A DNA stretch of 64,000 nucleotides from a candidate division WOR-3 bacterium UBA2258 (GCA_002347155.1 DDXO01000120.1:17709-81708); one strand, 5' to 3'; positions 1 to 64,000 are shown, counted from the stretch's first letter. The notes: generated from the sequence alone by a model not told the origin. Program-made: numbers and translations.

Positions 1-979
1 GGGTCGGGCAACTTGACAGCGAGATTGGCCTGTTTCATCTCAACTGCGTAATCGTCTTTGCCATCGAAGTCAGCAAATACGTTTCTGGCAAAGTTCACCT
101 CTGCGGGCGTAGCTCTCTTCTCCAAGGCCTCGAAGAAAGCCTCGGCGGTCAGATTGAACCGCGCAGCTGAACGGCCGCCGGCGTGCTCGGTCTGAGCGGC
201 GGCCACATCACAGCGGATGCTGCCCCCAACGCCTTCAGTCTTGACCGTAATCACGGTACGCGGGATTTCCTTGGTCCTTGCGACCCGACGGGGAATGACT
301 AGGTGCAGCTCTTCCTGTCCAATCACAGTGCGGAAGAGCTGGAGCTCCATAAGTGCCCAAGTGAAGCGTAGCAATGGCGCCTTGGAGAGGAAGTCGTCGA
401 CCATCCGCTCCACGTTCTCTCGGATGCCATCGCCAACAACCAGGAGCATGAATCTGCCTTCCCGCAAATTGCGGCCAACCGTGTCCACGAGGGACGACTC
501 GTCCAGTCCCTCTATGGGTCTTCCCCCTCTCTTCGAAAGCGTGGCAAGCACACCGTCATCACAACGCTCGTACTTTCTGTTGTATCCCCGCACGATACCG
601 TCCAGGTCATCGAACGACCAACCACTGATCTCCTTGGCGTAGTCCATAATCTGAGCTACCACTTCCCGGAGTGCCTGCGGATTACGCCACAGCTTGGTTT
701 CTACTATCGTGAGATACCCGCTTGGGCTGAGCAGTAGATTGTCTATGCTGCCGGAGGCTATTGCGACTTCACGGCCCACTGAGATTGGGGGGCCGAACAC
801 TGCATCGACCTCTTCGACGGGGAGAATGCGTGGATTGGCCCTGATGAAGTCCTGTAGCCACGCCTCCTTCTTGTTGTCGCTCGATCGCAGAATCACCCGC
901 TCGAGTCGCGGAACGACAAGAGATCCATCTGCCCTTATGAGGGACGGACCTCCTTGTGAACGCTCATTCTGACTAGGCA
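1..979 (-). CDS. hypothetical protein, 5'-partial in window (runs off the left edge); possible PD-(D/E)xK-type nuclease fold
   Basis: I translated the minus strand from ATG at 979 to position 1 with no stop (MPSQNERSQGG...IDNLLLSPSGYLTIVETKLWRNPQALREVVAQIMDY...). It is absent from the ORF track because it is truncated by the window edge. The D...E-x-K spacing (IDN..IVETKL) resembles a PD-(D/E)xK core. The two plus-strand ORFs listed here (217-642, 694-972) are S/R/P-rich low-complexity antisense artefacts. Confidence 0.45.
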
Positions 980-1588
980 TCACGCCTTCCTTTCACTGAA
1001 ATTGCCTGGCTGGATCACGCCAGCCCTCCGTAGGAGCTGCAAGGTACGGCCGAGTTCCGAACTGGCCGGTGTGCTTGTTATGACTGGGAGCATCTCAGCC
1101 ACCATCTCGCCTAGCGTAATGAGCCGCAGGGGATTACCGCGCAGCGCCTTGCGGAACCGCGGGTTGTTCTCCCAGTCCGAGCGGTCGCCGGACAGCCAGG
1201 TCACTGCTGTGACATACGTGAACTTGCGAGACCCCGTGAGTCGCGACACTTCGTCCCGGAACGCCGCGCTCCACTTCGGCACCATGAGCTCTCTGAAGCC
1301 CTGCAGAGACTCTCGGCCCGAGTGGATCTTGTTTTCTTTCAAGCCAGTGAGCTGATAGCCGACGCGGAATCCTCCCTGCCAGCTCTTACAGCTCACGGCC
1401 CAGACCCGATCGCTACCTCGTAGGCGCGGATTCACTCCGACAACGTCGATGTCGCTGGCGACGCAGTCGGCCTTGGTTTCGTAGTCGCGGTGACGCTTGC
1501 TGGGACGAAACTTCACGTTGTGCCGCGTGAAGTACCCTTTTGACTGCAGATAGTCGTCGACTACCTGCTCGAGGACGTCCTCCTTCAT
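980..1588 (-). CDS. hypothetical protein, possible PD-(D/E)xK nuclease-like (SDIDVVGV...AVSCKSW)
   Basis: A 202 aa ORF with coding-like composition. Its stop abuts the start of the downstream minus-strand gene at 979 (operon-like). A D-x-D...S-C-K arrangement suggests a restriction-endonuclease-like fold; this is inference only. Confidence 0.4.
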   Translation of the reverse strand: MKEDVLEQVVDDYLQSKGYFTRHNVKFRPSKRHRDYETKADCVASDIDVVGVNPRLRGSDRVWAVSCKSWQGGFRVGYQLTGLKENKIHSGRESLQGFRELMVPKWSAAFRDEVSRLTGSRKFTYVTAVTWLSGDRSDWENNPRFRKALRGNPLRLITLGEMVAEMLPVITSTPASSELGRTLQLLRRAGVIQPGNFSERKA

Positions 1589-1698
1589 CTTGGTGGGCGA
1601 ACTTCTCGTCGCATGATGCGAGACCCGTATGTGGTGAGGTTAGTCACGGCCGGATTCTAGGCCGCGCGGGCGGTCGTGTCAAATGGGCGGGAAAGCGG

Positions 1699-1935
1699 TC
1701 AGAACCCCAGACTCCCGTCCTCGATTCCGAGCGCGAGGGAAATCGCCAGCGCGTTGCGAAGCATGAACGACCCGTAGCCCTTCGCCAGTTGCGCCAGATG
1801 CTCGGCGGCCAGCGGGGTCCACTCAGCATCATCGGTCAGTATCTGTTCTAGCGATTCGGTCTTGCCGCAGTCCACGTTGTCGAAGAGCGTACGGTACTCG
1901 TTGACGAGCCCGCTCACATCTGCTTGAGCCGGCAT
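1699..1935 (-). CDS. hypothetical small protein (78 aa), first gene of a 3-gene minus-strand operon
   Basis: ORF with a balanced amino-acid composition, co-directional and closely spaced with 980-1588. Confidence 0.3.
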   Translation of the reverse strand: MPAQADVSGLVNEYRTLFDNVDCGKTESLEQILTDDAEWTPLAAEHLAQLAKGYGSFMLRNALAISLALGIEDGSLGF

Positions 1936-2050
1936 ATTGCCTCCTAAGTGAACTCATTTCGGTCGAGAAGAACGCCGTTGCGTGTCACCCCAGATTCTTG
2001 TATCAGAGATACGGTATGTAAAGCCCGTGGACATAAACCCATCAGCGCGG

Positions 2051-2275
2051 ATGATGTTGTATATGGCTAACGTCCGGGCCCGGTTCGGCCGCAGGTTGCG
2101 CGAGCTACGAATCAAGCGCAAGCTGTCGCAGGAAGCTCTGTCGTTCGAGGCCGACCTCGACCGGTCATACATCGGGCAGGTCGAGCGTGGCGAGTGCAAC
2201 ATCTCGCTTCAGAACATGGGGAAACTGGCACGGGCCCTCAAGGTCCGTCTGTCCGACCTTCTACGCGGGGTCTGA
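2051..2275 (+). CDS. XRE-family helix-turn-helix transcriptional regulator
   Basis: MANVRARFGRRLRELRIKRKLSQEALSFEADLDRSYIGQVERGECNISLQNMGKLARALKVRLSDLL is a canonical Cro/C1 HTH (LSQEAL...SYI..ERG). The track ORF starts at GTG 1982; the ATGs at 2051-2063 are more likely starts. Confidence 0.8.
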   Translation: MMLYMANVRARFGRRLRELRIKRKLSQEALSFEADLDRSYIGQVERGECNISLQNMGKLARALKVRLSDLLRGV

Positions 2276-2324
2276 GGTGCCGGCGCTACCATACAAGCCG
2301 GGCGACATCATCAAGTATGTCGAG

Positions 2325-2984
2325 ATGAACATGGCAGAGGGTGGGAGTTTCCAGAAGGGCATGAACTTCCGTCCGCGTGGAGGAACCAGCCTGTTTCTCA
2401 TGAGCACGCGTCGCGGTGCTCCGTACAACGACCGCGTGGAGAAGCAGGGCAGAGTGCTCATCTATGAGGGCCACAACGCCAAGCGGAGTCGGGGCGGTCC
2501 GGACCCGGCTATGATCGACCAGCCAGCCGTCACTCCGAGTGGACGATTTACGGAGAACGGGAGATTCGCGATCGCCGCCCGTGCGTTCAAGCAGAAGCGG
2601 GCTCCGGCCGAACCCATACGCGTCTATGACAAAGTCCACGAGGGTATCTGGGTATACAACGGCCTGTTCAACCTCGTTGACGCATGGCAAGAGGAATCTG
2701 GCCAGCGTAAGGTCTACAAGTTCAAGCTCGTGCTGGCAGAGGACCAAACTACTAGCCCTGCTCGTGCGGCGTTGGAGATCGAGCATACGCGAGTGATTCC
2801 GACACCTGTGAAGCAGGAAGTCTGGCTCCGCGACAAAGGCCGCTGTGTCATTTGCGGTGGTGACAAGAACCTCCATTTTGACCACATCATCCCATGGTCA
2901 AAGGGCGGCTCATCGTTGGTCGCGGAGAACATACAGCTTCTCTGCGCCAAGCACAACCTCGCAAAGCATGACCGGATAGAGTAG
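2325..2984 (+). CDS. HNH endonuclease with SRA/SAD-like N-terminal domain (putative modification-dependent Type IV restriction enzyme)
   Basis: C-terminal HNH motif: CVICGGDKNLHFDHIIPWSKGGSSLVAENIQLLCAKHN. The N-terminal region has SRA-like strings (LIYEGHNAKRSRGG; PIRVYDKVHEGIWVYNGLFNL). Start refined to ATG 2325, just after the XRE gene. Confidence 0.7.
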   Translation: MNMAEGGSFQKGMNFRPRGGTSLFLMSTRRGAPYNDRVEKQGRVLIYEGHNAKRSRGGPDPAMIDQPAVTPSGRFTENGRFAIAARAFKQKRAPAEPIRVYDKVHEGIWVYNGLFNLVDAWQEESGQRKVYKFKLVLAEDQTTSPARAALEIEHTRVIPTPVKQEVWLRDKGRCVICGGDKNLHFDHIIPWSKGGSSLVAENIQLLCAKHNLAKHDRIE

Positions 2985-3116
2985 GACCCCGTCCCACCCG
3001 GTCGACGTAGGTGCGTGGAGGCCGGCTTCTCCGGCCAGCTTTTCCTGGGACCAGCCTCGCTTCTCGCGAAGCCTTCGTATGTTGTGTCCGGCTATCTTCT
3101 TGATGTCTTCTGCCAC
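2910..3116 (-). pseudogene. frameshifted remnant of a second XRE-family HTH regulator
   Basis: MAEDIKKIAGHNIRRLREKRGWSQEKLAGEAGLH is an HTH first half. The expected continuation RTYVDRVGRG is found in the other minus frame (ORF 2887-3123), so there is a frameshift. The fragment overlaps the 3' end of the HNH gene. Confidence 0.4.
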
Positions 3117-3149
3117 GGGTCAATTATCCCGTCAGCGCCCTTACGGGCA

Positions 3150-3177
3150 ACGCCCTAAAGGGCGCAGGGCGTTTTTC
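3150..3177 (+). terminator. putative rho-independent terminator
   Basis: acgccct-aaagggcgc-agggcgt followed by ttttt. Confidence 0.4.
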
Positions 3178-3304
3178 GGCCTCGGCGGGCGGTTGCGGGT
3201 GAAGGACGCTTGTATCCGATAGACGCCTATCGGTCTACAGCCTATCGGTCGCAGCCAGGGAAAGTGCCCCAGAGGTCAAGTGGTCTAGTGGAGGACGGGG
3301 ACAA

Positions 3305-3492
3305 TTCAGAATTCAGAAACCAGAGACCAGAATTCAGAATTCCAGGGTTCCGGGCTGCCGATGTCGCGCGGCTAATCGGGGTGAACGGGCAGGGTCCGAG
3401 GATTCGAGGATTCCAGGAGTCGAGTGGCGGAACGGACGTATCCGGTCTCGGATAAATCAGAACTCAGAAACCAGATGTCAGAATGCAGAACG
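3305..3492. repeat. cluster of short degenerate tandem repeats (CAGAAYTCAGAAACCAGA x2; GAGGATTC; GTGGTCTAGTGG)
   Basis: Near-identical strings at 3305-3349 and 3452-3492. ccgaggattcgaggattccaggagtcgag at 3396-3424 recurs in altered form at 4840-4866. Confidence 0.6.
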
Positions 3493-3550
3493 TCGGAGAC
3501 TCACGACTTGATGTTCCTTCGACTTCGCTCAGGACAAGCCTTGGCGACCA

Positions 3551-3647
3551 TGGCGGTCACCCCATTTTCGATTGCCGGATCGACATCTGTGTCCATCAGT
3601 GTGCCTCCGTGTTGGCTCTCTTCGGGATTCCAGTGGCGTTCTTGGCG
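3551..3647. repeat. direct repeat 'B', copy 1 (~97 bp)
   Basis: tggcggtcaccccattttcgattgccggatcgacatctgtgtccatcagtgtgcctccgtgttggctctcttcgggattccagtggcgttcttggcg is ~93% identical to 4713-4836, which has a 21-bp internal duplication. Confidence 0.75.
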
Positions 3648-3726
3648 ACCTTGGCGGTTGGCGGTTAGCGGAGAACGGTTAGCGGAAGTGGGGCCGCCGA
3701 GGCAGGCGCAGAATTGCTGTGAGGGG

Positions 3727-4059
3727 CTAGAGCGACTTGCAGACCTGACGAAGAGTCAGGACAACGCGAGACCAGTCGCCGGGCGTGAGCCGGCCCAGCT
3801 TCCTGTCAACCAGGCTTCGTTGCAGCGCAGCGACTTTGTGAAGCCGCACGACCGATGGAAGCAGCAGTCCGGCCTGCTGCCATTCGTTCAGCGTAACGTC
3901 TTGCGGAGTTGCCGAGAGCTGACCGGTGACACGCGCTACAACGATGTCGTCATCGCCCGTATCAAGCAGAAGCAACGCCGGTCGTCGCTTTGATCCGGAC
4001 GCATCAGTGAAGGGAAACTTGAGCAGGACGATGTCGCCGGCCGCGTACGAAGCCAACAT
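3727..4059 (-). CDS. mazF: type II toxin, MazF/PemK family endoribonuclease
   Basis: GDIVLLKFPFTDASGSKRRPALLLL...IVVARVTGQ matches the PemK/MazF signature. Its start overlaps the upstream antitoxin stop at 4059. Confidence 0.85.
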   Translation of the reverse strand: MLASYAAGDIVLLKFPFTDASGSKRRPALLLLDTGDDDIVVARVTGQLSATPQDVTLNEWQQAGLLLPSVVRLHKVAALQRSLVDRKLGRLTPGDWSRVVLTLRQVCKSL

Positions 4060-4277
4060 CAGGGCCGGTCGTATGCGGCGTCGGCGGCGGCGTAGCCGGA
4101 CAGGAACTGGTCGGTAGTCAGGCTATCCCAGGCGGACTGCTCGTCCGCGTCAGACGGGTCGGGGACCAGGACGATCACTCGCGCAGTCTTGCCGGCGGGC
4201 AGTGTTCGACGCAGTCGCTCAGGGATCTCCAGGTTGCCTTCGGCAGTTATCTTCGCCGGCGACTCGTAGGCTTTCAT
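4059..4277 (-). CDS. type II antitoxin, AbrB/MazE (SpoVT-AbrB) family
   Basis: KITAEGNLEIPERLRRTLPAGKTARVIVL is a swapped-hairpin AbrB-like motif. Sits immediately upstream of mazF in the same operon. Confidence 0.7.
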   Translation of the reverse strand: MKAYESPAKITAEGNLEIPERLRRTLPAGKTARVIVLVPDPSDADEQSAWDSLTTDQFLSGYAAADAAYDRP

Positions 4278-4280
4278 GCG

Positions 4281-4499
4281 TCAGATGCCCTGCAGGCGGC
4301 CGCTACGCTTGGCGTCCTTCGCCTCGCGTACAAGGAAGTCCAGTTTGCCTGAGGCGGAATCGGTTTCGATCTCTCGGTCCCATGCCTGCCAGTCCCTTTC
4401 GAGGAACCAGCGGCGGAACTTGTCGTAGTCCGGTTCGGGCAATTGCTCGACCGCGGTCTCAAGCTCGGTCAATCGGCCGCCCATTTTCACAGGTGACAT
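4281..4499 (-). CDS. hypothetical small protein, first gene of the TA operon (possible accessory antitoxin-like component)
   Basis: ORF 4281-4535. The likely start is an internal Met (MSPVKMGGRLTELETAVEQLPEPDYDKFRRWFLE...), with a 3-nt gap to the antitoxin gene. I could not assign a family. Confidence 0.3.
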   Translation of the reverse strand: MSPVKMGGRLTELETAVEQLPEPDYDKFRRWFLERDWQAWDREIETDSASGKLDFLVREAKDAKRSGRLQGI

Positions 4500-4656
4500 A
4501 TGAGGTAGTGTAGCTGTATGGAGAACCGGAGTCAAGACGCGGGCGGGAGGGCGAGGTAGGATGTCAGATGCTGGACGTAAGAGGTCAGAAGTGCAGGAGG
4601 AAAGGGATCGAGGGATAGAGAGATCGAGGGATCGAGTGCGAGGAGTAGGGTTCTGG

Positions 4657-4709
4657 GGTTCGGGTCGAGAATCTGTGGAATCTGCGTAATCTGTGGATGT
4701 CCTCTCCGA
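4657..4709. repeat. direct repeat 'A', copy 1 (52-53 bp)
   Basis: ggttcgggtcgagaatctgtggaatctgcgtaatctgtggatgtcctctccga is identical to 4864-4915. It contains an internal AATCTGTGGA x2. Confidence 0.8.
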
Positions 4710-4712
4710 CCT

Positions 4713-4836
4713 TGGCGGTCACCCCATTTTCGAGTCTAGATTGCCGATTTTCGATTGCCGGATCGACATCTGTGTCCATCAGTGTGCATCCGTGGTTGGC
4801 TCTCTTCGGAATTCCGGTGGCGGTCTTGGCGGTTCT
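4713..4836. repeat. direct repeat 'B', copy 2
   Basis: See copy 1 at 3551-3647. Copies A-B-A sit upstream of the TA operon and copy B1 sits downstream of it. Confidence 0.75.
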
Positions 4837-4863
4837 CAAGGACTCGGGTTCCAGGATTCCGAG

Positions 4864-4915
4864 GTTCGGGTCGAGAATCTGTGGAATCTGCGTAATCTGT
4901 GGATGTCCTCTCCGA
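4864..4915. repeat. direct repeat 'A', copy 2
   Basis: Identical 52-mer to 4657-4709. Confidence 0.8.
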
Positions 4916-4950
4916 AGGGACGGAAGGGGTCAGATCGGCTAAATCCGTGG

Positions 4951-5007
4951 TAAACGGTTGTTTACATACCCTCTCAGGACCAGGTTGAGGTTAAGGTTGA
5001 GGTTAGG
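4951..5007. promoter_or_regulatory. inverted repeat GTAAAC-GGTT-GTTTAC followed by a (GGTTGA/GGTTAA)n hexamer tract, ~150 bp upstream of the ECF sigma gene
   Basis: gtaaacggttgtttac at 4951-4966 and ggttgaggttaaggttgaggttagg at 4982-5007. Possible operator site; the hexamer tract belongs to a recurring family in this window. Confidence 0.3.
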
Positions 5008-5161
5008 CATCTATCTGACAATCTAGTAATCACTTAGGAGAATTCTGGAACTGCGTTTTTCGGCTTGATTCCGGTGACGGGTTGGGTAATGTGTGACGTA
5101 GTTAATGCGGGGCTGGGCAGGATGTTTCCCGATGTGCCCGGCGCCGAAATGAGGAGTAACC

Positions 5162-5902
5162 ATGTGTAATAAGTCTGCAGGAAACAAGGCGTTACTGGTG
5201 AAGGAATCGGTGGCGCGGGTGCTGGCCGGCGATGTGGGGGCCTACTCGGCTATCTACAAGGTCTGCGATGGGCCGCTTCGTTCTTTCATCTGGTCGCGCC
5301 ACGGGCAGTTGGGCAGGGATTTCGTCTCCGAGGTCGCAATCCGCACTCACGAGTACGCGTTCTCGCACTTGAACAACTATCGCTCGGACCGGGGCGCATC
5401 GTTCCAGACGTGGCTGAACTGGCTGTCGCGGAACTTCGCCGGTCACGTCAGGCGGGAGTGGTACAACCAGAGGTTCGTGCGGTACGACCAGGCGCTGCAC
5501 GAGGCCTGGACGGTGACGGAGACCGGGCCGGCCGATGAGTATGAGGAGACGCGGCTCAGTCGCGTCCTGCACGAGGAGACCGAATCGCTGCCCGAGGCTG
5601 AACGGCAGGTCATCGTGCTGCACGACATCGAGGGCCTGCCGCATCCCGCGTGTGCAAGAGCAACGGGACTGACCTATGAGCAGGTACGTCATAGACGCAG
5701 GCTGGCCCTGGCCGCGCTGAGGCGGCGGTTGGAGCTGCGCGGCGTCAGTCCGGTGCCCGTAGACTCGACGCCCGCGCCCATCTGGTACGGCGAGGACAGG
5801 ACCGACCGGAATGACGGTTTGACGGCGCCGGAAACCGCCCTTCTGCCGGATGGTCCAGATGTGCTGGTTGGCGCAGCAGCCAAGGAGGAGGATGAAGAGT
5901 GA
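5162..5902 (+). CDS. RNA polymerase sigma-70 factor, ECF subfamily
   Basis: Region 2-like FQTWLNWLSRNFAGHVRRE and region 4 HTH LPEAERQVIVLHDIEGLPHPACARATGLTYEQVRHRRRLALAALRRRL. RBS GAGGAG sits 6 nt before ATG 5162. Confidence 0.8.
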   Translation: MCNKSAGNKALLVKESVARVLAGDVGAYSAIYKVCDGPLRSFIWSRHGQLGRDFVSEVAIRTHEYAFSHLNNYRSDRGASFQTWLNWLSRNFAGHVRREWYNQRFVRYDQALHEAWTVTETGPADEYEETRLSRVLHEETESLPEAERQVIVLHDIEGLPHPACARATGLTYEQVRHRRRLALAALRRRLELRGVSPVPVDSTPAPIWYGEDRTDRNDGLTAPETALLPDGPDVLVGAAAKEEDEE

Positions 5903-6175
5903 GGGAGGAAGGATAGACAGGAGAAGCCAGAGGCTGAGGCCCTGCCGCAAAGGCACAGAGACACTTAGAGATCCCGGAGTCCGGACCTTGGTGACTTGGT
6001 GTCCTGGTGGTTGAATCCGTTCTGCTGAGCTGCCGAATTCACGGCAGCTCTCTTTTCACAGGTAGGGGGTTGGCGTGAGTATAACATAGTGAAGGGGCAG
6101 AAGGCACAGTGGTCCAGGGATCAAGTGACCGAAGAAGCCCAAGTTCCGAAAAGAACCCAACAGGAAGGAGGGTCT

Positions 6176-6547
6176 GTGATAGACCCGACGAAGAGGATCG
6201 CCAACTGGAACGTGAAGTTCAACACCGAACGTATCAAGGCGACTCTCGATGAGAAGCGGCCGGCGATGCTGGCCAACGTCACCGCGGTGTACCCGATGAT
6301 CACGGCCATGGAGCTGCAGGTCAAGCAGGTCTGTGATGGCGCCGGAGTGGCGACCATCCAGTATCCGTTCTACCTCAACTTCGGCCGGGAGATGTGGGCG
6401 CTCTCCCGGAAGGAAATCTCCGGTGAGTCGCTCGCGCTGGAAGCCGCAATCCTGATCGCGAAGTGGAAGGCCCGCGGCCTGACCGAGGCCGTGCTGCAGG
6501 CCATCCGCACCGACGTCTTCAACGTCAGCGCGCCCATCGCGCCGTAA
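6176..6547 (+). CDS. hypothetical protein (~124 aa)
   Basis: Coding-like composition. Start refined to GTG 6176, which is preceded by AGGAGGG at a 5-nt spacing. The longer ORF from 6089 has no RBS. Confidence 0.4.
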   Translation: MIDPTKRIANWNVKFNTERIKATLDEKRPAMLANVTAVYPMITAMELQVKQVCDGAGVATIQYPFYLNFGREMWALSRKEISGESLALEAAILIAKWKARGLTEAVLQAIRTDVFNVSAPIAP

Positions 6548-6591
6548 GCGAAGGGTCAACCGCCAGGACGCCAGGCGGTTGGGAAGGAGAA

Positions 6592-6628
6592 GCCGGCGGG
6601 CCGTCGTGGCCCGCCGGCCTTGGTTTCG
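6592..6628. terminator. bidirectional intrinsic terminator between convergent genes
   Basis: Perfect 11-bp stem gccggcgggcc-gtcgt-ggcccgccggc followed by cttggtttcgg. Lies between the plus-strand gene ending at 6547 and the minus-strand serpin ending at 6658. Confidence 0.55.
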
Positions 6629-6657
6629 GTTGTGCCGAGCCTGCGGCTTGCCGCCTC

Positions 6658-7845
6658 CTACTGCTTGGGGTCGTAGATGGCGCCGAGGAAGAGGACCGAG
6701 CCGGTGACGTCGTCGCGGATGGCGCAGAGGAAGGGATGGTCGCAGACAAAGGAGAACTTGTCCTCAGGCCTCGGCACCGCGGTCATCATCATCTTGACCC
6801 CGGTCACCGCCGCCGCCTCGGTTCCTTCTTCGTTCACCTCGACGAACGTCTTGTGCAGGACGTCGCTGATTGCCGCGGTGGCAGGCGGCACGACCATCTT
6901 CGAGAAGTCGGCGCCGGGAGTGAACGCCAGCCCCATGCCGAGGACCTGGAGCGTCTTGACCAGGTTCTGCTCGAACTCGATCTTGAACCGTGGCAGCACG
7001 ACCGTGCCCTTCTTCTCGGCGAAGCCACTGAAGAGAGAGGAGGGAGAGGAGAGGAGGGAGGAGATCAGCTTCGCGAGGCCGTCCTTCGCGCGCGGCAGGA
7101 AGACGTACATGTTGAGCCGTTCGTCGCCGTAGGGCAGAACCACGGCCTGCATCGCGTCATCTTCCTTGTAGCGGAACTCGTCTTCCCGGTTCATCATCTG
7201 GCGCTGCGCCGCGCCCGCGGCGAGGTGGAACTCGCGCGCCGACGTGAGCTTGGGGTCGAACGCCTCGGTCCAGGTTCCTTTAAAGTAGATGGCGTTGACG
7301 AGGACAAGAAACTCATCGGGCGTCAGCTCGCTGACGATCTCCTTGATGCGGCCGCCCGTGTTCTTCGCCACCCAGTCATTTATGGTAGTGACGGCACTGG
7401 GCCGGCCGAAGTCAAGCGTGGTCACCGACGCCCGGTAGTAGCTGCCGCAGTCGTCGGCGAACTGCTTCCGCAGCATCACGCCTTTGCGCAGCCAGAGCGA
7501 GTTGGCGATGTCGAGCCGCACCCGCTTGTCCGCGCTGACGAGTTCCTCGCGCAGCTTCAGGTTGCCGGCCGCGACCTCGGCCCGGGAGAGCCCGGACACC
7601 TTCATCGCGCCGGCCATTGCCTCCCACGTTGCGCCGGCCGCTCCGTGCGCGGTCATCTGGAGCGCAAGCGCGATGCTCAGGGGCGAAATAAAGACGTTCT
7701 CCCCCGGTCTGGCGTCGGTCACGTAGCTGAAGACCTCGATCCCGAACTTGTTGTCGGCCTCGACCAGTTCCGCGGAACGGATTGCCGCCGGCTGGGCGCC
7801 GGATGCGGCCGCGCAGAAGAGGATGGCTGCGAGCAGTAGACTCAT
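6658..7845 (-). CDS. serpin (serine protease inhibitor) family protein, secreted
   Basis: FISPLSIALALQM, NAIYFKGTW, hinge/RCL EVNEEGTEAAAVTG, FVCDHPFLCAI. A signal-peptide-like N-terminus (MSLLLAAILFCAAASGA) begins at ATG 7845, which is preceded by GGAGG. It contains a GA-microsatellite-encoded insert (SSLLSSPSSLFS). Confidence 0.9.
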   Translation of the reverse strand: MSLLLAAILFCAAASGAQPAAIRSAELVEADNKFGIEVFSYVTDARPGENVFISPLSIALALQMTAHGAAGATWEAMAGAMKVSGLSRAEVAAGNLKLREELVSADKRVRLDIANSLWLRKGVMLRKQFADDCGSYYRASVTTLDFGRPSAVTTINDWVAKNTGGRIKEIVSELTPDEFLVLVNAIYFKGTWTEAFDPKLTSAREFHLAAGAAQRQMMNREDEFRYKEDDAMQAVVLPYGDERLNMYVFLPRAKDGLAKLISSLLSSPSSLFSGFAEKKGTVVLPRFKIEFEQNLVKTLQVLGMGLAFTPGADFSKMVVPPATAAISDVLHKTFVEVNEEGTEAAAVTGVKMMMTAVPRPEDKFSFVCDHPFLCAIRDDVTGSVLFLGAIYDPKQ

Positions 7846-8097
7846 GGTTCCTCCGATTATTCTCAAACAGGCTAGCCGGCTCGTCATTGCTTGTCAAAGA
7901 CAATCTACCTGCGGGCTCGGGAGGGTATTCCGGGAGGGAGGCCGGTGCTCAGGTGACAAGAGGGAAGTGCTCCAGTGCTCCTCACCCCAACCCTCTCCTC
8001 TGAGAGGAGAGGGAGAGCGAAGCGAGGGTGAGAAGGGGACGCAGGAAGAGACCGGAAGCCAGGGGTAGGATGGGCTGGTCAAGCGGTCGGAAAGGGA

Positions 8098-8133
8098 AGT
8101 GGTCGAGTAGCCTAGTGGTCCAGTGGTCCAGTG
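8098..8133. repeat. (AGTGGTC)n-type repeat tract at the 3' flank of tatC
   Basis: aagtggtcgagtagcctagtggtccagtggtccagtg. A related tract at 8817-8853 flanks the 5' side (tctagtggtcaggtggtctagcggtccagtgg), and another sits at 3281-3298. Confidence 0.6.
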
Positions 8134-8810
8134 CGCGGGCGGGCAAGCAGGGAGGCGAGGACGCCCAGCTCGAAGAGAAGAAGCAGCGGGACCGCCATCA
8201 GGGTCTGGCTGAACACGTCGGGCGGGCTCAGGACAGCCGCGACGACGAAAACGAGCACGACGGCAATCCGCTGGTTCTTCATCAGCAGCCGGGGGGTGAC
8301 CACACTCAGCTTGGTGAGGAAGAACATGATTACCGGTAGCTGGAAGATAACGCCGCAGGCGAGCAGGAACGCGCCCACCGTGCCGACGTACTCGCCGATG
8401 GAGAGCATTGCCTGGAGCTTCGGGCTCTGGAAGCTCAGAAGGAACTTCATCGCGACCGGTACGACCACCAGGTAGGAGAATGCGACCCCGGCGACGAACA
8501 GCACCGATGAGACGACCACCGCCGCCGCGATGTACTTGACCTCATGCTTGTACAGCGCGGGCCGGACGAACCGCCAGAACTGATAGAAAATCACCGGCGA
8601 AGCGATGAAAAGACCCGTGACCAGGGCAACTTTGAGCTGGACGACAAAGGCCTCGGCCGGGGCGAGATACACGAGCTTCGGCACCGGACGGGTCAGCAGG
8701 TCGAGCACCCGCTGCGAGACGAAGAACCCCGCGACCGCCGCTACGCCCACGGCGATCAGCGCGTAGAAGATACGTTTGCGGAGCTCTTCGAGATGGTCGA
8801 GGAAGGTCAC
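8112..8810 (-). CDS. tatC: twin-arginine translocase subunit TatC
   Basis: LEELRKR, PAEAFVVQLK, and six TM-like segments typical of TatC. Located downstream of tatA. Confidence 0.9.
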   Translation of the reverse strand: MTFLDHLEELRKRIFYALIAVGVAAVAGFFVSQRVLDLLTRPVPKLVYLAPAEAFVVQLKVALVTGLFIASPVIFYQFWRFVRPALYKHEVKYIAAAVVVSSVLFVAGVAFSYLVVVPVAMKFLLSFQSPKLQAMLSIGEYVGTVGAFLLACGVIFQLPVIMFFLTKLSVVTPRLLMKNQRIAVVLVFVVAAVLSPPDVFSQTLMAVPLLLLFELGVLASLLARPRTGPLDH

Positions 8811-8816
8811 TTGGAT

Positions 8817-8853
8817 AGTGATCTAGTGGTCAGGTGGTCTAGCGGTCCAGTGG
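8817..8853. repeat. (AGTGGTC)n-type repeat tract between tatA and tatC
   Basis: See 8098-8133. Confidence 0.6.
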
Positions 8854-8953
8854 CAGGAGGGAAGTCCTGCGGCTTGGCCATTACGGATTGAGACTACGCG
8901 GAGAACCACTCTGTTCGTGCACTTGTGCACTGGAGCACTAGAGCACTATCGGC

Positions 8954-9148
8954 TCAGTCCGCCTTCGGCCCTTCGTCTTCCTTGTGGTTCTTCTCGGGTT
9001 CGTTCGTGTCGATGTCCTTCATGCCCTGTTTCAGCTCGCGCACGCCCCGACCGATGGAGCGCATCACCTCGGGTATCCGCTTGGCCCCGAACAGCAGCAG
9101 GACGATGAGGACGATGAGCAGTATTTCCTGCCAGCCTACTCCAAACAT
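8954..9148 (-). CDS. tatA: twin-arginine translocase TatA/E family subunit
   Basis: MFGVGWQEILLIVLIVLLLFGAKRIPEVMRSIGRGVRELKQ is the canonical TatA N-terminal TM plus amphipathic helix. Confidence 0.85.
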   Translation of the reverse strand: MFGVGWQEILLIVLIVLLLFGAKRIPEVMRSIGRGVRELKQGMKDIDTNEPEKNHKEDEGPKAD

Positions 9149-9445
9149 GGGTGGTTACCTCCGGGCAGTTCGAGTTCTTTCACGTCCAGACTATAGGTTC
9201 ATGGCTGCCGCAGGTCAAGCGACTACCGCCCCGGAACCGACATTGCGGCCACGAAAGAAAGACACGAAACCGATGGGTGCAGAATACCCCGATTCCGTTT
9301 CACTCAGTCTTCGTGGCTGTCAATATCGGAATCAGGGTACCGGACAGCGCTTGACCGGGCTGCAAGGCTGCGGGATAATCACAGTGATTGTGAGTGCCGC
9401 ATATCCGCCGGCGTTGTCCAACCTGTCCGGAACCACGGAGGAACA

Positions 9446-10765
9446 TTGAAGGAAGTATCAAGGCGTGATTTTCTGAAGTACGTCGGGGCCGGCGCGCTCG
9501 GGCTCGCCGTCAAACCCGGGCTTTTGTCCGCGCTCGACCGGCGGTTCCCGCCCGCGCTGCTCGCGAGCGACGTGGTCCAGTGCTTCCACGACGACGCGAC
9601 CAGCGGCAGTACCATCAACGAGGCCGTTGTACAGATGATGGTGGACGAGTCGATAATGGCGCTCGCCGGTATCCGCAACGTCGGCGAGGCATGGGAGACT
9701 ATCTTCCCCGGTATCACCGAGACCTCTGTCATCGGCATCAAGGTCAACTGCATCAACTCGCAGCTTCCCACCCACCCGGCAGTCGTGCGCTGCATCTGCA
9801 GCGGACTGGCCCGGATGGACGTCGGCGGCTCCTCGTTCAAGAAGAACAACATCATCATCTGGGACCGGACCAACAGCGAGCTGACCGGCTCGGGCTACAC
9901 GAAGTACACCGGCAGCGACCCGGACACAGTCCGCTGCTTCGGCACCAACGAGTCCGGCGTCGGCTACGACAACGACGTTACCTTCGACGTCTACGGCTCT
10001 ACCCAGCACCCCAGCAAGATTCTGTCCCAGATGGTGGACTACCTGATTGACGCCGCCGTGCTCAAGACCCACAGCCAGGGTGTAATCACCCTGAACATGA
10101 AGAACCACTACGGCTCGGTCAACAGCCCCGGCAGCCTCCAGCACTCAAGCGGCTGCAGCCCGGCGGTTCCGTCGTTGAACCAGCAAATCCGTGACGTCAT
10201 CACGCCGAACAACATTCAGAAGCTCTTCTTCACCGACGGCCTGTTCGGTCTCTACTCCGGCGGGCCGGGCGGCCCGCCCAATTTCAACCCCAAGCTGCTG
10301 CTGATGAGCAGGGACCCGGTCGCCTGCGACAAGCAGGGCCAGAACGTCATCAATGTCGAGCGCGCGAAGCACAGCCTGCCCGCACTGAACGCACCCATGA
10401 TAACAACCGCAGCCGAGCCGCCCTACAGCCTCGGCTCGCTCGACATCAATCTCATCGAACTGAACAACGTTGCCGTCGGCGACTCGGGCCGTCCGGTTCC
10501 CGCTGACGGCGTGTTTGCGGTCTCGCCGGAACCGGTACGGGACCGGGCCACCGTCACGTTCGCGGTGTCACGTCCGGGACCGGTGTCGCTCGATCTCGTT
10601 GACGCCGCGGGCCGAACCAGGGCGCGCCTGTTCGCCGGCACGCTCAGCAAGGGGCGGCACAACGTGGACTGGCATGCCGGCCGGAGCCTGGCCGGCGGGG
10701 CCTACTTCCTCCGGCTGAACAGTGCCGGCGCCGTCAGGGTCCGCAAAGTCCAGGTAGTAAACTAG
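9446..10765 (+). CDS. DUF362 domain protein with Tat signal peptide and C-terminal T9SS (Por) sorting domain
   Basis: N-terminus MKEVSRRDFLKYVGAGALGLA has a twin-arginine motif. There is a DUF362-like core. The C-terminal ~80 aa (...ATVTFAVSRPGPVSLDLVDAAGRTRARLFAGTLSKGRHNVDWHAGRSLAGGAYFLRLNSAGAVRVRKVQVV) matches the T9SS type-A CTD pattern. Start is TTG, with a GGAGGA RBS. Confidence 0.75.
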   Translation: MKEVSRRDFLKYVGAGALGLAVKPGLLSALDRRFPPALLASDVVQCFHDDATSGSTINEAVVQMMVDESIMALAGIRNVGEAWETIFPGITETSVIGIKVNCINSQLPTHPAVVRCICSGLARMDVGGSSFKKNNIIIWDRTNSELTGSGYTKYTGSDPDTVRCFGTNESGVGYDNDVTFDVYGSTQHPSKILSQMVDYLIDAAVLKTHSQGVITLNMKNHYGSVNSPGSLQHSSGCSPAVPSLNQQIRDVITPNNIQKLFFTDGLFGLYSGGPGGPPNFNPKLLLMSRDPVACDKQGQNVINVERAKHSLPALNAPMITTAAEPPYSLGSLDINLIELNNVAVGDSGRPVPADGVFAVSPEPVRDRATVTFAVSRPGPVSLDLVDAAGRTRARLFAGTLSKGRHNVDWHAGRSLAGGAYFLRLNSAGAVRVRKVQVVN

Positions 10766-10776
10766 GAGCAGCAGCC

Positions 10777-11310
10777 ATGAAGCGACTGATGACTTTCTGT
10801 ATCGCCCTGCTCTGCCTTTCCTGCACCGGGCCGACGAACAGGCCGGTCGACGTAGTCACGCTCGTGCCCGGAGACAACGAAATCAGCGGCTGGACCAGAA
10901 GCTCGCCCATGCAGGTGGCCGAGACCGGAACCCAGCTCGAGGCAATGATCGACGGCGAGGCCGTACCCTATGAGGACAATCACTTCGTCAAGTGCGCGTT
11001 CCAGAACTTCTCCGGCGGCATCGGCGGCAGCGCGGTCGAACTCGCCCTCCGTATCTTCGACATGGGCGACACTACCAACGCGAAGAACGTCTACGCTGCG
11101 GTCGCGGCCGGCACCGAGGTGCCGTGGTCCGGCGATAACCCCGGCGTCGAGGCGCGTACCGACGAGAGCTTCCTGTTCGCCTACCGGGTTGAGTTCCGCG
11201 ACGGACGGTTCTATTTCCGCGCCGATATCATGGACAAGTCGACCGCTGCCCAGGATATTGCCAAGCTCTTTGCCCGGAACGTCTCGTCGGCAATCCGGGA
11301 TACCATCTAG
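10777..11310 (+). CDS. hypothetical lipoprotein
   Basis: MKRLMTFCIALLCLSCTG is a signal peptide with a lipobox-like LSC. RBS AGGAGCA. Confidence 0.5.
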   Translation: MKRLMTFCIALLCLSCTGPTNRPVDVVTLVPGDNEISGWTRSSPMQVAETGTQLEAMIDGEAVPYEDNHFVKCAFQNFSGGIGGSAVELALRIFDMGDTTNAKNVYAAVAAGTEVPWSGDNPGVEARTDESFLFAYRVEFRDGRFYFRADIMDKSTAAQDIAKLFARNVSSAIRDTI

Positions 11311-11322
11311 CGGGAGGCGAAG

Positions 11323-12234
11323 GTGAATCGACGCGACTTCATCAAGACCGGTCTCGGGATCGCCGCTGCCGCAATGCTCCCCCGGCGGCTGTTTGGCGCC
11401 GAGCCGAAGCAGCCCGCCGGCTCGGCAGTCGCCGTTGCGCGCGGCGCGCGCACCAAGCTCGCCAAAGGAGCGGTCGACCAGCTCGGCGGAATGGGCAGGT
11501 TTGTACGGCCCGGGGACAAGGTCTGCATCAAACCCAACATCTCGTTCGCCGCGAACAGCGAGTGTGGCGCGACCACGAGCGCGGATGTAGCCAGGCAGGT
11601 TGTGCAGCTCTGCCTCGATGCCGGCGCGGCCCGCGTGGTGCTGTTCGACCACACTATCCAGGAGGCGGCTCTCTGCGTGGAGCGGAGCGGCATCAAGACG
11701 GCAATCGTGGACGAGACCAAGGTCAGCCTGCTTACGCTCACGAAGGAGCGCCAGTTCGCCGACACACCCATTCCTAACGGCAAGGAGCTGAAGTCGGTCA
11801 AGCTCGCCAAGGTCCTGCTCGAGTCCGACAAGTTCATCAATCTGCCCACCGCCAAGTCCCATTCGGCGACCGGCGTGAGCCTCGGCATGAAAGGGCTGCT
11901 GGGGGCCATCTGGGACCGGGGAGCGCTCCACAAGGTCAACCTGCATCAGGCCATCGCCGACCTGGCCTCGGTCGTTCGGCCGGACCTGACCATCATCGAC
12001 GCAACCCGGGCCCTGACCAGCGGCGGACCGGGCGGGCCGGGCAAGACCGTCGGCCTGAACATGGTCATCGCCGGCGCCGACCCGGTCGCGGTCGACTCGT
12101 ACACAGTCGGCATCACCCAGTGGTACAACAAATCGTTCACCGGCAAGGGCGTCAAACACATCGTCGCGGCCGCCGAAATGGGCCTGGGCGAAATCGACAC
12201 CGCGAAGATGAGCATCAAGCAGGTCACAGTCTGA
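11323..12234 (+). CDS. DUF362 domain protein with Tat signal
   Basis: MNRRDFIKTGLGIAAAAMLP (RRxFIK). GDKVCIKPNISF is DUF362-like. GTG start preceded by GGGAGG. Confidence 0.75.
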   Translation: MNRRDFIKTGLGIAAAAMLPRRLFGAEPKQPAGSAVAVARGARTKLAKGAVDQLGGMGRFVRPGDKVCIKPNISFAANSECGATTSADVARQVVQLCLDAGAARVVLFDHTIQEAALCVERSGIKTAIVDETKVSLLTLTKERQFADTPIPNGKELKSVKLAKVLLESDKFINLPTAKSHSATGVSLGMKGLLGAIWDRGALHKVNLHQAIADLASVVRPDLTIIDATRALTSGGPGGPGKTVGLNMVIAGADPVAVDSYTVGITQWYNKSFTGKGVKHIVAAAEMGLGEIDTAKMSIKQVTV

Positions 12235-12262
12235 TTGGCGGCTGCCGCGTGACGATTGCCGC

Positions 12263-13804
12263 ATGAAGACGGACGCGGAAGCCGCACCGCGCCGAGTGAA
12301 GCCCGGCAACGGCCTCCGCCTGCTCCGCCGGCTGATACAACTGGCGTTCCTCCTTATCTTCGTCGTGCTCTTCGCTCGTATCCGCTACGGCCTGTCGCCT
12401 GCCTTCTCCGACGTTTTCTTCCGCCTCGACCCGCTGGTCTTCGTCGTCACCTCGATCGCAACCCGCACGCTCCTCTTGACCGGCCTGCTCTCGCTCGTAG
12501 TCGTCGTCGCTACGCTCCTCTTCGGCCGGTTCTTCTGCGGCTTCGTCTGTCCGCTCGGCACGACCATTGACCTGGCCGGCGCGGTACTCAAACGCCGGAG
12601 CTCTCGGGCAACAGGCTGGCGCCGGGGCAAGTTCTTCACGCTCATCCTGCTTATCGTCGCGGCCGCTGCCGGTGCTTCATTCCTCGGGTTCCTCGACCCG
12701 CTGGCCATCCTTTCGCGCTCGCTCGCGCTCGTCTTCTATCCGGTCACATCGCACTTCGCCGGACTGGTCTCGATCGTGCGGCCGGCGGTCTTCACTGAGA
12801 CTATCCTCGCCCTCGCAACGCTGCTCGTCATCCTCGGGCTCGGCTGCGCTGCCCCGCGCTTCTGGTGCCGGAACCTCTGCCCCCTCGGCGGGCTGCTCGG
12901 GTTCCTGGCCAAGTTCTCTATTCTCAAGTTCTCGTTCCGCGGTGACTGCCGGACTTGCGGGCTGTGCGAAAGAGCCTGCCCGACCGGCGCGATTGACTCC
13001 GCGCACCGGAAGGTCGATGCGGCCGAGTGCATCGGCTGTCTGGCCTGCCTGCACGCCTGTCCGGATCGCGTCATCGCGTACGCGGCAAGTCCCGCGCCGC
13101 AGCCCGTGGACGTCGGCCGCCGCGAGGCACTCGTGGCGCTCGGCTCAGGCCTGGTTGCGGCGCCGCTGGCAAGGTCCGTCGTCCACGCCCGACTGCAGGG
13201 CCGGCTGCTGCGGCCGCCGGGCGCGATTCCGGAACCCGATTTCCTGAACGCCTGCATCCGCTGCGGCCGTTGCATGAAGGCCTGCCCGACCAATGGGCTT
13301 CAGCCGGCCGTCCTGGAATCCGGGTTCGACGGGCTCTGGACGCCGCGCCTGGTACCGCGCATCGGCGCGTGCGAGAAGAACTGCAATCTCTGCGGTCAGG
13401 TCTGCCCGACCGGGGCCATCCGCAACCTGCCGCTCGAGGAGAAGACCTATGCGCGCATCGGCACCGCGGTCGTGGACCGGTCGCGCTGCCTTGCCTGGGA
13501 GCAGAACCGGGCCTGCCTGGTCTGCGACGAAGCCTGCCCCTACAACGCCATCGACTCGCGCAACGAGACGACACTGGGCACAACGCTCGGCCGGCCGTTC
13601 GTAAACGAGGAGGCCTGCGTCGGCTGCGGCCTCTGCGAGTCGCGCTGCCCGGTCGACGGCCCGGCCGCGATCCAGGTCTTCGCGATGGCCGCGGACCGGA
13701 AGAGAACCGGCTGGTACAAGACGCCGGGGAAGGAACGACTCCGCTCCTGCGGTGAAGAACCGCAGGAGGACATCCCCTCCGGCTTCATCCAGGAAGAAAG
13801 CTGA
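12263..13804 (+). CDS. membrane-bound 4Fe-4S polyferredoxin (NapH/MauN/NosR-type 4Fe-4S binding protein)
   Basis: N-terminal TM helices with FFCGFVCPLGT. Multiple CxxCxxCxxxCP motifs: CRTCGLCERACP, CIGCLACLHACP, CIRCGRCMKACP, CNLCGQVCP, CLVCDEACP, CVGCGLCESRCP. Confidence 0.8.
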   Translation: MKTDAEAAPRRVKPGNGLRLLRRLIQLAFLLIFVVLFARIRYGLSPAFSDVFFRLDPLVFVVTSIATRTLLLTGLLSLVVVVATLLFGRFFCGFVCPLGTTIDLAGAVLKRRSSRATGWRRGKFFTLILLIVAAAAGASFLGFLDPLAILSRSLALVFYPVTSHFAGLVSIVRPAVFTETILALATLLVILGLGCAAPRFWCRNLCPLGGLLGFLAKFSILKFSFRGDCRTCGLCERACPTGAIDSAHRKVDAAECIGCLACLHACPDRVIAYAASPAPQPVDVGRREALVALGSGLVAAPLARSVVHARLQGRLLRPPGAIPEPDFLNACIRCGRCMKACPTNGLQPAVLESGFDGLWTPRLVPRIGACEKNCNLCGQVCPTGAIRNLPLEEKTYARIGTAVVDRSRCLAWEQNRACLVCDEACPYNAIDSRNETTLGTTLGRPFVNEEACVGCGLCESRCPVDGPAAIQVFAMAADRKRTGWYKTPGKERLRSCGEEPQEDIPSGFIQEES

Positions 13805-14034
13805 CCGCGCTCCTCCTCAGCCTTGTCGCGGCGACCGCACAGGGCACGGCCGGCCGGCCGATAGTCCTCGACGGAGTCACCGATGCGTTTGCCTCCGAGT
13901 TCGTCTTCTTCGCGACCGAATACGGCATCTACACCTTCAACCGGACCTCGGCGACCTGGAGCCGTATCACCACGGCCAGCGGCCTGCCCTCGAACCGTGC
14001 ACTCGCGCTCGGGCTCGACGAGGGCGTACTCTGG

Positions 14035-17000
14035 GTGGCGACCGATTCCGGCCTTGCCTCGGCCGACGTAAGGGTCAACGACTGGCAGACCTACGACCTG
14101 CGCGGTACCGTGCGCGCGCTCGCGTTCGATGACCGCTATGTCTGGGCCGGCGGCGACTCCGGCCTCGCGCGGTTCGACAAGTTCTCGGAGACCTGGCAGC
14201 AGCGCTCGGAGGCACCGGTTCTCGCCCTGCTGGCTGCGGCGGAACGCGTCTGGATTGCCACCGCTACCGGCGTGCTCAGCTACGACCAGAAGTTCGACCG
14301 AATCGACGCGACGCCGGCGCCGGCCGACTCCTATACCCGCATAGTCGATACGCGGAATTCAATCTGGTTTGCAGGCCGGGTGCGGCTCGCCGGCTACCGG
14401 AAGGCCACGGCTTCGTGGACCGAATACAGCGCGATCCCCGCCGCCGACTTCTCGGTGCTCGGCGATTCCATCCTCTTCGCTGAAGACGGCGGACCGCTGG
14501 TCTATGATCCCGGCTCGGACCGCTGGGGTAAGCCGCAGCTCATCGGAATGCCCGACGTCGTGACCGATGCTTTCCTCTCGTCGTCGGAGATGCTCTTCGC
14601 GTCCGACCAGGGGCTCGTCATCATCGACACCAGAGAGAACACCCGGCAGGTCTGGACCAGGAGCAATGGCCTCGCTGATGACAGGCTCGTGCGGGTCTAC
14701 TGCGACCAGCGGTTCATCTACGCCCTGACCGCAGGCGGAATTCAGTACTTCGACCGCCAGCAGAAGCTCTGGAAACAGGAGGGTTTTGTACTGCCGCAGG
14801 CCCGCAGGAGGCAGCTTGCCTGGCTCGACGACGCGGGCGCCCACCTGGGTATCGTCCCCGACACCGACATCCGTCTGTCCGGCCGCGCCTACTACTCCCA
14901 GTCGCGGGTGTTCTCTGGCAGCAGCGGCACAACCAGCGACTTCGAGAACATCGGCCTGAACCTTCTGGCCCGGCATCGGTCCGGCCGCGCCCTCTCGCTC
15001 TTCTACGACGACTCGGACCGCGACCTCGTCGCCTATGGCCTCGGGTACCGCGGAGTGGGTCCCGACGTGCTCCACCGTGCGAATGCGGGGAAGCTCAAGT
15101 CCGAGTACTCGGAATTTGATCTCATACCGCCGTTCTCGACCCTCGGCGCGAATGCGCGTCTCATTCTTCCCCAATCCCCGGCCGCTAACCCCCGGGCCCT
15201 TTCGCTTGACCTGCAGGGCGGCCGCATCGAGTCGGCCCTGCGCAGCGACTTCTTCACGGGACGCTCGGTCGACAAGGAAGTCAGGCGGCCCGACATCGAC
15301 TACGCCCGCGGCGTCTTATACCGCCTGCCTTCACCAGCCGCCTCGCAGTGGGACACGGTGTTCGCCGACGACCGCATCCCGACAACGAACACCCCGAAGA
15401 CTCGCGTCGGTTGGACGGTCGGCGACGTCACCGGCGACTTCGACCCGCTCCTGCGCGGCTCCGACTACTTCGTTGACCGGGCCGGTAGCGTCATCTATTT
15501 CGTCGGCGCGCGCAAGCCCGGTGACATACTCGTGTTTGTCGGCAACGCGGGTGCACAGGTTCTCCAGTCCGAGTCCGTAGCCGGGAATGCGCTCCGGAAC
15601 ACGTACTTCTTCGGCCCGGACATCACGCCCGGGTCGTTCGAACTCCAAATCACCGATACCACGGGCGCGGTCCACGCCCTTTCCGGATTCGGCATCGACG
15701 ACGACAACGACGGCCGCGTGGACCCGGCCCATCTGGACCACGACCTCGGCTTTCTCTCTTTCCCTTCGCCCCTGGTCGCTGACTCGCTGGCCCCTTCCGT
15801 CTACTCGCTCCGCGCCACCTACCGCTCGCAATCGACCTTCTACAGCCTGACTCACAAGCCGGTGGTCAAGAACAGCGAAACCGTCGTCGTTGACGGTGCG
15901 GTGATGGCCCGCGGCTCCGACTATGTGCTGGACTACACCTCGGGCATCCTGCTGTTCCTGAAGAAAGACGTGGTCACCGACTACAGCCAGATTGACTTGC
16001 GCTACTCCACGGTCGAGCGGCCCGATTCGTGGACGACCAGGGACCTGCTCTTCTCCGCCCAGCCCGGCTTCACCCTTCTCGACTCGTCGTTCTCGGCTCA
16101 GCTTGCTCCCGGCTTCACGCGAGTGGCGGGCGAGAACATCGTCCACCTCTCCGGCCGGGCCGAGGCCGGAGCCGGCACGGACAAGAGCATCAGGTTTGTG
16201 CCCCAGTTCGCGGTCCGCTGTCCGACCGGGGCCGCTGCGGCCAACAGCGACAAGGCGCTGGCCCAGGACTACTCGTTGAGCGGCAACTTCGGCGTGTTCA
16301 GCGCCGCGGCGCAGTACCGCGGGTTCGGCCCGGGTTTCGAGGAGTTCGGGGCCGGAGAACGGCGCTACGGCGTGCTCCGCCATGCGGCCGCGTTCTCGGC
16401 CGGGGCCGAACCCTTGTCGCATCTCCGCGTCGACGGCACGGCTAGGCGTGACTACGTCGCCGACCCGCTTGCGCCGGACGCGGCGCTGCTGACTGCCGAC
16501 TACTTGTCCGGCAAACTCAGCTACGTCAACCCGAAGTACCCGAGCGGATTCGTGCTCTGCGCCAACGACCGCCTGCCGGACGGGAACCGGCTCCGGGCCA
16601 AAGCGAACGCCGGCTACGAGTTCACACTCCTCAAATCCAGGCTCAAGCTCAACGGCATCGTCCAGAACAGCTCACTTGAGCACTTGAGCACTAGTGCACT
16701 AGAGCACTCTCTTGAGTACATCGCCGAGGCGACCTTCGCCCTGCCCTTCCCGGTCCAGGGCAGCATCCGTTATCGAAACAACGGCCTCTCAAGCGACGGT
16801 ACGCAAACCCGCCGCGAGGACGAACTCCGCGGCCAGCTCAACATCGACGTCGTCCCGGGGTTATACTACACCGGATCCTACAACCTCCTGACCGGGATGA
16901 GTTCGCTCGGCGCCACCCGGGACCTTGAACTTGAGGGCTACCTGTACAACAACCTGCAGGTCGCACCCGGCCGCTGGTGGTCGAAGCTGTCGGTCGTCAA

Positions 17001-17742
17001 TCTCTCGGTCGGAACCGGCTCCAACTTCGACGAGTACGTCCGGAACCTCGTCTCCAACTTCATCCCGCCGCTGCTTCTCATCCGGCCGCTGGACAACCGT
17101 AGTTCATCATTCGACGTTTCCTCCGCGAGTGACCTGCGGACGCTGTACGGTAACGTCCAACTGCAGCCCGCTGCCGGTCTGACTCTCCACGCCAAACGGA
17201 CGATGAGCAACACCGGTACGGCCTACTACGGCCTGCCCGAGCTGAAGCCCTCTACCGATGACGAACTGAAGGCGGAGTATGAGCCGGGCCGGCTCGGACT
17301 CTTCACCGCGCAGTTCAATTCGCGGGCTGCGCCCGGCCTGCCGAAGACGACGCGCAGGAACGCCTATTTCGAGTGGAACATGCCCTGGTCGCAACTCCTC
17401 CGCACGCGGCTCACCGCCACCTACGGATTCGACGACGAGTACTACGGGCCGACGCTGACCCTGCGCCCGCGGAGTGTCGCGCCGAACGTCGAGGCCCTTT
17501 TCCAGTTCAGCGCCCGCTCTTACGCAACCCTTGGCTTGGGAGCAGGCTGGGAACAACGCACCTTCTCTGCCGCGGGCTCAGGCTGGATTGCCGACCCCTG
17601 GAAGGTCTCGCTCCGCCCGGCCGCAGGATTGAACCTGAACCTGCTCCGCTTCCTCTACGTCCAGCTCACCTACCAGTCCGGCCTGGTGCTGTCCGGAACG
17701 TCTACGCACACTCTGTCCGGCCGCCTTACTGCTCAGTTCTAG
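14035..17742 (+). CDS. large secreted/outer-membrane protein: N-terminal beta-propeller-like repeats, C-terminal beta-barrel-like region ending in Phe
   Basis: A 1235 aa ORF from GTG 14035. The in-frame coding-like sequence with a signal-peptide-like stretch (LTALLLSLVAATAQG...) extends upstream to 13801 with no canonical start (see findings). The protein has repeated G..W..T..GL..FD motifs. The C-terminus ...LTAQF is OMP-like. Confidence 0.65.
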   Translation: MATDSGLASADVRVNDWQTYDLRGTVRALAFDDRYVWAGGDSGLARFDKFSETWQQRSEAPVLALLAAAERVWIATATGVLSYDQKFDRIDATPAPADSYTRIVDTRNSIWFAGRVRLAGYRKATASWTEYSAIPAADFSVLGDSILFAEDGGPLVYDPGSDRWGKPQLIGMPDVVTDAFLSSSEMLFASDQGLVIIDTRENTRQVWTRSNGLADDRLVRVYCDQRFIYALTAGGIQYFDRQQKLWKQEGFVLPQARRRQLAWLDDAGAHLGIVPDTDIRLSGRAYYSQSRVFSGSSGTTSDFENIGLNLLARHRSGRALSLFYDDSDRDLVAYGLGYRGVGPDVLHRANAGKLKSEYSEFDLIPPFSTLGANARLILPQSPAANPRALSLDLQGGRIESALRSDFFTGRSVDKEVRRPDIDYARGVLYRLPSPAASQWDTVFADDRIPTTNTPKTRVGWTVGDVTGDFDPLLRGSDYFVDRAGSVIYFVGARKPGDILVFVGNAGAQVLQSESVAGNALRNTYFFGPDITPGSFELQITDTTGAVHALSGFGIDDDNDGRVDPAHLDHDLGFLSFPSPLVADSLAPSVYSLRATYRSQSTFYSLTHKPVVKNSETVVVDGAVMARGSDYVLDYTSGILLFLKKDVVTDYSQIDLRYSTVERPDSWTTRDLLFSAQPGFTLLDSSFSAQLAPGFTRVAGENIVHLSGRAEAGAGTDKSIRFVPQFAVRCPTGAAAANSDKALAQDYSLSGNFGVFSAAAQYRGFGPGFEEFGAGERRYGVLRHAAAFSAGAEPLSHLRVDGTARRDYVADPLAPDAALLTADYLSGKLSYVNPKYPSGFVLCANDRLPDGNRLRAKANAGYEFTLLKSRLKLNGIVQNSSLEHLSTSALEHSLEYIAEATFALPFPVQGSIRYRNNGLSSDGTQTRREDELRGQLNIDVVPGLYYTGSYNLLTGMSSLGATRDLELEGYLYNNLQVAPGRWWSKLSVVNLSVGTGSNFDEYVRNLVSNFIPPLLLIRPLDNRSSSFDVSSASDLRTLYGNVQLQPAAGLTLHAKRTMSNTGTAYYGLPELKPSTDDELKAEYEPGRLGLFTAQFNSRAAPGLPKTTRRNAYFEWNMPWSQLLRTRLTATYGFDDEYYGPTLTLRPRSVAPNVEALFQFSARSYATLGLGAGWEQRTFSAAGSGWIADPWKVSLRPAAGLNLNLLRFLYVQLTYQSGLVLSGTSTHTLSGRLTAQF

Positions 17743-17869
17743 CGTCCCGCCCCGGCCTCCCGTCCATCGCTCAGGACAAGCCGCGCCGGCACGCTGAGCG
17801 GCTTCAGCACTTGACAACACGTCTGTGGAGGTGATACTGTCTCTTATCCTCGCTGGCTGGCGTGCTGAT

Positions 17870-19639
17870 ATGCTGTTCCAGATGACCGAACGACAGAAAC
17901 GAACAGCGTTGTGCGTGGCTTTGGTCGCACTGCTCAACGCCACCGGGTTTGCCATCGGTCCGGTCCGGCCGGGCGCGAGCGGCCGACTCGACTCGCTCGG
18001 CCGCGCGGCCTTTCGGGCCCTCTGGGAGTTCCACCCCGTGGATGCCACCCGCTGCGGATTCCACGAGTTCGACGGCCGGCTCGGCAACTATTCGCCGGCG
18101 CGCACCGCAGCCTTGAAGACCGCCGTCAACCACCTCCTCGCGCAGCTCGATGTCCTCGACACGCTCTCGCTCTCGCTCGACGACCGTATCGACCGCGAGT
18201 TGCTCGTCTCCAACCTGAAGATGGAGCTTTTCTGGCTCGACCAGTTCAAGCTGCTCGAGCGCGACCCGCACTATTACTCGGATGAGTGCATCGGCGGCAT
18301 CTACTACGTGCTGCTGCGTGACTTCGCGCCGCTGCCCGTGCGGGCGCTGCGCGCGTGCGAGCGCCTGGAGGATGTGCCGCGCTTCATCAAGCAGGCCCGC
18401 GCCAACTGTCTGACAGGGAGCGCTGCGCTCAACGTGAAGAACCCGCCCCGCCTCTACGCCGAGGCGGCCATCGAGGGACTCGCGGACGCCGAGGGCTTCT
18501 TCAAGGAAAGCGCGGCCGAGCTGGGCAGGCAGGTTCCGGAGCTGGCCGCGCGGCTCGCCGCTGCCGCGGACAAGGCATCGAACTCGGCCCGTGCCTGGCG
18601 GGCCGGGCTCGAACTCGACCTGCCAAGGCTCAAGGACAGTTTTGCCCTGGGCAAAGAGAAGTTCGACTACCTGCTCGCGACCGACAAGTTCCTCGATTTC
18701 GATTCCGACTCGCTGCTGCGGATGGGCGAGAGCCTGTTTGCGCTCACCGACTCCGCGATGAAGGTTCTGCGCGCACAGGAAGCCGAGATGCTGAAGCGCC
18801 AACCGCGGGTGCCACAGGAGGACGACCCGGCGCCGGCCGGGTTCTCGAAGCAAAACGTACTCGCCGACGAGGAAGCTGAGGTAGACTCGATGCGGGCGTG
18901 GGTGGGGTGCAGCAACTTCGCCATAGTGCCGGAGTGGATCGGCCCACTGAAGGTAGTCGAGACACCGGCACTTCTCCGCCGCGTCATCCCCGGCATCGCC
19001 ATGGAGGGCGCAACACCGCTCGACAAAGACCAGACCGGCTACATGTATATCCCGCCGCTCCCGGACGACTTTGACACGGCGCTGGCCCGCCGATACTACA
19101 ACACCGGCCGCCGGCACGGCTATCGCGGCGGCATCGTCCACGAAGGTATTCCCGGCCACCACTTCCAGATCTCCATCGCCAACCACAACCCGTCCTTCAT
19201 CCGTCGGCTCCAGTTCAACACCTGCCTGATCGAAGGCTGGGCACTCTACTGTGAGCAGGAGGTGGTCGAGCAGGGACTCTATCCTCCCGACTCGTTTCCG
19301 GCCCTGCGCTGGCTCGGCGGCGTCCGGTTCCGCGCCGCCCGTATCATTGTCGACGCGAAGCTGCACACGGGAGCATTCAGTTATGACGACGCGTGGAGGT
19401 TCATGGTCGACAAGTGCTGGCCCGACACCGCCTTCTTCAAGGCCGAGGTGCGACGTTACTGCCTGTCGCCGAGCCAGCCGATGAGCTACCTCGTCGGCAA
19501 GACCCAGATTCTCGCGCTGCGCGACGAGTATCGCCGGAAGATGGGGGACCGGTTTTCGTTAGAGGACTTCCACGACCGGCTGCTGACCCAAGGGTCGATA
19601 CCGGTCAGCCTGATTCGCCGGAAGCTGCTGGCCGAATAA
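17870..19639 (+). CDS. DUF885 family protein (secreted)
   Basis: ~590 aa with the HEGIPGHHFQ motif characteristic of DUF885. N-terminus MTERQKRTALCVALVALLNATGFA is signal-like. Track start GTG 17825; ATG 17870/17882 are more likely. Confidence 0.65.
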   Translation: MLFQMTERQKRTALCVALVALLNATGFAIGPVRPGASGRLDSLGRAAFRALWEFHPVDATRCGFHEFDGRLGNYSPARTAALKTAVNHLLAQLDVLDTLSLSLDDRIDRELLVSNLKMELFWLDQFKLLERDPHYYSDECIGGIYYVLLRDFAPLPVRALRACERLEDVPRFIKQARANCLTGSAALNVKNPPRLYAEAAIEGLADAEGFFKESAAELGRQVPELAARLAAAADKASNSARAWRAGLELDLPRLKDSFALGKEKFDYLLATDKFLDFDSDSLLRMGESLFALTDSAMKVLRAQEAEMLKRQPRVPQEDDPAPAGFSKQNVLADEEAEVDSMRAWVGCSNFAIVPEWIGPLKVVETPALLRRVIPGIAMEGATPLDKDQTGYMYIPPLPDDFDTALARRYYNTGRRHGYRGGIVHEGIPGHHFQISIANHNPSFIRRLQFNTCLIEGWALYCEQEVVEQGLYPPDSFPALRWLGGVRFRAARIIVDAKLHTGAFSYDDAWRFMVDKCWPDTAFFKAEVRRYCLSPSQPMSYLVGKTQILALRDEYRRKMGDRFSLEDFHDRLLTQGSIPVSLIRRKLLAE

Positions 19640-19644
19640 GAAAA

Positions 19645-19752
19645 TGGGGACTGTACCGCGACGAGCAGGCGCCGGGGACACATCCGCGACGCGGTCCTCG
19701 CGTCGCTCCGTGGACGTGTCCCTCAAAGGACTGTCCCCATTTTCGGTCCGGC
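19645..19752. terminator. long imperfect inverted repeat between convergent genes (putative bidirectional terminator)
   Basis: aaaatggggactgt...(80 nt)...actgtccccatttt with an inner gggacacatcc/ggacgtgtccc pairing. Confidence 0.4.
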
Positions 19753-19776
19753 TCTGTGGGTGCGGAGGAGCTTGCC

Positions 19777-20622
19777 CTACTGCCGGTCCAGCTCGACAAA
19801 CTGCCACGACAATGAGTCGTGGGCGAACGTGAAGAGCAGGTAGCCGGGCTCGCCGTAGTCGAGCTGCTGCGCCATCGCGCCGCAGGTGAAGTGGTTGACC
19901 GAGTCAACCTGCATGTGCCGCCAGCCGTGGATGTGCCCGGCGCACCAGGCGAAGGCGCCGTACCGTACCAGCATACTCTGGACCTTCACTCGCTCCGCGC
20001 CGCTTGCCAGGCGCCACATCATCGGCTTCTCGCCGTCATAGACCGGGAAGTGTGTGCAGACAATCCTGGTGTACGCGCTGTCCTGCAGCTCCGATTCGAA
20101 CCAGTCGAACTGGGTGGGGCCGAGGGTGCCGTCCGCGGTGTCGAGGAATATCAACTTGATGCGGTCGGCAATGACAACCCGATAGCAGCTCGGCCCGTAG
20201 TTCTCCTTGAACCGTTCCCACCCGTCCCCCTGGTACAGGTCGTGGTTGCCGATGGTGGCATAGTAGGGTACGCCGACCCGTTCAAGCTGCAGCTTGATGC
20301 TGTCGACCTCATCGGGTGTCGCGTCATCGGTCAGGTCTCCGAGTACGCAGAAGAAGTCGATGTCGCGCCCGGCGACTTCCTGCCGGAAACGGTCGAGCCT
20401 GCTCCTGTAGTCACGGCCGATCTGCGGGTCGCCGAAGACGGCGAAACTGAATGAAGCCGGGTTGACGGCGACCGGGCCGGGTGTGGTCAACGAACCGCTC
20501 AGGCTTTCTTTGACCCGGTCTTCGACGGTCGGCCGGGTCGCGATTCCCCAGAGGTCCCAGTCGCAGGCGCAGAGCGCGAGCAGGACCGCGCTGCCGAGCA
20601 GGAGAATACGCCTAGAATTCAT
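19777..20622 (-). CDS. metallophosphoesterase (calcineurin-like), secreted
   Basis: FAVFGDPQIG, VLGDLTDD, GNHD, GHIHGW motifs, plus an N-terminal signal peptide. Confidence 0.85.
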   Translation of the reverse strand: MNSRRILLLGSAVLLALCACDWDLWGIATRPTVEDRVKESLSGSLTTPGPVAVNPASFSFAVFGDPQIGRDYRSRLDRFRQEVAGRDIDFFCVLGDLTDDATPDEVDSIKLQLERVGVPYYATIGNHDLYQGDGWERFKENYGPSCYRVVIADRIKLIFLDTADGTLGPTQFDWFESELQDSAYTRIVCTHFPVYDGEKPMMWRLASGAERVKVQSMLVRYGAFAWCAGHIHGWRHMQVDSVNHFTCGAMAQQLDYGEPGYLLFTFAHDSLSWQFVELDRQ

Positions 20623-21310
20623 ATCTCACCCCGGCGCTCAGCTCGACCTCGTGGAATGTCACGATCCCGCCCGAGAGGCCAACGATGGCCGTGCCGGCTC
20701 GGGCAAGCAGTTCGAGGTCTTCTTTCACCCGGTATGCCCCGTCGGCCTCAAGCGGGACCTGCTGCGGATTGTGGGCCGTGAACCGGTCATAGCTGGAAAA
20801 CCCGGCCCTGACCCACCAGTTCTCCCGTTGGACGAACTTCCACCGCAACCGGTACAGGTAGTTCCACTCGGATGCGCCGCCGCTCCAGACCAACGGCGAC
20901 CAATACCGGTCGCCGAAGACCGGGACGCGGTGCACCAGGCCCAGGCCGGCATCGAGTCCGTACACCGGGCCGGCTTCGAGCGTCGCAAGCACGCGGTTCT
21001 CGCCTGCCTGCCAGTCGTTCCACTGCTGGTGCTGGACGGCAAGCCGGAGCGCCAGCCCGAGGCGGTCGTGCGCCACTGCGCCGACGCCGAGCGCAGCCGC
21101 ACCGAGGCCGTTGTTCTGGAACAGGTTGAATGAGAACCCGGCATCAAGCCTCACATAGGGGAGCGGGGTGACATCGGCCTGCGCGGCGGCGAACATCTTC
21201 GATTCCACACCCGGCTCGCCCCGATAGCCGAGCGTGAAGGACGGCAAGATTGCCGCGCGACCGGCCGCGGCGAGCAGAATCAGCAGGAGTGCCTGGGCTT
21301 TCAGCGGCAA
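20612..21310 (-). CDS. putative outer-membrane beta-barrel protein
   Basis: Signal peptide MPLKAQALLLILLAAAGRA, alternating hydrophobic pattern, C-terminal ...GVRYEF (terminal Phe). Confidence 0.5.
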   Translation of the reverse strand: MPLKAQALLLILLAAAGRAAILPSFTLGYRGEPGVESKMFAAAQADVTPLPYVRLDAGFSFNLFQNNGLGAAALGVGAVAHDRLGLALRLAVQHQQWNDWQAGENRVLATLEAGPVYGLDAGLGLVHRVPVFGDRYWSPLVWSGGASEWNYLYRLRWKFVQRENWWVRAGFSSYDRFTAHNPQQVPLEADGAYRVKEDLELLARAGTAIVGLSGGIVTFHEVELSAGVRYEF

Positions 21311-21355
21311 CGGGAAAAGATACGCGAACGAGCGGGCGAAATCAACGAATCCAAC

Positions 21356-21889
21356 TCAGACCTGTCCCTCGCCGATGTCAAGCAGGACGGAGAGCGTCAC
21401 TCCGCGCCGGGCGAGGTCGGCCTCCCAGACGACCTTGAGACGGTAGCCGCGAGCGGCCGCAAGGAGCTTCTTATCGACGTCGTGCAACCGGTTCCGGCGC
21501 TGGTTCGGTGTGAGGACCCGACCCTCGTAGACGCGCGGGTCGGCGTGCCAGTAAGTCCCGTGGACTTCCACAAGCAGCCGGTCGGGAAGAAGGAAGTCGT
21601 ACGCGTACGGCCCCAGCGGGAACTGCCAGCGATACTCGACCCCGGCCGCATCGAGCAGCTTCGCGAACTTCGCCTCGAGCTTGTTGTAGGAACGGCACGG
21701 GTAGCCCGTAGCCGCCTGCGCAGCGGCCGTCCGGCGATGGCGCCACCAGGCCGCGGCCTGTTCGACGCGCCGCCGCCGTTCACGCCGCTGCCGCGCGATG
21801 TCGTCCGAGTCAGGGGAAGGAGAGGTCAAAGAAGCGGGGTCAGGGAGCGGGGGCCGGGGATCCGGCTTCCAGTCCGAACTCCCGGCCAT
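21356..21889 (-). CDS. DUF559 (Vsr-like) endonuclease domain protein
   Basis: ...YAYDFLLPDRLLVEVHGTYWH...RGYRLKVVWEADL matches the DUF559/very-short-patch-repair-like signature. The N-terminus is Arg-rich. Confidence 0.7.
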   Translation of the reverse strand: MAGSSDWKPDPRPPLPDPASLTSPSPDSDDIARQRRERRRRVEQAAAWWRHRRTAAAQAATGYPCRSYNKLEAKFAKLLDAAGVEYRWQFPLGPYAYDFLLPDRLLVEVHGTYWHADPRVYEGRVLTPNQRRNRLHDVDKKLLAAARGYRLKVVWEADLARRGVTLSVLLDIGEGQV

Positions 21890-21939
21890 GGGATTCTGGT
21901 GTCTGGATTCTGAACTCTGACTTCTGGTCTATCCGGCTC

Positions 21940-22701
21940 CTACCAGACGACCTTGCCCCAGTTCTGCTGCTTCAGGCTTTCGGCAGCGGCCTCCGAGATC
22001 GCAATCTTCTCGTGCTTCATCAGGTCATCGGAGACCAGGTTCTCGAAGTTGGCAGGGTCGCGAAGCGGGGCGTTGGGCAGCGTGTCTTTGAAATACCGAA
22101 ACACGGTTTCCATGTTGGCGGCGGTTCGCTGGTGCGGACTGTGGTGCAGCGCATCCATGACGGCCAGCTCGAGGCAGAAGGAGGGCAGGCGCAGGTTACG
22201 CAGATTGCGCCAGATCTTCGTCAGCCGGATTTCATCGATGAAGCCCGATTCCTGCACCACCCGCAGGTGGGTATCGAAATTGGTGCGCGTCACCCGCTGG
22301 TGCTCGGTCTCAAAGATCCTGTGGTCGTTCGTTCCACCCAACTCCTGGCGGGCGGGTATCAAATGGACTTCGAGGCCGTGATACTGCAGGCCGATTGAGA
22401 CATTCAGGCGGGTCGGCTTGTAGCCCTTCTTCTTCAGGAAGTCGAAGAACCGGTCGTAGAGCTTGTCTGCGTCCAAGGGCGTGCGGGGCCCGAGCGACAC
22501 CAGGACGTCGATGTCGGTCGCGCCCCTGACTCGAGTCCCCTTCGCATACGACCCGCAGTGACTGGCTCCCTGCAGGAATCGCCCGCCCCATTCGATGAGC
22601 GGGCTCCTCAGTTCTGCGGCGGCGATCTCGGCCGGTGAACCTTCGCCGCCCGGCAGGTCGTACCTCGTCAGAATCGAACGGACATACTCATCCGGAACCA
22701 T
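21940..22701 (-). CDS. nucleotidyltransferase (Pol-beta superfamily; GS-x9-DxD) with C-terminal helical domain
   Basis: GSYAKGTRVRGATDIDVLV is the classic NTase fold motif. It is 253 aa, larger than minimal MNT-type NTases. Confidence 0.65.
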   Translation of the reverse strand: MVPDEYVRSILTRYDLPGGEGSPAEIAAAELRSPLIEWGGRFLQGASHCGSYAKGTRVRGATDIDVLVSLGPRTPLDADKLYDRFFDFLKKKGYKPTRLNVSIGLQYHGLEVHLIPARQELGGTNDHRIFETEHQRVTRTNFDTHLRVVQESGFIDEIRLTKIWRNLRNLRLPSFCLELAVMDALHHSPHQRTAANMETVFRYFKDTLPNAPLRDPANFENLVSDDLMKHEKIAISEAAAESLKQQNWGKVVW

Positions 22702-23129
22702 CGTACCTCCTCCGGCGCCGCCCGCGGCGGGAAAGCTACAAAACTACCCTACTGCCCCCCGGTCTAGCTGCCTCTACGGGGGTAGCAAAGGATATGCCGC
22801 CTCGGCCGGCTGTCAACAAAGTCGCAGCGCGGAATAGCGCGGAATCCGACCGCGCGGTTACGGTACCGATACTGGAGCCACAAGAGCACATCGTTGATGA
22901 AGCACGAATTCCGAAGTCCGCACTGCCCGACCGGGGCCACTGAGGTCAAGCTCGAATGCACCACGATCCCGAATTGCGCCTCGGGCTTCGGGCTTGAATC
23001 GTCACTCTGGTTTCGGACTTCGAGCTTGAACCTCGCTCCACTCGTGGCCGTCTACGTCGGATTCATGGCGGCCACGTTCCTTTGACTTCGCCAATCTTCA
23101 ACCTACAATCTGCAATCTGGAATGGCTCG

Positions 23130-23202
23130 GGCCGTTAGCTCAGTTGGAAGAGCACCTGATTTTTAATCCGGTGGCCGCAGGTTCGAATCCTGCACGGCCC
23201 AT
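23130..23202 (+). tRNA. tRNA-Lys (anticodon UUU)
   Basis: I folded it by hand. Acceptor GGGCCGT/ACGGCCC. D-arm GCTC-AGTTGGAA-GAGC. Anticodon arm CCTGA-TTTTTAA-TCCGG (one U.C mismatch), anticodon TTT. T-arm GCAGG-TTCGAAT-CCTGC. Discriminator A, no encoded CCA. Confidence 0.8.
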
Positions 23203-23280
23203 TCACGTGAAACAATAGGTCCAGGATTCGTGCGGCCCCTCGCGGGGCCGATAGCGCCTCCTGCACGGCCCGGTTCGCGA

Positions 23281-24552
23281 CTATGGCGTACGGGATTCGT
23301 GCGGGTGGGGTCGGGAACGCTCGCGCCTGTCGGCAGCTCGCCGGTCCGAAGCCGCCCTGAGTTGTGCGTTTTTCGTCGCCACGGTAGGCCGAACCCCGAC
23401 GCGCAGCCGGTCGAATCTGGAATACCGAACCTGTGGTGCAAAACCTCTCTGTCGCGGAGTTGCTCTGCCTTCGTCACCTGTGCGCTGATCGCGTGTTTCG
23501 TCTGGCTGGGCAATCCGCGCGCGCGCTTCCTGAGTCCTCACCACGGTCAGGTGTCCCAGACAGACAAGTAGTTGGAGGATGACGATGGCAGTCCTGCCGG
23601 CCGGGCCGACACGCAGATAGAATAGCGCCAGCGCCAACGAAACAAGGCCCAGACCGACATAAAAAAGCGTGACCCGCAGGTGGCTCCAGCCAGCCTGCAG
23701 GAGTCTCTCGTAGAGGTGTGTGCGGTGAGCCTGCCAGAACTTCTCGCCACGGAAGATGCGTCGCAGCAGCGTGTAGCTTGTATCGAACAGGAAGCTGCTG
23801 TAGAGAATGATGAAAAACACCATCGGTACCGACTGCCTGCCGGGCGCGGCCAGCCGGATTGCCAGCACCGACAGCACAAACCCTATTGTGAGACTGCCGA
23901 CGCCACCCATGAACACCTGGGCCGGAGGGAAGTTGTACCACAGGAACCCGAGGCAGGCCGCGGTAACGGCCACTGCAATCACGCCCTCGTACGGATGACC
24001 CGTGGCAAAGGCCGCCGCAGCGACGCCTGCGGAGTACACGACAGCCAGACTGTTCGCCAGCCCATCAGCGCCGTCGATGAAGTTGAAGAAATTCACCAGA
24101 CCCGTAATCCAGAGCACTGTCAGAGGAACTGCGGCCCACAGAAGCACGACACCGGACCCCCAAGGCAGTGAGAACTCCTGCAACACCATGCCTGCGCCAA
24201 CGACCAGCATGGCGGCTCCGGCCTGTAGGAGCAGTCGCAAGTAGGTGGGCGGGTTGCGGAAGTCGTCCCAAAGACCGACGGCTGCGACAAGCGCCGTGGC
24301 GACGGCGAAGAGGATGAGAGCCCCGCGTGGCTCCCCCTGGCTGCGCGCGCCAAGCATCAGAAGCAGGGCCAGGAAGAGCGATAGCGCAAGCCCGACACCG
24401 CCAGACGTCGCCGTTGGAATGTCGTGAGAACTGCGGCAATTGGGAACATCTATCGGTGCACCTCTGCCTACTCTCCCCAGAACAAGACGCGCACCTACGG
24501 TAGACACCGCAAGCGAAAACAAGCTCAGAACCAGTACTTTCAGTTCAAACAC
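23281..24552 (-). CDS. polyprenyl-phosphate sugar-1-phosphate transferase (glycosyltransferase family 4; WecA/MraY-like)
   Basis: Multi-TM protein with NFFNFIDGADGL (MraY/WecA signature). Confidence 0.85.
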   Translation of the reverse strand: MFELKVLVLSLFSLAVSTVGARLVLGRVGRGAPIDVPNCRSSHDIPTATSGGVGLALSLFLALLLMLGARSQGEPRGALILFAVATALVAAVGLWDDFRNPPTYLRLLLQAGAAMLVVGAGMVLQEFSLPWGSGVVLLWAAVPLTVLWITGLVNFFNFIDGADGLANSLAVVYSAGVAAAAFATGHPYEGVIAVAVTAACLGFLWYNFPPAQVFMGGVGSLTIGFVLSVLAIRLAAPGRQSVPMVFFIILYSSFLFDTSYTLLRRIFRGEKFWQAHRTHLYERLLQAGWSHLRVTLFYVGLGLVSLALALFYLRVGPAGRTAIVILQLLVCLGHLTVVRTQEARARIAQPDETRDQRTGDEGRATPRQRGFAPQVRYSRFDRLRVGVRPTVATKNAQLRAASDRRAADRRERSRPHPHESRTP

Positions 24553-25928
24553 TGCGTAACTGTCTCAATCCAGATCGGTTCCTGCACACGCGCCTCCCTT
24601 TCAGGGAGTCGAGCGCGACGCGGCAGACCGAACTCGGTGATCTGCTGGTGGCCTCCATATTTGATTTCCTAAGTGCCACGCCGAGCATGCCCTCGCCCGG
24701 CTGCTTCGACGTGACCCGAGAGCGCCCCGGATCAGCTTTCCCCTCCCTCGTCAAATTGATGCAGGGAGAAAAAGAAAAGACCCCGGCGGTTAGATACGTG
24801 CACATTCCGTTCCACAGACGGTGTTGGAGGGCGTCGATGTATCACCCCCAGGCTATGTGAGTTGCCCGACACGAGCGTGCCGCCGCCGCCGTTGGAATCA
24901 CAGCCGCCACCTCGCTTTGCCGCGATTCACGGCAGCGGCTGCCGCAGACTGCGAAGGCAGCGCGTGGCGAGAACAGCGGGTGGCACCCAGCGCCAACCGA
25001 GCTGTGACGTCTCCCTGCTTCTGCTGCTGGCCGTCGGGATGGCTGCGCCGCGCCATGGGTTGCTTTGAAGACTTAGCACTCCCGTAGGCAGAGAGCCCGC
25101 CTTAAGGCGAGGACACCGAATGACAGGCTCCGCTTGGGTAGCGCAATTCGAATGCAGACAGTCCTCGAGACACACCGATGCGCACCCACGCGTCGGCGCT
25201 GCCGCTCGTGCGTTGCAGGACCGGCGCGATGCAAACGCCCACTGGCGCCACTGTACCCCGTGCCTGCGCGAAGCAGTGCGCCTGACGGACACGGGACGGA
25301 CCGTAACCACGGGTCGAGGCGACGCGGTCTTGGCGGTTCTTCAGCGCACGCTCCTGCCACGTCCAGCATCGCAGGACCCATGGTCTGATTATGCAGGAAC
25401 TGAGCGAAGGATGAGAACGAGGGGGTGCTCCGCTCTCGTCTCCCCTGCTCATGGCAGCGGCGCCTTTGCGCTTCCCCCCGAGAGGCGGTGTTTTTCCTTG
25501 CCTGAGCCACTCTCGTCCGGTATATTCCAAGGGACTTGGAGTCTATCGTCGTCGGTTGGTGCTGGAATCGCGGACACGGGACGCTGCCTGTCCCGAGGCC
25601 GGCAGTGCTGCTTTCTAGAGAAGGACAGGTGCAGACCGCTGCCAGAATCTGCGGCAACAGCGCCGGGAAAACCGGCTGCTATCCCTTCCGTCCGGTTCTC
25701 TCCGAGGCCAAGTCACATAGCCACAACATGATACGACAACCAGGGCCCCTCAAAGATGGAACGGAAGGTGCACACTATGATAGCTTATGGCTGTGCGCAC
25801 TTCCTCCGCCTCGCTGCCTGTCGGGCAACTGGTTGGAGTCGTATTTGGACGCCCGCCCGCAGCTTGTGCGGCCCGAGGTCGGCACGCGACCGACACCGGA
25901 CGGCTCGACGCTGGCTGCCTGACACGAC

Positions 25929-26231
25929 ATGACTCTACCTGACATACCGATACCCAATCCTGCGGCAGTTCAGGAAGTGGGGGCTGACGGCTGGACCCTG
26001 CTGGTGAACCCGGACACCACCGGTGCGATGGCCGTGAACCAGACCGGGGCCCTTGTCTGGAAGCTGGTAGATGGCCGGCGTACGGCCGATGAGATTATTG
26101 CCGCGGTCCGAAGCCGCTTTCCGGATGCGCCGGACAACGTGGCTGAAGACGTGCGGGCACTTCTGACCAAGCTGGCCGACGAAGGGTTCGTCGGCCGGGA
26201 GATACCGCTTAAGGGGACACCTCATGAGTGA
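25929..26231 (+). CDS. PqqD-family peptide chaperone (RRE), type A, copy 1
   Basis: ...GWTLLVNPDTTGAMAVNQTGALVWKLVDGRRTADEIIAAVRSRFPDAPDNVAEDVRALLTKLADEGFV is the PqqD/RRE pattern. ~70% identical to 26498-26827. Confidence 0.8.
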   Translation: MTLPDIPIPNPAAVQEVGADGWTLLVNPDTTGAMAVNQTGALVWKLVDGRRTADEIIAAVRSRFPDAPDNVAEDVRALLTKLADEGFVGREIPLKGTPHE

Positions 26232-26508
26232 GAAGACCTATCGAGCAAACGAAGTCGTTTCTTGCGTTGACGAGGGCGAAGATGGGGCCATGCTCTATAA
26301 CCCGGACAAGGACGACACGGTCATCCTGAATCCCTCCGGCCGCAGCATCTGGGCCCTGCTGTCCGCCCCCCGAACTATTGACGAGATTGCAGGTCATCTC
26401 GTATCCGCCTATCCGAGCATCACGCGAGAGCAGGCACGGAAGGACGCGGAGCAGTTCCTAGAGTCTCTTGTCCCCGATTTCGCAACTCCCTCAACCGATG
26501 AGCACTGA
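26224..26508 (+). CDS. PqqD-family peptide chaperone, type B, copy 1
   Basis: ...AMLYNPDKDDTVILNPSGRSIWALLSAPRTIDEIAGHLVSAYPSITREQARKDAEQFLESL. Paralogue of 27060-27353. Overlaps its neighbours by 8 and 11 nt. Confidence 0.75.
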   Translation: MSEKTYRANEVVSCVDEGEDGAMLYNPDKDDTVILNPSGRSIWALLSAPRTIDEIAGHLVSAYPSITREQARKDAEQFLESLVPDFATPSTDEH

Positions 26509-26827
26509 GCCACTGCCAATCCCCGACCTGACCCTGCCCGACCCGCCGATGCCGAATCCATCCGCCGTCCGCGACGACGGGGAAGACGGCTGGACGCTCC
26601 TGGTGAATCCCGACACCGCCGGTGCAATGGCTGTGAATGCGACCGGCGTGCTCGTCTGGAGCCTCGTAGACGGCAAGCGTACTATCGAACAGATTGTTAC
26701 CGCGGTGAAGGACCGGTTTCCGGATGCGCCGGACACGGTGAGAGACGACGTGCTCGCATACCTGACGAAACTGACCGAGGAAGGCTTCATTGGTCAGGAA
26801 ATACCATTTCTAGACACGAATCGCTAG
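26498..26827 (+). CDS. PqqD-family peptide chaperone, type A, copy 2
   Basis: ATG 26498 overlaps the upstream stop (ATGAGCACTGA). GWTLLVNPDTAGAMAVNATGVLVWSLVDGKRTIEQIVTAVKDRFPDAPDTV... Confidence 0.8.
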   Translation: MSTEPLPIPDLTLPDPPMPNPSAVRDDGEDGWTLLVNPDTAGAMAVNATGVLVWSLVDGKRTIEQIVTAVKDRFPDAPDTVRDDVLAYLTKLTEEGFIGQEIPFLDTNR

Positions 26828-27059
26828 GAGCGCCGGGAGGCCATGGGAAGAGGGAAGAGGTGACATTGAGACCTTCCGCTGTCGGCGTACTCCGTGGTTT
26901 ACTAATGAGAGCAGGAAATGTTTGTCATTCTGAGGCGTTCGACGCCGAAGAATCTGACAACAAGCGAAGGGCTCAGGGTGACAGGGTATAGGGATACTGA
27001 GAGTGACATCAAGAACTGTCCAGTGTTTCATGCTCTCCGTAATATAAGGAGCTAGACCA

Positions 27060-27353
27060 ATGAACAAGACTACATATCGAGTGAACGAAGTCGTGTCCTG
27101 CGCCGACGAGGACGAAGACGGAGCGATGCTCTACAATCCGGACAAGGATGAAACGGTGTTGCTGAATCCCACCGGCCGCAGCATCTGGGCTCTGCTTGGT
27201 GCCCCTCGGACCCTCGACGAGGTCGCCGACCACCTGACGGCTACCTATCCGGGCGTGACAAGTGAACAGGCTCTGCAGGATGCCGACAAGTTCATCCAAT
27301 CGCTGCTGCCGGATTTCGTACTATCCGAAGGTGGGGACGCTGATGCCCGCTAA
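27060..27353 (+). CDS. PqqD-family peptide chaperone, type B, copy 2
   Basis: MNKTTYRVNEVVSCADEDEDGAMLYNPDKDETVLLNPTGRSIWALLGAPRTLDEVADHLTATYPGVT... RBS AAGGAG. Confidence 0.75.
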   Translation: MNKTTYRVNEVVSCADEDEDGAMLYNPDKDETVLLNPTGRSIWALLGAPRTLDEVADHLTATYPGVTSEQALQDADKFIQSLLPDFVLSEGGDADAR

Positions 27354-28521
27354 GAAAGCGCGAAAGGCGAAGGTAAACCCGGCACCTCAGCCGATGCCGG
27401 ACATGACCGTGCCGCCGCCGGGTCTCATGCGATTTCCCAAGTCGGTTGACCTTTCGCTCACTGGACGCTGCAACCTCAAGTGCCGCTACTGCTTCTACGC
27501 CGACGAGATGACCGCGCTCAATGACATGCCGGCGGAGCGCTGGCACGCCTTGTTCGAAGAACTCAGCAGGCTTGGTGTTCACAATGTCTGCCTCTCGGGC
27601 GGTGAGGTCTTCACCCGCCCCGACCTGTTTGAGCTGATCGATGGTGTAATCGCGAACAAAATGCGCTACAACATACTCACCAACGGCACGCTCATCACCG
27701 AGGACACGCTGGAGGAATTCGCGAAGGGCAAGCGCCGTCTGAGGCTGAGTTCAGTCCAGGTTTCAATAGATGGGTCCTGCGCCGAGATTCATGACAAGAG
27801 CCGGCCCCCGAAGAGCTTCGACCGGGCCCTGCGCGGCCTCCGTCTGCTCAAGCAGGCCAAGTTCCCGGTGACCGTGCGCGTGACCGTCAACCGGGCTAAC
27901 GTGAACGACCTGCCCAACATCGCCCGACTGCTGCTCGAGGATGTGGGTCTTGGCGCGTTCAGCACGAACGAGGCTGACCAGATGGGTTCTGCCCGGTGCT
28001 ATGGCGACAGCACAGTCCTCACTCGCTCCGAGCGAAAGCAGGCGATGGAGACTCTGGCGAGGCTGAACAAGCAATACGGAGGCAGAATCAGCGCCACTGC
28101 CGGACCACTTGCCACGGCTACAAACTTCGCCCAGATTGAGGAGGCAATCGCGCAGGGGAAGACCGGCATGCCAGGCCGGGGTACCCTGTGTTCCTGCGGC
28201 GGGGTTTTCCAGAAACTGGCTGTACTCCACGACGGAACAATCGTCCCCTGCAATATGCTGCCCAAGCTCGTCATGGGCGTCTACGGTCACCAGTCACTCG
28301 CCGAGGTCTGGCGCAACAGCCCTGCGGTCAATGTCGTTCGCTACCGGCGCCAGATACCAATACTGTCGTTGCCCGAGTGCAAGGACTGCTCGTACGCCGG
28401 TTTCTGCACTGGCGGCTGCCCGGCCTCGGTCATGGCCAAGTTCGACAGGTTGAACGCCCGTGACCCTCTAGTCTGCTACCGCATCTTCAAAGGAGAGGAG
28501 AAACAAAGTGTCGATATGTGA
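27343..28521 (+). CDS. radical SAM / SPASM-domain peptide-modifying enzyme 1
   Basis: CNLKCRYC (CxxxCxxC) rSAM cluster. C-terminal SPASM cysteines CSCGG...PCN...CKDCSYAGFCTGGCP. Start ATG 27343 overlaps the upstream stop. Confidence 0.9.
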   Translation: MPAKKARKAKVNPAPQPMPDMTVPPPGLMRFPKSVDLSLTGRCNLKCRYCFYADEMTALNDMPAERWHALFEELSRLGVHNVCLSGGEVFTRPDLFELIDGVIANKMRYNILTNGTLITEDTLEEFAKGKRRLRLSSVQVSIDGSCAEIHDKSRPPKSFDRALRGLRLLKQAKFPVTVRVTVNRANVNDLPNIARLLLEDVGLGAFSTNEADQMGSARCYGDSTVLTRSERKQAMETLARLNKQYGGRISATAGPLATATNFAQIEEAIAQGKTGMPGRGTLCSCGGVFQKLAVLHDGTIVPCNMLPKLVMGVYGHQSLAEVWRNSPAVNVVRYRRQIPILSLPECKDCSYAGFCTGGCPASVMAKFDRLNARDPLVCYRIFKGEEKQSVDM

Positions 28522-29686
28522 GCCGGTCCCCAGTCCCCAGTCCCCAGTCCCCAGTCCCTTAGACCTACCTGAGGGTGTACCGGCTTTGCGGGCGTTCTAT
28601 CTCTACATGTCCAATACCTGCAACCTCCGTTGTCGCCACTGCTGGATAACGCCGGGATTCGGCGACGGCAAGGAGACGCCAGGCGATTTTGTGGACCCCG
28701 AGGCGCTGCGTCAAGCCGTGGTCGAAGCCAAACCGCTCGGGCTTTGCTCGGTGAAGCTGACCGGTGGCGAACCGATGCTCCATCCCCGTTTCATGGAAAT
28801 CGCGGACCTGTTGACGGCGGAGGGGATGCACATGGACATGGAGACCAATGGCACCCTCATGACCGCTGAGAAGGCGCGTCATCTGAAAGAAAAGACGAGT
28901 GTCACATTCATCTCGGTCAGCCTGGATGCACCTGACGCCCGCTCGCACGACAGCTTCCGTGGAGTACCCGGCGCGTTCGACGCAGCCGTGCGCGGGCTCG
29001 ATTGCCTGGTGAACGCCGGGTACAGAAACTGCCAGGTTATCATGAGCGTTCACAAGGGCAATCGCCACCAGGTCGAGGAAGTTGTCGCTCTTGCCGCAGC
29101 CCATGGTGCAAATTCGGTGAAGTTCAACCCGGTCACCAGGACCGGCCGGGGCGCGGCAATGGAGGAAAGCGGCGAGGTAATGGACTACGACGAGCATCTC
29201 GCCTTTGCGCGGTATGTGTCAACCGAGCTACGTCCGAAAGCCCGGGTTGGAGTCATCCTCAATATGCCCCCGGCCTTGTCATCGATGCGCGACCTCTTGC
29301 GTACCCACGGCCGGACCGGTGACTGCGGTGTTTTGCGCATCCTTGGGGTATTGGGGAATGGCGACATCGCCCTGTGTGGCATCGGCCGGACAGTCCCGGA
29401 ACTGGTCTACGGGAAACTCGGCCGCGACAGCATTCGCGACATCTGGTTCTCCAACCCGACGATCCTCGGTCTGCGCCGAGCCCTGACGGACGTTGATGCG
29501 CTGCCGCTCCCCTGCGCCAAGTGTCTGTTCGTGAGGACATGTCGCACCGGGTGCGTGGCGAACAACTACACGGAAAGCGGGTCGTTGATTGCGCCGACCT
29601 GGCTGTGCGCGGAGGCTGAACGCCGCGGCGTCTTCCCGGGCAAGCGAGCGCAGAGAAGGACGTCTGGGGGCGAAAGAAAGGGATAG
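28508..29686 (+). CDS. radical SAM / SPASM-domain peptide-modifying enzyme 2
   Basis: CNLRCRHC; SPASM CGIGRT...CAKCLFVRTCRTGCV. GTG start overlaps rSAM-1 by 14 nt. The N-terminus contains the (CCCCAGT)4-encoded PVPSPQSPVPSP. Confidence 0.9.
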   Translation: MSICEPVPSPQSPVPSPLDLPEGVPALRAFYLYMSNTCNLRCRHCWITPGFGDGKETPGDFVDPEALRQAVVEAKPLGLCSVKLTGGEPMLHPRFMEIADLLTAEGMHMDMETNGTLMTAEKARHLKEKTSVTFISVSLDAPDARSHDSFRGVPGAFDAAVRGLDCLVNAGYRNCQVIMSVHKGNRHQVEEVVALAAAHGANSVKFNPVTRTGRGAAMEESGEVMDYDEHLAFARYVSTELRPKARVGVILNMPPALSSMRDLLRTHGRTGDCGVLRILGVLGNGDIALCGIGRTVPELVYGKLGRDSIRDIWFSNPTILGLRRALTDVDALPLPCAKCLFVRTCRTGCVANNYTESGSLIAPTWLCAEAERRGVFPGKRAQRRTSGGERKG

Positions 29687-29840
29687 ATGGATTCCGCGCC
29701 AGTGGAACACGAAAACGGAATGAAACGTGGACATGTGGAATCCGTCACGCATTCATTTAGTGCCCCTGGCCTCGGCTGCCCCTGTCCGACAGTGCGTGCT
29801 TTCGTGGCTCCAGTGTCGGATTCAGGAGAACGGGTTTTGC

Positions 29841-29870
29841 TTGACATGGAGGGCAGGGGGGGTGTAGAAT
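29841..29870 (+). promoter_or_regulatory. sigma70-like promoter upstream of precursor A (TTGACA-N18-TAGAAT)
   Basis: ttgacatggagggcagggggggtgtagaat, ~60 nt upstream of the precursor A start codon. This is the only consensus-like -35/-10 pair I saw in the cluster. Confidence 0.4.
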
Positions 29871-29929
29871 GATGTCGCCTACCAACCAGAGAGGGCTACA
29901 GGTCCGATAAAGTACTTAGGAGGTTAGTG

Positions 29930-30190
29930 ATGCCAGAAAAAGACGAGTCCAAGTATGACGCTCCGAGAGCAGTGCGGCTTGTTGATGCTGCGAGCGCACG
30001 GGGCAGTTGTTATTCCGGGGACACTCCCGGTGAAAGCTGCTACGACGGTAGCAACGACGTGTCGTGCAATACAGGTACCGGTGCACAGGCTTACTGCGTC
30101 AACAATGGCAGTAATGCCGCCGGCTGTGACGTAGGCAACTCTCCTGCGGTGAAGGGCTGCGAAGCAGGCCTCGGAGTCCACGCGCTGTAG
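29930..30190 (+). CDS. RiPP precursor peptide A (86 aa; leader about 1-23, core with 6 regularly spaced Cys)
   Basis: MPEKDESKYDAPRAVRLVDAASA|RGSCYSGDTPGESCYDGSNDVSCNTGTGAQAYCVNNGSNAAGCDVGNSPAVKGCEAGLGVHAL. AGGAGG RBS is 6 nt upstream. Shares the leader motif YDAPRAxRLxDxAxA-RG with 32214-32498. Confidence 0.7.
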   Translation: MPEKDESKYDAPRAVRLVDAASARGSCYSGDTPGESCYDGSNDVSCNTGTGAQAYCVNNGSNAAGCDVGNSPAVKGCEAGLGVHAL

Positions 30191-30198
30191 CAGAAGCC

Positions 30199-30265
30199 AA
30201 GGTCCTGTCGTCCGAAGCGGCAGACAGAGAACCTGCCTGGGTGTCCATGTAGGATGACAGGACCT
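30199..30265 (+). other. stem-loop downstream of precursor A (aaggtcctgtcgtcc ... ggatgacaggacct)
   Basis: 10-14 bp stem, no U-tract; possible transcript-stabilising or attenuating hairpin. Confidence 0.3.
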
Positions 30266-30396
30266 CGGACGGACGGAGCCTCGCAGTCTTGGCGCGGAAC
30301 GGAAACGAAGAACGCTGTTGTCTCTCGTTCATTTCGTGATGTGGGCTTGGCTGTGCAAGCTGAGGCACACGCAGCGGGCGGCTAGAAGGAAAACGC

Positions 30397-32202
30397 TTGG
30401 TGTCCAGAACTGAGCAATCCCAGGTTTCGCAGCGCCCTTTGAGACTAGAACTGGCTGACGGCAGTCGGTGGACGATTATCGGTGCGGACGAGCCGTCAGT
30501 CCTCGTAGTGTCAGAACTGGGCAAAACCATGCGCCTTATGCCCGGCGCTGTGGGTCGCGAGCTGTACGCAGTCGTGTCTTGTGACAGACATCACGACCCG
30601 CAGAAGCCGAGCCGGAACGGCGCGGCTGTGTGCTGGCTTTCCCCGTTGCTCGATCGAAGCCTGCAGATCATCCAGATGGAGAGAATCGCGAAGTTGATTG
30701 CGTTGGAGTCTCTATCGCAGGGCGGTTTGCTTCTCCACTGTGCACTGGCCGAGTACAAGGGAGCTGGCTACGTGATGGCCGGACCCAGCGGAGTCGGCAA
30801 GAGCACCGCCAGCAATCGACTTCCGCTGCCCCATCGTTCGCTATGCGACGACCGGACCCTCGTCGTGCGAGACTCCACCGGCCAGTACTGGGCGCATCCC
30901 TGGCCGACTTGGAGCCAGTTGCACGACGGGAGAGACTCTTCGTGGCCGGTCGAAAACGCCGTCCCACTGCGGGGAATGTTCTTTCTCGGCCAATCCGCGT
31001 CTGTGCGACTCCAGCCGACAGGCCGGACGCAAACGACTGCTCTGATAATGGAATCGGCATTCGACCTTATCCTGGCGATCGCGAGGCTGTCCGAAGTCAG
31101 CGCTTCCACGAAACTCTGGGAAAACCACCTTGGTGCGGCCAAGGCTCTGGCTGCCGCAGTGCCGGCCTATTCACTTGAGATGAGCCTTGACGGCGAATTC
31201 TGGAATGAGATAGAGCAGGTACTGACCGTTATCGGCGATGACGGGGCCAGACAACCGCCTCCCGGCAAGCAGCAGTCCTCGCTCGACTTTCTCCGTGCCG
31301 GTGCACACAACTCCGAGGCGTTCCCGTCAGAAACGGGCGACGGCAGGCTGCGCGCCGTCTGTCTGGGAAGCGCCATGAACCTGACGCTGGCGGAAGCTGA
31401 CATACTCGAAGTCGAACCCTACGGCCGGCGCCGGGTTCGTCCGGGAGACGTCGTCTGCTTCATGTCTCCCGAGAATGCTGAGACGTGTGTGCGGCGTGTC
31501 GTGTCAGTCGAGGGTCGAGGGACGAGGGACGAAGGACTGCGGGACGCAATCCTGACGCGCGGTGACAACAACCCAAACAATGACCCGTGGCTCTTACGGA
31601 GCGAGGACATTGTCGGACGGGTTGTCGCCGCGCGACGCGGCTCTCGCCGGCGACCGATAGACGGAGGTCTGAGGGGACGGATGACAGCCGTACTGCTGCG
31701 CGGCCTGTGGTCGTTACGAGCATTCGGCCAAAGGGTACCTCTTCGTTTGCGGGAGGTTGCCATTAGAGTTGGCTCGCTCGAAGGCGCGCTTCCTCAGTAC
31801 CTCAGGCCCCGGCTGGTGAAGTTCAACGGACGCCACTGGGTGAAACTCAAGCTGCTGCTCGCCGAACGAGAGATCGGACGTTACGACTGCTATGCTCAGG
31901 CGTGGCGTGTTCGGCAGCCGTTTCGTATGTTGCTGGACCTGAGCAAGTTACCGGGGCGATCGATATGGAGCCGTGCCAACTTAGCGGGGGCGCGTCTGCG
32001 ACCCGCACGAAGGCACGAGGAGAACGGTCTGCTGACGGCGTCCAGGACGGCCTTTGCGGCCGGACGCGGTGATTCAGCGAAAAGAGATCCAACAGAATCG
32101 TCGGGCAGTGCCCGGCGACAGAGAAGTGCCAACCGCGCCGCCTCGACCATCGTCGAGGCGGCGGTCGAATTCGTGACCAGTGAACCGGAGAACATACCTT
32201 AA
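30397..32202 (+). CDS. HprK-related kinase (P-loop GPSGVGKST) fused to a catalytically inactive S26/signal-peptidase-like domain
   Basis: N-terminal half ...LHCALAEYKGAGYVMAGPSGVGKSTASN resembles the HPr kinase C-terminal domain. The C-terminal half aligns with the S26 peptidase at 34891-35685 (ILEVEPYGRRRVRPGDVVCFMSPE, TRGDNNPNNDPW), but it has GSAMNLTL where the paralogue has GPSMNPTL and RRV where the paralogue has HRV. Confidence 0.75.
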   Translation: MVSRTEQSQVSQRPLRLELADGSRWTIIGADEPSVLVVSELGKTMRLMPGAVGRELYAVVSCDRHHDPQKPSRNGAAVCWLSPLLDRSLQIIQMERIAKLIALESLSQGGLLLHCALAEYKGAGYVMAGPSGVGKSTASNRLPLPHRSLCDDRTLVVRDSTGQYWAHPWPTWSQLHDGRDSSWPVENAVPLRGMFFLGQSASVRLQPTGRTQTTALIMESAFDLILAIARLSEVSASTKLWENHLGAAKALAAAVPAYSLEMSLDGEFWNEIEQVLTVIGDDGARQPPPGKQQSSLDFLRAGAHNSEAFPSETGDGRLRAVCLGSAMNLTLAEADILEVEPYGRRRVRPGDVVCFMSPENAETCVRRVVSVEGRGTRDEGLRDAILTRGDNNPNNDPWLLRSEDIVGRVVAARRGSRRRPIDGGLRGRMTAVLLRGLWSLRAFGQRVPLRLREVAIRVGSLEGALPQYLRPRLVKFNGRHWVKLKLLLAEREIGRYDCYAQAWRVRQPFRMLLDLSKLPGRSIWSRANLAGARLRPARRHEENGLLTASRTAFAAGRGDSAKRDPTESSGSARRQRSANRAASTIVEAAVEFVTSEPENIP

Positions 32203-32213
32203 GGAGGTACGAC

Positions 32214-32498
32214 ATGGATAATCAGAAGAGCCCGGAGCCGAACGAGCGCGTTCGCTCTGGATATGATGCACCACGTGCCCAGAGACTGAGCGACGTGGCA
32301 CCGGCACGCGGCGATGACTGCGGTCCAGGCAACGCCGCAGATCCTGGGCAATGCAGTGGCAACGGCAGTGCTGCTCAGAATACCTGCACCAATGGCGGCC
32401 AGGCGGTTGCCTGCAAGGACAACGGCAACATAGCGACTCTCTCGTGTTATGGCGGGAGTGGCGCAACCGAGTGCGGTAACGGAAACTCAGCCATATAG
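32214..32498 (+). CDS. RiPP precursor peptide B (94 aa; leader about 1-31, core with 6 regularly spaced Cys)
   Basis: MDNQKSPEPNERVRSGYDAPRAQRLSDVAPA|RGDDCGPGNAADPGQCSGNGSAAQNTCTNGGQAVACKDNGNIATLSCYGGSGATECGNGNSAI. AAGGAGG RBS overlaps the kinase stop codon. Confidence 0.7.
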   Translation: MDNQKSPEPNERVRSGYDAPRAQRLSDVAPARGDDCGPGNAADPGQCSGNGSAAQNTCTNGGQAVACKDNGNIATLSCYGGSGATECGNGNSAI

Positions 32499-32647
32499 GC
32501 ATCGGATAAGGCAGAGAGTCGAAACCAAGACTGACTGCTGTCGGGTTGGCTGACCCTTCGCGGGGAGCAGGCCGGCGTAGGCAACCGGGACGCACGCGGG
32601 GAGGCGTCTGCTAAACGTCCCCTTCCTGCAGCACTTGGTAAGATAGA

Positions 32648-32694
32648 CCGGGCCGGAGTCCCGCAATCCGGCCCGGTTGGTTCTTGTTGCTTGC
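32648..32694 (+). terminator. rho-independent terminator after precursor B
   Basis: accgggccgga-gtcccgcaa-tccggcccggt followed by tggttcttgttgcttg. Confidence 0.6.
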
Positions 32695-32982
32695 GAAGTA
32701 CCCTGCTGCAGGCCTTGGCCGGAATGGCTGTACGCCCGCGTGGTGGCAAAGGGGCCAGTGGTGACCAAAAGAGGTGAACCGCTGAGTCCCCGCCACGGAG
32801 TGGGACTTCAGACGCAAGATCCGGAGCGCCTGCTGTCTGACAGTAATCGCATCGGCCAATCAACATTGAACCCCTGGTTCCCCCACTCCGTCCCTTTGCT
32901 GCATTCGAGCTAGATAATGTCGGTTCTGGGGTACTGAGATGACTTGCCCGGTATATCTGCTTTGGTAGACTGCTGACGGCCG

Positions 32983-34845
32983 ATGGATTCACAACCAGCA
33001 GAAGACTCGCGACCCGGGATGGTCGAGACCCTGAAACAGGGTCTGCATCTGGGTCGCGCGCTTCGTCTCGTCTGGTCCATCGCTCCGGGCTGGGCGGTGA
33101 TGAACCTTGTCCTGGTTTTCGTGCAGGGATTCATGCCTCTGCTTGCACCCTACTTCATGAAGCGCACCATCGATGCCCTGCAGGCCGCCATGGCGATGCA
33201 GACCGGCCTTACCGCCTTTCGCCCGGTCCTATTCTGGGTCATTCTTGCCGCCGCGGCAGCGTTACTGTCAGCGCTGCTTAACTCATTCTCCGGGCTGGCC
33301 GGCCAGTACCAGTCCATGGTTTTTTCCGACAAGGTGACCGACATTGTGCACAGCCAGTCGGTCGCGGTTGACCTTGAGTACTACGAAAATCCCAGCTACT
33401 ACAACACCATGCAGCGAGCTCAGGTCGAGGCACATTCCCGGCCCATCGGTGTTGTCAACCGCCTCGTCACCATCGGCAGGAGCATGGTTTCGCTCGTCGG
33501 GGTCGCCGGCTTGCTCCTCGCTTTCAATCCGCTGGTCGCACTGGCCCTCTTCTGTGTGGCCTTGCCCGGAGCGCTTGTGCAGTCGGTCTTTGCGCGCCGC
33601 CAGTACCGCCTTGAACTGGCGCAGACCGAGAAAGAACGCCAGGCGTCATACTATCACTTCATGCTGACCGGTTCGTGGTTTGCCAAGGAACTGCGGTTGT
33701 TCAACCTGGGGTCTTTGTTTCGGACCCGGTTCCAAGGCCTGCGTCAGCAACTACGCGGAACGAGACTGGCCTTGTCCCGGCGGCGCACCGTTGCCGGTCT
33801 GCTGGCCGGGTCCCTGACCTCAGGGGCTATCTTCGGCTCCCTGGCCTTCGTTGCCTATCAGGCCTACCTGGGGAAAACCACGCTCGGCAGTCTCGTGATG
33901 TACTACTCCATTTTCCAGCTCGCAGTCGGCTCATTCTCGAGCGTACTGAGCGGAGTGGCCGGACTCTACGAAGACAACCTCTTCCTCACCAATTTCTACA
34001 AATTCATGGACCTGAAGCCGCGGGTCATGGTGCCGGCGAGTCCGGCCCCGACTCCGACCCGAATCAGTCAGGGCGTCGCGTTCCATGACGTGCACTTCGC
34101 GTACCCGAGCGACTCCCGGACGGTGCTGGATGGGGTCAACCTGAATATCGCTCCGGGCCAGGTTGTTGCGCTGGTTGGCGCAAACGGCTCTGGCAAGACC
34201 ACGCTGGTTAAGCTCCTGTGCCGGCTCTACGACCCGGACTCGGGCACTATCACTGTTGACGGCACCGACCTCCGACGTCTGGACCCGGTGGGATGGCGCC
34301 GGAAAGTCAGCGTCATCTTGCAGGACTATGTTCAGTATGGCATGACAGCCTGGGAGAACATCTGGATGGGCGACGCGGAAAGAGAGCCGGACCGGAGCCG
34401 AATCACCCGGGCGGCCGAACTCTCCGGCGCTGACTCGGCAATCAGGAAACTGCCCCAGGGGTATGACACTCCGCTGGGCTTTCAGTTCAAGCGCGGCCGG
34501 GAGCTGAGCATCGGCGAGTGGCAGAAAGTGGCTCTGGCTCGTGCGTTCCTCCGCGATTCGGAACTGGTCGTCCTGGACGAGCCCACCAGCTCACTCGACC
34601 CTTTGGCCGAGGCCGAGGTATTCGACCACTTCCGACGAGCTATACGGGGCAGAAGCGCGGTGCTCATCAGCCATCGCTTCTCCACCGTGAAGATGGCCGA
34701 CTACATCTATGTCCTCGACCACGGTCGGGTCGCGGAGTCCGGCACCCACCAGGAACTCTTCGACCGGGGCGGCCTCTATGCCCATCTCTACTCAGTCCAG
34801 GCCGCCCGGTATCAGGCCCAGCCAACAGACCAGCGTGCAGGCTGA
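32983..34845 (+). CDS. ABC exporter, fused permease/ATP-binding protein
   Basis: N-terminal 6-TM domain. Walker A GANGSGKTT, signature LSIGEWQKVALARAF, Walker B LVVLDEPTSSLD. Confidence 0.9.
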   Translation: MDSQPAEDSRPGMVETLKQGLHLGRALRLVWSIAPGWAVMNLVLVFVQGFMPLLAPYFMKRTIDALQAAMAMQTGLTAFRPVLFWVILAAAAALLSALLNSFSGLAGQYQSMVFSDKVTDIVHSQSVAVDLEYYENPSYYNTMQRAQVEAHSRPIGVVNRLVTIGRSMVSLVGVAGLLLAFNPLVALALFCVALPGALVQSVFARRQYRLELAQTEKERQASYYHFMLTGSWFAKELRLFNLGSLFRTRFQGLRQQLRGTRLALSRRRTVAGLLAGSLTSGAIFGSLAFVAYQAYLGKTTLGSLVMYYSIFQLAVGSFSSVLSGVAGLYEDNLFLTNFYKFMDLKPRVMVPASPAPTPTRISQGVAFHDVHFAYPSDSRTVLDGVNLNIAPGQVVALVGANGSGKTTLVKLLCRLYDPDSGTITVDGTDLRRLDPVGWRRKVSVILQDYVQYGMTAWENIWMGDAEREPDRSRITRAAELSGADSAIRKLPQGYDTPLGFQFKRGRELSIGEWQKVALARAFLRDSELVVLDEPTSSLDPLAEAEVFDHFRRAIRGRSAVLISHRFSTVKMADYIYVLDHGRVAESGTHQELFDRGGLYAHLYSVQAARYQAQPTDQRAG

Positions 34846-34890
34846 AGGAAAGGTGAAGGTCCAGGTAGAGGTAGAGGCAAAGGCAGAGGA
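34846..34890. repeat. intergenic spacer made entirely of purine-rich hexamer repeats
   Basis: gaaggaaaggtgaaggtccaggtagaggtagaggcaaaggcagagga lies between the ABC stop and the S26 start. Confidence 0.6.
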
Positions 34891-35685
34891 ATGACTGAGG
34901 GACAGCAGCGGACGGCAGGCCCCGGGAAGGGAGAACCAGATGCGCTTGCTTCGAACAGGCCGGGCTGGACGGCCGACTTCCCTTCGGTTGAGTCAATCGT
35001 AGTCGACGGTCGGCGGCGCGTCGTCTATACCGGGCCCAGCATGAATCCGACCCTGCGCGTGCCGGACATCCTGTGGGTAGAACCATATGGGAAAAGGCCT
35101 GTACGAGCCGGAGATGTCGTCTGCTTCGCGTCGCCTGAGCTTGACACCAACATCGTACACCGCGTCATCTCCGTCCGTCCTTCGTCCCCAGTCCCTGGTC
35201 CCTCGTCTCCCGTCTCCGGTCTCCGGTCTTCCGTCCTCGGTCTTCCGTCTCCGGTCGCCATCCGGACGCAGGGCGACAATAACCCATTGGCCGACACCCG
35301 GGTTCTTGCGCCTGCTGACCTATTGGGGCGGGTAGTGGCGGCGCAGCGCGGCACGCGGCTCCGTTCCATCCATGGTGGCCACGCCGGCCTGATGGTCGCT
35401 TGGAGTGTAAAGCTGGGAAAGGCGATCTGGGGGGTCGTTGCCGGCGTCGCGAGCGCCGTCTACCAGAGCCTCATCCAGGGAAGTCGGTTTGGCTTCCTGC
35501 TGCCCGGCGGCCTGAGACCCAGACTGGTCTCCTTCAAAGGACGTGACGCACCGATCTTCAGGGTGCTTATGGGCGGTCGGACGGTCGGACACTATGACTA
35601 TCGCTACCATCAGTGGCACATCCGGCGACCATTCCGCTTGTTCGTGGACGAACGTACCCTACCCGACCCGAAGTCCAAGGACTAG
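34891..35685 (+). CDS. signal peptidase I-like S26 peptidase, SipW/Sec11 (Ser/His) type, probably the leader peptidase
   Basis: GPSMNPTL (box B Ser) and IVHRVISV (box D His) both intact; RTQGDNNPLAD box. In-frame insert of CCGTCT-family repeats (PSSPVPGPSSPVSGLRSSVLGLPSPV) at 35170-35258. Confidence 0.75.
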   Translation: MTEGQQRTAGPGKGEPDALASNRPGWTADFPSVESIVVDGRRRVVYTGPSMNPTLRVPDILWVEPYGKRPVRAGDVVCFASPELDTNIVHRVISVRPSSPVPGPSSPVSGLRSSVLGLPSPVAIRTQGDNNPLADTRVLAPADLLGRVVAAQRGTRLRSIHGGHAGLMVAWSVKLGKAIWGVVAGVASAVYQSLIQGSRFGFLLPGGLRPRLVSFKGRDAPIFRVLMGGRTVGHYDYRYHQWHIRRPFRLFVDERTLPDPKSKD

Positions 35686-35732
35686 TTTATGGTTGCAGGT
35701 TCTAAGTTCCTGGTTTCCGGCTCGGAATCGAA

Positions 35733-37055
35733 ATGACTAGCGCGGTTGAGACACTGTTCCAGTACCTCTGTCCTAAGTCCCCCGTCCCTCGTCCCCCGTC
35801 CGACCAGGAACCTGAAACCAGTGACTTGGTACTTCATCCGTCCAACCAGGAACCTGAAACCAGTGACTTGGTACTTCATCCGTCCAACCAGAAACCTGAA
35901 ACTAGTAACCAAGAACTTTTGGGCGTTGACTGGAACGCCGTCATCGACACGGCTGCCCACAACAGCCTCGAGCCGCTGCTGTTCAAGCGTCTCAAAGAGA
36001 GCGGCACGCGGGCCTATGTCCCAGCAGGCTCCTGGGAAAGGCTGCGACAGGCCTACTTCAGCAGCGCCCAGAAAAACCTGCACCTCTATCGAGAACTCCG
36101 GCCGGTACTTCGCCGCCTGCGCGACTCCGGCATCCCGGTGATTGTCCTGAAGGGGGCCTTTCTGGCCGAGGCGGTTTACGGCGACGTCGCACTCCGGCCG
36201 ATGTGCGACGTCGACCTCATGGTACCGAAAGCAGAGCTGCCGAAAGCCCAGACAATCCTGCTCGACATGGGCGGCGTTCAGAAGGACCCCACAGGAAACG
36301 AGGCGTTCTGGAGGGAACACCACCACCCTCCGCCGACCTACCTCCGCGACCTCTCCATTGAGCTTCACTGGACCATCGCCGACCCCACCGGGCCCGTCAA
36401 AATAGACCCTGCCGGGCTCTGGTACAGGGCGCAACGAGCTACGATAGCGGGCGTCGAACTGCTGGCGTTATCCCCTGAAGACCTGTTGGTCCACCTCTGT
36501 GTGCACTTCGGCGGTGAACACCATCTCAACGGATTGCGCTCCTTCTGCGACATCACTGAGACTATTCGCCTCCGCGGCGGAGACATGGACTGGCAGCAGG
36601 TCGTAGACTCGACTCGCGAGTGGCTTGCTGCAAGATACGTAGGCCTGACACTCCATCTCGCCCGACGCCTGGTGGGCGCGGGCGTACCGGATGATGTGCT
36701 TGAACGGTTAGTCCCCGGTGGCATTGACGAGCACGTACTGGAATTGGCGAGGCAGCTCGTACTTGCCGACACCGGTTATGCCCCGTGGTCACCGGTTTCC
36801 GGCCTCGTAGGCGCCAGGTCATTCAATGACAAGACAAAGCTGCTGTGGCAGCGGGTCTTCCTTTCACGTGACGAAATGGCCAGGGTCTATCCCGGCTCTC
36901 GCGAATCGCGCTTTCTCTGCCGCTACTACGCGCTGCGGGTCAGGGATGTCATACGGAATCGTGGGGCGACCGTAGTGAAGCTGGCCAGGAGTCCTGACTT
37001 CGCAGAGAGCACTACGGAGAGTGCGGTCGTGGCCAACTGGCTGAGATCCGGGTAG
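35733..37055 (+). CDS. nucleotidyltransferase family protein (NTP_transf_5-like, as found in lasso/sactipeptide clusters)
   Basis: ...GIPVIVLKGAFLAEAVYGDVALRPMCDVDLMVP... The ORF N-terminus is encoded by a 45-bp tandem repeat (EPETSDLVLHPSNQ x2.5); the true start may be downstream of the repeat. Confidence 0.7.
   Translation: MTSAVETLFQYLCPKSPVPRPPSDQEPETSDLVLHPSNQEPETSDLVLHPSNQKPETSNQELLGVDWNAVIDTAAHNSLEPLLFKRLKESGTRAYVPAGSWERLRQAYFSSAQKNLHLYRELRPVLRRLRDSGIPVIVLKGAFLAEAVYGDVALRPMCDVDLMVPKAELPKAQTILLDMGGVQKDPTGNEAFWREHHHPPPTYLRDLSIELHWTIADPTGPVKIDPAGLWYRAQRATIAGVELLALSPEDLLVHLCVHFGGEHHLNGLRSFCDITETIRLRGGDMDWQQVVDSTREWLAARYVGLTLHLARRLVGAGVPDDVLERLVPGGIDEHVLELARQLVLADTGYAPWSPVSGLVGARSFNDKTKLLWQRVFLSRDEMARVYPGSRESRFLCRYYALRVRDVIRNRGATVVKLARSPDFAESTTESAVVANWLRSG
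35805..35905. repeat. 45-bp tandem direct repeat, ~2.5 copies
   Basis: ccaggaacctgaaaccagtgacttggtacttcatccgtccaac x2, then a degenerate partial copy. Confidence 0.75.
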
Positions 37056-37223
37056 CGCATCTGTCGCACGCGCTGCTGGGTCTGGGGCCAGCGCCGTGGC
37101 CCCAGCTTCCGTCGATTCTGAGTCCCCTAACCTCTCGCCTCCGACTGCCGACCCGGGCCAGGCCAAGGCTCGCGGATTCTCTGACTTGCCTGGAGCCGGG
37201 CAGTTGTCGCGGCGCTTCTCAGG

Positions 37224-38213
37224 TCACAGCTTCGGGTCGCCATCACCTGACACCGGTTCCCGGCGTGACTTATGTTGGCTGCGGCGGATATCCTCAAGCA
37301 TCAGTACAGCGCGGGCGGCAGCTACGCCAGGCACGCGTGGTAGCCGTGCGAGCAGTCCGCGCAGCGGGTATGCAAGCGCCACAGCCAGAGCTGCCTGTGG
37401 CCGGTAGGCGATGCCTAGCTGGCAGTGGATCAGCCGGAACCCGAGTCTCTGCAGGACATCGTTGTAGCTGGTGTCGTGTAGAACCGTACGAGTACCGTTC
37501 AGGAGCTTCATACCGCGCTTCAAGACGTACTCCTCCTGAAGAGTGCGCGTGAGCGCGAACACGACACGATTTCGGAGATGGTGAGGATGATAATACAAGT
37601 ATGACTGATGCACCCACTCGCCGCCGATGATTCTCTCGCAAAAGGCCGCCAGTTCACCCGCGACCAGTACAGCCCAGTGTTCAAAGGGACCGTCGGCCTT
37701 GTTGAGCATATACTCGGACCACGCCCATTCATGCCCCGGCCGCAGCCCCCGGCTCGACATGGCGGCGACGTAGCACGAGTAGCCTCGCTCGGCCAGCCAG
37801 CCGGGCTCGGCTCTTTGTACGGAACATCGCTCATACCCGATGTGGACGTGACGCCGGTCTCTCTTGCCAAGAGCCTCCAAGTCCGGGACGCTGTCGCACA
37901 CTACGTAATACCAGCCTGTTGGCTCCTGCGAAATGTGACCGGCGTAGCGCAGCAGCCACGCACGTGACTCGCGGAGTAGCCGGACGGCCTCATCGTTCTG
38001 TAGGACCACCGGGACCGGTACGTCGTCCACGGGCAGAAGTACATGTCTGTTGACGCACCATACGATTCCGCCGCCCGAATAGAGGCGTATGCCGCGTGCA
38101 CGCAGGTAATCTACCCGACTGGGCCGGTTTGCTGCTCCCGCGCTTCCTGGAACTCCGCCCGCACTACCCAACTGCAGACCTCCCTGGCGTGTGTGTGAAC
38201 GCAAACCGTACAC
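37224..38213 (-). CDS. hypothetical protein (possibly FemAB/GNAT-like), last gene of the polysaccharide locus
   Basis: Coding-like. No family assigned. Confidence 0.3.
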   Translation of the reverse strand: MYGLRSHTRQGGLQLGSAGGVPGSAGAANRPSRVDYLRARGIRLYSGGGIVWCVNRHVLLPVDDVPVPVVLQNDEAVRLLRESRAWLLRYAGHISQEPTGWYYVVCDSVPDLEALGKRDRRHVHIGYERCSVQRAEPGWLAERGYSCYVAAMSSRGLRPGHEWAWSEYMLNKADGPFEHWAVLVAGELAAFCERIIGGEWVHQSYLYYHPHHLRNRVVFALTRTLQEEYVLKRGMKLLNGTRTVLHDTSYNDVLQRLGFRLIHCQLGIAYRPQAALAVALAYPLRGLLARLPRVPGVAAARAVLMLEDIRRSQHKSRREPVSGDGDPKL

Positions 38214-38285
38214 TCGCCGCTCGAAAGCGGACGTGCCCCGCTTCCAGCCACAGCTCGCGGGGTCTGTGCTGTCGGGCCGGCACCA

Positions 38286-39560
38286 CTAGTGGACTACCCT
38301 CCGGTCGAGCGTAGCGGCGACGTGTTCAATGTGCCTGACCATGGCTCCGTACACCTTGTCGGGATGGAGCTCAGTTTCATAAAGCCGAATCGCCTGTCTC
38401 CGCATCTCCGCGAGCCGCGACGCGTCCGCAGCGAGGTCCGAGATAGTGCGGGCGAGAACCTCCGGGGCACGATTGGGGTAGGTGACCCCGCAGCCAGAGC
38501 GCCGCAGCAATTGCTCAAGCGAGCCCTCCACGCTCGACAGAATAGGCAATCCCGCAGACAAGTACTCAATCACCTTGATTGGATAGCTTCTGACCAAAGA
38601 ATATGTGCTTGCGTACGGAACAAGCCCGACGGATGCCAGGCGCAGGAGGGCCCAAATCTTCGCCCGGTCCACCCAGCCGGGCAGCATCACATTCTGGCAT
38701 TCGCGAGCCAGATTGCGGTAGTACTCAAGACTGTCGCCGGTCCCGCAGAGCACGAACCTGCATTTGGGGCAACTCTCTCTCAACTGCCGGGCGGCCAGAA
38801 TAACTGCATCGAGGTCAAGCAGCCGGCGCGTTCCCAGGCTGCCGGCCAAGCACAGCACGAAGTCCGATTCGCGCAGACCACGGGAGTGCCAGTATCCTCG
38901 GGCCTCGGTGAGCTGGGCATCGGTGGGAGTCCACGTATCGTTGGCCAGCGGGAAGCTCCCATCCAGTTCCGACACGTCCCTGCCGGCGCAGGACGCGCCC
39001 CATTCAACAAATGCCGGCGTAATCCCCAGCAGCCCGGTGGCCTTCCGACATGCCTGGGCTGCCATCCTGAAGTAGGGAGTCAGGGCAACCCTGCCGATGC
39101 CCCTGAGCCAATCCGGGACAACGTCCAACATGACTCTTGGCCACAGGTCCCTTATGTCCAATACAACCGGCACGTCCCTCTCTCTCCCGTACCGCGTCGC
39201 CTCATAGCTCATGTCGAGGGTCGGGAACGAACAGACGATGACATCAGGCCTGGCCTCGGTCCGGGCGTACCTGCGAAACTTGCGGCCGATAAGCCAGTGG
39301 TTCACAACTCGCGCGACCGAGACATTCTTGCTGTACGATGTCGCGTGCAGCAGCCGGTAGGCAAGCTGCGGGCTCACGTCAACTCGCGAGTCCCTGTCGG
39401 CCTCGTGCCGCTTTCGCGCGTGGTCGAAGGTCGAACCCCACCAGAGCACGTGATGACCGGCTTCCATCAGGTGGTCGGCGATGTTGCCCGCACGGAACCT
39501 CCGATCTTCCGGATGGAAGTAGGGAAGGGGATCGCCGATGTCGATCAGCCAGACGCGCAT
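38286..39560 (-). CDS. glycosyltransferase family 4
   Basis: MRVWLIDIGDPLPYF...; C-terminal E-x7-E-like region ...YPIKVIEYLSAGLPILSS. Confidence 0.85.
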   Translation of the reverse strand: MRVWLIDIGDPLPYFHPEDRRFRAGNIADHLMEAGHHVLWWGSTFDHARKRHEADRDSRVDVSPQLAYRLLHATSYSKNVSVARVVNHWLIGRKFRRYARTEARPDVIVCSFPTLDMSYEATRYGRERDVPVVLDIRDLWPRVMLDVVPDWLRGIGRVALTPYFRMAAQACRKATGLLGITPAFVEWGASCAGRDVSELDGSFPLANDTWTPTDAQLTEARGYWHSRGLRESDFVLCLAGSLGTRRLLDLDAVILAARQLRESCPKCRFVLCGTGDSLEYYRNLARECQNVMLPGWVDRAKIWALLRLASVGLVPYASTYSLVRSYPIKVIEYLSAGLPILSSVEGSLEQLLRRSGCGVTYPNRAPEVLARTISDLAADASRLAEMRRQAIRLYETELHPDKVYGAMVRHIEHVAATLDRRVVH

Positions 39561-39785
39561 GACCCTAGTTCACTTCCCTGGAACCGAGACTGAAACCGCG
39601 AACGAGAGACACGAAGCGACAAGAAGTCATCCACTGATTACGCAGATTACACCGATGGTCTCAAGCCCGAGTCTGCGGAATCCGTGGCATCTGTGGATAT
39701 CCGCTCTGGCTCCCATTCCGTGTCTCAACTGCGACGGCAAGACCGGGCGCCCGCCGAATCTGCCGGACGAAACCTCCACGTAGTC

Positions 39786-40511
39786 CTACGGTTGGTTGGG
39801 GGCCATTTCCTCAACTGTAGAGGCCTTGGCTGCGTCGTTGAGGACACGGCGCGACTCCGGCCCGCAGTTGAAGAGCAGGTCTATGGCTGCGAGATTCGGG
39901 ATGAACGGTTCGCCCTGCTGGGCGTAAACCGGGTGAGCCAGCCGCACAAACCGGTGGTGAAGGCCCTGCCTCCGGAACTCCTCCACATCTACGTAGGACT
40001 TCCCACCCCAGCCTGAGACGTAGGTGTCGCATCCTGCCTTTCGGCACATGTCGATGAGCATCGCCGTCTTCTCACCAGTGACATTGCACTGCGAGCTACT
40101 CAGAACCTCCTTCTCTATGCCGAAGCACTTCATCAGGTAGTGCGTTATGGCGAGGCTGAGGTCAACGAGACGCGGCGAGGCCTTCGTATAGACCTCCTCG
40201 AAGAAACCGCGGTGGTCCTCGAAGAAAGGCGCATTGTGGTAGTTGAGGGATATAGTCCGCCAGTGCTTCCGCGCCCAGGGCAGGGAGTTATCTATGAGTA
40301 CTTCGTCCGTCCTCTGGTAGAACCTGCCTTTGGTCAGCACGGGGACGGTCAGGAGAATCCGGTCGGTGCGGCCGCGAACGTAGTTCCGATTCTGGAACAG
40401 CTTCTTTTCAAACTGCGCGTGGTCCACGAACATGAACTTGTCGCACTGGGTCATCTTATAGAAAACGCCGAGATAGGGCAGGTACGCGGGTTGGTGGCCG
40501 GCGAGTTTCAA
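39786..40511 (-). CDS. WbqC-family protein
   Basis: MKLAGHQPAYLPYLGVFYKM... is the WbqC N-terminal signature (cf. 57015-57770). Confidence 0.7.
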   Translation of the reverse strand: MKLAGHQPAYLPYLGVFYKMTQCDKFMFVDHAQFEKKLFQNRNYVRGRTDRILLTVPVLTKGRFYQRTDEVLIDNSLPWARKHWRTISLNYHNAPFFEDHRGFFEEVYTKASPRLVDLSLAITHYLMKCFGIEKEVLSSSQCNVTGEKTAMLIDMCRKAGCDTYVSGWGGKSYVDVEEFRRQGLHHRFVRLAHPVYAQQGEPFIPNLAAIDLLFNCGPESRRVLNDAAKASTVEEMAPNQP

Positions 40512-40514
40512 GAC

Positions 40515-41258
40515 TCAAGCTCCCGCATCCCGGACGCCCGAGTTGCCGTCCTGCGGCTGCGCCGGCCCGTGCCGGTCGGATTGACCCGGGCGTCCACTGG
40601 TCCTGAATACCAGCCGGGACACCTCAAAGCACTCGGCGTACTCGGCCCCGATCTGCACGCCACGGGTACGTGCCAGCGAGCGGATGAACTGCTCGTCGAC
40701 ATACTCCCGCCCCAACTGCGACACGTAGCACCGGAGCGCCCGCAGCTTGGCGTCCATGTGCCGGGCCTCAAGGAAGAAGAAAGCGTTCGTGCTGAACGAG
40801 AGGTTGTTCCAGGGCACTTCGTAGCCGAGGATGGTTGTCTTCTTGAATGCCCGGAAGCCCTCCTGGGCTACAACCTGGTGGTCCTGGTGCGTGTCGGTGG
40901 AGCTGGGGAGGAACACCAAGTCCGGCTCGATCCTCCGGTTCAATTCCACCAGCCGTTCAAGTATCTGCTGTCGGAATTCCGGGAAGCGCCGCACCGGGAA
41001 GCGTTCGACCACGAGGTGCCTTTCGTCAAGAGCAAGCTCGCGCGTTGCCTTTACGACTTCGTCTGCGAGCACGTCGCGCGGCAGCCCGGCCGGCACCGAA
41101 TCCTCGGCTATCGACAAGGCCGCGTAGTGCACATCCGAGCCGTCCTCAATCAGCCGCGCAATCGTCCCGCCGCATCCGAACTCTCCGTCGTCAGTATGGG
41201 GCGCGAGAACAAGCACTCGGTCTGCAAACATGGTTTCAGACCTCCTTTCCTGTAACAT
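40515..41258 (-). CDS. PIG-L/LmbE family deacetylase
   Basis: VLVLAPHTDDGEFGCGGT and HQDH motifs. Confidence 0.8.
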   Translation of the reverse strand: MLQERRSETMFADRVLVLAPHTDDGEFGCGGTIARLIEDGSDVHYAALSIAEDSVPAGLPRDVLADEVVKATRELALDERHLVVERFPVRRFPEFRQQILERLVELNRRIEPDLVFLPSSTDTHQDHQVVAQEGFRAFKKTTILGYEVPWNNLSFSTNAFFFLEARHMDAKLRALRCYVSQLGREYVDEQFIRSLARTRGVQIGAEYAECFEVSRLVFRTSGRPGQSDRHGPAQPQDGNSGVRDAGA

Positions 41259-42150
41259 ATGTGCCGTTTCTCATCCGTCCTGCCGTATCATCCTGCTCTC
41301 CTCGGACCGGCCCGACTTCGCGGGCGGCACCATTCAACTCCTCAAGCGCGCGCCGGTAGCTGCAGAGCTGATAGCCCGCGGTCTTGAGGAACTCGACCAG
41401 CCACACGTACCATTCCCTGTAGTCACGGTAGTAATCACTGAAATGACCGTCGTGAAAGAGGAGCGAGAAGTGGCTTACGCCTCGGGCGGCGGCGTCCCTC
41501 AAGCGCGTCATCGTGGACTCCTTTGTCTGTTCCGGAGTCTGGTTCTTCCAGGGCCGGCCGACCTGAAAGATGTGGCCGTCCATGAGGTGGATGGGAAATT
41601 CCCAGAACGTATCAGATGACCACGGGCCGGTATCGCTGAAGGTCGTTGAGCTGAACGAGTAGCCGGCCAGCTTGAGATTCATGACATCCGAACCGGAAAG
41701 CTGGACGGATGACGGCGAGAAGCCGATGTTGTGGAACCTGACGCCGACCAGGTCCTGGCCCGCGATCTCCCTGAACGTCGTGAGCTCATCCCGGGCCTTG
41801 TCGGCGGACTCGTACTCAATACCATGAACGCCCACGTCAAAACCCCGGTTCCGGATTCGCGCAATCCACTTCCGGGCGTCCGCGAGTGAATAGCAGAGCT
41901 TCCGGCCGTTCGCCACCGCGACGAAGAACGTAGAGGGAACCCCGTGAGCTTCGTCGAAGTCCATGAGTTCCTCAATATGCTGCCAGGGGCCGTTCCAAAG
42001 GGATTGAACGGCCCGTCTGACTTCGCGCCATCTCGTGTAGCCCAGGAACCACTCGATTCCGAACCGGACTGCGAACTTCGGGACGATCAGGTCTCGCACG
42101 TGCTCCCGCGCCCGGATGTGGTCCACATCGTGCGATATGATCACCTTCAC
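41236..42150 (-). CDS. polysaccharide deacetylase-like protein
   Basis: MKVIISHDVDHIRA... N-terminus (NodB/DUF-type). Family call is tentative. Confidence 0.45.
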   Translation of the reverse strand: MKVIISHDVDHIRAREHVRDLIVPKFAVRFGIEWFLGYTRWREVRRAVQSLWNGPWQHIEELMDFDEAHGVPSTFFVAVANGRKLCYSLADARKWIARIRNRGFDVGVHGIEYESADKARDELTTFREIAGQDLVGVRFHNIGFSPSSVQLSGSDVMNLKLAGYSFSSTTFSDTGPWSSDTFWEFPIHLMDGHIFQVGRPWKNQTPEQTKESTMTRLRDAAARGVSHFSLLFHDGHFSDYYRDYREWYVWLVEFLKTAGYQLCSYRRALEELNGAAREVGPVRGEQDDTAGRMRNGTYVTGKEV

Positions 42151-43131
42151 CTAGAACATGCTCCTCTTGAACAACTTGAGGGCCATCTCCAGCGGAAGCC
42201 ATGCCTTGTTCACTCGCAGGTAAGGCGTCAGTCTCCCTCCGAACCCACGGAAGTATCTCTCGATTGCCGGGACCATCGAACCCTCGAAGTCGAAAGTCTT
42301 CAGCCCCAGTTCCCGGGCATGGCGGATCGCCTCGAACATGGCCAACGCCCCTGCGCCGTGGTGCTTGCCTTCCGTGTCATACCCTCCAAGCAGATAGTAT
42401 GCTGTCCTGGCGTCGTGAACGACGAAGGCACCGGAAATCGTAACCCCGTTCGAGCGGACCACAAAGGCATAGCTGTTCTCCGGACGTGCGAAGGAGAAGA
42501 GTATCCGCTTCACGTACTCGCGCCTCACGTCCTTTCCCTGCCGCGCGAACGTCGCATCAACTAGAGTGGCGATGGCCGAGTAGTCGTCAGTCAGCTCTGC
42601 CTGCAGCCCGTCTCTGCGTGCCTTGCTGATGTTACGCCTGCGGGCCTCGGCCATATCGGCAAGAATGACCTCGTCCGTCTGGTCGAGTGAAAGCAGATAG
42701 GTGTACTGAGGTACTACCTTGTAGTCTCGCCAGAAGAAAGGCAGACAATCAGTGACCCATTGCGCCAGGCCGACCGAAGCCACGGCCGGACGCAGACGCT
42801 CCAGCAGTTCGGCAAGAGCAGCGAGCACATCGCGCCGCTCCTCCAGTTGCGCCACCGGATGCCGGGCTCGAGACTCGAAGAATGGCCCGATAGAGGGCGT
42901 GACCGGAGGATTCGTCAGCACGGTCAGCCCCAACCGGTTCTCCCGGAACAGACAGAAACCGCCTCTCAGAGCACCTCCTGCATCGTAGATTCCGTAGCGC
43001 GTGAGCGCGTCGCCGAAAAGGTCGGTCCAAGGCACAGTGTTGAACACGCTGCCGTGCTCTCGCGCCAGACGATCATACCGGCCGAGGTCGGCATCCGGGA
43101 GCAACCGCGCTTCGAATCCCTGCCCGCTCAT
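42151..43131 (-). CDS. GNAT / FemAB-like (Acetyltransf_6) protein
   Basis: Size and C-terminal half typical of the BioF2/FemAB-like acyltransferases seen in EPS loci. Tentative. Confidence 0.5.
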   Translation of the reverse strand: MSGQGFEARLLPDADLGRYDRLAREHGSVFNTVPWTDLFGDALTRYGIYDAGGALRGGFCLFRENRLGLTVLTNPPVTPSIGPFFESRARHPVAQLEERRDVLAALAELLERLRPAVASVGLAQWVTDCLPFFWRDYKVVPQYTYLLSLDQTDEVILADMAEARRRNISKARRDGLQAELTDDYSAIATLVDATFARQGKDVRREYVKRILFSFARPENSYAFVVRSNGVTISGAFVVHDARTAYYLLGGYDTEGKHHGAGALAMFEAIRHARELGLKTFDFEGSMVPAIERYFRGFGGRLTPYLRVNKAWLPLEMALKLFKRSMF

Positions 43132-44342
43132 GACTCGCCTGACGGCACGCTGCGTGTCTGCCCTCGTCCCGCTCGCGCGCGACCTTGCCTGACCCGGGCC
43201 TCCAGTTCATCATAGGCTGCGAACAGCCGCTCCTCCATCTTGTCCCAATTCCACTTCTCCTGCACCGCCCTGCGGCCATTCTCTCCCATACGCCTCAGGC
43301 CATCCTCGTCGGAGAGCATCCTCAGCACTCCAGCGGCAAGTGGATCGGAACTCGTGGAGTCATACAGCAGACCGGCCATCGACTGTTCCACGTATGGTCG
43401 AATCGACGGCAAGTCCGCTGCCAGTACCGGCAGTCCGCAGGCCATGTACTCAAACAGCTTGATGGGGATATTCCGTTTGTACTTCTGCTCCGGTTGCAGC
43501 GGAACCAGGCCGACTTTGGAACGCCCCAGGTAGCGATGAAGCTCCGCGTGAGGTACCCAGGGAACGATGGCGACTGCTTCTCTCACGCCGAGTTCGTCGG
43601 CAAGAGACAGCGCTCGACGGCGCAGCTCGGCATCCCTGAGACCTATCAGCAGCAGCCGGCAGTCGGGCCGGCCCGCGAGGATGCCGGGCATCGCTCGAAT
43701 CATGTGGAACAGGCCCCGGTCAGCGGACATGGAGCCCTGGTAAGTGATGACTGAATGATGGGAAAAAAGCTCCCGATTCTCGTCGGGGTCGGTATCTTCG
43801 CTCGGGAACAGGCTTAGTCTCGGGTAGTTGAACAGCACGCGGACCGGTACGCCCGACTCCGAGAGGTACTCCGCGGTCGGCGTGTCCGCAGTGATGATCA
43901 AATCACAGCAGCGCGCAAATGTGACCTCGAACAGCCTGACCAGCCTCGCGATAGCCGGTCGGAGCACCTTCGGGAACCGCTCCGACATCAAGGCTGCTGC
44001 CGGGTAGTCCTCGTGGGCATCGTAGACCAGACGGCATCGGAGCAGATACCTCATGGCCGGGGCAACCAAGAGGATGTCGTAGTCGTGAAAGTGCACGATG
44101 TCGGGTCCTATCCTCCAGACTGCTCGCGTCGCCGCCAGCAGCTTCAGGAGTCTGCCTGGAATTCCGTCCCTTTGTCTCAACGTGAGGCATCGAATCCTGC
44201 GTTCGGTGACCTTTCCCTGGTCGCCGTGGTCCGGGGCGACAAGCATGACATCGCTGAACTTGCGCAGCAGACTCAGGGTTTCCTTATAGAAGATTCGGTC
44301 GTCGTTGGGAGCGTGCAGGGTCGTAAGAACGAGGATTTTCAT
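43128..44342 (-). CDS. glycosyltransferase family 4
   Basis: MKILVLTTLHAPNDDRIF...; EYMACGLPVLAADLPSIRPYV. Start refined to ATG 44342, abutting the upstream stop. The ORF track starts at 44432. Confidence 0.8.
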   Translation of the reverse strand: MKILVLTTLHAPNDDRIFYKETLSLLRKFSDVMLVAPDHGDQGKVTERRIRCLTLRQRDGIPGRLLKLLAATRAVWRIGPDIVHFHDYDILLVAPAMRYLLRCRLVYDAHEDYPAAALMSERFPKVLRPAIARLVRLFEVTFARCCDLIITADTPTAEYLSESGVPVRVLFNYPRLSLFPSEDTDPDENRELFSHHSVITYQGSMSADRGLFHMIRAMPGILAGRPDCRLLLIGLRDAELRRRALSLADELGVREAVAIVPWVPHAELHRYLGRSKVGLVPLQPEQKYKRNIPIKLFEYMACGLPVLAADLPSIRPYVEQSMAGLLYDSTSSDPLAAGVLRMLSDEDGLRRMGENGRRAVQEKWNWDKMEERLFAAYDELEARVRQGRARAGRGQTRSVPSGES

Positions 44343-45496
44343 CGTCGATTGCTGCTCGCCAGTTCTTCCAGCCAGGCCGTCACTCTCCTCGCTCGCAGGT
44401 TGATGTCGAACTGCTTCGACTTCTCGAGACATGCCTGAGATATGCTCTTCCGTCGGGCCGGGTCATTCTTCAACGCCACGATAGCGTCTCGGATGGCTCG
44501 GACATCCATCGGGTCCACGCGAACCGCAACATCCCCGTCTACGATGTCATCCATGTAGCGCCCTTTGGACGTCACAATCGGCAGGCCACACGCCATTGCC
44601 TCAAGAACGGAGTTGCACGAACCCTCGACCTGCGTCGGGAGCACGAAAGCATCCGCTGCGGACAACGCAACCGGGACTTCTTCGTGTGGCAGCGTTCCTT
44701 TGAAGACGACCGGGCAACCATCAGTGCTGGCGTGGCCGGAACCTACCAGTAGCAGGGCAATCCCGGGTAGTCCCCGCACGCCATCCAGCAGGAACTCCAG
44801 ACCTTTCTTCCGGTCAAAATGGCCGACGAATGCGATGACGAACCGGTCATCGCTGATGCCGAACCGTCTCCGCGCCTCAGTACCGTTGCCCGGCCTGAAC
44901 CGGGCCAGGTCAACTCCATTGGGGAACACTCGTATCTTCGCCTCGGGAATCGCCAGATCCCGGACCAGCCCCTCTCTGACAAACGAAGAAACGGCAAGGA
45001 GCCCACTCGCGTTCTCAAAATCCCTGGTCGCCCGGTCGAAACCGAACGGCTGAACCGACCAGAACTCACCTTCACCAACCGATACGACGGACGGCTTACC
45101 GATAAGGGTACCCAGTCGTACGGCTGCATACCCTGCAGCATAAAGGAAGTGACCATAGACCAAGTCAGGTGACCAGCCGCTCCGCCGCAGTGTGCGGATC
45201 GCGCAGTTGGTGAAACTCCGTAGTGTCAGCAAGGCGGTGTTGAACCCGGGCATCTGCTTCGCTGAGAAAGAGACGTACCGAGGCCGCAGGACCCGGATTG
45301 CCGATGAACCGCCATCCTGCTCGCTGGATTCCCTTGCATCTAGCGGCCAGTTGCGGGAGGCAACCACGCTCACAGGTGCCACCACCGTACACTCCACGCC
45401 GGCGCGCGATAGAGCAAGGGCGAACTGCCTAACAAAACTGCCTCCAGCGCGCCCGTTGGCTGAAGGGTAGTTGCCAGTGAGGATCGCTAGTCGCAC
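44339..45496 (-). CDS. glycosyltransferase family 4
   Basis: MRLAILTGNYPSANGRAGG...; LEAMACGLPIVTSKGRYMDDIV. Confidence 0.85.
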   Translation of the reverse strand: MRLAILTGNYPSANGRAGGSFVRQFALALSRAGVECTVVAPVSVVASRNWPLDARESSEQDGGSSAIRVLRPRYVSFSAKQMPGFNTALLTLRSFTNCAIRTLRRSGWSPDLVYGHFLYAAGYAAVRLGTLIGKPSVVSVGEGEFWSVQPFGFDRATRDFENASGLLAVSSFVREGLVRDLAIPEAKIRVFPNGVDLARFRPGNGTEARRRFGISDDRFVIAFVGHFDRKKGLEFLLDGVRGLPGIALLLVGSGHASTDGCPVVFKGTLPHEEVPVALSAADAFVLPTQVEGSCNSVLEAMACGLPIVTSKGRYMDDIVDGDVAVRVDPMDVRAIRDAIVALKNDPARRKSISQACLEKSKQFDINLRARRVTAWLEELASSNRR

Positions 45497-45708
45497 GTAG
45501 GAACGCCCGCCCTATTCGAGACGCACCGTCATTGGCCCAGACGGGAACAATGCCGCAGGCAGTGCTTCCTCGTCTGGCAGAAGGAGCGCAGTGAAAGGGC
45601 AACGTTGCGCATACCGTGACCGAATGCCGTTCAAACCGCGATCGTACGCGGTCTGCCCGCCAAAAAGAGGGCAAGTGTTTTCTATGGGCACGTCTCGGGC
45701 ACGTCCTG

Positions 45709-46794
45709 TCATTGATGGTCCACTTGCTGCGAACCAAGCGATGCGACATCCTCCGTTGCAGCCGTCGGTTCGGAATGCTCAGGAGGCCAACCACTGTGAT
45801 GCAGTCTACCTCGTCTCAGAAGAGCAAAGAGCTTCCCCGGTGGGGTCAGATATTCGTATGCCGGGATGTCGAGCCTTGCGTAGCCAAAACCCTTCTTGAA
45901 GTGATTCAGAGCCGGATCCTGGGTAGCGAAGTCACCGTAGACGATCCTCCGGCATTTCAGAGCATTGAGCCAAGCCTCCGTCGCGGAGTAGACGAGCGCG
46001 TCATTGGGGTGGAATCGCAGGGCCTCTGTAAGGCTCTTCGCAGCGTTGAGCGTCATGACGTCACCAACCAAGTACGCGTGAATGTACGCGATCAGACGCC
46101 CATCCTGGTAGGCTCCCCACCATTCGCGTCCCGGCAGGTCGAACAGGGCAAGCATGTTCCGTTTCCACGTGTTGAAAGACGTCACATAGTACTCCTCGGG
46201 AAGACCGACTCCAGTCCGACGGCGCGTAGCTATGTTGATAGCCTGGAGTTCTTGGATGATGGCCCTCAAGTCGTCGATGCGGCGGATCTCACACTCCTTA
46301 AGGCCTCTGCGGATATGATTTCTCGTATTCCTCGAGGTGAGCTCGCTGATCGTGTACGGCGCTGCGTCTCCTCGACGGTCCAGTGCCATGACTGATCGGG
46401 CAGCATTCGCGTGATGTCCGCCCGGAACGACATGCACATAGCCAGCAAGGGCGCGCCGAGGGGATGGTGTCGCTGAGTCGGGAACCACCTCCTGGAATTC
46501 GTAGGCCGGTCTGTAGTAGAATGGAGCTCTCTCTCGCCACCATACCCCATCATTCCGGTGAATCCTCAACCCAAGGCGGATCTCTTGCTCACAGAATTCT
46601 TCAACTGTCAACGTTGCAGTTCCTCGGACGGGTTCGGTTCTGTCCCACGCAACCTTGCGAGCAACCATGCAAGCCTCAGGTTTGCGCAGGCGTTGCGGTA
46701 GAAGTCCCCCTTCTCGAAACGCCATCCCTTTCCCTCGCGTGACCAACGGCCCATCGCGTCGTTGGGTGGCAGTATCTTGGCGCCGACCAAGCAC
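45709..46794 (-). CDS. GNAT/FemAB-like protein (start uncertain)
   Basis: Coding-like. Overlaps the upstream ATP-grasp ORF by 187 nt, so the start is probably internal. Confidence 0.4.
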   Translation of the reverse strand: MLGRRQDTATQRRDGPLVTRGKGMAFREGGLLPQRLRKPEACMVARKVAWDRTEPVRGTATLTVEEFCEQEIRLGLRIHRNDGVWWRERAPFYYRPAYEFQEVVPDSATPSPRRALAGYVHVVPGGHHANAARSVMALDRRGDAAPYTISELTSRNTRNHIRRGLKECEIRRIDDLRAIIQELQAINIATRRRTGVGLPEEYYVTSFNTWKRNMLALFDLPGREWWGAYQDGRLIAYIHAYLVGDVMTLNAAKSLTEALRFHPNDALVYSATEAWLNALKCRRIVYGDFATQDPALNHFKKGFGYARLDIPAYEYLTPPGKLFALLRRGRLHHSGWPPEHSEPTAATEDVASLGSQQVDHQ

Positions 46795-47708
46795 TGCAAC
46801 TCGTTTACCAGATACCCCTTTTCGCTGATCCCAATGCTATCTTCAAAGACATCGACCGCCATGCACCTGAACCCTCCAATATCGGTCACTTCTTCCACAA
46901 AGTCCAGCAGTCTAGAGGGCGGCACTGCATATTCTATTTCTCCCGAACCGCTTGCGAACTCACCAACCTTCCGCTTCCTTCTGCAGAGGTAGTCGTCTCC
47001 CACCCTGACCACACGCCATTCACACGAGTGGGAAATGTACGTCTGGAATATCACGTACCCTTGCTGCTTCTCTGGCGTCCTCGTGGTGCGCAGCCCCAGC
47101 CCCCTTCCGAACGCCCTGTGCACGACTCGTCGCGCCGCTCGCTTGTTCCTCAATACAAAGACACCACTGGACGCGGCTCCACTGTCAGTCTTGCAGATTA
47201 GTGGATAGCTCGAGCTCGCACAGAACCGTAGCGCGGCAGCCCGGTCGAAGAACACGTGGGTTGGAGCGTGGGGCACACACTTCGCGTCAAGCCAATCGTG
47301 AGTCCGCCTTTTGCTGTACTGCAGCCATATCTCGTGCGCCGCCGGGACGCTGGGCTTGCCGGTGATCTGCGTTAGCAGGCTGATTCTGTCTTCGGTAGCC
47401 GACCTCAAACCGCTGAGGAAAAACGTGGGCCAGACCAGAAATGCAGAACATCCTATTGCCCCGATCCGCTCGGCCCAGTCATCCGCTAGCAGATCAAGCG
47501 TCTCGTAGGGAACTCCCAAGTCCCGGCATGCGAGTACATTGTAGACGTAGAAGTATGCGCGATCCTTGACTATGCACATCCGATACTGTACACCCCGGCC
47601 TACCCCCTCGTCAGGTATGGCCCCTCCGTAGAGTGCCTCAGAGTAGAGGCGGCACTGGGCGAGCCGCCGGTCGATTGTCGCGATGTACGGGCGCAGGAGC
47701 GACTTCAA
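46608..47708 (-). CDS. ATP-grasp domain protein
   Basis: PLICKTDSGAASSGVFVL...EWRVVRVGDDY is ATP-grasp-like. Confidence 0.7.
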   Translation of the reverse strand: MKSLLRPYIATIDRRLAQCRLYSEALYGGAIPDEGVGRGVQYRMCIVKDRAYFYVYNVLACRDLGVPYETLDLLADDWAERIGAIGCSAFLVWPTFFLSGLRSATEDRISLLTQITGKPSVPAAHEIWLQYSKRRTHDWLDAKCVPHAPTHVFFDRAAALRFCASSSYPLICKTDSGAASSGVFVLRNKRAARRVVHRAFGRGLGLRTTRTPEKQQGYVIFQTYISHSCEWRVVRVGDDYLCRRKRKVGEFASGSGEIEYAVPPSRLLDFVEEVTDIGGFRCMAVDVFEDSIGISEKGYLVNELQCLVGAKILPPNDAMGRWSREGKGWRFEKGDFYRNACANLRLAWLLARLRGTEPNPSEELQR

Positions 47709-47733
47709 CGTTGTTGGCAGGAGGTTGCTGACG

Positions 47734-49548
47734 TCAGAGATGAGAAGCCCCCTGAAATACCATGGGTGGATCTGGGACTCGAAGGCCCTCCACGCTGTCG
47801 CTGAACACGTAGAAGAAGTAGGCCAGATACAGAATTCTGTCTCGGTGATTGGGGCTCAGGACCAATCTGTCCCACAAGATGGGCAGTCCAAACTGAACGA
47901 GGAGCTGAATGCTCCAGGCGAGAGCGCTTCTGGTCAGGTCGTCGACGAGGGCAGGACTCTGCAAACGACGCCTGATCGCGAAGTGCATATCGCCGTATGC
48001 GATGCGGAGACGCTCGGGTATAGCCGAGATAGCGCAATCAGCGACCCGCTTGAACATGGGCACCGTGTCAAAGCTATGGCCGTAACAGCTGTTCACTTTG
48101 GCAAGACCGGGGTCGATCTTCCTGATCATTTCAGCCTCAAAACAACCGCCGTAGCCTATGTGTGGATTGGCGCCCAAAGCAGACCGCGACACTTCTGAAT
48201 CGGCGAAGGGCATGAGCGAGAAGGAGATCGCATTCTCAGCGCACAGTTTGGGGCCTGCGCTGTACGGCAGCCAGACATCCCGGTACAATAGCCGTGCGAC
48301 GCTCCGGTCGAAGTGGCGCAACTGACGGGCACTCCGACCCAGCACTGCAGCGTATTTTACCGCGAGGCGGTCTCGTAGCAGGGTCAGGTCACGGGCACCT
48401 GCCAGAGCTGCCACGGAATCCGGAGTCAGCACATAGTACAGCAGCCACTCGCCGAAATCGATCCTTCCGGCCCTGAGATGCTCGCGGTTTCTGTAGAGTT
48501 CGCCCCCGAGTCCGTTGAGACTCAGGCCAGACGAACCGAGCGCCCTGATACGTACCTCTCGAGCGTGCACGTCGTTGAAGCTACCCATCGTCATGTTCGT
48601 CCGGCCGTCCCACAAGTACAGGGCGTCGTTCATGTTGACCCTACGAGCGAGGTAGTCAAGCTCCCGCCAGGCTCGGACAGGCACGTGGACAAGCCCGATG
48701 CCCGCGTGCTTCGCCAGCTCCTCGGCGACCGATGACTCGCGTGCGTGCTTGCTGCTGCTATAGGTGTAGACCGAAACTGACAGCCCTGCGTCTCTGGCCA
48801 GCAGCAGCAGCAGACGACTATCATAGCCTCCGGAGACACCCAGGCTTAAACCCATCTCGCCTGACAGCGCGCGGATACGATGGAAGTACTCGCGGAGCAC
48901 TGTCAACTGTTGCTCCACGCACTCGGTGAAGGTGCTGTGACGCGCCCCGGGGTCGGCAGGCGGCGGACGGATAGCCATGAAATCGGCTATAGGAGACCTG
49001 AATTCCTTCTGCTTCTCCTGTGTCAACAGCACGATGTCCTTGAAGAGCGTGTCAGGGCCGGTGACGCTCCCTGTCAGGAGTTGCTCGGTCAGTGCGTCTC
49101 TGTCAACCGGATGCCTGATGCCATCCGCCACCAGAACCGCTTGGAGCGAGTTCGAGATGACTGTGCCGTCGGCGTTCGAGAAGATGTGATACAGACCAGA
49201 GGAATCAGTCATCAAGGAGACCCTCGACCCATCGAAGAAGAGGAGGCAGTAGAATCCGACCAACTCGTCCCGGAGGACACGCCGCGATTCCCAATCTTTC
49301 AGCAGCTCCGTCATGCCCTGGGCATAGCCTAGGCCCTTGTAGACAGGCGTGCCGGTGCAGCACAGCCTGCGGCCTGATTCAGCTTCAAACCAGTTCCGGA
49401 CCGGGTTCAACTGCTTGGGATAGAGCAATAGCCTGGCAGCGCCGAGAGAGCACTCTGCCGGCTCGGAAAACCCCTTACGCCGAAATACAGTGCGCGTCCG
49501 AGCCATATGTGGCGCATGAGACTCATGAAAAAGCACGAAGGCTCCCAT
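47734..49548 (-). CDS. asparagine synthetase (AsnB)-like amidotransferase lacking N-terminal catalytic Cys
   Basis: PP-loop LGVSGGYDSRLLLLL. Start refined to ATG 49548, 2 nt after the upstream stop. No Cys2 (begins MGAFVLFHE...). Confidence 0.75.
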   Translation of the reverse strand: MGAFVLFHESHAPHMARTRTVFRRKGFSEPAECSLGAARLLLYPKQLNPVRNWFEAESGRRLCCTGTPVYKGLGYAQGMTELLKDWESRRVLRDELVGFYCLLFFDGSRVSLMTDSSGLYHIFSNADGTVISNSLQAVLVADGIRHPVDRDALTEQLLTGSVTGPDTLFKDIVLLTQEKQKEFRSPIADFMAIRPPPADPGARHSTFTECVEQQLTVLREYFHRIRALSGEMGLSLGVSGGYDSRLLLLLARDAGLSVSVYTYSSSKHARESSVAEELAKHAGIGLVHVPVRAWRELDYLARRVNMNDALYLWDGRTNMTMGSFNDVHAREVRIRALGSSGLSLNGLGGELYRNREHLRAGRIDFGEWLLYYVLTPDSVAALAGARDLTLLRDRLAVKYAAVLGRSARQLRHFDRSVARLLYRDVWLPYSAGPKLCAENAISFSLMPFADSEVSRSALGANPHIGYGGCFEAEMIRKIDPGLAKVNSCYGHSFDTVPMFKRVADCAISAIPERLRIAYGDMHFAIRRRLQSPALVDDLTRSALAWSIQLLVQFGLPILWDRLVLSPNHRDRILYLAYFFYVFSDSVEGLRVPDPPMVFQGASHL

Positions 49549-49550
49549 GT

Positions 49551-50906
49551 TTAGAATGAAGTCCGGTAGGCACGGGGTACTGAGACCGGTTGTAAGGAAG
49601 CCCCGCCTCTCATCGTCCTGCTTTCGGCAGGACGAAAATCGCGCAGCTCCTGCTCCAGTGCGCATGCGTGCCCCACCAACACACCAATAACATACATATG
49701 GAGCGGATTCAGGAAGTTCGGCGTCCCCAGCCCGAGTACCAGCAGCGAGAGAATCGCTGCCTGGTACAAGCCGGCCATGTAGCGGGACGTCGGGTCCGGG
49801 TGCGACGCCAGCACCCGTCGCAGCCTGCTCCACAGAACGAGGTAGATGGAGAAGTAGAGCAGAAAGCCCACAATACCGGTCGTTGCCAGCACTTCCATCA
49901 AGTCGGAGTGCGCGTACTGGCCGGTCGAGGAGTGAGCCACGAAGTTGCCGAGCCCCACGCCCTGGATGGGCGACTGCACGAACATCTCCCAGCCCTCGGC
50001 GTATAGGTTGTAGCGGACTCTGCTACCGTAGCGGTCGCCGGATGCCTGGCGGAACCTCTCGCCCACCCGCGTACTCTCCACAACGAAGCGACCGGCCACG
50101 TACAGCGCGGCGACCACCGTGAGCAGCAACAGCACTGAGCGTACTCTGGAGTTTTTTGCTCTGCCGTAAGTGAGAAGTGCCCACATCAATGCGAAGACAC
50201 CGACCACCAAGAGGTTCTTTCGCGACCCTGAAGCCACCAGCGAACTGGCGATGAAAGGCAGCGCCAGCAGAGGCCAGAACACGAGTCCCTGCTTCTTGCG
50301 ATTCCACAGAAAGTAAGCCACACTGAATGCCCCGTACAGACAAAGAGTCGCTACTGCGTTCGAGTTTGCCAGGAAGGACGTCATGCGCCAGCTACCACCT
50401 CTGCCGCCTTCCTGCGCGGTGGCCAGTTGCCCGGTGCTGCGGGCATACCAAAACAGGCAGAGGGGCACGACCAGCAGCAGGAGGAAGACGAAGGTCGGCG
50501 TCCCGCGTTCGCGGACGTATTGGGCAAGGGCGAACGCGAGGACCAACTCCTGTGACAGTAGTTTGGCGTAGCCCACAACCAGACTCTGGTTTGTGGCGAG
50601 CAGAAAGCCGGTCAGGGCGCCCCAGGCAACGAATGCGACGTACAGGACGACCTCGGTCGGAATTCGGTCCCCGCGTCGCAGCCAACTGCTGACCGCGAGC
50701 AACCCCAGAACTCCCCCCAGCACGCGGTTGTACGGAGACAGCCACGGGTACAGGTCAATCAACAGCAGACCCGCGAGGAACAACGCCGAGGTGACCTCAA
50801 ACAGCCGGAGCCAGACTCTGGAACCGCGCCTGGCAGCCTGCGCACCGTACGCGAGGGTGGTGGCTGCTCCGGGGAACTCACTGACCGGCCGAACCTGGGC
50901 AATCAC
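49551..50906 (-). CDS. O-antigen ligase/polymerase (Wzy/WaaL-like) family membrane protein
   Basis: ~10 TM segments with a large loop ...HSSTGQYAHSDLMEVLATTGIVGF. Confidence 0.6.
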   Translation of the reverse strand: MIAQVRPVSEFPGAATTLAYGAQAARRGSRVWLRLFEVTSALFLAGLLLIDLYPWLSPYNRVLGGVLGLLAVSSWLRRGDRIPTEVVLYVAFVAWGALTGFLLATNQSLVVGYAKLLSQELVLAFALAQYVRERGTPTFVFLLLLVVPLCLFWYARSTGQLATAQEGGRGGSWRMTSFLANSNAVATLCLYGAFSVAYFLWNRKKQGLVFWPLLALPFIASSLVASGSRKNLLVVGVFALMWALLTYGRAKNSRVRSVLLLLTVVAALYVAGRFVVESTRVGERFRQASGDRYGSRVRYNLYAEGWEMFVQSPIQGVGLGNFVAHSSTGQYAHSDLMEVLATTGIVGFLLYFSIYLVLWSRLRRVLASHPDPTSRYMAGLYQAAILSLLVLGLGTPNFLNPLHMYVIGVLVGHACALEQELRDFRPAESRTMRGGASLQPVSVPRAYRTSF

Positions 50907-50976
50907 AGTCGAGTCCTCACTGATATCCCTGAATCCGATATAGGAGTTGGCCTAAGAAGCCCGCGTCTGACGTTGC

Positions 50977-51003
50977 ACCACAAAGACACAAAGGCACAAA
51001 AAG
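50977..51003. repeat. (ACAAAG)n-type microsatellite in intergenic spacer
   Basis: accacaaagacacaaaggcacaaaaag. Confidence 0.5.
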
Positions 51004-51100
51004 GGTGGGAACCTCAGATGATTCTCTCTGCCTGGTGTCTTGGTGGTTCAGTATCCGTTTAGGCGTAATGTCCTCTCCTGATGCCTGCGAAAGCCCCGTA

Positions 51101-52342
51101 TCATAACTCCGATTCCTTCGGCTCCTCGGTCTTGATCCCCATGACGCTCAGGTAGAAGTCCTTGAGGCGGTGGCAGTAGGACTCAAAGCCAAACAAACGT
51201 GCACGGTCCCGTGCTGCAGCGCTCATCTTCGCATGCAGTGACGGGTCGGCGATGAGCCGCCCGACCGCCCGAGTTGCCTCGCCGACGTCATCCGCCGGAA
51301 CAAGGAAACCGGTCTCTCCTTCCGTGACGACGGCATCGGTTATCCCCGGAAGGTTCGTTGCCACCGTCGGCAGCCCGGCCGCGGCCGCCTCAACCAACAC
51401 ATTGCCGAGACCTTCCATCCGGGTCAGGAATACGAAGATGTCGGCGGCGCTGTAGTAGCCGACAAGCTCTCGCTCGTCGGCGACTAGGCCGGTCCAGATG
51501 ACCCGGTCGGAAATGCGAGCTTCATGTAGCTTCCGTCGCTGCTCCGCTACGTACGAAACGTCGAACCTGGGTGCCGCGGTCTTGTCGTTCGCTCCCACCA
51601 GAAGGAGCCAAGTGCGCGGGTACTGCTGAGCAACCCTGATGTAGCTCTCGACAAGGGTATCAAGACCCTTGCGCCTGGTGGCGGAGCCAGCGAACAGCAG
51701 AACCCGGTCATCTGGAGGAATCCGGTATCGCGCTCTCATGGCGGCCCGCAGGCTCTCGTTCCGGCCTGCCTCCAAGTCGGACATCACCAGGAAGTTCGGG
51801 AGACAAAGGACGTTGGTGATGCCGTGTTCCCGGCAATCATCGGTCAACCCCGGGGACAGGGCGATGACCCCATCGAACCGACGATAGAGGTCCAAACCCA
51901 GCGCGCCTCTGCGTTTGGCAATCTCGCCCGGGTTATCAGATTCGTACAGACTCGTCGTGTAGACTGCCTTCTTCCCGAGTCGGTGAAGAACCACAGGACT
52001 GAGCAACTCGAACCATGAGAGCGTGTGAAAGTGCGCGATGTCGAACTCGTTTCGCCGGAACACGAAACTCGTCAGCCGACGGACCGCTGACCAAAGCAGG
52101 CCGAGGCGGCCTAGTATTCTGCCGCCGGTCCACAGTCTACTTCCCTCCGGGAGTTGATACTTAAGGTTCCCGCTGTTCATGTTCACCGGCTTCAGTTCCG
52201 TCCCCCACAAGCCAAGGGTAACGTCCGGGTCCTGCCAGCCACTAAGCAACGTGTAAAGCCAGCGGGTCTGGCCGCTGAAATGCCGTCCGAACGTGCTACG
52301 CACGACGTGCACAACCCGGATCGGCCGGTTGGCGCCTGCCAT
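51101..52342 (-). CDS. glycosyltransferase family 4
   Basis: MEGLGNVLVEAAAAGLPTVATNLPGITDAVV. Confidence 0.85.
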   Translation of the reverse strand: MAGANRPIRVVHVVRSTFGRHFSGQTRWLYTLLSGWQDPDVTLGLWGTELKPVNMNSGNLKYQLPEGSRLWTGGRILGRLGLLWSAVRRLTSFVFRRNEFDIAHFHTLSWFELLSPVVLHRLGKKAVYTTSLYESDNPGEIAKRRGALGLDLYRRFDGVIALSPGLTDDCREHGITNVLCLPNFLVMSDLEAGRNESLRAAMRARYRIPPDDRVLLFAGSATRRKGLDTLVESYIRVAQQYPRTWLLLVGANDKTAAPRFDVSYVAEQRRKLHEARISDRVIWTGLVADERELVGYYSAADIFVFLTRMEGLGNVLVEAAAAGLPTVATNLPGITDAVVTEGETGFLVPADDVGEATRAVGRLIADPSLHAKMSAAARDRARLFGFESYCHRLKDFYLSVMGIKTEEPKESEL

Positions 52343-52596
52343 CCTCTAGAACATCCCTCGACAGCCGTCCCTGCGCTGTTCGGCAGCGGCAGCCGTGGCC
52401 AAGACGGAGAGCAACGGACTCACGGTTTCCACGTCCATCTCTTTCGTGTCTCCGTGGCTCGGAAACCGGTTCCGGACCCGCCCGGGCACCGACAATCGAG
52501 CGTACTCATAGGCTATACTATAGTATCTGCCTGTGTCCGTGCAACCACTGCCTGCCGGCGAGTTCGAAACCGCGCGCCCGAAACACTCGTACGGGC

Positions 52597-53559
52597 CTAC
52601 TCATGGCACCCGGCCAGGTTCCGCATCGCATGCCTTGCCGCCTTGAGCCGCGCCGGCCAGCCGGGTGGGAGCAGTGTCTGCAGCATCAACCGCCGCCAGC
52701 CCCGTGCATACTTCCGAGTACCGCGGCAGCTCAGCAGGAGCTGACGTGCATAACGCGGGTTTCCTATTCTGATATTCGTGGAGGCAATCTCAGTCTGGAA
52801 GTGCGCGATGAACTCAAACGCATCCTGCCGCTGTTCCGGCGTAACAAGTCCGCTCTTCAGAGCCTCCCGGACGACTCCGACAAAGCAGTACTCGCTCTGT
52901 GGTTGGCCCAGCGCGTTGGTCCGGTTCTCCGCCTCCTTGTGGTAGACGGCTCCGACCTGCGTACTCAGACACATCCGGTACTTCAGCGCGATCCTGGTCC
53001 ACATGTCAATGTCCTCGCCGTGCGCCACTCCCACCGGGAACAACCCCACGTCGTCAAAGACGTACCTCGGTACGGCGACTGCTGAAGCGCAGACCGGATA
53101 TGTAGGTGCAGAACGAAAGTAGTTGGGAATGAGCCCCTCCCAAGGGAACGCCGGAATTCCGTCGCAGACGTGAGTCCAACGCTTGCCCCCGGTCGCCACT
53201 AGATTAACAGCCTGAGCATAGGCACCGCACGCGGGGTATACCGCCGTCAGGCGTGCTATGGTGGCCAGAAAGCCAGGTAACCACTCGTCATCTGCGTCGA
53301 GGAAGGCTATCAGGTCGGACTGCGCCTCGTCAATACCCCGGTTCCGCGCGGCACTCACGCCCTGGTTCTCTTGCCGTATGAGTCTGACTCCTCTCTTGGC
53401 GTAGCCAGCAGCGATGTCGCCGCCCCCATCAGTGGAACCGTCATCAACCACGATAGCCTCGATGGCCGGCACCGTCTGCGCGAGGACGGACTCTAGCGCC
53501 CGAGCCACGTAAGGGGCCTTGTTATAGAGAGGAATGACGGCTGATATCACGAGTCCCAT
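52597..53559 (-). CDS. glycosyltransferase family 2
   Basis: ISAVIPLYNKAPYVARALESVLAQT...VVDDGSTDGG. Confidence 0.85.
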   Translation of the reverse strand: MGLVISAVIPLYNKAPYVARALESVLAQTVPAIEAIVVDDGSTDGGGDIAAGYAKRGVRLIRQENQGVSAARNRGIDEAQSDLIAFLDADDEWLPGFLATIARLTAVYPACGAYAQAVNLVATGGKRWTHVCDGIPAFPWEGLIPNYFRSAPTYPVCASAVAVPRYVFDDVGLFPVGVAHGEDIDMWTRIALKYRMCLSTQVGAVYHKEAENRTNALGQPQSEYCFVGVVREALKSGLVTPEQRQDAFEFIAHFQTEIASTNIRIGNPRYARQLLLSCRGTRKYARGWRRLMLQTLLPPGWPARLKAARHAMRNLAGCHE

Positions 53560-53571
53560 CGGCCTAACAGA

Positions 53572-54672
53572 TCACGTCCTAGACAGAACGCTCTCCAGCG
53601 CCTTGCTGACGCTCTCCAGGATTTTCACAGCCCTGACAACAGCTCCGACCGGACGACGCGTCCCGCGCTTTGACGCCCCAAGCAAGTACAGCTTCTGCTC
53701 GAGCGTAAGACCCCCACTAACCTCCTGCAGTTTCCGCGCTGCCTTGTAGGCAAGTTCAGCATCGCCTACTTTGAAGGCCAATCTGAGCAGATTGACGTTG
53801 CGCGACTGGTGAATCCTCTGAACCACATCGACTGAACAACGGTATTTCCTTGCCAGGTGCAGCGACAGTTTGTAGCCGGAGGTCGCAAAGCGTATCTGCC
53901 TTCCAGCGTCTCTTGAATGGGCAAGCGATTCCGGCAGGATGTTGTGGGTTGCCAGCGATTCGTCGAGAAACCCGACCCTCGCTGCTCTTGCTGCCTCAAG
54001 CCAAGTCTGTGAGTCTGTCATCGGGAACTCATCGGTGTAGTTGTCCGGGCTGTTTTCGCGTATCGCACGATACAGGCTCCGTCTCATGCAGACCGTGCAC
54101 GCATGAGGATGGGGATACCTGTAGGTAAGCATCCTGGTGAAGACATCGTTCTGGTCGCTTTCGGCGGCGGGTTTGGGTCGCCAGCGCAGTCGGCGCCCGG
54201 TCTCGACGTAATATACATCCGCCCCGCTGTGCACGAACCCCACTTCCGGGTGTGCCTCAAGGTAGTCCGTCTGCTTCTGCAGTTTGTGCGGGTGATGCCA
54301 ATAGTCGTCGCCTTCGCAATAGGCAACGTACCTCCCCCGGCAGGCTGCGTCGGTGCGCAGCTCGTTCGCGCTGGGGCCGACGTTGCGCTCGCCCGTGATG
54401 ACACGGATGGTCTCCGGGTACTTTTTCTGAAACTCCAGCGCAATCTCACGCGTCCGGTCGGTTGAGCAGTCCTCGCCGATTACCAGCTCGAACGGGAAGT
54501 CTGTCTGCTGCATCAGCACGCCTTCTATCGCCTGTGCGATGTAGGGCTCATGATTATAGGTAATCATGTGAACGCTGACCAGCGGGTCCTTACTCATGAC
54601 GGCAGGGGCACTGACCTCGATATGGGGAGATATGTCGAGCTTGGGCGATACCGTGCTGGGTTCCGTTCTCAT
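53572..54672 (-). CDS. glycosyltransferase family 2
   Basis: VSVHMITYNHEPYIAQAIEGVLMQQTDFPFELVIGEDCSTD. Confidence 0.85.
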   Translation of the reverse strand: MRTEPSTVSPKLDISPHIEVSAPAVMSKDPLVSVHMITYNHEPYIAQAIEGVLMQQTDFPFELVIGEDCSTDRTREIALEFQKKYPETIRVITGERNVGPSANELRTDAACRGRYVAYCEGDDYWHHPHKLQKQTDYLEAHPEVGFVHSGADVYYVETGRRLRWRPKPAAESDQNDVFTRMLTYRYPHPHACTVCMRRSLYRAIRENSPDNYTDEFPMTDSQTWLEAARAARVGFLDESLATHNILPESLAHSRDAGRQIRFATSGYKLSLHLARKYRCSVDVVQRIHQSRNVNLLRLAFKVGDAELAYKAARKLQEVSGGLTLEQKLYLLGASKRGTRRPVGAVVRAVKILESVSKALESVLSRT

Positions 54673-55691
54673 TTGTGGCTCAACCTCGCAACCAAGTCTC
54701 CCAGGTACGCCCGGGCCATGCGTCGGGCCAAGTTTGACCTGCCGGGGGCTGAACCCTCCGGCCTATCAGCACACATCCGATTGACCATGAACTCCCTATC
54801 CCGGTGGATGCCCTTCGTATCGAAGAACATGCCAACACACGCATGTCTCCTGCGAAGCTCTTGCAGCATATCCCTCGAAACCCCGTCCGCAGAGAAAGGG
54901 AATGCAAATGGGACCTGGGGCGTCCCCGATAGAGGCGCTATCGCTTTGCACGACCCAACTATGTCTCTCTCCACCTCCACATCAGACATCGAACCGAACT
55001 CCTGGTGTCCGAGAGAATGCGCACCAATGGTGAAGCCATCCCGAACAAGGCCAAGTATCTCATCAGCCGACATGTAGGGGCGGCGTTTCGCCAGGTACCC
55101 CGGCACGTCGATATCCAACAACTGGCAGAGGTAATCTACTGCGGAATGGTCACGAGCAGCGACCGATACTGTCCAACGTATCAAGTCCAGCCTACTGCTC
55201 AGCTCCGTGTCAAAATGGTCACTAACAGATTCCACCACGTCCGACAGGACGCTGTCCTCTAAGGACGCAACCGCGTCGACGCACAAGGATGCTTTGTGGT
55301 CGGTGCCCATTTTGCGGTTCCCGATGTAGTCAATTGTAATGAAGAAAGTGCACGGGATGCCGTATCTAAGCAGGAGTGGTCTGGCAACAGAGTAGCATTC
55401 AGCGAGGCCATCGTCAAAGGTCAGGATGGCCGACCTGGGCTTGAGTCGCTGCCCCCGGTTGTGGTGTTCTACCAGTTGCCCGTACGTGATCGGATTGAAA
55501 TTCGCGACAAGGTACTTCAGATCATTCTCGAACATCCTCGCGGACTTGTAGGGATACAGATGACGGATGTGCGGCAGGGGTTCATCCGAGACGACATGGT
55601 AGTAGAAACCCAGCACATCCCGCTTGGTGACCACCCTCCACAGAGACAGAGGCGCACTTGTCGCCATCCTCTCTATGAACCGTCCCAGCAT
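54669..55691 (-). CDS. polysaccharide deacetylase (CE4/NodB)
   Basis: ILTFDDGLAECY...IPCTFFIT. Confidence 0.8.
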   Translation of the reverse strand: MLGRFIERMATSAPLSLWRVVTKRDVLGFYYHVVSDEPLPHIRHLYPYKSARMFENDLKYLVANFNPITYGQLVEHHNRGQRLKPRSAILTFDDGLAECYSVARPLLLRYGIPCTFFITIDYIGNRKMGTDHKASLCVDAVASLEDSVLSDVVESVSDHFDTELSSRLDLIRWTVSVAARDHSAVDYLCQLLDIDVPGYLAKRRPYMSADEILGLVRDGFTIGAHSLGHQEFGSMSDVEVERDIVGSCKAIAPLSGTPQVPFAFPFSADGVSRDMLQELRRRHACVGMFFDTKGIHRDREFMVNRMCADRPEGSAPGRSNLARRMARAYLGDLVARLSHK

Positions 55692-55709
55692 GTCAATGGG
55701 ATACCAGGA

Positions 55710-56975
55710 TCATCCGTACGGGTACTGATCCCAGTCATGGTCACCTCGGCTGAGAAACCAACTGCCCGGCGCGGGTACGGGTACTACCCTGCTCTTGTAT
55801 ACGGGCGTCACTTCAGCCGTCTTTTTGAAGCCCAGCGCCAGCAAAGCGCTCTTGTATGCATCAACTGAACTGGCCGCCACGATCCGCTCCACCTGCTGGT
55901 TCTTCAGGTGCCGGACCGCAAAGGCCAGTAGTGTATGAATGACCGCCCTGTCTCCGGGTGGTGCAAACAAGTCGGCGATTATGCCGGTATTGCTCTCGGG
56001 GCTTCTGGTCTTGCGCAGGATGACATATCCGCACATCCTTCCACTCCTCGAAGCACTGAATAGCTCGTAGTTCATGTGAGGTTGTCTGACGTACTTCCAG
56101 TTCAGGTATGCGCTGCTCCGCTGCACGATGGCGTGGAATTGCGGCGAAACCGCGTCCCATAACCGGTCTGCCGCCTGGTCGAATTCACGCACCTGTCTGA
56201 CATCTACTCCAGAATCCAGGCAGCGGAGGAGACGCTGACCACGCATCGCTCGACCAACATTGATAAGGGCTCCTACAGGCTGGTCCATCCGCAGAAGACA
56301 CAGGAGGCGCAGCAGTGCTCCTGATGCTGCGCCCTGCACTTTCCCCGGCCACCGGCTGTCTAGACGCTTCCGAAAGGCAGCGAAGGCAGATGCCGCGTCG
56401 AATCGTGCCGGCCGACGAAAGACCGTGACGGAATCTACGGCGAAGCCGCCGAGTTTCATCTCCAAGTGTCGGCTGGCTTCTGACATCACCAGGGTCATGA
56501 AGATCTCGTTCCCCTCGTAGTTCGCATTCTGCAGCTCGTGACCGAGCTTCTGCCCCCGATATGCAGGCAGCACGAACATATCTGCACCCCAGCCCAGACG
56601 ATACGTGTCCGACCCTATCTTGAGGGGTTCAATCATGGCGCACGTTTGGCCAACCACGGTGCCTTCATCATCTACTGCAATCCAGACGGGCAGTTCGTCC
56701 TGGTTCCGGAAGGGGTTCTTTTCGAACTGCCACTCCCAGCGTTCCGGGAACTTGTAGCGCGCTCTGTCCGCATAGGCTTTCGACAGAAACCTGAAGATCG
56801 CCTGCTTGTCATCGAGCGTCGCCCGCCGGACCTCGATCACACTATCCCCAACTGACCGCCGTGCTCCATGTCGATGAGTGCTCTCGCGACAACGCTGGCG
56901 CGGATCCTGTGTCTGTGATGGTGCACTCATCCCATGGTCATGCCGATGCTCCGACTGAGGTACGCGTGGCGCCAT
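55710..56975 (-). CDS. GNAT family acetyltransferase-like protein (start uncertain)
   Basis: VIEVRRATLDDKQAIFRFLSKAY... The N-terminal 40 aa of the ORF are low-complexity. Confidence 0.5.
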   Translation of the reverse strand: MAPRVPQSEHRHDHGMSAPSQTQDPRQRCRESTHRHGARRSVGDSVIEVRRATLDDKQAIFRFLSKAYADRARYKFPERWEWQFEKNPFRNQDELPVWIAVDDEGTVVGQTCAMIEPLKIGSDTYRLGWGADMFVLPAYRGQKLGHELQNANYEGNEIFMTLVMSEASRHLEMKLGGFAVDSVTVFRRPARFDAASAFAAFRKRLDSRWPGKVQGAASGALLRLLCLLRMDQPVGALINVGRAMRGQRLLRCLDSGVDVRQVREFDQAADRLWDAVSPQFHAIVQRSSAYLNWKYVRQPHMNYELFSASRSGRMCGYVILRKTRSPESNTGIIADLFAPPGDRAVIHTLLAFAVRHLKNQQVERIVAASSVDAYKSALLALGFKKTAEVTPVYKSRVVPVPAPGSWFLSRGDHDWDQYPYG

Positions 56976-57014
56976 AACAGGGACGAACTCCTCAAGTCTC
57001 AGAAACGGGAGCTC

Positions 57015-57770
57015 TCACTGGCTGTCGGCTCCAATCTGGCTTGGAGGCTGCTGGGTGGACGACCGGCATCCGGCGTGCGCCTCTAAATGACGAAGAAGGG
57101 CAGCGGGTGAGTTCCACATCAGGACGTCTATGATGGATAGCGCCGGCTCGAACGTATACCCGTCACATGGATAGGTCATGTTCTCGAAGCGCTGAATCGT
57201 CAGTGTGACTCCGGCTGCCTCGAACCCGGCCTTGCCAAACAGCGCCTCTCCTCCGGGCGGGTTCACGTACTCGCTCGCCCCGAGTGCTTCGGATATGCGG
57301 AGCGCCCAGTCGCCGGGCCCGCCAACCGAACCCAAGTCGAGCTTCATTTCCGAAAAGAACTCGTATCGAAACGGTATCCGGAGATACCCGCAGACCTTGT
57401 CGAGTATGGCGGCGTTCAAACGCGAGAGCGAAGGCTCGTCATTGTCAAGGCACTCTCGAACCAGACCGGCGGTCGCCTCGTAGTGCGGAGCCCTCTTCTT
57501 GTAGTGTATCAGTTGACCGCACACCCGGTCGCGCCAGTCCCTGCCTTCCTTGACGAGGACATCAGAAATCGGGGTGTCGCGGTGGTGCTGTCGCAACGGA
57601 GCGGCGATGTACTGCCACCCGGAATTCGGGTGCAGAATCCGGTTCCGATTGACCCAGCCGTGCCTGATGTACTGGGCGGTGTCGAACACGACCCAGCGGT
57701 CAGTTCGGTAAATGAGGTCGAAGTACCCGAGGTACGGGAAGAAGTAGGGCTGCATGATGCCGAGTTTCAT
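57015..57770 (-). CDS. WbqC-family protein
   Basis: MKLGIMQPYFFPYLGYFDLI...; ATG 57770 overlaps the DegT stop (ATGA). Confidence 0.8.
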   Translation of the reverse strand: MKLGIMQPYFFPYLGYFDLIYRTDRWVVFDTAQYIRHGWVNRNRILHPNSGWQYIAAPLRQHHRDTPISDVLVKEGRDWRDRVCGQLIHYKKRAPHYEATAGLVRECLDNDEPSLSRLNAAILDKVCGYLRIPFRYEFFSEMKLDLGSVGGPGDWALRISEALGASEYVNPPGGEALFGKAGFEAAGVTLTIQRFENMTYPCDGYTFEPALSIIDVLMWNSPAALLRHLEAHAGCRSSTQQPPSQIGADSQ

Positions 57771-58978
57771 GCTTCTGAAACGGCGGATGCTCGCAACTCG
57801 CCGATGTAGCGACAGATTCTCTCCACTGTCTCTTCCGATATCTCGTGATACGTCGGCAGCGTCAGAATCCTCCCGGCCACTCGCCGCGCCACGACCAGCG
57901 GGTCGCGGGTCCGGATGTTCCGGTAACAAGCGAAGTCCGGCACCAGCGGATAGAAGTACCTCCGCGCGTGGATATTCAGCCTCTTCAACTCCCGATAGAG
58001 ACGGTCCCGGCTCATCCCGAATTCCGTTTCATCAACCTCGACCGGCATATACCCGTAGTTGTAGCGAACTCTGGGCGGCAGCGGCTGCGGGATGCGGATG
58101 CCCGGCACGTCGGCCAGTCTCTCCCGATAAACCTTCTCGGTCGACCGTCCCTCCTCAATCAGTTCATCCAGACACTTCAGCACCAGCATACCCATCAGGG
58201 CCTGCAGCTCGTTCATCTTGGCGTTGGTACCGGGCATCACCACCTTGACCTCGTTCTTGAAACCGAAGTTCCTCAGGTAGTCGAGCTTCTGCTTGAGCCC
58301 GGCGTCCTGGAAGGTCAGCATTCCGCCTTCTATCGAGTGATAGAGCTTGGTCGCGTGGAAGCTGAACATGCTCATATCACCGTAATGGGCGATGGACTTG
58401 CCACCGACCTCGACGCCGAAGGCGTGCGCAGCGTCGTAGATGAGTTTCAGTCTGTGCCGTCTTGCGATGTCGGCCAGTTCCTTCAACCCGCTGGGATAGC
58501 CGAACACGTGGACGGCCAGGATTGCCGAAGTCCGGGGAGTGATTGCGGCTTCGACTTTTTCCGGGTCGAGCGTGTAGTAGTCCGGCTCGATGTCAACAAA
58601 CACCGGCGTGAGCTGGTTCCAGTAGAGCGCATGGGTGGTGGCGACAAAAGTGAACGGGGTAGTAATGACTTCACCCGTTATCCCCATCCCCTGCAGGCCG
58701 AGCTGCAGGGCCAGAGTGCCGTTGTTGAACAGGCAGACATTGTCCGTCCCGAGGCAACGGGACAACTGGCCGGTGAACCGCTGCAACAGCGGCCCGTTGT
58801 TTGTCAGCCAGCGGCTGTCCCATATCTCCTTCAGCCCGGCCGCAAACTCCTCAATCGGAGGCAGAAAGGGGCGAGTTACGTATATCGGCTCATCCAGCCG
58901 GTGCAGCCCGACGCGGACGTCGGGAATGGCGGGGGGAGGTAGAGGTGGAGGTGAAGGTTGAGATTCAGACAGCCTCAT
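57767..58978 (-). CDS. DegT/DnrJ/EryC1/StrS-family PLP-dependent sugar aminotransferase
   Basis: VTRPFLPPIEEF..., FSFHATKLYHSIEGG (PLP Lys). The annotated N-terminus (MRLSESQPSPPPLPPP) is encoded by the hexamer repeat tract; the true start may be internal. Confidence 0.9.
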   Translation of the reverse strand: MRLSESQPSPPPLPPPAIPDVRVGLHRLDEPIYVTRPFLPPIEEFAAGLKEIWDSRWLTNNGPLLQRFTGQLSRCLGTDNVCLFNNGTLALQLGLQGMGITGEVITTPFTFVATTHALYWNQLTPVFVDIEPDYYTLDPEKVEAAITPRTSAILAVHVFGYPSGLKELADIARRHRLKLIYDAAHAFGVEVGGKSIAHYGDMSMFSFHATKLYHSIEGGMLTFQDAGLKQKLDYLRNFGFKNEVKVVMPGTNAKMNELQALMGMLVLKCLDELIEEGRSTEKVYRERLADVPGIRIPQPLPPRVRYNYGYMPVEVDETEFGMSRDRLYRELKRLNIHARRYFYPLVPDFACYRNIRTRDPLVVARRVAGRILTLPTYHEISEETVERICRYIGELRASAVSEA

Positions 58979-59177
58979 GTGTTCACCTTGACCTTAGCCT
59001 TGACCTTAACCTGCCGAGAGGCAGTGGTTGAGGTTGAGGCGGCCGACCAGGCTGAGGTTGAGGTGAAGTCTGAGACCCCGGTCCTCGGTCATCCGTCATC
59101 CGTCTTCCGTCACCGGTCATCGGTCCTCCGTCATCCGTCTTCCGCCCTCCGTCACCGGTCATCCGTCTTCCCATCCT
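58925..59177. repeat. intergenic spacer composed of two hexamer-repeat families (GGTTGA/CCTTAA type then CCGTCA/CCGGTC type)
   Basis: ccttgaccttagccttgaccttaacctg...ggttgaggttgaggcggccgaccaggctgaggttgaggtgaag; then tccgtcatccgtcttccgtcaccggtcatcggtcctccgtcatccgtcttccgccctccgtcaccggtcatccgtcttcc. Confidence 0.8.
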
Positions 59178-60263
59178 TCAGCGCAGCCCCATGCGGCGGA
59201 GCGCCCGCCCTGCGAGCACTCTGGGGTACGTCACCGTGTCTATGGCCGCCCGCCGCGCCGCCAGACTCAGCACCGGCCAGATTCGACCGCGAGGGACCAA
59301 GTCGCTCTCTTTCATCATCCGCCGCAGCTTGAACGCGGCAAAAGGCCCTGAGCCATGAACCACGGCCCATGCTACTTTCTCTTCACCCCTCCGAATCTGA
59401 TTTGCGATTGCGGCTTGGTGCATGGATCCCACCTCGCCGTTGAGCAGCTTCGGGAGCGAATAGTAGAATTGAAGTAACGCGAACCGCTTGTTTAGTCTCG
59501 AAAGCGGCACCCAGTAGCTTGCGGAGTGTATACGGTACACGCCCATCCTCTCGGGAAGGCAGGAACCTCTGCCCTGCGCCAGCAGCAACAGCAGCAACGG
59601 TTCGTCGTGCGCAGGCAACTTGAGTGCGATGTCCATTTTCGGCTGCGGGATGGCACGCAACGCACTGGTCCGGAATACCCAGGAATTCATGTGTGTTGGT
59701 GTGCCTTGAATCGCCTCCCCCACCCCGAACACCTCCGGACAATCCTCACCTGTGAAGACCTGCTGCTCAAGGAGATTGCCCGAATCATCCACGTTGTCGA
59801 CCCAGTGACTGGCGATTGTGAACTCAGGATTCTCTTCGAGGAAGTCCACCTGCCTCTGCAGCTTGTCTGGGTCGGTCCAGTAGTCGTCGCCCTCGCACAA
59901 GGCGATGTACTTTCCTCTTGCCGCCGCCCGGATCCGAAAGGCGTTCTGAGACACCCCGACATTCGCATCGAAGGCTATTACCCTGAAGAGTTCCGGTAAC
60001 CGCTCGGCATAATCCCGCACAATCCGGGGCGTGCCGTCAGTCGAGCAGTCGTCGCCGATGACTATCTCGATGGGGAAGCTCACCTTCTGCATCAGGAAAG
60101 AATCCAGTGCCTGGGCCAGGTACTTCTCGTGGTTATACGTGGCACAGCAGATGCTGGCCACGGGCGTCGCAGACTGGTCCTGTGTCACGAGACCGTCCTT
60201 CGTCTGCCGTCTCCCGTCATTGGCCGACCGCCTCGAGCAGAAAGGCCTCAACCTTGTCCGCAT
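59178..60263 (-). CDS. glycosyltransferase family 2
   Basis: ASICCATYNHEKYLAQALDSFLMQKVSFPIEIVIGDDCSTDGT. Overlaps the upstream gene by 47 nt, so the start is probably a downstream GTG. Confidence 0.8.
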   Translation of the reverse strand: MRTRLRPFCSRRSANDGRRQTKDGLVTQDQSATPVASICCATYNHEKYLAQALDSFLMQKVSFPIEIVIGDDCSTDGTPRIVRDYAERLPELFRVIAFDANVGVSQNAFRIRAAARGKYIALCEGDDYWTDPDKLQRQVDFLEENPEFTIASHWVDNVDDSGNLLEQQVFTGEDCPEVFGVGEAIQGTPTHMNSWVFRTSALRAIPQPKMDIALKLPAHDEPLLLLLLAQGRGSCLPERMGVYRIHSASYWVPLSRLNKRFALLQFYYSLPKLLNGEVGSMHQAAIANQIRRGEEKVAWAVVHGSGPFAAFKLRRMMKESDLVPRGRIWPVLSLAARRAAIDTVTYPRVLAGRALRRMGLR

Positions 60264-61452
60264 ACAGCTCCAGAGAGTACCGGCTGGTGACTACAGCGCG
60301 GGCACTCTGGACAACACTGCGATAGGTAGCCGGACTGGTGATTAGTTCACCTACCCTGTTGGCAGCGGCCTCGAGGTCGCCCTCTGGGACGAGATAGCCT
60401 GTCCGGCCGTCCTCAATAACTTCGGCCGAACCTTCATTCCCGTATGAGACAACTGCGCAGCCACTGGCCATTGCTTCCAAGGGCACTTGCGACAGTCCGG
60501 ACTTGTGGTAGCTCGGGAAAAAGCACACGTCAGCTTGCTGATAAACCGAGGGCATCTGTTCGTGGCCAATCATGGTCGGCATTATCCGTACATGCTCTGT
60601 CAAGTCCAGATCGTTGATCTCTCTCTCCAGTAGATGTAGGTAGGACGGAACTCCGACGTGCCCGAGAAGAGACAGTCGCGCTTTGATGCCTCTTCGATGT
60701 AGCGCCGCCACCACACGTACGGCGTCTCGTTGTCCTTTGGCCGGCTCGAATCTTCCGGGGACGACTATGCTGGGTGGAAGCCTGATCTCCGTTCTGGGTG
60801 CGAATGTGAACAACTCGGTATCCAAACCCTGGCGTATGACTGTACTGCCCTCCGTAGGCATGCCTGACGCCTTCGCGAGCCGGCGGCCGCCCTCGCTGTT
60901 AAAGTAGCCGCGCATGTTCGCCGGCCATGCCCATTGCTTCTTGAGAGCGCCGCCACTGACCGCGCAGCAGGCCGCTACCAGAATCCGCTTCAGGAAGACC
61001 TTGGCGATCGACAGGGGCCTGCCCTCGGCAAAGGGGTACCAAAGACCGTGATGGTTGTATGAGAAGGACATGCCGATTGAGCCCTCGTAGTATGCTACCG
61101 GAATGCCGCAATCCGCGAAGTACGGAACCATGGTCTTGGCGACATCGCAAATGTGTATGACAAAGATGAGATCAGGCCGGTACCCGTCGACCTTCCTCTT
61201 GACGAATATTACATCTTTGATCTCATCCATGATTCCCGCCGCCCAGCCTGCGTGCTCATCATCTCGCGTGAGCCTTCTGAAAACGTCTCCTTCAGGTGCT
61301 AGCCGTCTCCTCTCCCCACGGGGGCGTCTCGTCGTGACCGTAGCTATGCTATGGCCACGTTTCCGGAGTTGGTCCAGGAGTTCCTTCGCGCTAACACCAA
61401 GTCCCCCCCTTTGGTACGGGGGATAGTCATCCGTGATGGCAAGCAATCTCAT
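60217..61452 (-). CDS. glycosyltransferase family 4
   Basis: MRLLAITDDYPPYQRGGLG...; LEAMASGCAVVSYGNEGSAEVIEDGRTGYLV. Confidence 0.85.
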   Translation of the reverse strand: MRLLAITDDYPPYQRGGLGVSAKELLDQLRKRGHSIATVTTRRPRGERRRLAPEGDVFRRLTRDDEHAGWAAGIMDEIKDVIFVKRKVDGYRPDLIFVIHICDVAKTMVPYFADCGIPVAYYEGSIGMSFSYNHHGLWYPFAEGRPLSIAKVFLKRILVAACCAVSGGALKKQWAWPANMRGYFNSEGGRRLAKASGMPTEGSTVIRQGLDTELFTFAPRTEIRLPPSIVVPGRFEPAKGQRDAVRVVAALHRRGIKARLSLLGHVGVPSYLHLLEREINDLDLTEHVRIMPTMIGHEQMPSVYQQADVCFFPSYHKSGLSQVPLEAMASGCAVVSYGNEGSAEVIEDGRTGYLVPEGDLEAAANRVGELITSPATYRSVVQSARAVVTSRYSLELYADKVEAFLLEAVGQ

Positions 61453-61680
61453 CGGTCAAGCGCTGTAAGCGCAGTCACGCAGGAGGTCCATGACATGGTT
61501 GCCGACCGGTGACTGCGCAGACTGTTCGAGGCCACACGGCAGTGAACGAAAGGATAGGCCCAGAACGGCCTTGGGCACCGAGATGGGAGCGTGCTCGCGG
61601 GGCACGACAGGTCCTCCAAGTTGACCGGAATGACTTTGGCGTCGAGAGCCAGAGATACCCGGCTTGGGCCCGTCGCCCAC

Positions 61681-63018
61681 TCACCGACTAGCCGCAGGCT
61701 TGACTCCTTTCGCATGACTCCAGGTGTAGTCACAGAGGAATCCGGAGAACGGCCAGACAACCCCGGTTCCGTAGTAATCGCCTTCCGCCACGTCAAGAAC
61801 CAAGGCAGCGTTGACTCTGTCTGCCAGCACCTTGTTCTGTTCGATGTCGACATTCAGCGAAAAGCGACCTGACTCAAGCGGAAGCCGCTTTATCACGCAG
61901 ACAAACGTCCCGGTCCCCTCAATCCAGTCGATGTTGAACCGAACGACCTCTGACCCGAGATACAACATGGGGGACTGATCGAGTCTCCGCACCCCGATTG
62001 CCACCACGACATTGCGGAGGCCGTTCGTCCCATCGCAGGCATAGTCTACCTCGGCCACGGCATCCTCACCGGTGATCCAGTGGCCGCTCGCGGGATCAGT
62101 ACGAGTGCCGACGCGCATGCCCGTGACCTTGACAACACCACTGCCCTGTCGGTCTCGCCGGTCCGCAAGAAGCGTGGCGTCCCCGCGGTTCAGTATCTCC
62201 CCCAGGTAGTTCCCGATCACGTCAGCGGCAACACCTGACTGTACAAGACGACCGTCTCGTAGGAGAACAGCTCGCTGACAGAGCCCCCTCACAGCAGTCA
62301 TGTTGTGGCTCACGAAGAGAACGGTCCGCCCGCCCGAGGCTACGTCACCCATCTTGCCTAGACACTTCTTCTGGAACGCCGCGTCGCCCACGGCAAGGAC
62401 CTCGTCGACAAGCAGTATCTCCGGGTCCAGGTGAGCCGCGACCGCGAACGCCAGCCGCACGTACATGCCACTGGAGTAACGCTTCACCGGCGTGTCTATG
62501 AACTGCTCGACTTCAGAGAAAGCCACGATCTCATCGAACTTGCGGGCAATCTCCACCTTCTTCATGCCTAGAATGGCCCCGTTGAGGTAGATGTTCTCTC
62601 GCCCGGTCAGTTCCGGGTGAAATCCGGTGCCGACCTCAAGCAGACTCGCCACACGACCTTTGGCTTTGATCTGTCCGCTGGTCGGAGCCGTCACGCCGGT
62701 CATTATCTTGAGCAAGGTGCTCTTGCCTGCGCCGTTCCGACCGATGATGCCCAGAATCTCGCCTTGTTTGACCTCGAAGTTGATGTCCTTGAGGGCCCAG
62801 ATGATCTCGCCGTCGCGGTTATCTGGTTTGTGGTTTTTGGTTCTTGGTTCTTGGTCGTTTCGTCTAAGGTCTTGCTGGCCGATCTTGGCCAGAGGATTGG
62901 GCTTGCCCCTTGCCTTCGCCCACCAGATCTTCAGGTCGTCGACAAGTCTGCCGGTGCCGATCTGGCCGAGTCTGTAGGACTTGGACAGGTGCTCTACCGA
63001 AATGACAGTGCTAGGCAT
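61681..63018 (-). CDS. ABC transporter ATP-binding protein, Wzt/TagH-like (polysaccharide export) with C-terminal extra domain
   Basis: Walker A GIIGRNGAGKSTLL, signature YSSGMYVRLAFAVA, Walker B ILLVDEVLAVGD, plus a ~190 aa C-terminal domain. An in-frame insert (DQEPRTKNHKP) is encoded by a GGTTCTT-type repeat at 62825-62862. Confidence 0.9.
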   Translation of the reverse strand: MPSTVISVEHLSKSYRLGQIGTGRLVDDLKIWWAKARGKPNPLAKIGQQDLRRNDQEPRTKNHKPDNRDGEIIWALKDINFEVKQGEILGIIGRNGAGKSTLLKIMTGVTAPTSGQIKAKGRVASLLEVGTGFHPELTGRENIYLNGAILGMKKVEIARKFDEIVAFSEVEQFIDTPVKRYSSGMYVRLAFAVAAHLDPEILLVDEVLAVGDAAFQKKCLGKMGDVASGGRTVLFVSHNMTAVRGLCQRAVLLRDGRLVQSGVAADVIGNYLGEILNRGDATLLADRRDRQGSGVVKVTGMRVGTRTDPASGHWITGEDAVAEVDYACDGTNGLRNVVVAIGVRRLDQSPMLYLGSEVVRFNIDWIEGTGTFVCVIKRLPLESGRFSLNVDIEQNKVLADRVNAALVLDVAEGDYYGTGVVWPFSGFLCDYTWSHAKGVKPAASR

Positions 63019-63114
63019 GGCAGGTTGAGGTTAAGGTTGAGGTTGAGGCCGAGGAACAGGCTGAGGTTGAGACTAGGGTTGAGAAAGAACAGACCGAGGT
63101 CGAGGCAGAGATGC
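63019..63114. repeat. (GGTTGA/GGTTAA/GGCTGA)n hexamer tract filling the spacer upstream of wzt
   Basis: aggttgaggttaaggttgaggttgaggccgaggaacaggctgaggttgagactagggttgag... Confidence 0.8.
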
Positions 63115-63243
63115 TCACTTAGAGGACCTCCGGAGGGACGAGATCACGCGGTTGAGCTCGGTATGGACTTGGTCGAGTCTGTCGGAGAGCGCCGCAACAT
63201 CGGACGCCGCCAGGTAGCCGACGCGCCCATCAATGAAGGCTGA
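63115..63243 (-). pseudogene. truncated duplicate (C-terminal ~40 aa) of the adjacent four-helix-bundle protein gene
   Basis: DGRVGYLAASDVAALSDRLDQVHTELNRVISSLRRS aligns with GRRVGYIPASVANDLSVKLEFLHTDLNKVISALKKQ of 63354-63773. The rest of the ORF (to 63357) is translation of the hexamer tract. Confidence 0.5.
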
Positions 63244-63353
63244 GGTTGAGGTTAAGGCTGAGAGAGGAAAGAGCAAGGTTGAGGCGGAGGTCGAGGTTGA
63301 GAGGGGATAGGCCGAGGCTAAGGTCAAGGCCGAGGTCAAGGTCAAGGATGGCA
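63244..63353. repeat. hexamer tract (GGTTGA/GGCTAA/GGTCAA family)
   Basis: ggttgaggttaaggctgagagaggaaagagcaaggttgaggcggaggtcgaggttgagaggggataggccgaggctaaggtcaaggccgaggtcaaggtcaagg. Confidence 0.8.
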
Positions 63354-63773
63354 TCACTTGGCTTGCTTCTTGAGCGCAGAGATGACCTTGTTCAAGTCGG
63401 TGTGTAAGAACTCTAGCTTCACGGAAAGGTCATTGGCGACGGACGCTGGTATGTAACCCACTCGCCTGCCGTACTCAAGATGACTCTGCGTTTCGGTCAG
63501 AGAACCTCGAGCAATGTGATAGAAGTTCACTTTGTCGAGAGTGTGGGAGCGGCCAAAGGCCTCCGCGATGTTGGCAGAGATACTAAGAGCCGCTCGGCGG
63601 ATCTGAGAAGTGAAGCCGTAGTCTTCCTTGCGCGGGAGCCCGTCCGTCAGTGCAAACACTCGCTCGGCTACTTCCATTGCCGTCTGCCATACAGGCATTT
63701 CCCTGAAGGAGAGATAGGGAGGTTTAGGTTGAGGCTGAGATGCAGGAGCAGGTCTAGGTTGAGAGGTCTGCAT
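63354..63773 (-). CDS. four-helix-bundle protein (23S rRNA intervening-sequence protein family, TIGR02436-like)
   Basis: MPVWQTAMEVAERVFALTDGLPRKEDYGFTSQIRRAALSISANIAEAFGRSHTLDKVNFYHIARGSLTETQSHLEYG. The first ~25 codons of the ORF are hexamer-tract encoded; a likely start is near ATG 63698. Confidence 0.85.
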   Translation of the reverse strand: MQTSQPRPAPASQPQPKPPYLSFREMPVWQTAMEVAERVFALTDGLPRKEDYGFTSQIRRAALSISANIAEAFGRSHTLDKVNFYHIARGSLTETQSHLEYGRRVGYIPASVANDLSVKLEFLHTDLNKVISALKKQAK

Positions 63774-63900
63774 CTTCTACCTTAACCTCGCCCTTAGCCT
63801 TAACCTCGAACTAGGTTGAGGTCTAGGTTCGGGTTGAGAAAAGGCTATCATCCTTGCTCGGTTCTCCTCTCAGAACTTAACCTTAACCTTAGCCTTAACC
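63715..63900. repeat. hexamer tract in both orientations (GGTTGA... then CCTTAACC...)
   Basis: ggtttaggttgaggctgag...ccttaacctcgcccttagccttaacctcgaactaggttgaggtctaggttcgggttgag...cttaaccttaaccttagccttaacc. Confidence 0.8.
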
Positions 63901-63906
63901 TTGTCA

Positions 63907-64000
63907 TCAGACTGTGTCCACAAACGTCGCCTCTACCCGGTTGAATACCACGATCCCGACTACCAGGATGACGACCATGAAACCGAAGCTGTAGGCGAGT
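63907..64000 (-). CDS. 3' end of a membrane protein gene, possibly ABC-2 (Wzm-like) permease; partial
   Basis: Minus-strand translation ...LAYSFGFMVVILVVGIVVFNRVEATFVDTV* is a TM helix followed by a stop at 63907-63909. The gene continues beyond the window. Confidence 0.3.
   Translation of the reverse strand, partial: LAYSFGFMVVILVVGIVVFNRVEATFVDTV

Follow-up and report, generated by a model that had tools for sequence, protein, structure and literature searches.

The window, which is the whole 64,000-nucleotide stretch of DNA that was analysed from the candidate division WOR-3 bacterium UBA2258 (GCA_002347155.1 DDXO01000120.1:17709-81708), contains a peptide-maturation cassette of the SynChlorMet (SCM) type, whose closest relatives point to a WOR-3-like bacterium. 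Cassettes of this type occur widely among anaerobic bacteria and methanogenic archaea, and no experimental characterization of them was found in the searchable literature. Four PqqD-like genes are followed by those for ScmE, ScmF, a first precursor peptide, an ScmC protein fused to an S26 peptidase domain, a second precursor, an exporter, a stand-alone S26 peptidase and a nucleotidyltransferase.

25929-27353, + strand: four tandem PqqD-like ORFs (leader-recognition element), at 25929-26231, 26224-26508, 26468-26827 and 27060-27353 (PF05402, E 1e-13 to 1e-17 for all four)
27262-28521, + strand: radical SAM/SPASM maturase, ScmE type (TIGR04250, E 1.9e-116; PF04055 and PF13186)
28508-29686, + strand: radical SAM/SPASM maturase, ScmF type (TIGR04251, E 2.1e-101)
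29927-30190, + strand: precursor peptide 1, 87 residues (SCM-associated precursor family and leader motif)
30397-31245, + strand: ScmC kinase-like (K) domain, residues 1-283 of the fused protein (TIGR04249)
31246-31338, + strand: linker between the K and peptidase (P) domains, residues 284-314, predicted to be disordered (AF2 pLDDT 31-44)
31339-31656, + strand: S26 (Sec11-type) core predicted to be catalytically dead, residues 315-420 of the fused protein (profiles, BLASTP, codons, Foldseek)
31372-31374, 31492-31494 and 31564-31566, + strand: Ala326 (GCC), Arg366 (CGG) and Asp390 (GAC) of the fused copy
31657-31953, + strand: C-terminal extension common to both copies, residues 421-519 of the fused protein (BLASTP, AF2)
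31954-32202, + strand: tail specific to the dead clade, residues 520-601 and stop codon, predicted to be disordered (pLDDT about 30)
32214-32498, + strand: precursor peptide 2, 94 residues (SCM-associated precursor family and leader motif)
32983-34845, + strand: ABC exporter, transmembrane domain and ATPase (PF00005, E 3e-32; PF00664)
34891-35685, + strand: stand-alone S26 (Sec11-type) peptidase, predicted to be soluble, triad intact
35038-35040, 35158-35160 and 35275-35277, + strand: catalytic Ser50 (AGC), His90 (CAC) and Asp129 (GAC) of the stand-alone copy
35733-37055, + strand: NTP_transf_5 nucleotidyltransferase-family protein (PF14907, E 4e-63)

The gene order agrees with that of the SCM models TIGR04248-TIGR04251. 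ScmC scores above its cut-off (148.2 bits against TIGR04249, cut-off 125 bits), ScmD-, ScmE- and ScmF-like genes lie directly upstream, and relatives are annotated as PF27840 ScmC. The ScmE- and ScmF-type maturases find their best matches in the corresponding models but, like the ScmD-like protein, fall below the equivalog cut-offs, slightly so for ScmE (388.9 bits, cut-off 400 bits) and further for ScmF (339.9 bits, cut-off 400); the last PqqD-like ORF matches the ScmD model TIGR04248 weakly. As listed, the models describe ScmC as a protein of 292 positions, and none of them covers the peptidase, precursor, exporter or nucleotidyltransferase. Read from their sequences, the PqqD-like ORFs alternate in an A-B-A-B pattern. 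The exporter has NCBIfam matches of the MsbA-like and bacteriocin-exporter-like kinds, and the NTP_transf_5 gene is a usual component, adjoining the cassette in most related loci.

The K domain aligns with Lactobacillus casei HprK/P over the histidine, the GxSGVGKS P-loop and the DDR motif, and its key residues (His114, the P-loop Gly129-Thr137 and Asp151-Asp152) are invariant among 43 homologues. It is modelled with AF2 pLDDT values above 90 and matches PEPCK and HprK/P in Foldseek. Since its scores against HprK profiles lie far below the cut-offs (13.5 bits against PF07475, cut-off 33.3), it is a distant HprK relative.

The two S26 copies

Residues 309-519 of the 601-residue fused ORF (30397-32202) align by BLASTP with residues 30-258 of the 264-residue stand-alone ORF (34891-35685) at 42% identity (E 1e-41). 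The first-pass annotation had proposed that the C-terminal 250 or so residues of the kinase protein are paralogous to the stand-alone peptidase, and the peptide strings that it cited do lie inside this alignment; the homology therefore stands, over 211 residues and not the length first given. Nothing in the stand-alone protein corresponds to the final 82 residues of the fused one (520-601). Homology extends past the S26 core into a long helix and a small β-barrel domain present in both copies, which in the AF2 model of the fused protein comprise a helix at 424-456 and strands at 471-505.

Profile searches with PF10502 and TIGR02228 place the two copies in the same register (fused residues 324-373 on profile positions 30-82, stand-alone residues 46-95 on positions 28-80), and the catalytic residues are not displaced by these curated models. 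The Ser-His-Asp triad of Sec11 has been defined (bioRxiv 10.1101/2020.11.11.378711). In an alignment with human SEC11C and SEC11A, the nucleophile column holds Ser50 (GPSM) in the stand-alone copy and Ala326 (GSAM) in the fused copy, the histidine column holds His90 (VHRV) and Arg366 (VRRV), and the triad aspartate column holds Asp129 and Asp390 (GDNN). The substitutions originally read in box B (Ser to Ala) and box D (His to Arg) are thus borne out by both alignment and codons: the stand-alone copy keeps the Ser/His pair, and the Asp too, while the fused copy has lost both Ser and His and kept the nearby motifs. Ser325, the neighbour of Ala326, was considered as a stand-in nucleophile and rejected, since relatives have R, T, N or H at this position, which leaves the fused copy with no conserved substitute nucleophile.

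The predicted structures of both copies match the Sec11-type S26 fold (AF2, Foldseek), for the fused domain with a probability of 1.00 to 7p2q_A and 7p2p_A (E 8e-5 to 7p2q_A), and fold and alignment together confirm the Sec11/SipW-type identity first assigned to the pair. The stand-alone protein has the S26/LexA-like β fold and exceeds the gathering score of PF10502 (24.6 bits, gathering score 22.9 bits). It stays below the equivalog cut-off of TIGR02228 (E 9.1e-12, 45.1 bits, cut-off 51.85 bits), which makes it a member of the S26 family and not a housekeeping signal peptidase equivalog. None of the 58 aligned family members varies at the positions of Ser50, His90 and Asp129. For the fused domain (E 1.8e-10 against TIGR02228), the PF10502 score taken by itself lies below the cut-off, at 16.1 bits against 22.9. 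Judged from Ala326 and Arg366, the fused domain is a pseudo-peptidase, a homologue of S26 enzymes and not itself an enzyme of the family.

No transmembrane-like hydrophobic segment was found in the stand-alone protein in a Kyte-Doolittle scan with a 19-residue window. Its sole helix (residues 163-196) is Arg-rich, and over the whole clade the 19-residue means of this helix peak at about 1.0; the N-terminus of the protein is polar and disordered. Lacking a membrane anchor, it is not a classical signal peptidase. It carries the helix and barrel extension, as the fused copy does, and residues 96-123 form a Pro/Ser-rich loop that is repeat-encoded.

Distribution and conservation of the defective domain

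A survey of 159 related loci from bacteria and archaea revealed K-P fusions, P-K fusions and split genes, the normal SCM state being an intact Sec11-type peptidase, with no membrane segment predicted, fused to ScmC or encoded next to it; in some cases the peptidase is joined to PqqD or to the nucleotidyltransferase. The kinase-peptidase fusion is ancestral; it occurs in many phyla, and its triad is almost always intact. Among 141 newly retrieved family representatives, all 131 that are complete have Ser/His/Asp, the other ten being N-terminally truncated. Across the surveyed loci, defective fused copies are confined to a WOR-3-type lineage. The stand-alone copies form a clade of their own (40 sequences, 89.5% bootstrap), which is old and shares 51% identity with active fused domains and 47% with dead ones. 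The first-pass annotation had viewed the repurposing as recent and internal to the cluster; neither the ancestral, phylum-wide fusion, nor the modest identity of the two window copies, nor the equal nearness of the stand-alone clade to active and dead fused domains agrees with this.

In the dereplicated set, an intact stand-alone copy lying between the ABC exporter and nucleotidyltransferase genes accompanies eight of nine assessable defective cassettes and one of 68 intact cassettes (Fisher p = 3.8e-9, a value that ignores kinship, the stand-alone copies being a single clade). P0087, P0077 and P0026 are further cases of the combination, for which no annotation was found in the databases searched. 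An independent A/R/D locus, L161, counts against the paired dead/live reading, as no stand-alone copy lies within 9 kb downstream of it (2.3 kb is visible upstream). Catalytic loss has taken at least ten different residue combinations (ARD, SRD, GHD, DQD, DHD, DSD, SSD, GRD, TSD and NHD); A/R/D arose twice, in separate clades, and the His-to-Arg change recurs across separate sub-lineages.

In the window's own dead clade A/R/D is fixed (19/19), and the 19 distinct members carry the domain at full length and in frame, with a mean pairwise identity of 66%. The dead domain retains 64 of the 75 columns conserved in the family, including the motifs M-x-P-T-L, G-D-V-V, R-V and T-x-G-D-N-N, and conservation within the clade extends to the motif residues that line the S26 active-site region. 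The window copy departs from the clade consensus twice (AMNLT for AMNPT and ILTRGDNN for IRTRGDNN). The dN/dS ratios are 0.23-0.42 for the dead domain, 0.19-0.34 for the K domain and 0.21-0.37 for the stand-alone peptidase, and divergence relative to the kinase domain is 1.24 for dead domains and 1.02 for active fusions. On these ratios the dead domain is under purifying selection and, together with the retained columns, they uphold the original description of the fused copy as a conserved pseudo-peptidase and no decaying remnant. That it is redundant after duplication and in the course of being lost is highly improbable: the variable catalytic positions of one sub-lineage (S/D/G and R/S/H/Q), the lower identity of dead domains to outgroups (39% versus 43-44%) and the existence of core-less ScmC paralogues would fit such decay, but the selection data contradict it, as do the conserved columns and the full-length, in-frame state of all 19 domains.

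In the core-less paralogues (P0103-P0112; loci L075, L077, L106, L109, L111, L123 and L164) the extension module alone is joined to ScmC; the peptidase core can therefore be lost, which favours docking as the role of at least part of the domain. These proteins also lend weight to the view that the dead domain binds no peptide and is kept, foremost for its helix and barrel, to stabilize or oligomerize the kinase-like domain or to dock PqqD, the nucleotidyltransferase or the exporter. The joining of the peptidase to K, PqqD or NTP_transf_5 in different genomes suggests a multi-protein complex, and the conserved motif residues are structural as well; their conservation in the dead domain could equally reflect fold stability. 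On the other hand, the clade conserves the whole core, with the active-site-proximal motifs and the triad Asp, and not the extension alone, the dN/dS of the dead domain resembles that of the active paralogue, and systematic replacement is limited to the two catalytic positions. We regard a scaffold devoid of peptide binding as possible, if rather unlikely.

The tail is missing from active fusions, which end a median of 25 residues after the RPFRL motif. Its motifs are partly conserved inside the dead clade, and it might serve as a docking peptide if the dead domain heterodimerized with the stand-alone peptidase, recruiting or regulating it and so linking cleavage with the kinase step, perhaps with export too, the active gene being adjacent to the exporter gene. 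The almost constant presence of an intact stand-alone copy where the fused one is defective, and the same branching order of both clades in the four loci with both copies sampled (WIN, L080, L004 and L001), are in line with such a pair. However, there is no evidence of dimerization for S26 domains of this SCM-associated family, and the tail evolves almost neutrally in the most closely related pair (window versus L080, dN/dS about 1), and we consider the arrangement decidedly unlikely.

Leader junctions and the probable roles of the two copies

The leader of precursor 1 runs ...KYDAPRAVRLVDAASARG into a Cys-rich repeat core, and that of precursor 2 runs ...GYDAPRAQRLSDVAPARG into a Cys-rich core. 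Their family adjoins SCM cassettes in more than 100 loci, and the dead-clade loci L001-L005 and L080 have a second precursor at the precursor-2 position. Leaders of the family follow the motif Y-E-x-P-x4-L-x-[DE]-x3-[GA]-x-[GA], with small residues at +14 (108/118) and +16 (105/118) from the conserved Tyr, right before the first core Cys. Of the AxA junction proposed earlier, the small-x-small character is present and the literal form is not, since the conserved motif is [GA]-x-[GA], not ASA or APA, and both window precursors have ARG. S26 enzymes follow a -3/-1 rule, which this leader end fits.

The conserved small-x-small motif, whose distance within the leader is constant, speaks against self-cleavage of the LexA/UmuD kind, for instance to free the kinase, as the function of the family. 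PqqD-peptidase fusions likewise point to leader-bound substrates, and split-gene versions have nothing to self-release. The same alternative could hold that the fused domain is not dead; here the lack of a conserved alternative nucleophile, Ser325 included, and the Ala or Gly that many members have as the nucleophile residue are unfavourable. In either form it has very little probability.

The reading that we favour, with moderate confidence, is that leader cleavage falls to the free copy, the fused one being a pseudo-peptidase retained for binding or docking. The S26 peptidase would be the leader peptidase of the pathway, cutting precursors after [GA]-x-[GA], and hence after ...ARG in both window precursors, while these are held by PqqD and the kinase and transferase machinery. 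In the window the cut would be made by the stand-alone Ser50/His90/Asp129 enzyme. That the intact paralogue cleaves, as first suggested, is a reasonable expectation, given that stand-alone copies accompany defective ones almost without exception. The Ala326/Arg366 domain would be incapable of cutting and would be retained because the kinase-like enzyme depends on it. It most probably keeps its hold on the leader-core junction, presenting the precursor to the kinase, and perhaps protects this junction for as long as maturation is under way; it may double as a docking module that holds the complex together. Leader binding and tethering is plausible by analogy with SipA and the C39-like domain of HlyB, and a role confined to structure or docking would account for the data about equally well. 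That the peptidase can be fused to PqqD and to the nucleotidyltransferase points to a physical link with leader recognition and tailoring.

A more specific proposal, which we think unlikely, makes the dead domain a reader of the junction that sets the order of maturation. The [GA]-x-[GA] motif would be held and shielded while the kinase, nucleotidyltransferase and radical-SAM enzymes act, and the finished peptide would then be passed to the stand-alone protease beside the exporter. As His-to-Arg recurs and the full Ala/Arg pair arose twice, the Arg could also be selected rather than reflect mere loss, pairing with the retained Asp or binding a phosphate added by the kinase.

For SCM cassettes, the analysis names a likely leader peptidase and a precursor family with its probable cleavage motif, and the fusions show the peptidase to be physically tied to the kinase-like ScmC. 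The window lineage amounts to a natural separation-of-function experiment, in which catalysis would reside in a free paralogue and the fused domain is kept, so that whatever the peptidase domain does besides catalysis can be studied alone. If it does bind the junction, the dead domain could be used as a handle for reconstituting the pathway.

Comparison with known systems

Boxes B, D and E (G-x-S-M-x-P-T, V-H-R-V and G-D-N-N) are shared with the Sec11, SipW and archaeal type I signal peptidases (MEROPS S26B), with Ser, His and Asp in register in the stand-alone copy, and the likely substrate motif is likewise small at -1 and -3. In contrast to these enzymes, the window copies have no transmembrane anchor and carry an appended helix and β-barrel, and the fused one lacks Ser and His. 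The SCM peptidase is encoded in, and often fused within, a cytoplasmic radical-SAM cassette, scores below the TIGR02228 and NF046067 equivalog cut-offs, and presumably acts on precursor leaders instead of Sec signal peptides.

The lasso-peptide system of PsmK/PadeK and PsmN (PMC6993621) has the same components: next to its HprK-like kinase and 'uncharacterised nucleotidyltransferase' it contains a PqqD-type binder, a leader peptidase and an ABC exporter. The Asp-Asp motif of PsmK (D158/D159), shown to be essential, corresponds by motif to the invariant Asp151-Asp152 of ScmC. However, the protease of its split B1 (PqqD-like) and B2 pair is a transglutaminase-like Cys peptidase and not of the S26 family, its product is a macrolactam core whereas radical-SAM/SPASM maturases act on Cys-rich repeats here, and neither a kinase-protease fusion nor a dead protease is described there.

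SipA (LepA) of Streptococcus pyogenes is an inactive signal-peptidase homologue needed for pilus polymerization (PDB entry 4n31; PMC4049620). It resembles the fused domain in its S26 fold and in the replacement of both catalytic residues; the peptide-binding cleft of SipA is conserved (PMC4049620), and SipA has a non-catalytic role beside active enzymes, as the fused domain probably does. It differs in being of the bacterial Ser/Lys type, extracellular, membrane-anchored and unfused, with Asp and Gly as substitutions instead of Ala and Arg, and it belongs to an unrelated pathway with an independent loss. The C39-like domain of HlyB-type exporters, reported to recruit or tether the substrate (PMC6363468), is also a leader-peptidase domain that has degenerated: its nucleophile is gone, and it is still fused to an ATP-using enzyme. 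It is, however, a papain-like Cys peptidase of another fold and catalytic type, is joined to a transporter and not to a kinase, and is accompanied by no active paralogue in the same cluster. Should the dead S26 domain bind the leader-core junction, the principle of SipA and of the HlyB C39-like domain would have appeared again, in a different protease fold.

The window cassette and its two peptidase copies

The cassette is of SynChlorMet (SCM) type and its genes, all co-directional, form one cluster:

25929-27353, four PqqD-like ORFs
27262-29686, two radical-SAM/SPASM genes, with ScmE and ScmF as top NCBIfam matches
29927-30190, 87-aa Cys-rich ORF (precursor)
30397-32202, 601-aa ORF (fused protein: HprK-like kinase or K domain, then S26 peptidase or P domain)
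32214-32498, 94-aa Cys-rich ORF (precursor)
32983-34845, ABC exporter
34891-35685, 264-aa ORF (stand-alone peptidase)
35733-37055, NTP_transf_5 protein

The fused protein matches TIGR04249, 'SynChlorMet cassette protein ScmC', with 148.2 bits (curated cut-off 125), its HprK matches being weak, and its nearest genomic relative (75% identity) comes from a candidate division WOR-3 MAG. The PqqD-family ORFs (25929-27353) lie in tandem in an A-B-A-B order that looks like a duplicated PqqD pair; the window has four copies, against one or two in most related cassettes, and also two precursor types. A 42-nt tandem repeat (35796-35906; 2.6 copies, 95% matches) gives the NTP_transf_5 protein an N-terminal array of a 14-aa unit (...NQEPETSDLVLHPS...). 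The cassette is flanked by polysaccharide-synthesis genes (38286-41258 and 23281-24552) for GT1 and GT4 glycosyltransferases, WbqC and a PIG-L deacetylase, and genes for a GNVR/ParA-type chain-length kinase, SLBB export and OmpA lie downstream of the cassette in two related loci (L160 and L162); this synteny may be conserved across the lineage. The cassette is immediately followed by a 329-aa ORF on the other strand (37224-38213, minus) that has no Pfam match at E <= 0.1, and two further ORFs, of 1235 aa (14035-17742, plus) and 699 aa (47734-49833, minus), have none at E <= 0.001.

The S26 paralogy proposed in the first-pass annotation was borne out, residues 309-519 of the fused protein aligning with 30-258 of its stand-alone counterpart (BLASTP, 42% identity, E 1e-41), and its catalytic register held, as PF10502 and TIGR02228 match both copies in identical register. 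Its assignment of one live and one dead copy also stands: Ser50/His90/Asp129 of the stand-alone protein and Ala326/Arg366/Asp390 of the fused protein align on residues of human SEC11C/SEC11A, in which the triad (Ser56/68, His96/108 and Asp122/134) was established by mutagenesis (bioRxiv 10.1101/2020.11.11.378711). A deposited SEC11A variant, 9rjb, carries Ala at exactly this catalytic Ser. The three positions are encoded by AGC, CAC and GAC in the stand-alone gene, and by GCC, CGG and GAC in the fused one. Structure prediction, suggested earlier as a check, gave confident models of both copies, with pLDDT values above 90 for the K domain, of approximately 80-90 for the fused P domain and of 80 on average for the stand-alone protein; the AF2 model of the fused protein has a pTM of 0.53 and a disordered K-P linker. 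Pfam gathering score, triad and fold place the stand-alone protein in the S26 family, while the fused domain is an S26 homologue that fails on catalytic residues. Ser325 was rejected as a replacement nucleophile of the fused domain because its position varies in relatives.

In both copies, short tandem DNA repeats encode the loop between boxes D and E: a 21-nt unit repeated 3.5 times in the stand-alone gene (35177-35256), giving a Pro/Ser-rich insert, and a 7-nt unit repeated 5.3 times in the fused gene (31509-31546). The loop differs in relatives and looks like a repeat-driven variable loop.

Distribution and age of the kinase-peptidase pairing

A search with the fused protein returned 114 homologues, mostly of 490-620 aa; the approximately 20 closest all display G-x-A-M and R-R-V, and most others G-x-S-M and V-H-R-V. 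Scans of metagenome and GTDB contigs provided 159 related loci from WOR-3, KSB1, Methanothrix, Methanoregulaceae, Methanospirillum, Desulfobacterota, Acidobacteriota, Lentisphaerota, Verrucomicrobiota, Brocadiaceae, Nitrospirota, Chloroflexota and others. Every ORF was scanned with purpose-built HMMs for the K and P parts, and in the annotated loci the two always co-occur, as K-P fusions, P-K fusions or neighbouring genes in either order, with Ser/His/Asp nearly always present in the P part; the usual gene order is [precursor] PqqD ScmE ScmF [precursor] K-P ABC NTP_transf_5. When 1.84 billion representative proteins were searched with a profile, 734 full-length family members emerged (E <= 1e-30), and the triad is intact in 131/131 complete sequences among 141 newly retrieved top-ranked representatives, the other ten being N-terminally truncated. 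Since K and P always occur together, over a wide range of taxa and with a nearly always intact triad, these peptidases are an S26 subfamily dedicated to SCM-type cassettes and not a housekeeping signal peptidase. No transmembrane segment is predicted in any clade of the subfamily; anchoring of the stand-alone copy beside the exporter through its long helix was discarded, as hydropathy is under the transmembrane range clade-wide. Judged from these sequences, the kinase-peptidase fusion is old and normally active.

Other architectures bear on the role of the dead domain. The same peptidase family is fused N-terminally to NTP_transf_5 in three proteins of 609-657 aa (P0285, P0319 and P0329) and follows an N-terminal PqqD domain in two of 349-360 aa (P0264 and P0342). 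A third ScmC class (L075, L077, L106, L109, L111, L123, L164 at 2186-3358 and L011 at 7416-8783; proteins P0103-P0112) combines the K domain with the C-terminal helix-barrel extension but not the S26 core of the peptidase; these genes are often preceded by a precursor and followed by NTP_transf_5, sometimes without nearby radical-SAM genes. Both the variety of fusion partners and the retention of the extension alone speak for the main rival explanation, a purely structural or docking role of the dead domain.

In a neighbour-joining tree of P domains (own code, 200 bootstraps), the stand-alone copies (n = 40, 89.5% support) and the fused domains with Ala/Arg/Asp at the triad positions (A/R/D; n = 19, 100%) each form a single clade, and together with the active WOR-3-type fused domains make up an ingroup (67.5%) within which the branching order of the three clades has a support of just 17-27%. 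Mean identity is 47% between stand-alone and dead, 51% between stand-alone and active fused and 47% between dead and active fused domains. The repurposing had been taken for recent and cluster-internal, a view that was abandoned: identity between the two copies is 42%, both belong to old clades, and AGC and GCC, the codons at the nucleophile position, have two mismatches. The duplication took place within this lineage, long ago.

Loss of catalytic residues and selection on the dead domain

With cassettes dereplicated at 95%, an intact stand-alone P gene was found a few kilobases downstream in 8/9 assessable cassettes with a defective fused domain (Ser and/or His lost), always between the ABC and NTP_transf_5 genes, and an extra P copy in just 1/68 cassettes with an intact cognate P (Fisher p = 3.8e-9, kinship ignored). 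The sole exception, L161 (P0092), represents a separate A/R/D lineage, and the 9 kb downstream of it contain no second copy; its upstream sequence covers 2.3 kb. Separate look-ups revealed the order ABC-S26-NTP_transf_5 also at P0087 (S/R/D), P0077 (D/Q/D) and P0026 (G/H/D), and the contigs of P0002/P0117, P0004/P0127, P0014/P0138, P0015/P0131 and P0035/P0156 are of matching size, consistent with the same arrangement. The gene list of P0036, taken alone, holds no peptidase call in 5.9 kb downstream; the contigs of P0020, P0045 and P0091 end shortly after the fused gene and lie outside the association look-ups. The heterogeneity of the defects (ARD, SRD, GHD, DQD, DHD, DSD, SSD, GRD, TSD and NHD) argues for repeated loss of catalytic residues where a second copy exists. 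The dead domain might also pair with the stand-alone copy as a pseudoenzyme-enzyme heterodimer.

Tandem arrays of two or three cassette units occur in some genomes (L032/L160, L083, L025 and L165+L166). In L032, a K-P gene with intact triad is followed by a full cassette with K-P[S/R/D] and a stand-alone P, and a frameshifted peptidase adjoins NTP_transf_5 on the opposite strand; L165 and L166 apparently overlap, giving two successive defective K-P genes (S/R/D, then T/S/D).

The dead domain is under selection. Among 75 columns conserved at >=85% in active fused and stand-alone clades alike, 64 are unchanged in the dead clade, three are relaxed and eight are changed, the last including Ser to Ala (100%) and His to Arg (100%); M-x-P-T-L, G-D-V-V-C, R-V, T-x-G-D-N-N and downstream Asp positions are still conserved. 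Divergence relative to the K domain is only 1.24-fold (1.02 in active fusions), and dN/dS over seven locus pairs (Nei-Gojobori) spans 0.23-0.42 in the dead domain, compared with 0.19-0.34 in K and 0.21-0.37 in the stand-alone copy. Column conservation and dN/dS thus dispose of a decaying relic. Only dead-clade fused proteins, and not active fusions, bear a C-terminal tail of 80-100 additional residues (31954-32199, aa 520-601 in the window), which is predicted to be disordered, partly keeps the motifs LPxPxxWSxxSF, PETVSxAGxGDS, LSGSA and ExAVxFVT and is near-neutral (dN/dS ~1, window vs closest relative). Between the window and locus L080 (7657-9492), its closest relative, dS of the dead P segment (31339-31953) is 0.77, ~2.7 times that of K in the same gene (0.28) and roughly double the value for the stand-alone peptidase (0.37); the segment may have undergone recombination or gene conversion.

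Precursors and a proposed division of labour

The K domain has a fold matching PEPCK and HprK/P and aligns with L. casei HprK/P over the conserved His, the GxSGVGKS P-loop and the A/C-D-D-R motif; His114, G134-T137 and Asp151-Asp152 are invariant among 43 homologues. By motif, Asp151-Asp152 are the counterpart of D158/D159 of the lasso-peptide kinase PsmK, of which the double mutant D158A/D159A has no activity (PMC6993621). From its residues, the K domain looks catalytically competent.

Iterative searches from both small window ORFs found homologous precursors beside the cassette at more than 100 loci. Their leaders share the motif Y-E-x-P-x-x-x-x-L-x-[DE], with small residues at +14 (G/A in 108/118) and +16 (G/A in 105/118) and the first core Cys 1-3 residues further on. 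The AxA site read earlier as ASA/APA in the window leaders is replaced by a family-wide conserved [GA]-x-[GA] two residues later, placing the junctions at ...ASARG|S and ...APARG|D. S26 peptidases classically call for small residues at -3 and -1. Since the leaders fit this requirement and PqqD-peptidase fusions exist, leader removal is most likely to be the job of this peptidase family.

The SCM cassette was reportedly first described in a J Bacteriol paper; a literature search found no paper on SynChlorMet and none relevant on ScmC or on HPr kinase with signal peptidase in RiPPs. The constant peptidase, the motif at which it probably cleaves and the lineage that pairs a dead fused copy with a live free one are absent from curated models and the searched literature.

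In the proposed mechanism, the stand-alone Ser/His/Asp enzyme would take off the leader, and the fused Ala/Arg domain, unable to cut, would render a non-catalytic service to the kinase-like enzyme. Because inactivation is limited to the two catalytic residues, and on the precedents of SipA and HlyB, the favoured reading is that the fused domain still binds the leader-core junction, presenting the substrate and possibly shielding it from early cleavage. Unlike signal peptidases, the stand-alone protein has no predicted membrane anchor and scores below the equivalog cut-offs. The two precedents are SipA, in which the signal peptidase cleft is retained and the catalytic residues are gone (PMC4049620), and the C39-like domain of HlyB, which is reported to tether its substrate without cleavage (PMC6363468).
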